Translations under genes and position numbers: made by a program | DNA from: Paragordius varius | Taxonomy: Eukaryota > Animalia > Nematomorpha | Assembly (NCBI GenBank): GCA_964247055.1 | Contig: OZ176055.1 | Coordinates: 3,658,001 to 3,722,000, forward strand | Reading direction: 5' to 3' | DNA: 64,000 bases | Part shown: piece by piece, positions 1 to 64,000 of the stretch | Position numbering within the stretch: position 1 is the first letter of the stretch | How the letters are laid out: every line of letters begins with the position of its first letter | Notes under the pieces: generated by a model | The model's input: the letters and a program-made list of their open reading frames with translations, nothing else | Told to the model about the DNA's origin: nothing | Databases searched by the model: none

Positions 1-3000
1 TTACATCATTGTAGCATTCGACATCACTTATGGTTGTTGTACCATTAAAACCGCCCATTACTATAATCATATCATCCACTACCTATCATATAAATAAATG
101 ATCTATATTTCTCAAATTTTTAGAAATTTATTTCCGCTTATTACAAATATTTTTATTAGTAATCTTTTAAAAATATCATATGTCATGTTGTGAGTATTAT
201 AATTTAAGAGTTTAATATAAAATGTGTTTCACAAAATTCTATTTAATTTTGAAGAAAATCAAATTATTCAAAAAGCCTGCGGTGATAAAAATGTTTAGCA
301 ACCTCGAATTATTATAAAAAGTCTTTTAAAAATGTCTCAAAATATACCTCACATGCAAAGTTGCTTCTCGCTTGAACCATCATTTTTGCGTTTTCCCATG
401 TCTTTGTATCTGGGTCATATTTTTCAACAGATGATAGCCTATTGATGCCATTGAATCCACCCAAAGCATATATTTTTCCATGGAGACAAGCAAGGCTAAG
501 GCCACTCCGTCTAACGCACATGGTCCGTATATCTATCCATTTTTTCGTGTCAGGATCATAATATTCGGCAGACGATAAACAATCCGTCCCATTAAAACCG
601 CCTGCAATGTAAATTTTACCATTGCAAACAGCTGCGTTGGCATCACTCCGCTGATGGTTCATGGGTAGGATATGGGTCCATTGATTCGTTTCTGGCGTAT
701 AACATTCGGCCGTATTTAACCGGGCCCGTCCATCGTATCCTCCCATAGCATAAATTTTATTGTTGAGTGTAACTACACTAACATAACATCTGGGACTATT
801 CATACACCCAATCTCTACCCATGGATCCTTGGTAGGTGATGTAGATGCAGTCGACCTGGTGGAAACATCATTATTTTGTGAGCTATTATTATACATAGGA
901 TCATAAGATTTAAAATCTTGATTGATATAGTTCATTTTTGCCCGGCTTGTCGTATTTGTTTGGATCGTAGACAAATCTAACATTTTACACGAACTAAAAT
1001 ATTGGCTCCCATTAAATCCCCCAATCATATATATTTTAGCATCAAAACATACCAACCCATGATAAGCCCTACTTTCAGAACTTTCAATTTCGGGTAAACT
1101 GATCCATTTATCAGCTCGAACATCATAAACTTCGATTTGAGAAACGGGACTCCCTTCACTCCATCCTCCAACAGTTAAAAGAACGCTGGATGAAATGCGA
1201 GGCGTATAAAACTTATGGCATAAATTGGTGGTTATCCCAGTATTTCTGTTATTCAAATACGACAGGGTAGGTTGATCTTTGTCAAATTTCGTATCATCGT
1301 TAGTAAAATCTGGTATTGCCAATTTGTTTGCTTTCATACAATTTGTTGATGTTGAGCTTACCCTTGAATTACTAAACATATTGGAAATGGATAGTATACA
1401 TTAAAAAAATCGTAAAGATTATCGATTTATTATATATGAAATGATACCGCTAAACCAATTTTACCAATATATCTTTATGTTTTATAACAAATATATGGGC
1501 CGCCTAAAGACTCTGGAAAAGGAATGTGGAATCTGGTTTTGTAATTATAAAATGAAATAAACACTATTGCAACCGATTCTTTAATATGACACCGTACATC
1601 AAAAAATATTTTGATAAAAAATATAAATATAAATTTTTTTATTAATATGTATAAAAATGGTCGTGATAAATATTATATTTTGTTTTTTTTATTAAACGGT
1701 AAAATTGAAACTAAACTGATTTCCTCCATGTTTTTCTTTTTAAAAATTTTATTTTATCCATTTTTTTGGAGTACTTGATGGATATCATTACAAGATTATT
1801 CAAAAAGCTTATAAGATTAACCTTTTTTTCTTATGTACGGTCGTCCTTTTAGTAATACTATTTACGGCAGCTCTCCATTTCTCTTTGGCGCCACCATGTT
1901 TGGCCTGGTTGTTACCATTATTGTTATTATCAGCGCTTCTTCGGTAAACTAAGCCTTTGTACTTTTTATCGGTTTGCGATTTGGTAGAATCATTACCACA
2001 CTGTATATCAGCATCATTTATCTTTATGGTATACAGATCATATAAATGGCTAAAAATTTCACGGATAAGTGCATGTGTAACACCATAATTTCTCGTTACA
2101 TAAGGACACGCTTTAACTTTTTCGACAATGTATTCGGCATCCATTGTCCCATATCTGACCCAAGGCAGGAGACTCATTAGGTAGGATTCTCTTTGCCTTT
2201 CATCATATTGGATCCATTTAACGATGCCCTCAAAAGCTAATTCCTCGTGCATTAAATCCAACTCGTCAGCCTTTAGGAGGTTAATTAGGCTAGGGGCATT
2301 TAATGTCGTTAACGCATGACTATCATTTACAATGTTCTAATAAATCATAAAATATAAATGAAATATTTTTAAGTTAGGGAAACTGAATTTATCTTGGCGG
2401 AAAATTTTATCTTTAATCAAGCAAGAAAGCAGAGACGAGAGACGGACATAGTTTAGCCTAATCGCAAAAGATTAGCATTCGGTAATTTAGAGGAAAGTCA
2501 AATAGGGGGTATATATAGCAGCTTAAAAACATCTCATATTCATTATATATTTTTGTTTTAATAGATTATCATATATTGTTTTTGCAAAGTATAGTGGCAT
2601 TAAAGGATTGAACCTGCAAAAAGCAAATTAATAATTTTTATTCGATCTTCGAATGAATGATCGCAATAAGATTGATTAGACACTTACTGCATTTGTGCAT
2701 TTATGTTAAAACCATTTTGGGAATGATAATTAAAGTTTTATTTTGGGCTATTGCGCTTGACTAGTCGAAAATTGAGTGTAATAAAAAGTATAATAATAAA
2801 AAATACGTTAAAATTTTTCAACATATAATTCCAAGCTTGTTGCTCCAAAATCGTATGCATAGTATTTTTTCCAAAATGGTATATATCGACGCAATTGGTT
2901 TCATCCATGTGTTGAATTATAAAAGCGGAACAAAAATTTGCTATATCAGTGCATCCATATTTATCAGCTATTATGAATATTTCCTGCACATGGTAATTAA

Positions 3001-4002
3001 AAAAAAAACTAAATCTTTAGAATATGTGGATTAACTGAATATCGTCATAGTTATAAACGGTACTTGTATTGGATAATTTGAATATGATATGTTTATTGAT
3101 TTATTTAAAAATGAATTATATAATTATGATTATTCTTGAAAAAATTTCTAAAATACCTGAATGTTTTAGTGTAAAAAATATTTTTTCAACTATATCAAAA
3201 TATGAAACAAGGAATTTCAATTAATATGAAGTCAAAATACATTTTATTAAGGCGTGGAAATGACACGGCTTAAAACCAACCGATCGCTATGAGATTTACC
3301 GTTTTCGATAGGTAGAACCAATTTTCTTGGTTAAAATTTTTAAAAACCACCCTGTGCCCAATTTAATATTTTTAAAATCATAGTCTTATTTCAAAATTAA
3401 TTACACCTATGATCAGTTAATTTTTTATCAGGTTTCAAAGACCAGATTTTTACAATCTAAAAATATTAAAATAGTGAAATTAGGGATTATTCAAACATAT
3501 TGTCCATGTCTACCTGAGCATTGTGAATATTGATTTTGAAATCTGGATAATAGCAAAATTTTAGGATATATTCCATTTCCTTTTTCGTCATGTATCGGAG
3601 TTCATAAATATCGCACCAGTCACCATAGTTGTGAGGGGCTTCAAATTCAAACATAGCTTTAAAGTATTCCGAATTCAGAGCTAGAATAAATTTATGGACT
3701 AGATAGGATTGTTCTTCTACCTAATACATTATTTAAATTAAAATGACAAATAATTAAATATATCGGTTTTAAGAGCTTTTAAGACTTTTATAGACCCATT
3801 CAACTATAACGGTTCTTAAGAATGTTAAAAAAACATGGGCAAATCTAATATTATTAATATAAAAAGATTTTCTTTTTGCCGTAAAGAAATAAACCTGTAT
3901 TTTAAGATCACAAAATTCCTTATTCAACCGCATCTCATTCCATTTTGGATTAAAATCGGACTTCTTGGGAGGGATAGCCGAAGATTTTGGCCTAATTTCC
4001 AT
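1..4002 (-). CDS. KLHL10: Kelch-like protein 10-like (BTB-BACK-kelch Cullin-3 adaptor); 3' end lies outside the window
   Basis: Exons 4002-3895, 3720-3514, 2983-2807, 2336-1822, 1371-348 and 82-<1, all GT-AG and frame-consistent. BTB: VHKFILALNSEYFKAMF. BACK: AWNYMLKNF...LLKADELDLMHEELAFEGIVKWI. Kelch repeats: YTPRISSSVLLTVGGWSEGSP, YAMGGYDGRARLNTAECY, SNFACE|VVDDMIIVMGGFNGTTT. These match KLHL10-type motifs (GGWSGGSP, VVDDLLFVVGGFNG). Family is certain; the paralogue call is less so. Confidence 0.8.
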
Positions 4003-4295
4003 TCAATTAGATGCTTATGAAATTTTTTTTTATACCATTATAATGATAAAATTATAATCTAATCTAATTTTAATTGTTGTTATAAATATTTAATTTCACG
4101 TCAAAATTGGTACTTGTTCATTTCTATTCACGCAAATTTAATGTAATAGGTTTAATTTTATAAAATTTTATTGAAGAAGGATTCAATATTATACAGAATA
4201 AAATTTAAGTACATTTTATATTTGAGCAGTTTTTATTTAAATACATTTGTGAGTTAACAGGAATATATACATTTTAAAAAAGCAGACGATTCGTA
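4003..4295. promoter_or_regulatory. Putative bidirectional promoter between divergent start codons (KLHL10-like and the coiled-coil gene)
   Basis: Only 293 bp separate the minus-strand ATG at 4002 from the plus-strand ATG at 4296. Inferred from geometry only; no motif identified. Confidence 0.4.
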
Positions 4296-7200
4296 ATGGA
4301 AAATTTTGAGGAGTTGATTGATGTCGAAAATCATAAAAATAGCAAATTGATTCGGAATATTGATGTTAAAACAAAGCGCTTGGAACATCTAAAAAGTAAA
4401 ATAGATAAATATCGTTGTGAATATCAGGAATTAAAAGTATGTATATATCATCTTAATCTCAGAAAGAAAATGATCATATAAATAAATTATGTCTTAAAAA
4501 TGAAACTTTGTTGCATAATTGGGAGAAACAAATCGATCAATTAAAACAATCAATGTCTATACTTAAACTCAGTAGTCCGTCGCAAAAAATTAAGGAACTT
4601 AAAGAAAAAAGTTTGAAATATAGATTTTTGTAGATAATTTTCAAAGAAATGAATTCGACGAATTAACAAGCAATTACAGAAAATTGTTTCTGTCTGATAT
4701 AACCTTAAACCAAAAAAGAATAGTTAAAATTATGAGAGAAAAAGGTTATGTTTTTAGTCATATATTTAGCGGAAAAAAACAATCATAAGTACCAGACTTT
4801 TATAATGCTAGCGATGAAAGTCACGGGATGTAAGGTAAGTAAAACAAAGGAAAATGATTTTGGAATAAACGCTCTAATTTCAACCCTAAATGAACAATTT
4901 AATTCTCAAATTTACATCGCACCAGATTTAAATAAGTCAATATGTGTTGTTAGTCCAGAAAAGAGGTATGCTTTTTAAATTGCCTAAAATATAAGAATGT
5001 TTATAATGAATGGTATTTATAAACGTTATTTTAATATTAGCCTTTATAGTCTTTGTGGCAACACATTTAATTTATATTACAACTTATTAAGGTTAACTAT
5101 ATAATTGTATCTGGATTGGATCATTAGGCATCAAATTTTTTACCCTTTTGGCATTACAAATTTAGTTGTCGATAAAGTTTTTTTAAAAAAGTGTCTTAAA
5201 AACATTGTTGATCGGATCCTTTAAGAAGGTCAAATATAGAGGCTCATTTCAAAACGTTTCAATATTTCTTGGTATGTATGTGGCCATTAGAAATTTTGGA
5301 TTCTATACGTTTTCCAAATAATTGTTGTATAAAACCTCCGTTTTCCGGAAAATTATATTTTTAGCCATCGATATAACATGAAACGAAATCTTGGTACTAA
5401 TCAAAGAGCCCTTGCATACAGAAGAATATTGATATAATTGATTTTAAATATATATGTTTTCCGTAAAATTACTTAAATTTACATTTTTATACATATACTT
5501 TGGTACGCATCCTACGTACAGTATGCAATGAATTTTACAAAAAAATTTAACTTGAATATAAAGAGACCAATTTATTAATTTAAAAGATTTACCGGATTGT
5601 GGCTCATATAAGGATTTGCGGATTTTTTTATAATTTTAATCGATCGTTTGTTAATATTATTTTTAAAAAATAATAAGGCTGAAGCCAATCTTTTTAATAA
5701 ACAAGGATCATATATATCACAATTCATTCATTATTTTAATATTTGGGTTTAATATAATACTTTAATAAAAAGTGTCAGAATCAATTTGAACTATTTTATA
5801 ATCATAAGCTAGTTATCATTTATTGTAGGAAAGAAGATGTGTTTATGAATAAAAAGGTGGTAGCCACAGCAATAGTAGCACCCCAGCCCACCCAAAACTG
5901 TGAAAATACTCAACACTACCAGTCTCAGAATTGTAAAAGTCCTAAAAAATTGGATAATGCACATGATGCACATATCACTCCTGATAAATTTAGTAATGAA
6001 AATATAAATCTTGACCAAACAACCGAATTGTTTAGCGAAAAGCCTTATAACGATTACTCGGTTCCTATACATTTTAATGAGCAACAAGACACAGAAGGTG
6101 AAATCATTAGTATTAAAGTAGATGATGTGGCTCGGGATTGCAGCTGATTATTAAACTTCAAGAGTGTCCTTTAACACATCAAGATGATCCCACTTCAAGA
6201 TTATACCTTAACATTTCAAGTGTCTTTAAACTATTTAAATTGGTCCTTGAACACTTCTAATTGGTGTTTAATTTTTAGCCTTGCCTAAAAATCTAACATC
6301 AGTTTATATCTCAAAATTTAATTGCAATAATATTTAATTATTATATATTATCATAAAACGTTAACCTATTTATTATAAAAACGCAATTAAGTTTTTATAT
6401 CAATGTTATATCGAAACAATAATTTAAACAAACACCATTTTTTATTTTTTTTATAAAATATATTTATTGGAAATGGCAATAATCACAAATATATTTAATA
6501 TATAATGATTTTTATAAGCAATGTTAGATTAAAAATTGGAATAAAAACCTGAATTAAATTTTTAAAATAAATAGATGTTTTATATAGCTAAAATTATAAT
6601 TAAAAATACTATTACATATAAAAATTTTGAGCTAAAAATCGATAAAATTTATAAACCTGCTATTTTAATTGTTTAGAGTTTTGGCAAAGTTAAAAAGTTA
6701 AGGACCACCTTGAAGTGTTCAAGGACACTCTTGGAAGTAAATGGCATATTAGGGAAGTTTTCCGATTGGCAGTGACAATTATTCTGTATCATATCTTTTC
6801 TTTAAGATCCGGTTCTGAATTGAAACCGCCTTGAAATTAAACAAGGCCAATTTTTAAGATTCCTAAAACCTAAATGCTTAAATATAACCGAAATGGATTT
6901 CTATATTTATTGATAGCATAGGATAATAAATTGGACTATAGATTAACTACCCATAATGAGTAATATTATAATTTTTTACCTACAATAATTAAAGCAGTTT
7001 AATGAAAAAATTGAAATTAAATTTTGCATATATCAATTTAGAAAATGTTATGGAGACAAGTGATGACCTATTCAATTTCGACAGGTTTAATAATAGTTGT
7101 TAATATAAATGAAGTCAAAAGCATAAAGAATACAAAAAACGGTTATTTGAGTCTCAATCTTATGGGACGAGCTTCTATATGGCTAAGAAAATATTTGATG

Positions 7201-8734
7201 TCAGACCTTTACAAACAGAAGGTATAAAAGATGCACAACCAGAAGAATTCATTTTTGGAAGTAATTTTAAATTCATTTAACCTTTATATTCACCATATGC
7301 ATTGATTTAAGATTGAAAATAAGGTTACTGATTAAATTAAGTTGGGTCAAAATGTAATTAGTAGGGATTGTAGCTAACGTTTTTGTTTCCGGTTTTGATT
7401 AAAAAAAATAAATTTAAGTGATTTTTTTGGGTGGTGTTAATAATTTAATGTACATATAGCCTAATTATTACAAATAATTAATTGGCACAATAATATGAAT
7501 ACATAAGGCCTAAATTGCAGTTTTTATCTTTAATTGCCAAAAAATATATTTTTATTTTAATTGATGACACTCCATATTGGAAAATAAGATTTAAATTGTA
7601 TTTCAATCGAAATGCAGAGATTAGAATTAAAACGGTTTTGAAACCGAAAATATTTTCTTTTTTGGCGTAAAACCAAATCAAAATTTATTTATTTCTTTCT
7701 TTCGATTTTTAATGGAATTTTAACCTTTGAAATATATTGTTCTTAACACAAAAGCAAAATTTGATTTTTGGAAGGAATGGAGCATACAAATGTATTGAAA
7801 GCGAAATGTGTAATATTTAAATAAAAAACAATGAATCCAAACCTCACAATTTTTTCGCTTCTGATCCCTCTGAACAAAATATAAAAAACTTTTGTATTGA
7901 AACTGCGTCACCAAACTTTTGTTCCGGTTTAAATTTCCAGAGAATAATATAAAGCCTGTCTTTGGCTATATATGTAAACCAATTAAACATGCAGTACGTA
8001 AAACTCGGCCTCAATTTAATTCCTAAATAATGATAAAACCTTGTTGCCATTAAGTATTATCTACTAGGTTTTTGCCATTAAAGCTGCTTATTCTACCAAG
8101 ACATTTTTTGGCAATATTATACAATTTAATAACCGTATTAGCAATTTATACATCTATTATGATATAATTTGCTAAATGATTTAATATTAACGTGTCGAGT
8201 TATTTCCATACGCAGTTAAGCTTGATTTATGTATATGGATTAATAAAAACGAAAAACTTTATATAAATTTAAATATAGTTACTTTCAAATGAAATAAAAA
8301 CCTAGACGTTTCGCAAAACTGTAATATGTTATCGTCTTCAGCCTAGATATGCTTGGGCCAACCAAATACTTAAATATTTTAAACTAAAATAATTTATACA
8401 TATTTGCCTTATAGAGACAGATTCGGCTTTCGAATCCACAAAAACATTCAACTTTATGGATCTCAACACAACAGGTGATATGGATAAATTTGATGGAGCA
8501 TCTACCAAAATGAATGATGGTATGTTTAATTTTGGTGGTGCGAATGTAACACAAGAAACAATGCCCCAGGACGAAAATACGAATAATCAATTCAATTTTA
8601 GCTTTGGTGTGCATCATCAACCAGATATGATGAATAATAGCTTCAACAATGATTGTTCATTTTTTAATTTTGGAAACTCGAAAGAAGTCGAAAAACCATC
8701 AACATCCGGAAGTGGTTTCGCATTCGCTTTTTAA
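4296..8734 (+). CDS. Uncharacterised 474-aa protein with N-terminal coiled coil and C-terminal Phe/Asn-rich FxF tail; possibly SIX6OS1/C14orf39-like
   Basis: Nine exons: 4296-4436, 4463-4610, 4634-4744, 4770-4965, 5041-5091, 5829-6097, 7042-7084, 7115-7260, 8415-8734. Total 1425 nt = 475 codons, open from ATG to TAA with matching phases. This joins five separate ORF-track fragments. Ends ...FNFSFG...GSGFAFAF. The 7085-7114 intron and the start codon are tentative. Confidence 0.7.
6156..6737. mobile_element. Degenerate MITE-like element in an intron of the coiled-coil gene
   Basis: About 35-bp imperfect terminal inverted repeats: cttcaagagtgtcctttaacacatcaagatgatcc at 6156 versus ggaccaccttgaagtgttcaaggacactcttggaag ending at 6737. 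No clear TSD. Confidence 0.45.
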
Positions 8735-9063
8735 ACATAGTTGCCAAATTTCACAAAAACTTTTCAAAATACTTGTTTAAAACATTTATAAATTGCCAAA
8801 TAAATATATGTATATAATTTATATATATAATTAGTTAATTTTTTAACACACGCTAATCAGTAAACTATGAATCCTGTAAGCACCGAATTAAAACATATCT
8901 AAGTTTAAAAAACAAAATTATAATGTCAATTAAGGCTTCTTTATAGCCTATCCTACCACAAGGTTTTAAGGTAAGGGCCCATAGTTCTGCTACTGGCACT
9001 AAATCTAACAAACTATAAGCAATTTTTTCGAATCGAACCTAATTTCTATTTAATAGAATATTA

Positions 9064-9066
<3 letters not shown>

Positions 9067-9096
<30 letters not shown>
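9067..9096. repeat. (AT)n microsatellite
   Basis: About 15 AT units. Similar tracts occur near 9909, 18764, 25893, 38866 and 39894. Confidence 0.9.
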
Positions 9097-9098
<2 letters not shown>

Positions 9099-9523
9099 AA
9101 TATATGATTAGCAAGTTATTTTAATCCAAAAAACTGATCTAAATTATTTTATTTTTTACCGCCATCCTAATGATTGGGTAAATATTTTTTGACGCATGAA
9201 AGCTAATAATTGTGAAATTTAGACTAAAAAATAATTGAAGGGTCTTTGATATCATCATCATTCTTGAATACTTAATAACGAGTGTCTGATATTTTTTTCT
9301 TCCATGTTTTGCCGTTGTAGGCGTCTTAAAAATAAATTTTTCGTTCCCCAGATTTTTATGATTGTTTTGTGGCATGATGACGAACTGGTAGAGCTTTTGA
9401 ATATATTTCAAAAAAATCTATTAAAACTTTCGATACCTATGCGCTAAAATTGTCAAAAAACAAGAAATAGTTAATATTAATATTTTATAAATTAAAGTTT
9501 TAAATATCCTATATAATGAATTA

Positions 9524-9855
9524 TACCATTGACAGCTCAAATTTACCCTTAAACAATTCAAATTCACCCTCGAACAATTCAAATTCACCCTTGAACAATT
9601 CAAATTCACCCTAAAAATAAATTATGTATTTTCGAACTAATATAACTCGTTATTAATGAGAAATATATCATTATGGCATAGTTTATTATTTTTTCAGTAT
9701 TAATTAAATTTAAAACAAAATTTTTATTTTTTAAAAATATATAAAAATATTGGGTAATTTTTAATCTAAAAACATATAATTTATTTGAGGGTGAATTTGA
9801 ATTGTTCAAGGGTGAAATCGAATTGTTTAAGGGTGAATTTGAATTGTAATTGGTA
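9524..9855. mobile_element. MITE family A, copy 1 (TIR TACCATTTACAG..., subterminal ~21-bp repeats AATTCACCCTTGAACAATTCA)
   Basis: Tandem aattcaccc(t/c)tgaacaattca units on the left are mirrored as gggtgaatttgaattgtt on the right. TA-flanked ends suggest a Tc1/mariner-type origin. Homologous copies at 19677 and 24124. Confidence 0.75.
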
Positions 9856-9966
9856 TATATTATGTTTTCATTAAAATATGTAATTCTTTATAAAAATTTA
9901 TTATACACTATATATATATATATATATATATAAGAGAGTTTATGTTACAATAGACTAATTTAAAAT

Positions 9967-12481
9967 TCAATGGTGATTGGGAAGACTAACAATTATTGGC
10001 ATTTCATCTGGAATACATCGAGCACTTTTAAAATTAAAACCCCTTTTTTTGAGATAATGTTTGAAATTTTTGGCGCGATGGACTAATTTTTTCCATTCAT
10101 CACTAATGGGTAAATTATTACGCAAAATCTCTTCGTCGGTACTTGTGATATTTTCAAAAAATCTATTATAGTAAGAAAGTGTGAAATTAAAGAATGTATA
10201 TATTAAACGGCGTATTTCCTACTTAAAAATTGTCACTTCAATAGAAATCATCCATATTATTTGTAACTTTAATATTTTATTTTTTATAATATGATTTAGC
10301 TTAAATGCAATCTTTTCAGCCAAAAATATCCGGGAAAAATTTTAGATATAATTATTTCAAAAATTAATTGTACTATAAAAGAGGTAGAGCAATCATATTT
10401 AAATATATTTGATATTTTAACATATACAGATTCAAAATAATATAAATTGTTTTTCTGAATAAAAACAAAAATCTCATTACTTATATTCATAACAGAAAGC
10501 ATCTTAAACATTTTATATATCCTCACTATGATACAACACGTTCATTAGTCCTTCAATTCAAATAAGGGAAGTTTGACATCCCAGACTTGTTTAAAATTAA
10601 ATATTTTAAAAAATATGGAATAAATTGAAACCATGGCAAAACTTTGACTTATTTAACATTAATAAACCGAAATATAATAAAAAATTCATTCAAAAAACTT
10701 TATATTAGTTATTTAAAGGTAAAACCTAAAGATAAAAATTTGAGCATAATATGTGTGCGTAAGCTAAATATAAAAATAATGCAAAATATACCACTTTTTC
10801 TGTTTATATCAATGTTATGTGTGATTTAATAAAAAAGTAAACTTAATTTCAGGCTTAGAATCAAAAACGATATTTTGCAAAAATTTATAAAATAAAAATG
10901 GCGGCGTCCGAGTAGTTTGATACGGAACTTTCCAAAACTAAATTTTATTTAGATTTGGCTTATTTATATAATTTTTTTAAGATAGAAGCATATATTTAAA
11001 TTGGAACCGTTTCTTTCAGTAGTTTAACTATCAACTTAAATATTGTCCGAGGTACTTAGATACCCCAATTTGAATCGAATGGTTAACATTACACAATAAA
11101 AATTTTAATTTGGTTAAGAGTATGCTAATAAAATATTAGGAAGATCCGAATACATACCTGTTTAGCGAAGTTATTAAAAAGTTTTGTGTGGGATCTTCGG
11201 TGATATCAACGAAAAAATCAGGAGGTATTTCCTGAATATGGTAATAGAGAACACTGATGAAACCGGTAAAGAACGAGGTAATGGCTAAATTTTTGAGACC
11301 CGCCTCGCAACTGCAAACTAATAACACAATTCTTTTCCATTGATCAAAGGATTCATAATGGTGCCCATACATGAAACAAATAAATGCATATTGCAATTCA
11401 CCTAATAAATATAAAATATTTGTTATACAGTCAAATTATTATAAAGACAAAACATAAAAAATGAAATTTTCAAAAAAGACAACCTAATCCCTATTTTTTC
11501 AAGATATAAAACATCATTTTGGGTTTTAACTTAGATAATGGAGATTTTAATTGTTTTTATACGCCCAACCATTTAATTTTGAATTGCAATTTAGTTTATT
11601 AAATAATTAATCTACTTACATGCTTGAATTATATGTTTAACCAATAATAACTTACCTAACAAATCATAAGACACTACAGAAGAACGATCTTTTTGACATG
11701 TAGGCAGGATATATTTTTCTAACGTTAAAGAAGTATCCATGTTATGTTGGGATATTTGAGAGGGTGTACATTCATTTGGATAAGCATAACATTTTTTGTT
11801 GGATAAATCGGTATATTTTATTATGTAATCCTCGGATGTATTTTGTATTTGAGAATCAGTGCTGACTGTAGCATCTTCGTCGACTATTTTTTGAAAAAGA
11901 TAATTTCTTTAAAATTATATAAATTAAAAAAAATTAAATGAAATACTTTTTATGGTTGATTTAAATTGTTGTGGCGTAAAATCAGAATTGGCCGAAATAT
12001 ATCTCGGATTAACGCGATTAAATACATCTTCATTTATGTAATTTGTAAGAGCTGTCCAAGGTTTTAAAATTTCGTATGGATAAGCGCCTAGAAATTTATC
12101 TAGAGATTGATAATCGTTTTTATAATTTTCTTTTTCCTCTTGAGACAGAATTAAATCCTCCAAAACTAAATTATATTTAAATTTACTTTCTTCTTTAGGA
12201 TTCCATTTTTTAAAAAGCCATTCTTTCTCTTTAAACAAGTGAAAGAATCCAGTTCTTATCGAATGATTACCGTATTTATCTGTTGAACTATATTTTTAAA
12301 ATCATGTAAAAAACCTGGAAAATATAAAATGTATTCCGGGTGGAATAAGTTTAATACCCTTGAAATTTTTATCTGTATACCAACATTTTTTATCTATTCC
12401 AAAAGTTGATTGAACAGGCACATCAATACATATAAGTGTTGCAGAATGGGATGAAAGGGCAGAAGCAAGGTTTGGATTCAT
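9967..12481 (-). CDS. AAR2: AAR2 homolog (U5 snRNP/Prp8 assembly factor), 391 aa
   Basis: Exons 12481-12315, 12287-11947, 11883-11656, 11401-11158, 10162-9967 (1176 nt, in frame). Motifs: FGIDKKCWYTDKNFKGIKLIPPGIHF, FLGAYPYE, ISQHNMDTS, LLGELQYAFICFMYGHHYESFDQWKRIVLLVC, FFVDI...NFL, C-terminal PIIVSLP. Confidence 0.93.
10524..11086. mobile_element. MITE family B copy (piggyBac-like, TTAA end) in AAR2 intron 4
   Basis: Left ...agtccttcaattcaaataaggg and right taccccaatttgaatcgaatggTTAA. The body is homologous to 26955-27535 and 54310-54800. Confidence 0.65.
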
Positions 12482-12841
12482 GTCATCTGTTCACTTTTTT
12501 TGTTATTTAAAAGGCGTGAAAAAGTTGGCTTTTGGAGAATAAAAAGGCATTTGTTTGGGTAGATTGTTTCACAAAACTGATTTATTGACCATTTGATAAT
12601 TTTTATACATCCATCGCCAAAAATCTTTTCATAAATATACTAAGGTTTTTTATTTATCTATAATTTCTCAGGCCTTTGTTTTTTTAATAAGAGTTATCCT
12701 AGTCATAATTAGAAAAATGAAATCGTATTATTATCACCTATATTTCAATTTTGAATTCAAAATATATTGAGTTTACGAACGCTGTCCCGGAAATGGTCGA
12801 AATAAGTTAAATAGTTATGAGGCAGTACTAAACATGAAATG

Positions 12842-13253
12842 CCATGGTTCCCAACCTTTTTTTGTTCAAGCCCCACCAAATTGAAAACAAAAATTCTTGG
12901 GCTCCAAAAAAATTATAGATAATAATGTAAAATATATTTAAAGGTTGTTAACACTATAGTTGGCCAATTTTCAGCAGTAGTGTTTTGAAAAAACAACAAA
13001 ACGTTTGTTGAAGAATCAATTTTTTTTCTTTTTTATACACTCTTGTGTTGCATATTCCCCTAAGTGCTAAATAAGCAACCATTAAAATGCATACTAACAA
13101 CAAATGTGATCTTTATATCTGCTTTTTGTGAAATATCTTTTCCATATCGGGGAAAAATCTTGATGATTCGCACATAAAATCCTTTAATTTGTTTATAGAT
13201 TTTTTTTTAATTAAATTCTCCAAATTTTTCGCGCCCACTTTTAAGAATCACTG
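12842..13253. mobile_element. Degenerate hAT (Charlie-like) MITE
   Basis: Ends ccatggttcccaacctttt and cccacttttaagaatcactg resemble the CAGTGGTTCCCAACC/GGTTGGGAACCACTG termini of Charlie-type elements. No clean TSD. Confidence 0.4.
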
Positions 13254-14435
13254 ATCTAATGTATATTGAGAATGGATAAACTGGTAATAATATAATTTAC
13301 AAACTCAGTGAGTACAGTAATTCCCGACCTCATAATGACTCAAATTAACAGCGACTTTAAATAATTAGATTATTTTCATCACGCACTTTTCCGATTTCAA
13401 GTAAAGTCCTAAAAGCTATAATCGTTTAAGTTGAGAACATTTTCACTCATACTTTCTATTTTTTGGGCGCATCATGCAAAAATAATAACGAATATTTTTT
13501 TATGTGGAGCATTACCAATTATATTTGAATATTACTTAAATTCTATATATATTTTCAAAAAGGGTCATCATGCGGTTAATGACCCATGTATTAGTCCAAG
13601 AATCGGGGTTTATTTGGACCGGCACACTTTTTATAATGTAGAAAATATAGCCCTTTTTATGGCTGGAAAGTGTTTTAAGAGTAGCTTTCCATAAAAAATT
13701 GTTTTTCCCGAATTAATAGTTAATTTGTTTGTTTTATCGGTAACTTACCAAAACGAAGGGTAGTTATCAAGCGCATTTACTGACATTTTATCCATGTGGT
13801 CATTGTGCATAATCTTACCATGTTCATTTCCTCCTATTAGAAATACACCTTATATTTTGCTCATGAAATATTAACTAACTGTTAAAAAGCCATTAGAACC
13901 AGTATAATAACGAATTTACAAAGTGTTGTAATAATCTAACCTTGAAAAATTGATTATAGCTGGAAACGTTAAACGATTTAATAGACGAAATGCAAAACAT
14001 GAAATACGGTACTGCATCATCAATATATTTGATAATGGTACTAATTAAATTTTAAATTTAGAGAATAGGACTCGTAAATTTAAAGCACATATATTAACGT
14101 TTAAGATGATTAAATGGAAAGTATGAAAAAAAAATGTAATAATTAAGGAAGATACTTAAATGCAATTTGCGCATTTAATTTATCTAAACCTTCGAGAGTG
14201 TGCTTAAAAAGCTCAATTTCCTGAAAATTTTCAACTTGCCAAGAATAATCTACTAAAATATGATTAAACGGATGCAATATGCAACAACTATTATAAAACT
14301 ATATAATATGGGATTTTCTATAAAATGGATTTTCTTTCATTAAATATCATTTTAACGATGTGACAAAAATATAAAAGTAAAATTTATTATGGATACAAAA
14401 TAATTTTCGCTTTATCACAGCATATTAGAAAAAAA

Positions 14436-17400
14436 TTATATTATTTGCAATGTATTTTTCAATTGCACAACCAATTGCCAATCTGCTTTGGTCATTTCAT
14501 CTCTGAAATAATTTTTCAATACGTCTATTGACGTTCGGGTAATCTAGAATCAATATAGATATTCGTATAAAAATAGAAAAAAAATTGTTTAATTATAGAC
14601 ACAAAAGAGTAAAGTATAAAAGTAGTGTTAAATGGGATAATATTATTTGGAATTAAAACTAGCTGGTAGCTTAAGGTTAAAATAAAATCCACGTAATATA
14701 GGGTTGATTTTTGACGGATCAACTATTAGAATTGGTCTGACCACTTTGCAGTCATTAAATGCAAATTTAACAATGTAAAACAAAACATAATTTGCTGAGC
14801 TAATTGGTACGATAAAATCTTCCAACATAAAAATCGATTGAATATCCAAAACAATTGAATAGTATTTAATTTAAGTTTTTTACAATATATGATTTCATAT
14901 TACGTGATAAATAAAATAAATAATTATTTTTAATAGCGGTCACAATCATGAATGCATCCCAAAACGGTTTAACCCAATCCTACCTACAACATCACATTTC
15001 AATCTTTCTACCACAAAAAGGAGAATATTAACAAAAGATTTTTAGTATACATAAATGTTAAAATAATTTTTTAAACATAAGACAAAAGGTAAAAAAACCT
15101 TTGACAAGAGTTGATTAGTGGAATCGAAATGACGTCCATACATTTTGGGCGTTTCACCGGGTAAAGTTTCAATTTTAATGCAAATTTCGGCCCCCTTTTT
15201 AGCGGCATCCATAGCCTTGTGATTTGCTTCAATACTTGTAACTACACCAATGTCAATTACTTGATTCTGTATGGAAAAAATTAAAAAATGCTTTATTGAA
15301 TAAAAAAAAATATTAATCTTTAAAAAAGTATATAAAATTATCCATGAAACTAACATTAAAAATTGAAATTATATAAATATTATAGAGAAAACATTATTTT
15401 TTTATTCCTATTTCAAAATATTAGTATGTTACCAAAATACATCTCATTCCCTATTTTGCTACCAAAAACAATAATAGATTATATGTTCAAGGTTTTAGTT
15501 CCAAAAAAAATTAATCTTTTAGTTTTACCGTTTTTTCTTTATAGGTTCAATTTTTATTTACTTCTTTAGGGTTTGCTACACAAAGTGGTGTATTAATACG
15601 GAGTTCACCTGATTCGACGCTTACCCCCAAAATGATAGGATCTCGCGTTTTAAAAATGTGTTCGGGCAAAATTTTAAGCGAACAAGGGAATATGGCATTT
15701 TCGCGATGTAAAGCTTTTTGTCGGGCTTTATAGTTTTCCTAAGAAAAAAGTATAATTTACTTAAATAAGCAATTAAAATTAATAAACAAAAGAGAGCCAA
15801 GTATAAAAACTTGGTAAGCCATGAAAGCATCAAATAAATGATAAATAATGTCGGCAGTAAAGATTTGAATTTTAAGCGAATCCGCCAATTCTTGAGCATC
15901 TCGATCGACTTTAACGTCAAAGGCTAAAACAATTGCATACCTAAGCAAACAAATTATTCCTTTAAATTGCTGTAAATGAATCAAGCAAAAATGATGAAAA
16001 TATATTAATTAAAAATTAAAATTTCATATTTTTTATATATAAAGGTTATATACTGTGGATTGTGTTCCAACATAGCGGACGCTTTAGTTATATCCTTTTT
16101 ATGAACAGGACCAATATTAATACCGGCATACTAGTATAACAATATATTTCATTAATAATTTTACCATTTAAACATTATATTATAAATTTAATAATAAAAT
16201 CAACATTTTTCAAAAAATACTGGAATTTTGGAAGTTTTTAGAAACTCAAGCAAAGCTTCTAAACTACCGATAGTAGAAGCTTGCACATAAACCCCAACAT
16301 CTGCTAGTTTAATGGATTGCAGTGTGTGTTTCATAACAGCATTTAATTGATCCTAAAATTGATTAAACATCATAATTTGGTGGTATAAAATACTTTATTT
16401 AATGAAAAATTACATTTTAAGTAAGAAACAAAATAATTATTAAAACATTGATAAAGGTTTTATATAGTATTAAGCATATTAACTACAATTATAACAGAAT
16501 ATATACGGACAAAACGTAAAAATATAAAGACAAATATATTTATTCAAAAGACAACAATATTTTTTAAACCTAAATTTTTCTTATAGAAATTATTTAACAG
16601 TTTTACTATATATAATAATCATATCAATTTCATACTTTGCAATATTAAACAATAATTTACATTTTAAATAAATAAAGATTCAAAAAATATGGTGGCCTTT
16701 TAGAAAAAAATAGTCTTTATACTACCTTTTGTCCATATATTTCAATTTTTACTGTAAAATTAACTTTTGAAAGCCTAAATATTATTGAAATTGAAATAAT
16801 TAATAGACAATTTTAATCTACGTTGAGCACCAGTAACACGGTTAATATTTCCTTTAATTTAGGATAAATAAAAATATATATTTTTAAATAAGTCATGATA
16901 ATAACCTACCTTTAAAATTTCAATTTCATCTGAATGTTTTGTGGTGTATAATGGGAATCCGGGAAGGGCTCCTTCTGTTTCGCGACCAATAACTTTCACA
17001 CCCAAAGCTGCTTGCACACTTTTGTGTTTTACATACTGATTCTGTAAAACATATTGAAACGAATTTAAAAATTCTAAACTTAATTTTAGTTAACTCTATA
17101 TTTATAATAAAGTGCATTTGTTTGGATAAGATACGAGAAGGTTCTTTCTTGAAAATACAAATAAAAAGGTAAATATCGAATACAAAATACAATAAACAAT
17201 AATTATATCATCCTGGTCAATTAAAACGTTTACAGTAATACCTGTTGGTATTTTTGGATTACTTTCCGAATCGTAATAAAAAATGCGTAATTGCATTTAC
17301 TTAATTTGATTAGACAAACTACAAATAAAAAGGTATTATATTTGCTTTTTTACACCTTAAAAAATTTATGTTTCAAAAGAAATTTTTTTAAAACCTAGTA

Positions 17401-20400
17401 AATAACTTACTTTTACGCGTAAATCTTTGAGCGGTTGAGGTAATAGAAGTCCTTTAATTGTTGTATGCATTGCGCCATCTATCGTGGCGAAAATCATAGT
17501 ATCTCCCTCTGTCATTGTCCCGTTTGTCAAAATGCAATCTAGCGTAGTTCCCATTCCAGTTATTTCTTTAACCTATAAATAATGCATATCTTAATATTTA
17601 AGGTGCCTGTAAATTACTCAAAATTTCAATAAAAATAATTTTTTGTCCTATAAAAGGTAACAGGTATTTTGTAAAATTAACCAGCATTTTTATTTTGAAA
17701 GGATAAAAAGGACAACAAAAATTTCATTTAATTGAAGCATAAAAAGGTTAATACTGATCAAATCAAATATACCAATCCATTAAATAGATTTATATATATA
17801 TATATATATTATAATATAACCATTAACATACCAAATATTTTTGGATACATTTCTTTTTAAAAACTATATTAATCAAAGTCAAACTTAAATTGTACTTTCA
17901 CTTTCATTAAAACATCCATACATAGGAAAATAACTTTTTTATACTTAGATAAAACACTATATTACCTCCAAAACACTGCATTCAACCGTATTGGGTAGGA
18001 AAGCCAGGGGATGTAAGTCTTCGCGTTTAGTATATTGACCAGTTTCCTTAGTTTTCACATAATTTGGAGGATTTGTAGCCAATTGTACCAGTTGGTATAT
18101 GAGTGTGGCCATTCCATCTCCACTGTGAGCCGAAGTAGGGACCATAGAAATGTATTCCCTACCATCTGGATTCGCATGATAAAGGCAAACGTTAACACCC
18201 TAATAACACAGATAACATACCATTCTTAAATTAAACTTATAATTAATATAAACAAATTTCTCGGTTTACATGTTATATTTAAGTTTGATATGGTTAAAAG
18301 ATTGAATATAGTCCCCAATTTGATTCGGTAGACTAAGTTTCATTCAAATATCTGATAACATAGTATGAAGAGAATGTACGATAACATGGCTAATAAATAT
18401 AAGTCAAACATATATTATATACGAAATTGGTGTGTCTAGGTAATCAATTTAACTATTATTAATATGGGTTCATTAATATTTCAATGGCCATAATTTTTAG
18501 TTTTTGTAATATCCTGCAATGTAATAGGATTGATTTTCTATATTATACGCCTTTACATTTCGCTATAAATGACTTCTCTATATTATTACAATTTGGATAC
18601 TTGTGAATAAGCATTCATTATATGTAAAATGTTTGACAAATAAAGTTGGCGTTTTAATACCGTTATTTTCATGCATATTATATTTTTTTTCGTTAATTAA
18701 AAATAAAGAAAAGAAATATATTCTAAAACTTTTAACTGCACAGGACAAAGGAAATTTTCTATGATATATATATATATATATATATTAGAAAATTTCTAAC
18801 TTGTTCAGCAAATTGTAACGTAACAGCCTTTAAGCGATCTTCAAATTCAAGCTTTACATTATTTGCCTGATTGCTTATGACAGTGTAAACATCATTTTTC
18901 GGATCAGTTTTCCATTGGTGTAATCGATCGATCTAAATTATATCAATATTTTAGTTTTCATCGTTTATATGTTTTCTAACATTACAGTAAAAAATAAATT
19001 TATATATTTAAACATAAATAAATACAAATATTATTTTATAAAAACAGTCATACTTTTTAAACCGTAATTTAGAAAGAACGTTATTGTGAAAAATATAATA
19101 GTGTGTTGCCATACGTCTCTGCTCCTTATTTTGCAACCCAAAAAGATAAATATTGAAATATAAGTTTTGAAAAAAATATTTTTATAAAAATCTCATAATT
19201 TTAATGTTTTGTTTTATAATTTCGATTTGTATTGTATATAAATTTGGTGTATATTGCTAAACTTTTTCAAATTAAAGAATAAAAGTTTGTGGAATGAAAA
19301 TTGAAAACATACCTTATTTAAAGCAACCAAAAAGGGTACATTTCGATCACGTAGTAAGCCCATGCTTTCAAGAGTTTGAGGTTCTAAACCATGCATAATA
19401 TCCACAACCAAAATAGCTGCATTGCACAAAGATGTTCCACGGGATCTTAAATTTCTTGAAATGAAATTAAAAAAATATATGTCAGAAAGGTTTTAAACAT
19501 TAAAATGCGTGTATTGTTTAAGATATAAACTATTTATATATAGTTGTTAAAATATGATATTTGGTGTTTTAACTTTATAAATGGTTATAAATAATATTTA
19601 TCATGGGCTATTTTCGATTATGGTACATTATGAAAAATTTTTAAAAACATTATTTTTGCAATCAAACTTATATATATACCATTTACAGTTCGAATTCACC
19701 CTTAAACAATTTAATTACACCCCAAACAATTCAATTTAAAATAAATTATGTGTTTTTTAAGATTAAATATTACCTACATTTTTTTATGTTTAAAAAAAGA
19801 AATTTTGCATGTAATAATACTAAAAAAATAGTAATGCCATAAAAATACATTTAATTTTAAAGATGAGTTATATTAGACCAAAATTTTATAATTTATTTTT
19901 AGCGTAAATTTAGATTGTTCGAGGTGAATTTGAATTGTTCAAAGGTGAATTCGAAATGTAAATGGCATAAATGAAAAATTATGATATTATAAAGATGCAT
20001 AAATTATTATTAATAATTGATGTAATGTAAATAACATTTATTAAAAGAGTTAAATAGTCTTATTTCCGCTGATATATGCAATGATGTTATATATTTTGCA
20101 TGTTTCAATTATGTAAAATTTATATATAAAAGCCAAACTCATACTTGAAAGATTCATGTCCAGGTGTGTCAATCAATAAGAAGCCAGGAATTTGCAATTC
20201 GGATTCTTTAAACTTCAATTATATAATAAAATTATCATTTAACCAATAAAATATAAATTCAAATTATTAAATAGATATATAAGATATCATTACTCTATAT
20301 TTATATTAAATCGTTATTCCAGAAAAAATGGCAATTAAAGTTATATTAAGGATTAAAATTGTATTTTATTATGAAAAAACTGTATTTTCATGATTATTTT

Positions 20401-23400
20401 ATAAACCTATATGATGACTGAGAAAAATATAATTGAGTGTTTATAACGCACTCTATAACGAAGTCTTAAAATCAAGGCTAAGAATAATACATTTTTCTAA
20501 AAAATAATAAAAATTTATCATATATTTTTTTCCTTTCAAATTATTATAATTTTATATCGTTAAAACATTCTTATTACATATTAAATATGGGCAAAATAAA
20601 AAAGTAAAAAGTAAAAATTTACATTGGTTATACATGAACAAGCTTGGCATATGGCCTCTCGTGGGACATTAGTTGCCCCAATTTGTTGGGTTATACCTCC
20701 GGCTTCGTTTTCTTGCACATTTGTGTTTCTTAACTTTTTAAAATTTAAACATTTTTAATTATTTTTTATGTTTATCTTGTATAAAAAAATTTATGTTATA
20801 TATCTTGTTTTAAATAAGGCATCAAATATCGTTAAAACAATTATTAAATATATTAATAACATATAAAGATAAACTGCACTTTTGATATATGACTGTTATA
20901 TTGTCTTATTAAAACAATCTCTGACTAAGATTTTTGGTGTAAATTATATTAAATTTTTTCCCATAACCCCCCAAACGATAAATAAAAATAAATTTGCCGT
21001 TAGCGCATTTTCATGCCCCGGCCAACACCGCGGGGAGGTGGCAATAGGACTTTGTTGGCCAATCATTTGTGATGGAGGATTTGATGGATAATATTAGGAC
21101 TCCATATTCGGAGTTTTGTATCCACGAAGTAATTTCCTCCATAAATTACGATCTTTACATTGTGCTGTGGAAAGGCTACGTTGATTCAAGTCCATTTTTA
21201 TATTATCATTATAAGAAAAGAGTTCTATTACCATCAACATTAATGTTTTAACAGTTTTTAAAGGATGGGTGGCGTCTCTTCTCTGAGTATGACCGTAGAG
21301 ACTCAATCTATTAGTTTGAATAATATAATCGATTTTGTCGGTTTTTTTAATAAATGTTGGTATTTCTGGGGTACGAAAGCAACTTTTGAGTATTCGGTTC
21401 TTACTAGTTAGGAGTTTTGTTTGATTAGTTTTGTTTAATGCCCAGGTTTCAGAACCATAGGTAAGAGCAGGTCTTATTCCTGCCTTGTAAACATACCATT
21501 TATTATGATTGTTAACATTTTTAATCGACCAAAGCTACTTAACATTGATGGACATAACATCGAATTGGTAGACTCGTTTGTTTACCTATGAGATGTCATT
21601 TCATCTCAGAGAAGCCCACAAAATGCTATCAAAAGAAGAATACAACAAGGTTGGATAAAATATAATCACTTAAAATATGTTTTCCAAAACAAAAATGTTA
21701 ACAATCATAATAAATGGTATCTTTACAAGGCAGGATTAAGACCTGTTCTTACCTATGGTTCTGAAACTTAGGCATTAAACAGAACTAATCAAACAAAACT
21801 CCTAACTAGTAAGAACAGAATACTCATAAGTTGCTTTCGTACCCTAGAAATACCAACATTCACTGTTGAAAACATTAATGTTGATGGTAATAGAAGAAAG
21901 GGACGACCACTCTTTTCTTATAATGATAATAGAAAAAGGACTTGAATCAACGTAGCCTTTCCACAGAACAATGTAAAGATCGTAATTTATGGAGGAAATT
22001 ACTTCGTAGATACAAAACTTCGAATATGGAGTCTTAATATTATCTATCCAATCTTCCATCACAAATGATTTTCGACCAAACTTGATAAGATTCACATAGA
22101 ATTTTGAAATTATAAACATAAAATACCTTATCTAATAACTTTGTTTTTCCCGTATCGACATGACCCATTATACACACAACTGGAGATCGAAGTGCACCAT
22201 TCCAATGCTTAATATCTTGAAATTTTGCTAACTTAATAATGTAATGAAAAAAAATTATGCAGGGATATATTCTAAAAATATTATTGGAAAACTTTGTAAG
22301 CAAAATAAAAACCTCAATTCGTTCCTTGATGCTTGTTACATTATCCGGGGGAGAAATACCTATTATGATACATAAAAACTCTTTAATATTTATTAAACAA
22401 AATGTTGGTACCAACTTTAAAGATAATAAAAACAAATTTTATTTAATGAAAATTAGAATTCTCTCAAAATATATAGTAATGTAAAGAGGCCAATTTTGAT
22501 GCTTGAGAGTATGTTTATTTTTGAAAAAAAAATAAAATATTATACTTAATCCATATAACGAAAAAAAATACCAATTTTATACAAGAGGTTTCTGACAATA
22601 TAAAAAAAATTGAATAACTTCAAACCTATATGATGAGGAGTAGAAATAGTTAAATGTTCCATTTTTTGATTATTCATATCATTAGTGTCTTGGGTGGTTG
22701 AGGGTTCCTGTTTTTGACTACTAGATTCATTGCTTGAATCCGCAGACTCTAATGAAGGAACTGATGAGGTAACTTCCCAATCACTCATAATACCATCTAT
22801 TATGTGTTATATTTCACTTAAAAAAATTGTAAAAATATTGTAAGAGTGTTTAAAAATAATTCTTAATTGGTATATAATGGAGAACTAAGTTCATAAACAT
22901 GGAATATAGAGCCCAATAATTTAAAAGTTATCAAATTAACAAAAATAGGAATGAAAAATAATTCTTAGAATGCATTTTATAATGGAGATAAACCTAAGAT
23001 CATAAAAATATTGGAATATTTTGGCATCGTTATCAAAACTTTAGGGATATTGGATGTAGTGATAAAAATTAGATCCTAATAGAAACCATAATATAATAAT
23101 AGATTTGTGTATTTAAACTATATGAAAAATAGATGGTTTAAATTATAGATTGCAATGTAAATATCAGTCTTATTAAAACCTCTTTTAACGATCCCACTTT
23201 TTCATTCATCGCCACACATTTTTTAACGACTCTAAAAAATTTCTTTAAAACTTTTTTAAATGTTTACCCGATTCTGATTGTTCCTCACTCTTTTCATCTG
23301 TTTCACTTTGTGATTCGATGTCATCATCCAATTTAGCTTCCAAAGCGCCATCATTTTGAATTTCTGTTTGTTCTTTTTTGTCCTCCATTTTGTTGGTTGG

Positions 23401-25767
23401 TAATTCTTTACTATTCGCATTGTCACCTTCTTGACTTTGTTTAGTTGTTGTGTGATTACGTTTTTTCCTATGATCATAAATGACACGTTTTTTGGGCGCA
23501 GTTTGTGATGACTCTACCAAGCTACCATCATCGTTAGTGGTGACATGATTAGAAGTTATTTGTAAACCTTTTTTAATATATAATGACAAATGATTGACAT
23601 AGGGGATTAAAAGAAGAATGTTTTGAAAATATAAATTGGCAAAAAACTCAATATGGGTAAAATATTTTTTTAATTTTGGCAATGTAATTTCGATAGAATA
23701 TAAAAAGAAATATATTGTTACATTTGAAAAAGTCATGTTTTTATATAACTTATATACGATTGTAAAATATTTGAGTATATAACCAATTTACAAATCCATA
23801 ACAACTTAATTAATATAAATTTAAAATTTTCCTAAAAAAAATTTTTTTATTTACATTAAGAGCAGGGATGTTTAACACAAATAAGAGAAATTTTAATTAC
23901 AAAATTTAAATAATCATTGGAAATTTTGGTAAGGAACTAGCAAAAAAATGTTAAAACAAAAAGCTCATATTTAAAATCCAATAATAAGTTTGATAATGCC
24001 AATATAATTTAAGAATGCGGCCCGCCGAATTTTTTAACCCTAAAAATGCGGCCCGTGAAGCCAATTGTATTGTACAGCCCTGGCTTAAAGTGTAAATTAG
24101 ATTTTCGGATATAATAAAAAATATACTATTTACAGTTCAAATTCACCCTTGAACAATTCAACACTCTCGAACATTTCAAATTCACCCTATGTGTTTTCTA
24201 GCTAATATAACTCATCATTAATATGAAATAAAAATTTTCTACATAGTTTAATATTTTTTCAGTATTATTTAAATTTAAAACAAAAATTTATATTTAAAAC
24301 ATATATAAAAATATGGGTAATTTTTAATCATAAAAAATATATAATTTATTTGAGGGGTAATTTGAATTGTTTAAGGGTGAATTTGAATCGTAAATGGTAA
24401 ATGAAAATCATTAAAATTTTTTGTGACATTGTAATACTTTGTTGTTTCATGGATTCAAATAAGGCCACAGCTTTTTCCCTCGCCAATTTTTGGGCTTTCG
24501 TTAAAAGTTTGCCTTCAGCTTTGAGTTTTTCTTTGCGTTCTTTTTCTTTTTGCCGTTTTCGTTCTTTTCTCTCTTCTTCCAATCGTATCTATAAAAAGAA
24601 ATTATTCGATTAAAATATATGTATAAAAGTAATATTTAAAGATAAAAATATTTAACATCTGGTTGGGATGCAAACTCTCACTTATAGAGGTGAAAATTGG
24701 TAAGCTCAATTATATATATATATAATTATAAGATTATAATTTTTATCATTTAGGTTATATATTAAAAAAAAACAAGTCTAATCAAAACAATCTACTCTTA
24801 GTTTTTACAAAAGGTGATCCAACTAACTCCACGCGGAAGAGCAGTAAGACTTTTAATGCTTTTTCAAAAAGTTTTTACCGGAAATATTGAATAACAATGA
24901 TCAAAATATTTAATTAATAGGTTATGCTAAAAAATTTTTAATAAAAAGTATTCAATTTTATGAGATAATTAACTTTTTCAAGTCTTTGTTGTTCAGCCTC
25001 TTCCTCGGCACGGATTTTGGCTTGCTCGGCTTCTTCGAAGGCTCGTTCCTCTTCCTCACGCCTTTTCAATGCTTCTTTCAACAAAGCCAACTAAGACAAT
25101 GTATATTAAACAAATACTCTTAAAAATTCACAGTAATGTGTAGTGTAAAATATAACTGAGCTAGAATAATATATGGCAAAAATTGATATAATCTTATTTT
25201 CATAACTTGCAATGCAATAAAAATTTTACCGTTGCATAGAAAATCGAATAATCTAAATAGAGCGCAAAAAAATGCAAATGGCTAAATCTTAATTTTTTAA
25301 TAAGGTATTAAATAAAATTGTCTATGTACTAATCATTAAATTATAATCAACTATAAAAGATTTAAAAGATAATTCGGTATCACGTAATAAATATTATGTA
25401 AGAATCACCTGGGCCTTATTCAATTTCTTTTTCCCATCATCTTTTTTGTCACCGGTATCTTTTTTCTTGGCGTCTTTTTTCTTTTTTTCAGTTTTGCCTT
25501 TTTTATCTGGTTCTTCGGAATTTGTTGTTTTCTCAGGTATTAAATCATTTGTGATATTACTGGAGATAGTCTTATTGGCGATTTTATCTAAAACTTAATA
25601 TATTTCGTACCATTAACAGTTATATTATTATCATCTTTAACCGGAACATTTTGTTTTGGTTTTTCTTTTTTAGGTTTCTCCTTTTTTTTCTTCTTTTTTC
25701 TCTCATCTTCTTCGCTTTCCAAGCCCTTTAAATATTCGGCTTCTTGTTCAGCGTCTACTTCCAACAT
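14436..25767 (-). CDS. EIF5B: Eukaryotic translation initiation factor 5B, 999 aa
   Basis: 21 exons: 25767-25611, 25587-25409, 25090-24974, 24588-24438, 23567-23268, 22796-22626, 22359-22313, 22231-22127, 20733-20623, 20212-20145, 19454-19313, 18932-18801, 18199-17966, 17572-17411, 17041-16910, 16352-16221, 16130-16054, 15940-15811, 15738-15562, 15266-15099, 14543-14436. Total 3000 nt, in frame. G-domain motifs [57 protein letters not shown]. Later domains [42 protein letters not shown]. The start ATG is preceded by an in-frame TAA. Confidence 0.97.
19677..19967. mobile_element. MITE family A, copy 2 (eIF5B intron)
   Basis: taccatttacagttcgaattcacccttaaacaatt ... ggtgaattcgaaatgtaaatggca; homologous to 9524-9855. 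Confidence 0.7.
21061..22070. repeat. Long inverted repeat built from an RTE-type LINE 3' fragment, in eIF5B intron 8
   Basis: Arms 21061-21522 and 21691-22070 are reverse complements with high visible identity. The + strand 21545-22040 translates, with stops, to RT C-terminal motifs: [53 protein letters not shown]. Confidence 0.85.
23863..24082. mobile_element. Short degenerate hAT MITE (CAGGG...GCGGCCCG...CCCTG)
   Basis: Termini cagggatgtttaac and gtacagccctg, with two subterminal aatgcggcccg motifs typical of Charlie-type hAT ends. TSD imperfect. Confidence 0.4.
24124..24399. mobile_element. MITE family A, copy 3 (eIF5B intron)
   Basis: tactatttacagttcaaattcacccttgaacaattc ... gggtgaatttgaatcgtaaatggta; homologous to copies 1 and 2. 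Confidence 0.7.
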
Positions 25768-25891
25768 TTGGTTTTAACTTTTTATGAAATACCAGCAAAC
25801 ACCTATAAATGTATTTATTATAATTTTAATTGGGAAACAATCAATACTGGATGTGAAAAAAGTAAGGAAGATACCGCTTATTTTTATACAT

Positions 25892-25930
<39 letters not shown>

Positions 25931-26954
25931 CTTAAATTATTTAATTTTTTAAAGTTAATAAATAAAAATTTTAGATGTAAAAATCGGTGCTTTTTTCCAA
26001 AGTCTCCAGTTATAACAAAGGGTGGCATACTTCCATAGACTTTTTTAAACCTTATCCAATTTTATTTAACTATTTATTTAGAAACTCTAAAATTAAAATT
26101 ACCCGTTTCTCAATTGTGTTGTGAGAAAATTCTGTATGGCTTTTTGCCCCAGAAATAATGGTTAAAAACTAGAAATTAAATTTTATTTACTCCCCTAAGT
26201 TAACAAACACCATCAAAACTACAAATTCTTTTCAATATTAAAGAAATTAGCAAAACTTTATTTTTATATTAGAATTTTACATTCTCTGAACCTAAAATTA
26301 ATTTATGTGTTTTGATCCATATACACTGCGTCCGAAATTATGGATCATAAAAAAATATCCTAACAATCTTTTAATAGAAAAGGAATAGGATTCTAATGGC
26401 ACTTTAAGCTTTGGGGCTTACTCAGTGATATAATGTTATTTGTACGTTAGTGGTAATTGCCGGATATTGTAAAATTAAAAAATTCCCACATCGTGTTTAA
26501 TTACATTTTTTGGCGAATTCTAAATGTATCCAAAAAAATATCAATTAAAATATATGATATACTATATTTAAAATGCATATAAATGTTTTTATAAAATTTT
26601 ATATAGAGATAGGCCGAAAGTCTGAAATCTTTTCTCCCCCTCTAAAATGGGCTAAATCTCTTAAAATAAACCCACAAATGCCGGGACTTTAGATAAATAT
26701 CTTAAAGTGCTTTTATAACGTTTCCTCGACACTTCGAAATACCTTTAATCTCGCTTCATCATAATTTTACTATAAATTAAATTTTAACACAATTTTAATT
26801 TTCGGCCCAAAATTTTTTATAATGTCAAAATTTAGTACATATAAAAAAATTTATTGGTAATAGCGGGATTTTTTTACTTTATTTGACACTTGGATACAAC
26901 ATATTCATTTCAGTTCTTTATTATTTGGGGTAATTGGAGACCAACCTTTTTTAA

Positions 26955-27863
26955 CACTTGGATACAACACACTCATTTTAGTCCTTCGATTCAAATTGGG
27001 GTAGTTGGATACCCCAGGCCTGTTTAAAATCAAATTCTTTAAAAAGTATGGAAGCAATCAAAACCTTGGCAAAATTATGCACTTATATAACATTAATAAA
27101 CCGAAATATATAAAAAATTTTATTCAAAAATACTTGATATTATTTATTTTGAGCTAAAACTGAAAGGTAAAAATTTAGTCAACGTGACATGTGTCAAATT
27201 GTAAAATTAAAAAATAATACAAAATAAACCACTTTTTCTATTTCTATCTATGTTAATGTAATTTATATAAAAAATAAGCTTTAGTTTTACCCTTAAAATT
27301 AAATGAAGACGATATTTTGCAAAATTTTTGTAAAATAAAAATGGCGTCGAAGTAGTTTGAGATGGAACTTTTTTTTCAAAACAAAATTTTATTAAGATAT
27401 TTTGGCATATTTATATAATATTTATCAGGATAGAAGCATAAATTTAAATTGGGACCGTTTCCTTCAGTAGTTTTTTAAAAATTTTAATTTTCATTTAGTC
27501 TGGGGTATTTAGATACCCCAATTTGAATCGAAGTGTTAAAATCAAATATTTTCTAAAAATATGGAAAAAATTCTAGTCATGGTAAAAGTTTTCACTTACA
27601 TCAAATAACCTTAGCTATTCAAGCTTCAAAATTAAATAAACACGATATTTCGCAAAAATATTGTATACTAAAAATGGCGTCACAGTAGTTAGATATGGAG
27701 CATTTTTCAAAACTAAATTTTATCTAAATATTTTAGCTTATTTCTATAATATTTATTAGAATAGAAGCATAAATTTAAATGAAACCGTTTCTTTCAGTAG
27801 TTTTTAAAATATTAACTTAAATATTGTTTGGGGTATTTAGATACCATAATTTGAATCTAAGTG
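26955..27863. mobile_element. MITE family B (piggyBac-like, TTAA-flanked) with duplicated right half
   Basis: TTAA at 26951-26954 then cacttggatacaa. First right end gaatcgaagtg|TTAA (27536-27539). Second right end gaatctaagtg|TTAA (27864-27867), after a repeat of the internal aaaatggcgtc...gtagtt...gatagaagcataaatttaaatt block. Confidence 0.7.
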
Positions 27864-29564
27864 TTAAGAAAATTTGCCCATATTAGACATGTCCGAAAAG
27901 ACATTAGAGGCCAAGTCTAAATTTTAAAATATTTTAAAAAATTGTTTTAATTTTAATATATAATTGATAAAATACTTAAGTCACCTTTTTTGGAATAATC
28001 CCTTTGGATTTACCAAAAAACATTTATTTAGTAAGGGGTGGGGGAATCTAATATGGAGCAGTTACCATAAAATGGTAATAACTTTCTTATATCATTCGTA
28101 TGACCCTAAACAAAATAGAGACAATTTAATAGAGACAGGATGTAAAACGATGCGATAACACCCACACCCAAAAGAAGGATACAAATTTTTAGAAAAAGAT
28201 CATCATTAAAATTTACTATATTTAAATGAACTAAAATGATAACAATGTATTTTATTGGACGACTTAATTCTGGCGTTGGTGATGTTGATAACATTGGATC
28301 AAGGAGAGTCAAGACATATTTATTAGAAAGGTTGTGTGCGATATTAGTATAATTAACTAGAGATCGGCATGGCATATGCTGGGCAAGGGTTGCCCAATTC
28401 ATTAAGTTGTACATCTGAAATGTTTTCATTGAAGAGATTTAATCACCAATGCAAATATTGGGTCAAAATAAGACACATTATTAAAAGAAGGCGTTGGTAA
28501 TGTTGTTAATAAACTGTTAATAAGGGATGTTTTACAAAGGAAACGTTGATGAAAGACACGAAACGTATTTTAAGGTGAGAATGAACTATCTGTTTTTGTA
28601 AAATAATACCTTATTAATGAATCAGTAATTGCAGAAAATTTCGAAGAATGGATTAATTGGAACATGGTAACAAATATGGGGCAGGCATATTATCTTCAGT
28701 TAGCAGGCGATTCGAGGAACCATTAGCATAACTTTACATTGGATGCATAGCGAGGCAATATCAAATGGAAAGTCGTCAGAATGTAGAAACAATTGGTAGT
28801 AACTAGGGCTATGGAATGGATGGCGTAGGTGTTGCAAAATAAAACTTGGCACACAATAAGAATTCTAATGAGATATTGATTAGCCGTTTAAGGCTAGTTC
28901 AATTAAGTCTTACCGTAAATCAGAAAAGCTGTTTTCACGTTTATAATAATTTTGGAACGAAAGCGTCATTTGCAGTGCTTTGTTTATCATACTGATTCTA
29001 TAAGCTCATTGTTTTAAATTAATCCATAACTCTTAAAGTATTTTAAATAAATTCTATAAAAATTCAGACTTAGATCCTTGATAGGCAATTCATTTTTTGT
29101 CTTTAAAAATTTGTTATAGGCTCTGCTTATTTCAAAGCCATTCAAAAGAGTTCTTATGTGTAAATTATTATAGATGCCATAAAACGCTAAAACTCCTTTA
29201 TCATTCTTTTTGTTCAATCAAATATTATTGCTTTTTTAAAATATGAATGTACAAAATACATATAATTTTTTCATGGTTCACAGCGTTTTCTATTAATATA
29301 TTTTTGATTAAATTTTACCAAATACTCAGTACATTTATCAATTTGACTTGCAGTCAAATCATTATTAATGATTTGTGAATAAAATTGTAATTATGTTTAA
29401 TCCTCCACGTTTACTCACATGATATGGAGATACATATAATTACCTATTTATGATTTTGGATAAAACCATTCATTGTAATAATATTTTATTTACTATATTT
29501 TGTGTATGTCAAAAAGGTATATATTTGGTGAAAAGCTTTTTAACCATTTATATGCCAAACATTA

Positions 29565-31622
29565 ATCTATATATTTGTAAAAATGGAAAGTGGTGGCTTT
29601 GTGATCTGTTTCCAAAAAACTGGGAGACCCATTCAAATCCAAATGTCCAAAAAATATATTCATTAATAAATCCGACAATAGCTTCGCCTTTTTTTGAATT
29701 AGGCCCCCAGTTCGGGCCCACCCCGTGTAAAAAACGGGTTTTTTGAAAACTCAAGTCCACAAAAATCGTGTCTGTGAGACAACTTTCCGGAGAACGTGTT
29801 GGACCATTCAATTTCAAACATGATCTTATTTACTTATTTTGATTGCACCGAACATAGTCAGCTCGCCTTTTTAATTTAGGCCCTCTTTTACCCGCTCTCC
29901 CCGTAAAATGCCATTTTATCAAAAAAAAATTTTGAATCTATTTTTGGCCCAGGGTTGTGAGATAGTAAAAATTCAAGGATTCCATGTTTTCCCTGTTAAA
30001 AGGCAAACATTTTAGTAGTGAGTTTTTTTATTTGGCTGCTGGGTAAGGAATTACCCGCTAAAAACTGCCCCGTCATATCGAAATAGCGTGTCTTTGGGGC
30101 TAAATTTTAGAAAGCTTATCAGGCCATATGAGTTCAATAGGTGCATAAATTATTACCCGTAACAGGACAAAAATTTAGGTCGTATGGTTTTTTAAAATTA
30201 GCCGTTAATTAGGCCCTTCACGCCCTGAAAAATGAGCCAGAATGATTTTTTAGTTTTGAGACAATTTTTCCAACAACTAATGAGAGCATATGGAATCAAT
30301 CATGATTCCAGGTATTCTCCGTAAAAAGGCAAAAATTTTAATCAAGCGCTTTTGTATCAGCCTCTGGGCAGGGAAATACCCGCCTAAAACTGCGCCACCA
30401 TATCACAATTGCGAGGAGTTAATTTTTAGAAAACTTATCAGGCCACATAAGTTTAATAAGGGCCTGAAATTTTACCTGTAAAAAACAAAAATTTAATTAG
30501 AGCGGTTTTACTAAATTACCCCTTAATTAGGCCCTTGCCCTGAAAAATGCGCACCCATAGAATGACTTTTTGGTTTTAAAGTAATTTTTAGAAAATCCCA
30601 CGAGAGCATATGGAATCAATATATGGCAAAAAATTCGCGCGTTTTTTTGTTTCGCCTTTGGTTAGGGGGCTACCCGCGTAAAACTGCGTAACCATATTGA
30701 TACAACATGCCTTTGGAGCCATTTTTCAGAAAACCTAAGAGACTAAGAGGAACATATGGAATCCATGATAAGATATTCCCTATATAAAGGCAATCCCAAC
30801 ACTTTTTTTTATACCTGCCCCTGGGTAGGGAGCTACCCGCCAAAAACTGCGGCACTATATAGAAATTGCATTGTTTTGGAGATAATTTACAGAAAAATTA
30901 TGAAGTCATATGAGCTCATTAAAAGCTGGAAATATTACCCGTAACTAGATAAAAATTAAGGTCGGGCTATTTTTAATTAGCCGTTAATTTGGGGCCTTTC
31001 CCTAAAAATATGCCATCATATAATGATTATTTAGTGTTGAGGTATTTTTTAAATAGCCCATGAAACGATGGTATCAAAAATGATTCCAAATATTTGCCCT
31101 ATAAAGACAAAGAATTTAACTCAGCGCTTTTTCCATGTAGGTCTATGGATAGGGGTCTACCGGTTTAAAACTGAGACGTCAAACACAAATGGCGTGGTTT
31201 TGGAGCTAATTTTCAAAAAACTTAAGAAACCATGAGTTCAGTTAAACACATTTCTTGGGAATTTGAATGATATCATTCTTATAAGAAGGGATCACAAATG
31301 ATTTACTTTTTATGTCCCTTTATCCCAGCTGTGTGAACCTAATTTCAAAATAAAACTTTTAACCATGATTTCTTAAAACGAAAATCTTAAAATAAATCCA
31401 ATGATAGTTATTGAATATTAACTTTAATAATAGACAGTGTAAATATGGTCAATTTCGAGTAAACAATATTCGAGCCTAGGCAAACACCCGTAAAAGAATG
31501 AATAATGACATTCTTTTTAATAAATATGTTTTTTATTATTTTTTTATCTTTCCTGTATTGCAAATTATTAAGAATAATTATCGGTAAGACTACGTCACAG
31601 TGAAGCGTGACAGGGCTAGCTA
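29565..31622 (-). mobile_element. Non-autonomous Helitron-like repeat (family C) with diverged internal tandem subrepeats
   Basis: 29565-29960 is the reverse complement of 35670-36082. About five subrepeats carry ctacccgc.aaaactgc (near 30050, 30375, 30670, 30832, 31155). The minus-strand 5' end GCTAGCCCTGTCACGCTTCACTGTGAC forms a hairpin; the 3' end is AAATATATAGAT. The repeat itself is certain; the Helitron class is inferred. Confidence 0.6.
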
Positions 31623-34600
31623 CTATTTTTATATAAAGTTATCAATTGTTTCCGAATCCTGCTTGTATTAAGGAATAGTGGAAAATGGTTTACAGATATA
31701 TTGTCTATTAGGCGTTTTTTTTCATTTTGTACAGCGATGGGTTAATACCTTATCACGCTATTTTAGGCTTATTTTGAAAGCGATAGGGGCTTCTCGAAAC
31801 ATAAAACCCATTATAAGGTAGCTGAAAATGTTAAAAATTTATCGTTTTTGCTTCAACTTTTACAGAAAAAATTAAGCCAAAAACCTTTCATCATGTAATT
31901 GTAAAAATGAGAAATCATTGAAAAGGAAAATTAAAAAAAATATTATGGCGGCTTTGACCCAGAAGTTTTCCAGGAATGAAAATGTTAATCATTTTGTATT
32001 CTTTTATATACAAAATCAAACCCAAAACGCACAAAAATAGGTGATTAAAAAAATTAGAGGTAGGTCAGTGTGATAATTTCAATGAAACAATAAGTAACCT
32101 TTTTATTATTAATGGTAAAACCATATTGCAGGCATGCATATGCAATAAAAAAGATATGATCAAAATTAACCTTGCATTTACATGCGCATGAAAATCGATG
32201 ATTTTATAAAATAATATTATATACATCGAAAAAAATTTTAATATAATACTCTAAAAATTAAATCATATTGTTTGTTTTATAACTAAAGAAATAATTATTA
32301 TTGGCAATTTTATTATATGTTTATGTTAAACGAGAAAAAAGGAATAGATCGAATCGGTGTTATCGAAGTCAAAAACTGGATTATCCGAACAATCTACAAC
32401 TTTTTCCTGCTTCCGTCGAAAGTTTTGAATTGAAAAAAAAATCATCAATTAATTTTGCATTTTTTAGATATACCTTACATATAAATCATTAAGGCATCGA
32501 TTATTATAATTTTATTCCAAACCTATAACTTAACTCATCTTTTTTTTCCATTTTATACATACTAAAAGAATAGCAGAGAATTTAATTGTAGTGAATTTCT
32601 ATTTATTATTATTATAAATAGTTATATATGTGTATATTAGAAAAAGTCTGAACATCTGCTATAACCTACGATCTCCCGGAATTAAAAAAAACATAGAAAT
32701 TTATCTAGCTGATACTAAAAAAATAATTATATATGAAAAAGATTTTTGAAAAAATAAAAATATTATGCTGTAAACAACATTTTCACTTTCTGAGAAAAAA
32801 AGCTAAAACTTCGCGGTTTTATTTATCCTGTGTAAATTTTATAAAAATTATGTAATCGTAAAATCTAAAAATAGAATAAATAGAATGGAATGGGGAAAGA
32901 TGTTGGAAAAAAACATATGTTTTAACTGAAAGTTAACTAGATAGTTTTTTTTTCTGATTATTTACTAACATAAAATTTTTACAAATATTATCATTTTTGT
33001 GGGTTTTAAATTTTTTTCCAAACCTAATATTGGATATTAATAATCCAAACAGTATTTTTTCATCACGCATTTTTTTTCCATATATAACCCACAAAATTTA
33101 TGAATTTAGAGTAAATTTATTCGTCCATTCCTTTGTAATTTAGGTATGTAGTATAAATTTTAATGTATATATAAGTCAATACTTGATCGTGCCATTGACA
33201 AGTTATTATGCATTTTAGGCGAAATATTAAATACATGTGGGTTTCCCAGAATTTTACAAAATAATATATAAGTCATATAACATTCATATTTTCTCTAATT
33301 AAATTTAACATAAAAGGTTTTGTTTGAAGCGTTATTTTTTTGTATATGCCTTGTATTGAAAGTTTCGAAAATTCACTTGTATAAAAAGTTCATTATTTTT
33401 CACCCCTATGATTTTCTAACTTCCCAGAATTAACCGAAGTAAAAAGTATAAAGGGTGCTAGTATATTGCAAATTACTCCAAATAATTCATAAATAGCTTG
33501 TTATCAAATTTTGTTCAAAATATTTAAATTTCCAGATTCTTTAATTTTTAATGATAAATGGCCAATTTAATACTTGAAAAAATTTCAATATTATTTGACA
33601 TTTTTTAATATAAATAATTTTTAGGAATATAACGCTTGACAATATATCTATAAATTATTAAGTTTTTATCATGGTCAATTAAGGTAAGATTTTTAAAACA
33701 AATTAAATAAAAAGTTAAGATTTTCATATTTGGTGGTTTTTAGTGGGCTAGTTATATAATATTATAATATTTATTATAAACAGATGAGAATTATATTATT
33801 GAGGAATTTGACCAAGCTTAAATTCCTTTACATTTGCATTCTTTTCTTCATCCTAGCCACACATACTCTCGCAAAGGTATAAATTACATATAATCTTATT
33901 ATTTATTGATTTATATTTAAAAATGGGTAATTATCTTTATAATTATTAAGTAACAGGGCTTGAAACCGGAAAAAGAGTAGAACCAGAACTGGGGTGGTTC
34001 TTGGACTGTTAAAACCCAAAACAATCTGGCCTTTGTTATTATTTAAAAATGGAACTGGGGTGATTCCTAAAATTTTGAAACCGCAATCGGGTTGGTTCTT
34101 GAGGAAGTAGGAACCGGGTTCGTTCCAACCAAACCGGTTTCTGCTAAAATCTAAGGAACTGGGTTTGTTTTTCATGTGGTTCCAGTTCAACCCCTTCTAA
34201 CAGAACTCATTACAGGGTTGTCGAAACCCCTGGCGAATTCCTTTGGCCTTCTAAAATAAACATAAATAATTTATGATACATATTAAATAAGTATTTTGTA
34301 AAATATTTATTGGACATTTATTTACATTTAAAAGTAGTCAATCCTTTTTTTTGTGAGTTGGCCCTATTTAACTCTTTTTGTCCGAAAAGAAGCATGTGGT
34401 TTTTTGTGCATTTGTTTATAATGAAAAATGATTTTTAAATATTTTTTCGTTTTATAGGATTTTTCATGATCCCTCAAAAAATATTGATATTCATAATTTC
34501 GAAAGAAAACTCGATTTTTAGAGTCAAAATAGACGTTGTAATTGATTTTTCATATAGCACAATTTATAAAAATATTATATTCCTTTATTACCACACCCAT

Positions 34601-34993
34601 TCATAAGGTGACCAGACGTCCCGCTTTTGGCGGGACAGTCCCGCTTTTTCACACTTTGTCCCGCGTCCCGCTGCGTTTTTGAAATGTCCCGCTTTTTCAA
34701 GATTATATAAAAAAGGATTTTTTTAAATACATTTAAGTTTTTTATAAAAAATTTTTTTTATCCGTTTAAATTTTTTATCATTAGTTATCTTTAAAATCTG
34801 TATCAATTTTAAATTAAAGTTTTTTATTATTAAATTAAAAATATTTATTTTTTTCAAATTTATATCATATGATTATACAATTTGCTTCCTAATCCTACTG
34901 CCAACATTATCAAAAAGACAAATTTATATCACAAATCGGTAGCTTATACGTTTACTCCAAAAAATTAAGGTAATATAATATTTTTTATATTAA

Positions 34994-36082
34994 TACTAGC
35001 GTAATCTCGTGCTGCTACGCAGCCAGAGGAAGTCCTTCGGACTTCTGGGAGGGAGGGCTATTTGAAATAAGGGACAATAAAATGATCCACATATGTGGAT
35101 TATTTCGAAACATTATTTAATAGATATGATTTTATAGGAATTTTAAAACGGAGCATTCATACTAATTAATATATTGTTTAATAGGGCGAAAAATAGATTT
35201 AAAAAATTATTTTTGTGGACTTTGTTTTTTGAAAAAAATGGCATTTTACGAAGGGAGCGGGTAAAAAGAGGGATTAAATCAAAAGCGAGACGACTATGTT
35301 CGGCGCAATCGAAAATAAGTAAATTGAATGATACTTTCTCCAGAAAATTGTCTCAAAGACACGATTTTTGTGGATTTCTGTTTTCAAAAAAACCGTTTTT
35401 CAGACGGGGTGGGCCCGAACTGGGGGCCTATTTCAAAAAAAGGGGCGAAGCTATTGTGGGACATTTATTAATGATCATATTTTTTCGATATTTGGATTTG
35501 ATTGGGTTCACCGGTTTTCCGGAAACAGATCACAAAGTTGCATGAGGAATCAGTTTTTAGCGGGTAGCTCCCTACCCAGCAGCTACCATCAAACAAACGC
35601 TTGACTAAAATTTTTGCCTTTTAACAGAGAATACGTGGTATCCATTTTGAATTTTTACGGTCTCATACCTAGGGCGAAAAATAGATTTAAAAAATTATTT
35701 TTGTGAACTTTGTTTTGTGAAAAAAATGGCATTTTACGGGGGTAGCGGGAAAAAAGAGGGCCTTAATCAAAAAAGCGAGACGACTATGTTCGGCGCAATC
35801 GAATATAAGTATACAAAAATCATATTTGAAATTGAATGATCCAACACGTTCTCCAGAAAATTGTCTCAAAGACACGATTTTGTAGTTTGTTTTGAAAAAA
35901 AACCCGTTTTTCACACGAGGTGGGCCCGAACTGGGAGCCTATTTCAAAAAAAGGGCGAAGCTATTGTTGGGGCATTCAGTAATGATTATATTTTTTTGAA
36001 CTTTGGATTTGAATGGGTTTATACCGGTTTTCCGGTACCAGATCACAAAGCCAGCATTTTCCATTTTTATAAATATATAGAT
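34994..36082 (+). mobile_element. Family C Helitron-like element nested in the hAT, containing a ~489-bp tandem duplication
   Basis: 5' TACTAGCGTAATCTCGTGCTGCTACGCAGC (GCTGC/GCAGC hairpin). Units begin tagggcgaaaaatagattt at 35181 and 35670. 3' end ataaatatatagat. Confidence 0.6.
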
Positions 36083-36241
36083 TAGTTTAAAATATGAGTA
36101 CAAAAAGAGGTTGTAAATTTAACGATGATTTAATGAAAGAATTTCCTTTTATCAAAAAAACGAAGAATGACTCATTTGTTAAATGCTTTATGTTAGGGGT
36201 TCACCCTACCACATGGCGGTAAGCATAATATTACAAAGCAT

Positions 36242-38290
36242 ATGGAAACACAGAAACATAAAAAATGTTTAGATATGGTGGCATCATCTTACAAAATGAG
36301 GGATTTTTATCGTAAAACCGCTTTTGGAGAGGAAGAAAAGAATTTGGCACTAGCCCAAGGCGTTTTATCTTTTCACACGTTAATCTCAATCGTTCCTTTA
36401 GATCTATGGATTGTACCTCACATGTTATTCGCGCCCGTACAAAGGCTGAAGGCATTGTATGCATGTCCTTTCGCCACATGCATTTTCTGAATACAAAAAG
36501 ATTTCCTGAAAATTAATTTCATATCGCCATACTCTGATGTATCAAATCAGGAAACAAAAATATTTCCCACGTTAATAAAGTATTTTGTCCAGAAACCGGA
36601 GTAAAATTAAAATTTTAAATTTATTTCTCTACCCGGTGCGAATTCCGACATAATTTTACTTCAATAATGAATATTCTAGGAAAAAAAAATTTAAAAGACA
36701 AAATCATCGCATATTGCGGTGACAACACCAATACAAACTTCGGTGGAAAAGCAAGGAGGGGAACAAAAAATAATTTGCAGTAATTAGCAGATAATCTTAA
36801 TCAGTGGCGTACCGAGCATTTGCGGCGCCCGGGGCACAAAACTTTTATGGCGCCCCCCCTCCCCCCTATTTTTAAAAGCCAATAAAACAATTTAGTAAAA
36901 AAATACAAACGTTGTAACCTAAACACCATAGATAAGACAGCACAGTCATATATATTTTAAATCTATTAAATATATATATTTATATGATACTAAATTTATT
37001 CAATGGTACTAATTAGGTGAATAATAGAGTATATATTATAGGGATTATTACATAAATTGCTGAAAAATCTCATTTGAAAGTTTTTATTATTTTTGAATAA
37101 TTACAATTTAATTTTAAAAAATCATTTAGGCGCCCCTAAATAACGGCGCCCGGGGCATGATGCACCCCCTTGCCCCCCCCATCGGTACGCCCCTGATCTT
37201 AATCCATTATTGACGTTGGGTGTGTAGCGCATATAACACACAACGCTATTCAAACAGCTGCTGATTTGTTACCCCTAGATGTGGAAAATGTAGTTGTTAA
37301 GGTATATTCCTATTTTTATATACACGGTACGCGTTGAAACGCTTAAGAAATTCTGTGCAACAGAAGTACAATATTAAAAAATGCTTGGATATTGTAAAAC
37401 TCGTTGGTTTGCACTTCTGCCAGCTATCGAAGGAATTTTAAAAAATGATCCTTTAAAATCCTATTTTTTTATCACAGGACAAATGTCCTAACACTTTGGA
37501 AAAGTTTTTTGAAAGTGATTCTTCAATATGGTTAGAGTTTTTACATAATCAAGCTTCTCTCTTTCAAAATGTTATTAAATTGATAGAAAGTGACAAAACT
37601 TCGGCAATCGAAGTAGCCAATGAGTAACCTAAAATTCCAATGTAGAAAGGTTATAAAATAATTTTATACCAGTAACCATCCGCAGTATTATAAATAATTT
37701 AGAAAAACAAGGCTTAATAAATCGCCAAGATGTCTTGTACCTTTAAAAATGTTTTATACAAACTGTAAAGATTATTGGAAGACTGGACGGTGCAATTTAA
37801 TGAAATTGATCATTTTCATTGGATAACATTAAAACCAGAATTTAATTGGTGCGATGTTCAAAAATCCTTTCTGCATCTCCCAAAAATTCCCAAAATAACA
37901 TTACAGAAAATATCTTTTTCTAAAATATCATTAGTTATAAAATATATTAATAATGAAAAACTTAAATTATGGACAACAGAAAAAAATACAGTCGAAAAGA
38001 TATGTTAGAAATATTTCATCATTTTAAAACAAACTATGTTCCATACAATATGTTAAAAATTGTAGTTGCATTATCTTTACGTGGAACCAACGCTGCTACT
38101 GAGCGCGTTTTTTCCACAGTAAATCAGATGTGGACATCGGAAAAATCAAGTTTTAATGTTAAGACTTTAAAGGCCGTGTTATCTGTCAAATATAATTTGA
38201 CAAATTCTTGTGAAGACTTCTACAATATTTTATAAAATGATGATAATCTGCTAAAACGCATTCACTCAAATAAAAAATATACCAAGGATT
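36242..38290 (+). pseudogene. Disrupted hAT transposase
   Basis: Frameshifted fragments in order: METQKHKKCL..., DNTNTNFGG, DVGCVAHITHNAIQTAADLLPLDVENVVVK (CxxH motif), YCKTRWFALLPAIE (RW motif), LEFLHNQASLF, and LRGTNAATERVFSTVNQMWTSEKSSFNVKTLKAVLSVKYN (hAT dimerisation domain). Confidence 0.85.
36802..37195. mobile_element. 394-bp hAT MITE (CAGTGGCGTACC-type TIR) inserted into the transposase
   Basis: TIR CAGTGGCGTACCGA / TCGGTACGCCCCTG. Perfect 8-bp TSD ATCTTAAT at 36794-36801 and 37196-37203. Subterminal GGCGCCCGGGGCA motifs at both ends. Confidence 0.9.
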
Positions 38291-38863
38291 TAAATATTAT
38301 TTTATATATATAATGTATTTGTGTTAAAAATAAATAAATACTACAATAAATTTTTTGTATAAAAATTTTTGTTGTACACCCCACCTCATAACCCCCCCCC
38401 CCCCCCATTTCTCAGATTTGTCCCGCTTTTTCCTTCAAAAAATTTGGTCACCTTAAGAATATTACAATCACTTCACCCTTTGTTCGTAAGGTACAATTTT
38501 TTTATATTTATAATGTATTTGTGTTAAAAATAAATAAATATTCCAATAAATTTTTTGTATAAAATTTTTTGGTTGTAGCCCCCAATGACCCTCCCCTTCT
38601 CAGATTTGTCCCGCTTTTTCTCTCAAAAAATCTGGTCACCTTACCCATTCATCCCTAATTTTTATTTTAAAAGAGTCAACACTTATAATACTCTTCTTTT
38701 AAATTAATTTAATAAATTAAATCCAAATTAACAGTTTTTAAGCGGACTCTATAGATATACGTTAGACATTGGATTAAATAAACCTGCTTAAAAAATAAAT
38801 ATATATTATCAAAATTGTGGCTATTTAAAATTTACTGTATCCTCTTGTTTAAAATATTCATTG

Positions 38864-38899
<36 letters not shown>

Positions 38900-39924
38900 G
38901 TTAATTTTCAATGTTTTTCTCTTTATAAAACATTAAAAATTAACGGTCTTTAGATACCTTAATGTTTACTTCTAGTATATGGTTTAAAAATGTAACAAAT
39001 TTAGGTAATCAGTTAAAATTGTGAAAAAAACGAAAAAAAAACTAATTAAGTCTATCTGTCTTCTTTGGGTTATCAACCAGTTATTTAGAAAAACGGTTTT
39101 AAAACAACCCCCGTTCTGAAATGATTTTCAAAATTATATTTTGGTTTCGGTTTTATTATTTTTCAGTGAAATGGTTTCAATTACGGCTTGACTTTATTTA
39201 ATTTGGGAAAGCCCTTATCTTTGTCACAATGTGGATGAAATGTGACAAACATCAAGCATATGAATAATAATAATAATAGGTTTTGTGTTCCTTTTTAATC
39301 ATGAATCTGAAGAAGATGATATAAATTATACTAAAAAACATGACATCTCAAAATTTCAAAAAAATGTAAATTTGGAAAAATAATTTTTTGGACGTTTAAA
39401 ACAACGATTCTTTTTCATAAATCCGAAAATTTTGGCTCACAACGGCTCCAATCTCCTGAAAATTTATAGGCTCATACAAATAGATTATTAAATACATAAT
39501 AATATCATTAAAATTAAATGATTTTTTGGCGCGCCATTATATTTTGGCTTTTCCCTTCTTTTTAATTTTACTTTTAACCCGTTTGTTAAAATGGCATTTC
39601 TTATAAAAATTTCTGCTGTTATTTTATCCTATTATTATTATATGTCATGGACTTTTAAATATTTTCAACTCGATGAACCATCCTTAATTAATTTATAAAT
39701 TCCATAAGTATTTTATGGTTTTAAAATTTGTTTTTACAGTTTGAATATATGAAAAACACCACAAATAAAACTATTTTGTATCCGTATGACGGATTTTGTT
39801 AATATCATAAATATTGTCAATCGGATTTGAATAATAAATTAAAAGGTTAGAAAGAAGGTTTATGTTTATTGGTTTACAAAGATGGCAGTTAAAATATATA
39901 TATATATATATATATGCATGTTAG

Positions 39925-42900
39925 AGCAATCAATTTTACATCCCAAGACCGCAGGATTGTAGAGGAAGGGATTGCACAAATTCAAGATGCTCCTGCATAG
40001 GTGAAAAAGGATCTCGAGTACGTTGATTGTATTAATAAATAACCCTCGACCCAACCGATAATTTTTTATATTGAATAAATTACCAACTATTTAACCAACC
40101 AACTATTAAAATACATTTAACCCCAATTAACTGTGACGTAATAACTTTCCATTTTCTATTGCCGTTCTAAATTAAAACTATGTAATTCAACAATCACTAA
40201 TTTATGTCGAGCGCAAACGTAATGTGCACGTAATAAATATTTTGTGCATATTACATAATGTTTTGAAACATTTGTGAAACACAACACAAATGTGCTAACA
40301 ATTTTTTGGAGATGACAAAAAATCCAAATATTGTCTAGGGTATTCCGGGAGCCCCTGGTCCACAAGGTTTTCAGGGACCCCTTGGAGCTGCTGGGGAATT
40401 TGGGATTGAAGGCATAAAAGGTCAAAAAGGTGAAATTGGTGCACCTGGTCCTATGGGACCTAAAGGAGATCGGGTAAGTCGCTTATTAACACACATGATA
40501 TTATTTTACAAAACTGGAGTTAATTTTTGACATTATAATGGATTTCATTTTTCTAGCAGTAATAAAATAGTTTGCATGACTTATTTTAGAGCGATAAATG
40601 ATATTTTATATTGTATTTACCAAAATTTACTAGGGTAAAATGGGAATGCCTGGTTTTCCCGGTCTCAATGGAATTCCGGGAATACAAGGATCTCCGGGAT
40701 TACGCGGGTTCCCAGGCGCAGATGGTTGCAATGGAACCGACGTAAGTGGATTTCTACATAATAATAATATTAGGCCGGTTTTTTCCATACTGGTTTATGA
40801 CTTGTAGTTTTTTGGAATATATGATTTTGGAGTACTTTAAAAGCCCAATGCGCAAATTAAAAACGGTCCGTATTGGATTATAATTATAGCTTGTATGATT
40901 ATAAAATAATACTTTAAGCGTAATTATTAACTAATTTACTTTAATTCAATCATATATGTTTATTTGTTAATGTTAACATTATATGTCAATTTTTTTTGTA
41001 TAATTAACATATTTTCTCACTAAAAATAATCCATTTCAAACCATTTACGTTTTTGCCTCATTAGCCATAAATATCTAAAGGAACATAGTATTTATTAACG
41101 TAAGAAACAAATAATGATATTAAAACATTTATATTTTTACATATTTGGAAAAAATAACAGGGATTTATGGGTCTGCCAGGGTTACCTGGACCTCCAGGTC
41201 TTCTTGGCTTGCCGGGAAATCCCGGTCTCAAGGGTCTAAAGGGAGATCCTGCTTTCGTAAGGGAATCTGCTGCTGGCCTTAAAGGTGATTTGGGACGTGA
41301 TGGAATATCTGGTTTACCGGTATCTTTTTACTATTGCATAGATTTAATTTTACAATTTTTATATGAAGGAATAATTATATAAATTTTTTATTTAATATTT
41401 GTTTAAATCACATAATGAAAATTAAAAATAATCCTGTTGATTTATTTTAACAAAGGGTCTTCCTGGATTGGATGGTTCCATGGGACCCAAAGGTGATTTG
41501 GGCGCCCCAGGATTCCCAGGTCCTATAGGAAATAAAGGACCCCGAGGTGATGAAGGAAATATGGGTATTGGTTTATGGGGAGAAAAAGGAGATTTGGTAA
41601 TTTTTCATTAATGCATATTTTGACAAATTTTCTAATACTAATTTTAAGTAATTTCCCATTTTCATATACATTCATGTCATGTTTAGGGTGATCATGGCCC
41701 TCCTGGAGCGCCAGGACCCCCCGGTGATTACCAATATCAACAAGGGGTCGAAAATTTGTTTGAAGGTCCTCGTGGTCCACCAGGAGATATGGGTTACCGT
41801 GGCGATGCCGGAGATAACGGTGCTCCAGGCTATGAAGGACCTATGGGAAAACCGGTATAAAATGATTTGACTCCAATGATTGACAAACATTTTACCTAAA
41901 CTTAATTAAATATTAAAACTTTTTTGCTAAATTATTTCCTATTATTATTATGTTGCCAGGGTCTACCTGGATTACGAGGTGCCAAAGGTGAAAAGGGCAA
42001 TGAAGGACCTATCGGAAAAACGGTATATATTGGAAGTTATTTGTAATTTATTTTTAAAAAAATTAAATGATTTATATAAATTTAAACATCATTTTTAGGG
42101 AAAAGAAGGACGTGTTGGCCTATACGGACCACCTGGCCTAAAGGTATTAATTTAATATTGGATTAAATCGTTAATGATTATATTTAATTGAAACATTTTA
42201 TAGACGGTGTTTTTTTGAAGTTTAACCGGGCCATATTTTTAAAAATAGCCTTGCAAATAATATATGAATAAATTATTTAAATTTTAATAATATTATAAAT
42301 TTTTTTAGATATTTCATGATTAATACAATTTTATATTAATTTGATATTTAACTTAGGGTGATCGCGGCGATGACGGGTTTCCAGGAGTCGATGGTATTCC
42401 TGGCGAAAATGGTTTGAGAGGTGATCCAGGACCTGATGGTCGCCCTGGAATTTTGGGCGCTCCTGGCGTGGCTGGGGTATCCCGATTATTCAATATTTTA
42501 CATCTGAAAAATTTTAATTATATTTTAAAATTTGTCCTAGTACTATTTTGTAAAAATAATTATAATTAAATTATTATAACTTAATGTTTGTTGTATCTAA
42601 TCTATGCAACAAAAATCAGTAATTTATAATATTTATTTGTTAAAATGACAAATTAAAAATAGTAAAATCACAAAACTACTCGTTTCAAATGTATGAAAAG
42701 TGTATTTTTTCAAGGAGATAAAATGAATGATTAAAAAATAATTTCTATACTGTAAAAATATTATTTTTGATATTGTTAATATTGCTGTCCTGATTATCGT
42801 ATTATTATGCATTGGCATTTTACAATATTAAAACCAAAATAAAATGCATTTTAGAGCGATGATGGACGCGTCGGTCCACCAGGACCAGTCGGAGCTATGG

Positions 42901-45900
42901 GAATGCCTGGTCGCCCCGGATTTCCGGGCTTAGAAGGAAATCCCGGTTTTCCAGGTTCGCGCGGACCAGTCGGTCCCGCAGGAGCCCCTGGTTTATTGGG
43001 TCACCCAGGGTTACAGGGAGTTCCTTCTGAAAAAGGGGAACGTGGAGATTCCGGATTACCGGGTATGATTATCACTTAACTTTTTACAGTATGAGTAACT
43101 ATTCATGCTAGCTTTTTTTATTAAACGTTGCCAGATAGCATATACAGCAAAGAGCATTCATATTTGTGGATAACATGATAAAATTAATAATATAACTTTA
43201 AACCCAAAAAAATATGTTCTTTGTTGTACGTGCGATCTGGCCATAATTAATGAGAAACTAGCAATATTTACCCATTATATAATATGTGAATGCAAATTTT
43301 TTTGATATCGCTATCATTAATCTGATATATGCTGCTCCAAGGTATACCTGGAACTCAAGGACCTCCTGGAGTTGGGGGCCCTGCTGGGGCCAAAGGCGAA
43401 ATCGGAGATGTTGGCCTGCCTGGTCAAGGTATTATGGGGCCTCCAGGTATGGATGGGCTCCCGGGATTAGATGGTGTCCCTGGTGCCAAAGGAGAGAGAG
43501 GATATGACGGTCCACCAGGTTTGTCTTTTAAAAATATTTGTTAAAAATCAAAGGAAAATTATATACTGCCAAGTATTTGTGGCACATGGTTGCAATCAAT
43601 GAGACTTTAAGAATTAGTATCATTTTATAAGGATACAATTGTGTAAGATTTGGATATTTAGCCCTCTTATATATAAATTTCTATCTATCTTTCACATGAT
43701 CTTTGGAGTTTAATAAATTTATAATATATTTTGCAAAGGTTATTCTGGAGACATTATTGATGGTGTACCTGGACCTCTTGGTATTCCTGGCCCTAAGGGA
43801 GAATCCGGATACCCTGGATTAAATGGTCGACCTGGCCCAATGGGACCACCAGGTCAAAAAGGTACGAAGCAATTTATGCAGAATATATCAAATTTAAAAA
43901 AAAAAGATTGTGATTATAATAACATTATATCATTATTTTGTGTTTAAATGCTTGTTTATCCGTATTTTAGGTGACCCGGGAGGTACATGTCAATTTTGTC
44001 GATCAGGGGACAGAGGTCGTAAAGGGGAATCCGGATCAGCTGGTTTTCCCGGCAAACAAGGTGAACGTGGTTCTCCGGGAGACATTGGTGAAATAGGTGA
44101 GCAAGGCGATGATGGTGATGCTGGAATCCCAGGACGACCGGGATATTCCGTAATTTAAATTGAAATAATAAAATATTTTGGAGCCGAATGATAAAACATA
44201 TATTATGCTATAAAAATTATTTAAAGGATAACTCATTTTAGCCAATACTTAAAATTTTATGACGATTAAACCAAATTATTTAATTTAAAGGGACAACCCG
44301 GTTTGGATGGATTAAATGGGATCCCTGGAACCAAGGGTGAACCAGCTGTCATCGACTATTCTCGATTACAAAGTTATCGGGGTAAAAATATCACTTTAAT
44401 TGCTAGTTAAATTTGAACCTCTTAAGTTTAGTGATAATATTAGCAACTTGTTTTAATGATGATCTATAATAATATAAATTGTCAGGAGAGAAAGGAGATG
44501 CCGGATATCCTGGACTTCCAGGAGCCCCTGGAATGGACGGTCAACCTGGATTGCCGGGCCCACCTGGAATTGCTTTTGGTTCTTCACTAAATCTTAAAGG
44601 GCCGCAGGTATGGCTATCATTCACAATATTTTATAATTACAATTTTAATTTTACTAAGTTTTTTGAGGATATGAATCTAATATCGATTAATAAATTTAAT
44701 AATCTCCATCGATCGATCATTCATCAAAAAATTTTTTAAACCAAAGCTTCTAAGTTTAACATAGTTTGATCTAGCATTAATCAACACAACTTTTTTTCTA
44801 ATGTTGATATCTCTTTTCCACAAACCACATATTAATTCGTGTTGGATATAGGGAGATGCAGGATCACCTGGAAGAGATGGTTTCCCAGGTTTATCTGGTC
44901 TCCCCGGTATGCCGGGCGCTAAAGGCGATCCAGGTTATGCCATTGGTGGCAGCCCAGGAATGGCCGGAGAACCCGGAAGCCCTGGATTACCTGGGCTCGA
45001 TGGGATGGCTGGTGCACCTGGAGAACCAGGTAATTATTGAAAATGTATTAAAAAATATTCTTTTGTCAGAGGCTCTATTAACATAATTATTCGTTTCATA
45101 GGGAAGAAGTCACGATTTCTTATTGATTAAAACAAGCTAATTTATTGCTTGTACTGAGTTTGTATAAAAAATGCTTTTTTTAAAAAAAAATCTTACCATT
45201 ATTGAAAAAGTAATGAATAAACAATAAGTTATGAAAAGTTTCTTACATCTAAAATTGTAAAATGTTGTATTAAAAATGCCAAATTGGAAATGACTCCTTT
45301 TAAAACGAGTCGGACCATTTTTAACCAGTCAAAAATTGATTCTATTACATTTATTACCACTGTATAAAATGACTCAAAATGAAATGGATTTAAATATATA
45401 TTCTTTTTTGCAGGAGAATTAATTGGCCGTGGATTACCAGGAATGCCAGGTCTTAAAGGTTTGCGAGGGGATGACGGTTTACCAGGACTCCCCGGCCTGC
45501 CGGGAGAAGATGGTCGTCCAGGTTTAGATGGACTCCCTGGGACTCAAGGTAATCCTGGAGCCGACGCCACACCCAATATTGTCGGACCAAAAGGTATGCA
45601 TTTTACCTTTATTTTTTATGCTTATGTTTCCATAAAAAAATGGTATTATTAATAAAAAATTACTATAAGCATTAACCAGCCAACGGGGTGAGTACACGTC
45701 GCCCGTGGTTCAATATGGGAGATATATATTACAATGGATATATTCTCATTTCTTTATCATATGCACAAAAGCTTATTCATGCTTTAACAATTTTTTATAT
45801 ATAATCTGCATTAAACCATATTTATTTTTTGATAAACAGGTTTACCTGGACCAAGAGGAGATCCTGGCCTTGACGGTTTCCCTGGCTTAAACGGAGCCAA

Positions 45901-47046
45901 TGGTGAAAGAGGGCTACCTGGACTTCCAGGTCTTCAAGGATTCAAAGGTAATCCATTTTATTAACAATTTTTTCACTCCATTTAATGTTGGATACACAGA
46001 GTTATTAAATGAACATTAATATCTGAATAACTTTCCCTATTTATTTGATCTATAAATTTCTATATTTCTGGTTCTAAGGTGAATTGGGAGATCCTGGTAT
46101 AGCGAGCTCGGTACAACCCCAACCCGGTTTACCCGGATTTAATGGGTTAAAGGGTGAACAAGGAGATCCAGGATACCCCGGATTAGACGGTATGGTTATA
46201 ATATTTTTATGATTAGTAGTCAATTTTGAATTATTTTGCCTAACAAAATTTTTAAGAGTTTGCAGTACTAATTTTTATTTCTAGGGTTACCTGGAATGCC
46301 TGGACTCCCTGGTGAAAGAGGATTTCCTGGACTGGCTGGCAAACCAGGCCTGCCCGGTGCACCTGGTATAAAGGGTGATCGAGGTTTAGACGGGTATGGT
46401 GAGCCCGGAGCTTCTGGCGGAAAGGGTCCCGATGGGTTAGCAGGTTTAAATGCCGATAAAATATTTTTTTTTTATATTATGAAATAGTAAATAAACGCTT
46501 TCACTAACGCATTATTATACACAAATAATCTTTTAAAGTAATAATTCGTTATGCTTGTTATAATTGTTTAAATAGCTGTTAATTTCTTGCTAAATATATT
46601 CATAGTATGTTTTTTATGTTACTATCATTACTTAGGCTGTAAACATTATGAAACCGAATTCTTTAAAGAATATTTGCATAAATAATTCAATTATTACTAA
46701 AATGCTTTTATACACCAAGGTTTACCTGGTTTCCCTGGCGGAAAAGGAGAACGCGGCACGCCTGGACCCAACGGACCTCAAGGTGCCCCTGGAGATAATG
46801 GAAATCCTGGAGCACCTGGCATCGATGGCCTACCTGGTCTACCAGGTACCCCTGGCTTAGATGGTTTCCCAGGATTACCTGGTCTTGCAGGTATAACTAA
46901 CATTTTTTCTTCCTTTGACTGTTGGAAATATATTTTTGGAAAATAAAGCATGCCGCATACGTTATGAATGTAATGGGTTGAAAAATAACCCTATTATCAA
47001 TATATATATATATATATATGTATATATGTAGAGCTGTTTTTGATGC

Positions 47047-47080
<34 letters not shown>

Positions 47081-50000
47081 CTTTATTTACCTATTGCAAA
47101 CATTTTGGAACTTCTAGGTCAAAAGGGTGAATTAGGAGATGCTGGTGCCCCTGGAACTCCAGGTCGCCGTGGGAACGATGGATTGCCCGGTCTTAACGGA
47201 CCCCGAGGTGAAAACGGATATGTTGGCCAACCTGGGTTACCAGGACTCCCCGGGTTAATGGGTAAAATCTATAAAAAAATTTATATGGTATTATATTCTA
47301 CTTTCAAATTTATTTTTTGGTAATTATTTTTGTAAAAAATATTATTTGTATAATCCTCATATTTTTAGGGTTGAAAGGAGACAGTGGTTATCCGGGGTTA
47401 CCCGGTGGTCCCGGAGCTCCAGGAAAAGCAGGAGCTCCTGGCCTCCTTGGTGAAGCAGGTGTACCTGGATACCCAGGTGCAAAAGGAATGGCTGGAGCAA
47501 ATGGTATTTTATTCAATTTTAATTTGATATCAATGGTTTAATTGCTTGCAAATAATTACTATTATAATTTATGATTTCAAGCCCTGTTAGTATGCTAAAC
47601 GTCAAAACAAGATTCAATTCATAATAAACCATATTTTCTTAATTGGATCATAAATTATGCTGAGATGATTTAATTTTTTATTGAAAACTAATCAACGTTG
47701 CTGCTTTTAAATGGAAAATGACATAACCTAGCGCAAATATTTGATTGTAGGTTCTCCCGGATACAATGGCGCGAAAGGTGAGAGAGGAGATTCCTTCCCA
47801 GGTGCCAATGGGATGGATGGGGCCCCTGGTCTTCCAGGTTTAGATGGAGCCCCTGGAGTCCCAGGAATGGCTGGGCTAGTTGGCGATCCTGGTGCATCTG
47901 GAACACCTGGAGCTAGAGGCCCTGCTGTAAAATATTTACTCCATTTTTTATTAGTTACATAGCTAATATTAATAAATATTATACAATTTTGGAAAATTTT
48001 AAACCATGCTATCCAACGTTAAAGTAATTGTATTGTAGTGCTATGCTAATTTTTTTATAAGCCATAAGCAAGTGTTGAGGGGTTAAAGTAATCATATCGT
48101 TGGTTTAGGGTGATAGTGGAATCAATGGAGCGCCAGGTATACCTGGGGAAGATGGTTTCTCCGGTCCAAAAGGCGAAGTTGGTGCTGAAGGAATGCCAGG
48201 GACACCGGGTGCAAAAGGCCCATCTGGAGATACTGGCATAGCTGGTACACCTGGCCGAAAAGGAGAATCAGGTCTGAATGGCATGCCAGGTCTTGACGGT
48301 TTCCCTGGCCTGATGGGCGAAAAGGGAGAAGCGGGATTACCGGGAATGCGTAAGTGTAATTTGATTCGGCTTCATTGTTAAAAATAGCATGCGCGTATTG
48401 AACAAATAATGTTTGTTTACATTTATATCCTTTTCTTTGTACAGCCGATTTTGTGGGTGGTCCACCCGGAGCCGATGGCTTACCTGGATTCCCAGGTCTT
48501 GCAGGAGGACCTGGACAGCGAGGTGATGATGGGTACCCTGGCCCCGGTGGGGCGAAAGGGGAATCCGGATCAGACGGCTATTCTGGAGCGTCAGGAAAAA
48601 TGGGAGCTATGGGTCCGATGGGGCCTCCCGGGCCCCAAGGAAAGCCTGGTTTACCAGGTATTCCTGGTTCCTCTGTAAATGGAGCCCCGGGAAATCCCGG
48701 TTTACCTGGAGCCGATGGTGCACCAGGCCTAAGAGGCGATAGAGGTATGTAAAAGCCTAATCTTATATTTTGTCCCAATATTAATTTTTTGGAAAATATG
48801 TCTTTTAAACACGATAAAAGTGTTTGGTAACGGAATCATATACTATATTAATCCTATTTATTTCAGGTGATCCTGGATATGATGGTAAACCCGGGGCGCC
48901 AGGGTTTGCATACGATGGTGGTCCCGGAACTCCAGGAACCCCTGGACCAGTAGGTGATTCTGGTCTCCCCGGTCTTCCTGGTGAAACAGGGCCACAAGGA
49001 GCTCCGGGAGACGATGGGCTTCCTGGACTAAACGGACTTAAGGGTCCGGCCGGAGAGCCTGGATTTTCAACCGCTTCCGCACCAGGTCCAATTGGTGCCC
49101 CAGGTATGACAATATAACAATTTTGAAACCGAATATTTATTATTTATAGAAACTTTATTGTCGTTATTTTACTATGTTGTTGCATAAATAAAATTACCTA
49201 TATGATTGCTATCTTATAGGCCAACCGGGATCCAATGGATATCCGGGTGATAGCGGTTTCCCGGGGTTAGAAGGTCTTCCTGGACTGCCTGGAGCCCCAG
49301 GTCTTCCAGGTGATCCTGGATTCCCAGGATTGGATGGTTTGCCCGGAAAACAAGGTTAATACACAAAACAAATTATTGCGAAGACAACTTTTCTGATTGA
49401 CTAATTTTAATGTGTATTTTTTTTATAAGAAAAACATATTATTTATTTATTTTCCATAAACCAAAAAATATTAATTTCCTAATTTAAACTAAAAATATGT
49501 TTTTTATATAATTTTTGGTCAGGTCGGGATGGAGCTCCAGGAATGCCCGGCGAACCAGGAATAATACCTGCTAGCGGCCAATTGATTGGACCTAAGGGGG
49601 TTCCCGGTGACGATGGTTTTATGGGCTTACCTGGTTTACCGGGACCCGATGGGTATCCTGGAGTAGCAGGAACGCCTGGTAAGTAACTTTTTTTGTTCAT
49701 AAGATATAGTGTAAATATTAAATATTTGATAAATATTACTGTCCTTAAAAGAATTTTAGCATGAAATTTAATTATTTATTCTTAGTTGTTAATGATTAAA
49801 TAATCCATCTTTACCAAACGATAGTTTTAATTTTTCAAATAATTTAAGCATTTTTGTAGACATATTAATTCAATGCAAATTCCTTTTTAGCAGTATAATA
49901 ATTTTTTCCAATCATATGCTACTTTATGTTAGGTATTAAGGGAGAAATCGGACTTCCTGGAATCGAAGGTCTGCCCGGTTTACCGGGAAGTTTCGGAGAA

Positions 50001-51660
50001 CGTGGAGATCCAGGACGACCTGGTTCAGCTGGCCTACAAGGATCTCCAGGTACACATTTTGATTTGTAATAGACTCTATAATCAGACAAAATAAAATTTT
50101 AGCTTTATACCTCAAGTTGTTCCTTTCTTTAGACAATTTAAGTTTATTAGTTGTATTTATTTATTTTATCAATTTTAAACTAATATCCTTATTTATAATA
50201 TTTCTTTCAATTCAAAATCATGATTTTCATCAAAAATATTTTTTTAATCATAAAAACAGTTTTTTTTATCATAGACTAACTTAAAAATTTTTTTGGACCT
50301 AAATGTTACAGGATTTTAAAAGCAAATGGTATAGTTCATTTTTTAACATTTTTTTCCCAAAGAATTTATGCAAATTTGAATGTAATTTATATATATAATA
50401 ATTTAAGGCCCACCAGGATATCCTGGATCTGCAGGTCCGCAAGGAGCCGCTGGTGAGGAAACACCTCTCGGCTTTTTGTACGCTAAACACAGTCAAACCC
50501 CTGATGTGCCACAATGCCCTCCAGGCCAAACAAAGTTATGGGATGGTTACAGTTTGTTATACTTTGAAGGGAATGAAAAAGCCCATAACCAAGATCTTGG
50601 TATTATTCAATTAATACTTATATATTGTTCATCAATACAATTTATTATTATTATTGTTTGAATCATAGGTATTAACTCATGCAAATGTATAATCGTATAG
50701 GATTATAAGCCTAAATTTTAACTTTCTTTATAATGACATTATATGTAAAAAAGGCAACTATATTTGCGAAATGTGATGTTGGATAAATTTGTAGTTACAT
50801 GATTTATGTTTTAATAGGCTCTGCTGGTTCCTGTGTGCGACATTTCAATACTATGCCCTTCCTATTTTGTGGAACTAACAATATTTGCGATTATGCCACT
50901 CGCAATGATAAATCGTATTGGCTTTCAACATCAGCCCCTATTCCCATGGTACCAGTAGGGGATAGTCAAATAAAACCACACGTTAGTAAATGTGCCGTGT
51001 GTGAAAGCCCATCCAACATTCTTGCTGTCCATAGTCAATCGCTGAAAATACCGGATTGTCCTCCAGGATGGACCGGATTGTGGAATGGTTACAGTTTTAC
51101 CATGGTATTATTTTGGTTTTTTATTTATTTCACAACATCTCCTAAAAAATATTTTTACGGATTTTTAAATATACATATAATTTTAAACTCTACATTACTT
51201 TTTAATGTTCCTTGATTTTTTCAGTTTATTATCATGATTTGTAAAGGAGTGGTCTACTTTTGAGGGGATTTCTCTAATCATTTCATGTTGTTTTCATTAC
51301 GCTATCTAAAATAAGCTTTTTTAGATCCCCCCTTTCTTGAAAAATTTTGTCTAGATTGTTTTTTAAAAAAATGAGTTAAAAGTATATCATTTAAATTTTT
51401 AGCACACAGCGGCTGGTGGCGAAGGAGGCGGCCAAGTTTTATCTAGTCCTGGGAGTTGTTTGGAAGATTTCCGCACAACGCCCTTCATTGAATGTAATGG
51501 GGCACGTGGTACTTGTCATTACTTTGCTAACAAATTTAGTTTTTGGTTAACTACGGTGGATGATGATAAACAATTTCAAAAACCGGTCCCAGAAACAGTA
51601 AAATCCGGTAATCTACGATCCAAAGTAGGCCGTTGTCAAGTCTGCCAAAAAGTGGTTTAA
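39925..51660 (+). CDS. COL4A2: Type IV collagen alpha chain with alpha2-class NC1 (COL4A2/4/6-like), about 1740 aa; signal-peptide exon not located
   Basis: 33 exons: 39925-40017, 40339-40473, 40634-40741, 41161-41319, 41456-41596, 41687-41854, 41960-42022, 42099-42143, 42357-42476, 42855-43062, 43342-43518, 43739-43861, 43971-44149, 44291-44381, 44486-44607, 44852-45029, 45414-45593, 45840-45947, 46079-46189, 46285-46443, 46720-46890, 47118-47261, 47369-47503, 47751-47926, 48109-48349, 48445-48744, 48867-49103, 49220-49354, 49523-49678, 49933-50049, 50408-50599, 50818-51104, 51403-51660. 7S region [20 protein letters not shown] and GADGCNGT. Interrupted Gly-X-Y with TCQFC and about 10 RGD motifs. 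NC1 motifs [46 protein letters not shown] are the vertebrate alpha2-type signatures. Invertebrate naming of such chains varies between alpha1 and alpha2. Confidence 0.95.
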
Positions 51661-53013
51661 ACACGAGTGAAACATAATCTTAATATCATAACTAACCAAT
51701 ATTCACATATCATTCAATCTGTGAAAAAAACTAGACAGAACGAAACATCCAAAACTTAAATTATGTTTAATTTAATGTTTTTTTAAATTTATTTCATATG
51801 CGGTTTTAATGTGTTGCATTTAAATTATTAGCAATTAAACACAGATTACAGAATTGTTTGAATAAATCTCGTACGAATTATGCAATATAAACCCATCAAT
51901 CTAATCAATTTTACCATTAATATTATATAAACAAAAAAATAAGTTATATATTATGATTAGTTTAATGAAATATAATTTTTGGCTTGTGAAATATTTGTTT
52001 CATTTGGATAATTATTTATAATAAATTTTATTTTCAAATATTATATACCCTTTTTGATATAATGAGGGCGAAAATGCGATCTCAAATTAAAAGATATGCT
52101 AGTTTTTGTTCGTGTCATTTAATAAACAAGTATAATAATAAAGATGCTTTCGATGTAGGAGGAACAAAATATATTAAAAGCTCTGACTGATTCTTTCTTA
52201 TTTTAGTAAAGAATAAAGATATTCGATCTTTAAAGGTGCCAAATCAGGGCTGACAGTGTATTAAAAAATTGTGTAGTTATGTGTGGTGTGTATGGCTACA
52301 GCCGATCGACTTTTTGCAATATTGTAAATAAAACTTCTTCATAGATGCGATTTTTAGTTTTAGTCGAACCATTATTTTTCTCACATAATGTACATTTCAA
52401 TGGTTTGCACTTAACCGCGACGCTTAAATTATAAAATGGGATTTTTATGTCATGTGTTAAAATTTAATATATATAATACGAATCTCTTTACATCCTAAAA
52501 AAATAAAAAAATTGGTTTGCCTTCATTTCCATTTGGTGTTTAAAATCTGCATTTAAAGATTCCGCTATCCTTCTCTACCTTGTATTACTCTCAATAACCA
52601 AATTAGCAAAATTGCTAAGTAGTAACGATCTCAATAATATATATAAAAATTAGATTAAAAAAGTCCTCTTAATACACTATATAAAATCTTGAGCAAAGTT
52701 ATATACAAAAGTTATTTTTATTATCTTTTAAAGTGTTTTAATAGAGCATGCCTCAAATTATCAAATACCCTTAAAAATTAATTTTTTGAGAGCACGATAT
52801 CTTAAAAATAACTATTTTAAAGTTATAGAGTGGTAAATGGGGTGTCCAACATTGAAAAAATTTAACTAAATCTAAATAAAATTGCAAAACAATTTACTTC
52901 ATAATAGTTAAAAACACATAATTTTTGGCTGATAGACAAAATTAAGAATGAAAATCTAACTACAGATATCTAAAACAAACATCCTGGAGATAATTCTAAA
53001 AAAAAAGTTAACA

Positions 53014-53195
53014 TATTTTGGTCATGTCATGCGATCGAATTCTCTAGCGAAAGATACAATTTTGGGAAAGTAGAAGGACAAAGGAAACGAGGCCGACCAC
53101 CGATGAGGTGGTTGGATACGATAAAAGAAGTGACTAAAATGACATTAACGATCTCAATATAGCGGTAAAAGATAGAAGAATATGGAAATATAAAC
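53014..53195 (+). mobile_element. RTE/BovB-like LINE 3' fragment
   Basis: Translates, with a frameshift, to YFGHVMRSNSLAKDTILGKVEGQRKRGRPPMRWLDTIKE...VKDRRIWK, the typical RTE ORF C-terminus. Confidence 0.8.
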
Positions 53196-54309
53196 TATAT
53201 CCAGAGTCTTTACGACTTAGGAAACAACCAGCCAGACACACATTAATTACAAATTTAGTCAAGTAACCTATTAATTTATTTTTATGACAAAATGAGAAAA
53301 TCCTCGTCTCAAAGCGCCATTTTTCTTTGGATTTTCAACACTTCATTGCATTTTAATTTTTTGTCCACGAGGTAGTTGTTATATCCCAAGCCTTAATTTT
53401 GTGACTATTGTTTTAAAAGTTGTTTATGTTTAAAATTAAATACAAACATTGTTCTCCTCTAGATGAAAAAGCTTTTATTGTTTACATTAATATGACTTCT
53501 AAAACACGATTGAACTAAACAGCCGATTTAAAATCAATAACCATTAAGTATATGTTGGCGTATAGCCTGAAAGCTTTTCAATGATAATTTACATGTAATC
53601 ATTAAGTGCCTATTGTATCGGCGATTAAAAAATTTAAAGATAAAATTGGAAGTTTGCGCTGTACTTTATATCTTGGGGTAATATAATGGTCCAAACAAAA
53701 TAACATGATAAAGTTTTTATTATTTTAGAGCAAGGAATAAGCCTTTTAATATCACATTTATTAAAAAATATTTTTTGACAAAAACAGTAAATAATATCTT
53801 TTAAAAAATATAAATTTATGTGTAGGCTATAATTACTTTCTTAAAATTTTTGTTTTTGATATTTTTAGCATCAATATATATTTGCATAAGAGCTGACCGG
53901 ATTTTTTAGTGTAAGGTCCATGAAGCTCTCTAAGTTACTCTGTGGCACTCATATATATCACAAATTTTCATGGCGCAATCTTGACATTTTTGGGTTTATT
54001 AGAAGGACAAAAGTGCAAAACTTTCATATCCCACATCTAAAAATTTAATTTATATATAAATATTGTTTGCTTTCTATCTTTGGAGCATTTGCATTCACTA
54101 AATTTTTCGGCATAAAGTGTGATGATTTGATTTTTGTTTTGAGCCATTATTCAGAACGCAAATATATAGCCGACTCTAAAGGCCCAAAACTAAAAATACA
54201 TGCATTTTTGCATTAGAAATCACATATTTCATCAGAATATTTTTAGTAACTTGTAAAGTCACTCCAGATTATATGATACAGGCTAAAAGCCAATCGGATG
54301 TAGCACATT

Positions 54310-54800
54310 CATTTCGGTCCTTCGATTCAAATTGGGGTATTTGGATCTTAAAATTAAAAAACTTCAAAAATTATACAATGAATTGAAACCATTGTAAAAT
54401 ACTACTGATATCTAACATTAATAAACCAAAATATAAAAAATATAAAAATACTTTTATTACTTATTTAAAGGAAAACCCGAAAGTATAAATTTAGTCAACA
54501 TGTGATGTATGCATTAGCAAATTTAAAATTAATACAAAATAAACCTTTTTTTCATTATCTATCAATATTAGATAAAATTTAAATAAAAAAACTTGCTTTA
54601 TTTTTAGTTTCCAAATTAAATAAACCCGATATTCTGCAAAAATATTCTTAAATAAGGCCCCGAAGTAGTTTGATGTGAATTTTAAAAACTAAATTTTATT
54701 TAGATATTTTAACTTATTTTAAATATATATTAGGATAAAAACATAAATTGAAAAACATTTCCAGTTTTTTTAAAAGTATCAATTTAACTTTAGTCTAGTT
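54310..54800. mobile_element. MITE family B, truncated copy upstream of PSMC6
   Basis: ggtccttcgattcaaattggggtatttggat left end; the internal sequence is shared with 27000-27500; the right terminus is missing. Confidence 0.55.
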
Positions 54801-55008
54801 CCAAAAAATTAGATTTTACAAAAATATTGCTTTATGAGCATTATCATAATTAAACTATAATCACTGATATATGTATTAAAATTATTATAACAAATATTAA
54901 AAATTATTATAAGAGAACAAATATAATATATTTCAAATAATATTAAAAAATATATTGGCATTTTCTCACAACATAAATTATTGCACATAATCTGATTCTA
55001 CGCGTGCT

Positions 55009-58902
<3,894 letters not shown>

Positions 58903-59529
58903 TTTCGCAAAGCCTTTTTTTGTAATAAATACTTTTGGTAAATGGTTCATATTTGTAAATGTTCAGGGTCTTAAATGCCGAAAAATTATATAAAAAATAA
59001 GCGAGAAATCGGATGACAAGTCTTTATATATATTTATATATACGCTTTATTGCTGGACAATAGATGTAATAGTAGCGTATTTGATAAAACATGTATAAAC
59101 AAATTTTATGTTGTAAGGTTAATTTTACCCATTTGTTGTGTTTCTGTTAGTGTTGTACGCTATATTGCCATTATCTAAAAATAATGTGATTAAGTCAAGA
59201 ATTAGTACCGATCAAATGTTAACGTTTAGAAGGGGAATAGTACAGTATGAATAAATCTTTTGTTTTCTTTTTTGGCAATAATTAATAACTTTCTAGCAAT
59301 GTATACTTACACATACTGTATATTAACGACCATAGGCAATTAATTCATTTATCAATCACGCTTGGAATTGTCATTTTTAGAAAATGCGATAAAAACACCG
59401 TTTGACGACTTATATGCATTTCTAAAACCCTTACAACAAATTTTGAGTTTCATCTATAAATTTTTAAAATTGATTTTATAATTAATCATAATAAAACAAA
59501 AATTTTATAACCATAACTCCTAATTTTTT

Positions 59530-60100
59530 CAACAATATGCCATACATAATCTCAAAGATAATAAATATCGCAAGTATCTGGGAAATCCATTCCATCCATT
59601 TAACACCCTGCCTATCTCTGAAAGGCGGAAAAATTGCCAACTCCAAACTATCAAAAATTAAATTTAAAGCATTCGATATCCCAACACTGACCTACCACCT
59701 GCGCCTTAACAATTTTAATTATCTAATCAGTAATAAACTTGGCCTATAATAAATACCTATATTTTTAAAAAAAATTGCTTTTCAAGAACGTCACGAATAA
59801 TAACTCATTTTTGCAAGAAAATATGACGCCCTTGACCCCACATGAAAGAGGATTTCCACATCTTTTGTCTGGACGCTGCATTTAAGCTTTTAAAAAGCGT
59901 AATAGGTAAAGGGGAACTCAACAACACAATAGTAAAGCTTTTAAAACACCTATCCCAACTGCCGTAATATAATTATCTTTTAGGGGATCTTAATAATCAA
60001 TGGATAAATTAACAGCAAAATTTGGACCCTGGCAAGGTCTTTCAAACCACCTCGATTGTAAAATGTGTGGCGCCCTTCCATCCATTTCAATCAGCATAGA
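59530..60100 (+). mobile_element. Degraded non-LTR retroelement fragment (tentative)
   Basis: One frame reads LKDNKYRKYLGNPF...KFKAFDIPTLTYHLRL, with a YLG motif like RT domain 7 and the downstream region. Raised GC. Confidence 0.4.
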
Positions 60101-60552
60101 TTAATGCTGTTTTAAAGCATTTAATGGTCGCCAATAAATATTAAAACAAAAAAAGATAAAGAATTTTACCATGCCAATTAGGACGTATCATGCTATGCGT
60201 TGCCCTCGAGAAAGCATTTCATCATTTTTTATTTAATGAGTGACACAAGTTTTTCAAGCAATTAAATTTTGCCTAAATCAAAACATATAATATAAAATTG
60301 ATTCCCTTTCAAAATAAAAAATAATTTCAGAGAATCAACGAGTTTGTTTTCGCCTACGACTTTCTAATTATAGCAAATGTTCAAAACTGTTATATATTCG
60401 ATCCAACCATACCATATGATAATAGAGAAGCATTAACAAATTAACCGAAACAGGGTTTAAAGTAAAAACATATATTAAAGTAGCAAGAATCACGTAGAGC
60501 GTAAAATTTTATGCAATACCAATAAGGATTTTAATTTGTTTTCTAATAAAAT

Positions 60553-60717
60553 AGGCGGTAAGCGCGAACGCAAACCGCCAACACCCACAAATTATGCGCT
60601 TAACGTATCCCAATTTGGGATAGTTATAGCCATCAGCAAAACCGAAGTGCAATGGTTAGCCTCAAACTAGGTGGTTTGCCTTCATGATCGCAAAACGCGC
60701 CCGCGCCAAGTAAGTGA
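60553..60717 (-). ncRNA. RNU1: U1 spliceosomal snRNA with variant 5' end (ACUUACUUG)
   Basis: Minus strand: tcACTTACTTG GCGC GGGCGCGTTTTGC GATCATGAAG GCAAACCACCT AGTTTGAGGCTAACC ATTGCAC TTC GGTTTTGCTGATGGCT ATAACTATCCC AAAT TGGGATACGTTAA GCGC ATAATTTGTG GGTGTT GGCGGTTTGCG TTCG CGCTTACCGCCt. It has the U1-70K loop, the U1A loop AUUGCAC, the Sm site AAUUUGUG and stem-loop IV with a UUCG tetraloop; length about 165 nt. Confidence 0.95.
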
Positions 60718-60761
60718 TTAAATATGTTAGGAATGCATATTATAACTTAATAAGTTTGTTT

Positions 60762-60781
60762 GATGGCAGGCGTTAGGCACA
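60762..60781 (-). promoter_or_regulatory. Candidate snRNA proximal sequence element (PSE)
   Basis: A GC-richer 20-mer (tgtgcctaacgcctgccatc) lies about 45-64 nt upstream of U1 +1 in otherwise very AT-rich DNA. Position fits a PSE; motif identity is unverified. Confidence 0.3.
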
Positions 60782-61569
60782 AATTATTTATAATAAATTG
60801 GTAAAAATATTTACTGCAACGTTTTAATTATGCATTAATATAATATTTAATCAATTAATAAATTCTTTGATAAAATATCAGGGTATAAATTTTTTTTTAT
60901 AAATAATTTATTTTAATAGAGGGCGCATATGTATACATTGATGTGTATATTTGCGAATGATATTTACCGAGATGTATGTTATAAACAAAAATAACAAGTA
61001 GTGGCAAATAAACAATTTTTCTCTATACTATTTTTCTTATTAAAATATATAAGGATTATTTACACTATGCGCTACTTATATATAATATTGTAAACAATAA
61101 AAAAAATCTCTGTAAAATAAGGTAAAAATAAAGTTAAGTAATTTATTCTCATTTTCGCCAAAAGCACCGCAGGATATTCTAAAAATATACAGTTGCGTAT
61201 GGCATTAAACAAAATGTTAATATAAAAAAGATGAGGATATGTTTAATACAGACAATATAAACTGTGCACATTTAATTTCTTTGCGATAGAATATTGTAAA
61301 AATAATAAAGAAACATCCAAATTTCTTAAAAATAAAACTTTCAATCCGTAATGTTAATTGGGTTATAACAACGTATGGTTATTTAACGAGTATAATACAA
61401 TAAAATAGAGATGTATGTTAAATTAAGGTAAAATATTTAATTTCGCATCCTATTAATTTTAACTAATCTGATAATTTTGTTATTATACTTGATTTAAACC
61501 GTTTTCATCATCTGAAGTTTCTAATAAACTAAGTCTTTTCTGATTCTGGGTTTCGCAACCCATTCTTTC

Positions 61570-61900
61570 TTGTCTGGCATTAAACAGGGATCTTTACTTT
61601 AATCTGTCCATGAATAAATGTTAATATCTATGGTCTTTAACAATCTGAATGTCCTCGCTTATGCTGATGACATTGTTTTGTTAACTCCTCTGACTTCATC
61701 AAGTTGATTTGAACCTGTTTGAATGTTTAATTAATGGTATTGGTCTTTTGATCAAAGTTGAAAAACGCAAAAATATTATTTCTCCTGTTAATCCGGTATT
61801 TAAGATTAGGTCAGGTGGTTGTCTGTTCCATTGAAGGTCAGTTTTTGAAATTTCTAGGTAAGCCCGTAGGTTTCAATTTCATAAATTACCGTTCCGTCTA
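61570..61900 (+). mobile_element. Degraded reverse transcriptase fragment of a non-LTR retrotransposon
   Basis: SGIKQG (61573), LNVLAYADDIVLL (about 61645-61685) and FLKFLGKPVGF (about 61845) occur in RT domain order, with stops and frameshifts. Confidence 0.75.
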
Positions 61901-64000
61901 CAGAAATTGCGGATAAAATTCATTGCTCAAATTTTCCAATATAAAATACTAGATGTCATCATAACTTTTTTCTACTTCCTTCCCACCTGAGAAATAAGGA
62001 ATTAAAGATGGTAACTGGAAATTTTTTAGATAAAAAATGACTAAAGTGTTAAAGCAATTTTGAATTCTTCCTCGGGTAACTATTTTATTTTGGATTTCGT
62101 AATAAGGGCGCGCTAATGTGACAAGATATGCTGTTTTTCGCAGTACAGTACTGGGTTTTCAGAAAAAAACTGCTCCTGTACTGCGTCCACTTTTGTACTG
62201 CTTTTTGAAATTAAAAAAATATATTTTTTATGATTAGATATTAATTGCCTTTTATTTATTCAAAAAAAATATTTCATAATTTAATATAGTACCTCTGTAA
62301 AATAACCCAATAATTTGTAAAGAAATGGTTCATTTTTAGGTAAAAAAACTAAGATTGCCCTGTTTTTAATTGGTTAATATTTTTTCTGCTAGAAATACAC
62401 ATATAATTGATATTTAAATCGGTAAAACCTCTTATGATTGCAGCCTTTCCCGCTAGGCGAAACTAAATCTCGCACCGTAATAATTAGGCTAATGGCTCTT
62501 TTACTCAAGGCTTTCGCAAAAAGATGTGCCTCAAAATTTAATAACAACATTAATTTATGATATTTTCATAAATGTTGGATCAAGTTTAGAAAGTTCATTT
62601 TTTTGTTATAATAATATCAAACGGAAAATTATGTAAAAAATTATATTTCCATAACATATTATTTAAAATTTATTATATATTACATATGATTTCGAAATAA
62701 CCTGTTTTCGTATTAAAAAATTAGGAGATTTTTACGTTTTCTATACTCATTAGGTAAGGGGTATGATATTTCTTAAATTTTTTCCTAAAATATAATTATT
62801 TTTTTCTCATTTTTTTCCATAAACAAATTTGAGATATGTTGCAGCGTACTTCTAACGGTTTTGAAGCATGATAGACACGGTATAACGCTTTAAGATATAA
62901 TAACCCTTTTTCTAAAATAATGTTGAACATTACTATAGTTTAGTATTTTAATTTAATGGTTTGTTTGCTTGCAAATTTTGGTGAATTTATTTGAAAAAAC
63001 AATAATTTAGAGTGAGAAAAAGGTACAGCATTATCGAATATATATATAAAATGTTATAACATGTCAACCCATTATATGGTTTCCTTCATGCTAAAAATAG
63101 TATATAGTACGCATCAACAAAATTTTGTTAAAAAATTAAATTTTTTGCATTTATTTAAGAATTATGATATCAAAATTTAGCATATATTTAGAATTATTGA
63201 ATGTCGGAATTTTTGTGTTTTCTTTAAGAGAACAGTCCATTAAGGTCAAAAAATTTGGGACTTTTAGAGCCACATCTAACAATTTAAAATTTTTACAAAT
63301 ATTGTTTTTCCTTTTATATGCAGTTTATAGTAGATTTTAGTGATATTTTTTGAAAAAAAGCATTTAGTATTTGAAAAAAATTGCCCACCTTTTGCAATTT
63401 TATACGGAGTACCTACCATAAAAGTGTAAATAATTCTTTAATAACTCATAAAGGTTGAAACCAAAAGCACCATAATAATCCTGATATTTTCCTATCAGAA
63501 TATATATTTTTCATCAGGATATTTTTTGTGGAAACTGTGTAATATACCACACCAATGGTGAGAAACGGGCAATGTATATTTTAATTTTGTACTGCGTCAA
63601 AGTTTAAAATATCTGGTCACATTACCCTAGGGATGCCCCTATTTAGGAACGACATTAATATATATCTTGTCGATTTCATTTTTAAATTACTTACTAGCGT
63701 GAATCCTTGTATAAGGGTTTCTGCTCTCGAGGAACTTAATGTTTAGGCTAGCTTTCGATTCAAGGGCAAATATTTGTTTGGTTATAAGAACTCTCGTGTC
63801 TTAAATCAGTTATAGATGCCAAATGGACTAGTGCGAGAATGGCGCCTTAATCTGAAATTTTTTGGTCTTTTGATGATTCTTTTCAATCAAACATTCCGAG
63901 TTTTCTGATATCCCTCAAGACAATCGCTCAGCTGTTGTTTCTAACCTCAATTCTATTAACAAAAAGTTAAAGGATACTGAGCTACATCATTTTGCTTTGC

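Follow-up and report, generated by a model that had tools for sequence, protein, structure and literature searches.

A structurally intact U1 snRNA gene of Paragordius varius carries uridine at the position that reads the last base of the exon

Genes and features of the window

The window (the whole stretch of DNA that was analysed, 64,000 nucleotides in length) contains one U1 small nuclear RNA (snRNA) gene together with a KLHL10-like gene, an AAR2-like gene and the genes of eIF5B, collagen IV and PSMC6 (Table 1). The genome has a GC content of 25–37% (approximately 28%). The best matches of the KLHL10 protein, at 32–47% identity, are to bilaterians, and no close relative was found in the protein collection. 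The collagen IV gene is an ab initio model, in which about 1,700 residues of Gly-X-Y repeats are followed by an NC1 domain at the end; the model has about 30 introns of 60–384 nt, which lie mostly in phase 1 and split Gly codons.

The introns of the window span a wide range of lengths within single genes. Three introns of PSMC6, all within positions 55091–55285, measure 25, 24 and 26 nt, and the short introns of eIF5B measure 23 nt (25588–25610, recovered with three of six homologues) and 42 nt (18047–18088). Both genes also possess introns of 300–1,400 nt. A 2026 study, which examined U2 and not U1, reports introns shorter than 30 nt only for myxobolid myxozoans and Dicyema japonicum and describes 5′ splice-site logos that have shrunk to GTa (PMC13644364). 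A 1.4-kb intron of eIF5B (20734–22126) holds a match to the HDV-like ribozyme drz-agam-1 (20968–21060, minus strand) with a score of 35.9 bits, just below the gathering score of 37, and the match adjoins fragments of a non-LTR reverse transcriptase (approximately 21097–21942) within the same intron. Very high-copy short repeats are present at 59269–59323, with a summed contig depth of approximately 430,000, and at 57600–58000, with approximately 140,000, compared with approximately 500 for a single-copy haplotype; loose contig ends occur by the hundreds at 59269–59324.

Table 1 Genes, U1 elements and related U1 loci, with the basis of each assignment. Positions are those of the window, except in the last row, where they are those of the metagenome loci.
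Feature	Positions	Strand	Basis
KLHL10-like gene	about 5–4000	−	Homologues
AAR2-like gene (U5 snRNP assembly factor), four open segments	11139–12490	−	By eye
eIF5B	14439–25770	−	Spliced alignment of homologues
Collagen IV	40348–51642	+	Ab initio model
PSMC6	55011–58899	+	Conserved protein frame
U1 snRNA gene	60553–60717	−	Rfam RF00003; fold; transcript may begin at A60718 or A60719, 1–2 nt upstream
5′ splice-site recognition arm ACUUACUUG	60707–60715	−	Sequence and Rfam alignment
Atypical leader AAUC before ACUUAC (conserved: AU)	60716–60719	−	Sequence; Rfam sets UC against consensus AU
SL-I loop GAUCAUGAAG, U1-70K site	60680–60689	−	Agrees with Rfam consensus GAUCAaGAAG
SL-II loop core AUUGCAC, U1A site	60647–60653	−	Same as Rfam consensus; invariant in alignment A1
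SL-III	60601–60626	−	Rfam alignment and fold
Sm site AAUUUGUGG	60585–60593	−	Rfam alignment; consensus-like
SL-IV, GGCGG/CCGCC and GCG-UUCG-CGC	60554–60579	−	Rfam alignment and fold
Candidate proximal sequence element GTGCCTAACGCCTGCCATC	60762–60780 (−62 to −44)	−	GC content
Type B U1 loci in metagenome contigs	L007:1052–1211, L012:411–570, L006:515–675, L008:967–1127, L016:8721–8882, L017:9322–9483; also L009, L013, L023, L025, L026		

Structure of the U1 gene

U1 is the sole snRNA detected in the 64-kb window with Rfam release 15, and it is represented by a single match to RF00003 (114.4 bits; gathering score, 69.5; E value, 4e-28). The match spans model positions 1–166 and is thus full-length, which places the gene in the U1 family by its covariance model. 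No further U1 was found in the window at the gathering score or at E ≤ 1, and comparison of the gene with the window by blastn gave no additional fragments of it.

The four-way junction formed by helix H, SL-I, SL-II and SL-III, and the 3′ SL-IV, can be traced in the Rfam alignment with every helix present. In both the alignment and the fold, helix H is GCGC/GCGC, SL-III comprises ten base pairs (UAAC-UAUCCC / GGGAUA-C-GUUA, with one C bulged), and SL-IV is GGCGG(U)/(A)CCGCC, closed by GCG-UUCG-CGC. The minimum-energy structure contains helix H, SL-III and SL-IV, and the z-score of the fold is −2.8. In the Rfam register, two pairs in the lower part of SL-I are non-standard (C.C and C.A). The U1-70K loop, the U1A loop and the Sm site are all present and agree with the Rfam consensus. 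These results bear out the first-pass annotation, which had described the stems GCGC/GCGC, UAUCCC/GGGAUA and GGCGG/CCGCC as preserved and the three protein-binding sites as intact. Its argument that compensated stems speak against a long-dead pseudogene likewise holds, with the Rfam match, the fold and the sequencing contigs (see below) identifying a real and structurally intact gene.

The gene therefore resembles the canonical metazoan U1 (RF00003) in its length of about 165 nt, in the four-way junction followed by SL-IV, and in its ACUUAC core, U1-70K and U1A loops and Sm site. It departs from the canonical form in three respects: U replaces C at the partner of exon position −1, the leader is (A)UC rather than AU, and lower SL-I is irregular. 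The RNA starts ..AAUC-ACUUAC-U-UGG. Within the single-stranded 5′ arm, the ACUUAC core (60715–60710), which pairs with intron positions +1 to +6, is intact, and the U at 60709 aligns with consensus C9. The family typically has C at both positions 8 and 9 (ACUUACCUG), the partners of intron +1 and exon −1, respectively; here C8 is present and position 9 is U. C9 is a conserved base, and not one that defines the U1 family. The leader is UC, and would be AUC or AAUC with a transcription start at A60718 or A60719. In the literature searched, no description was found of a U1 with ACUUACUUG or its DNA or leader variants.

Of all 19-mers in the 300 nt that precede the gene, GTGCCTAACGCCTGCCATC has the highest GC content (63%, compared with 22% overall). 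This block sits where metazoan snRNA genes have their proximal sequence element (PSE; near −55), and we take it, by its position, to be a candidate PSE. There is no clear 3′ box downstream of the gene. Sequence words of the U1 were found in no RNA-labelled run; one such run (X6) has no contig anywhere on positions 55001–61000, the housekeeping gene there being likewise uncovered. The U1 gene is probably transcribed.

U1 genes with U9 in other eukaryotes

The U1 5′ arm is among the most conserved of eukaryotic RNA sequences. The first-pass annotation had called the canonical 5′ end near-invariant, which proved to be an overstatement when JGI metagenome contigs were scanned for ACTTACTTGG..GATCANGAAGG: C9U is present in Rfam-grade U1 genes at at least 14 of the 26 loci that were recovered. 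The 12 other loci have no Rfam-grade U1. Eight of them were re-scanned at E ≤ 0.01 (L011, L014, L020 and L024 were left out), and L010 alone is U1-like (46 bits); the remaining seven pattern matches appear chance-like.

At ten of the metagenome loci, a U1 that starts AAACUUACUUGG, and thus combines C9U with U2A, lies beside a canonical U1 that starts AUACUUACCUGG. These genes, termed type B here, are often part of SSU-5.8S-LSU-U5-U1-U1′-U2 units or lie beside 5S genes. Across six diverged type B U1s, the first 14 nt are invariant, and double compensatory changes are seen at 16 of the 47 stem pairs. An invariant 5′ end combined with covarying stems means that purifying selection acts on C9U U1s elsewhere, and a functional U9 U1 is therefore plausible. 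The C9U paralogues beside canonical U1s suggest that a U1 with U9 represents a recurrent, selectable state, and not a lethal one.

The type B U1s share with the window U1 the same C9U change in an otherwise intact U1. Unlike the window U1, they start AAACUUACUUGG and always lie beside a canonical AUACUUACCUGG U1; they belong to unrelated eukaryotes and are not close to it in sequence. A separate locus (L001:2063–2224) has a U1 of 151 bits that reads AUACUUACUUGG and is canonical except for C9U, with no second U1 on its 3-kb contig.

Copies, sequence types and haplotypes

The reading that we favour, with a probability of about one half, is that U9 is shared by the genome's intact U1 genes as their working state and is not a fault in a single one of them; U9 would then presumably be fixed. 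Logan contigs of four sequencing runs, placed on positions 55001–61000 of the window, bear on this reading and on its alternatives.

In run X2, the depth of one haplotype is approximately 400–540, and that of the U1 body is approximately 10,000–11,000, which indicates about ten U1-like copies per haploid genome. The window copy accounts for approximately 10% of the U1 depth in X2 and is thus a minority sequence type. At five or more sites (60588, 60608, 60619, 60620 and 60631), a different letter makes up 85–90% of the X2 depth, including A>G at 60620 and T>C at 60608, and all of the X3 depth; for C>T at 60588 the X2 count is 5,383 of 6,431. Written as RNA, the majority type has A87, C98, U99, G110 and A130, and the window copy has U98, C99, A110 and G130. 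The change G87A converts a U.G pair to U-A in the majority type, and where the window copy has the SL-III pair U98-A110, the majority type has C98-G110. The latter is a compensated change, from which it follows that both U1 types evolve under structural constraint; the window copy is of the minority type, yet it is not decayed. The window copy's diagnostic letters are on no contig of run X3 (sample S2). The 31-mer shares in X1 and X3 (0.39) are compatible with either C9 or U9 in the majority type.

The window gene might instead be a functional but specialized or minor isoform, which would act on certain donors only (those of A-ending exons, for instance) or in a particular stage or tissue, beside a canonical C9 U1 that does most of the splicing. 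Its minority status among the roughly ten U1-like copies is in keeping with such a role, and the conserved C9U U1s that adjoin a canonical U1 in 10 metagenome contigs mean that a two-type system must be taken seriously here. There is also a human parallel: variant U1s (vU1) whose 5′ arm has one to three changes are expressed and become part of snRNPs and spliceosomes, although they are rare, and far below canonical U1 in the U1 snRNP (PMC8457000). Human vU1 and the window U1 are both altered in the 5′ splice-site recognition sequence, but the human variants coexist with abundant canonical U1, whereas no canonical copy is present in the 64-kb window. Moreover, it is the window copy that retains the canonical Sm site AAUUUGUGG, while the G130A change makes this site AAUUUAUGG in the majority type. 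We consider the minor-isoform explanation less likely than the reading favoured above.

The sample contains a second, very divergent haplotype, whose letters depart from those of the window at 60520 and, one base past the 3′ end of U1, at 60552. Within 60691–60970, this haplotype differs from the window by about 30 letters and four gaps, and the contigs of both haplotypes start at 60691, as expected if each overlaps a shared node by 30 letters. Window-type letters in the U1 body have a depth of approximately 1,047, equivalent to about two haplotypes of approximately 400–450 each. The shared node and the two-haplotype depth together indicate that the U1 gene was conserved while its flanks diverged by approximately 10%, and this conservation points to purifying selection or homogenization. 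Over the whole of 55001–61000, the second haplotype (or strain) is 2–4% divergent in places and at least 10% divergent in some intergenic stretches, such as 57201–57631 and 60691–60970.

Conservation of this kind weighs against the possibility that the window gene goes untranscribed or has recently been silenced. Such a copy would still resemble U1 only because of its youth or of gene conversion with its paralogues, and its C9U would be a neutral C-to-T change under strong AT pressure. A genome of 28% GC offers a setting for such a change, and the two non-standard pairs in lower SL-I and the atypical leader also speak for it. We nevertheless regard silencing as improbable: no functional site is damaged, the Sm site has the canonical form that the majority type lacks, and the promoter-like block is suitably spaced from the gene. 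Least probable by far is an assembly or sequencing error at 60709, a base that the first-pass annotation had wanted confirmed from reads: an X2 contig over 60691–60970 that includes the U at 60709, and a 151-nt record of run X5 over 60645–60795, both have zero differences from the window, so that error-free contigs of two studies agree and an assembly error is excluded for practical purposes.

Run X5 belongs to another study and is labelled as another organism. Its 151-nt records equal the window at low depth (approximately 2) between 57602 and 60795, and they may originate from a host sample, a mislabelled sample or cross-contamination.

Donor sites of the window

The preferred reading, in which U9 is the working state of U1 in this genome, was considered alongside the donor sites of the window itself. 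Introns were located with a custom protein-to-DNA spliced aligner, using six full-length homologues of eIF5B and eight of KLHL10 as queries, and were accepted if found with at least four of the six eIF5B or at least six of the eight KLHL10 homologues. Nine PSMC6 junctions were read by eye against the highly conserved protein frame. The verified set comprises the 29 donors of the eIF5B, KLHL10 and PSMC6 introns, all from this window. An ab initio exon-chaining gene finder was dropped for donor statistics, its controls having scored 35–40 and its training having been captured by the collagen gene.

Among the 29 verified donors, the last exon base (−1) is G in 15, A in 11, T in two and C in one. 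Exon position −2 is A in 22 of the 29, intron position +3 is A in 19 and T in eight, and +6 is T in 21; +5 is G in just seven. As a background, the third codon positions of eIF5B have frequencies of 0.37 for A, 0.145 for C, 0.148 for G and 0.337 for T. In the phase-0 donors (n = 21), exon −1 is G in 11, A in eight, and T and C in one each; relative to the background, G is enriched 3.5-fold, A is unchanged (1.0-fold) and T is depleted sevenfold (0.14-fold). The departure from the background has a chi-square P value of 7e-6, and the difference between A and T a P value of 0.027 in this small sample. In the ab initio model of collagen IV, the ten phase-0 donors have G in eight cases, C in one and T in one, and none has A.

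Duplex energies were calculated with RNAduplex for both forms of the arm. The U9 arm gives −3.6 kcal/mol for A-ending exons and −3.35 kcal/mol for G-ending exons, and the corresponding values for the C9 arm are −1.8 and −6.0 kcal/mol. U9 brings the two donor classes close together, with a small loss in mean duplex energy (−3.2 for U9, −3.8 for C9).

With C9, as in human, A at exon −1 is disfavoured to the same degree as T. In AT-rich genomes with a canonical U1, position −1 can be A-rich too, and loop 1 of U5 also favours purines at the end of the exon. Acceptance of A and G and avoidance of pyrimidines at exon −1 fit the pattern expected of pairing with U. The first-pass annotation had proposed that U9, by pairing with A or G at −1, re-tunes donor recognition. 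The exon ends of the window accord with such pairing in being A-rich, with 11 of the 29 donors ending in A and two in T, although the two bases are about equally frequent at third positions. A preference for A does not emerge, as G is still the commonest exon end and the phase-0 donors of collagen IV lack A, and donor recognition is thus relaxed at most, not switched to A. A re-tuning of donor recognition is compatible with these data but not demonstrated by them.

Discussion

If U9 is indeed the working state of the intact U1 genes in this genome, the U1 snRNP would otherwise be expected to work as usual, with the ACUUAC core pairing with intron starts that resemble GUAAGU, and with the U1-70K, U1A and Sm sites in service. 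U9 would pair with A at exon −1 as a Watson–Crick pair or with G as a wobble pair, and U10 would still pair with the strongly kept A at exon −2. With an intron-side signal as weak as that at +5 and with exons ending in A or G, U9 would give both kinds of donor a similar duplex energy, whereas a C9 arm would favour G-ending exons and penalize A-ending ones. U9 may carry a selective benefit.

A bolder form of this reading, which we advance tentatively and at slightly less than even odds, is that every working U1 of the lineage reads the last exon base with U. The change would have co-evolved with the broadening of donors to AR|GUA, with the near-loss of G at +5 and with introns of 22–26 nt, and U9-type U1s would have arisen independently elsewhere, where they were kept beside a canonical U1. 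If true, this would be the first metazoan with a changed splice-site-reading base in its main U1.

Lineage-level changes of the U1 arm are, to our knowledge, on record for just a few amoebozoans, where they are confined to the intron-pairing core. The lineage-wide arms are ACAAAC in Entamoeba, ACGUAC in Mastigamoeba and, ambiguously, ACAUAC in Physarum, and in the Entamoeba type the arm and the lineage's donor consensus have changed in concert (bioRxiv 10.1101/2022.06.08.495308). The changes in these three genera affect the core and are matched by a sharp new donor consensus. In the window U1, unlike the Entamoeba type, the change lies at an exon-pairing position, the core is untouched, and the donor signal is at most broadened to A or G.

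An animal with a functional U9 U1, if that is what the window gene represents, would be a natural experiment on the weight of the exon-side U1 contact in the choice of donors. Such an animal would also inform the co-evolution of splice signals and snRNAs under AT mutation pressure, as well as the recognition of very weak donors and ultra-short introns.
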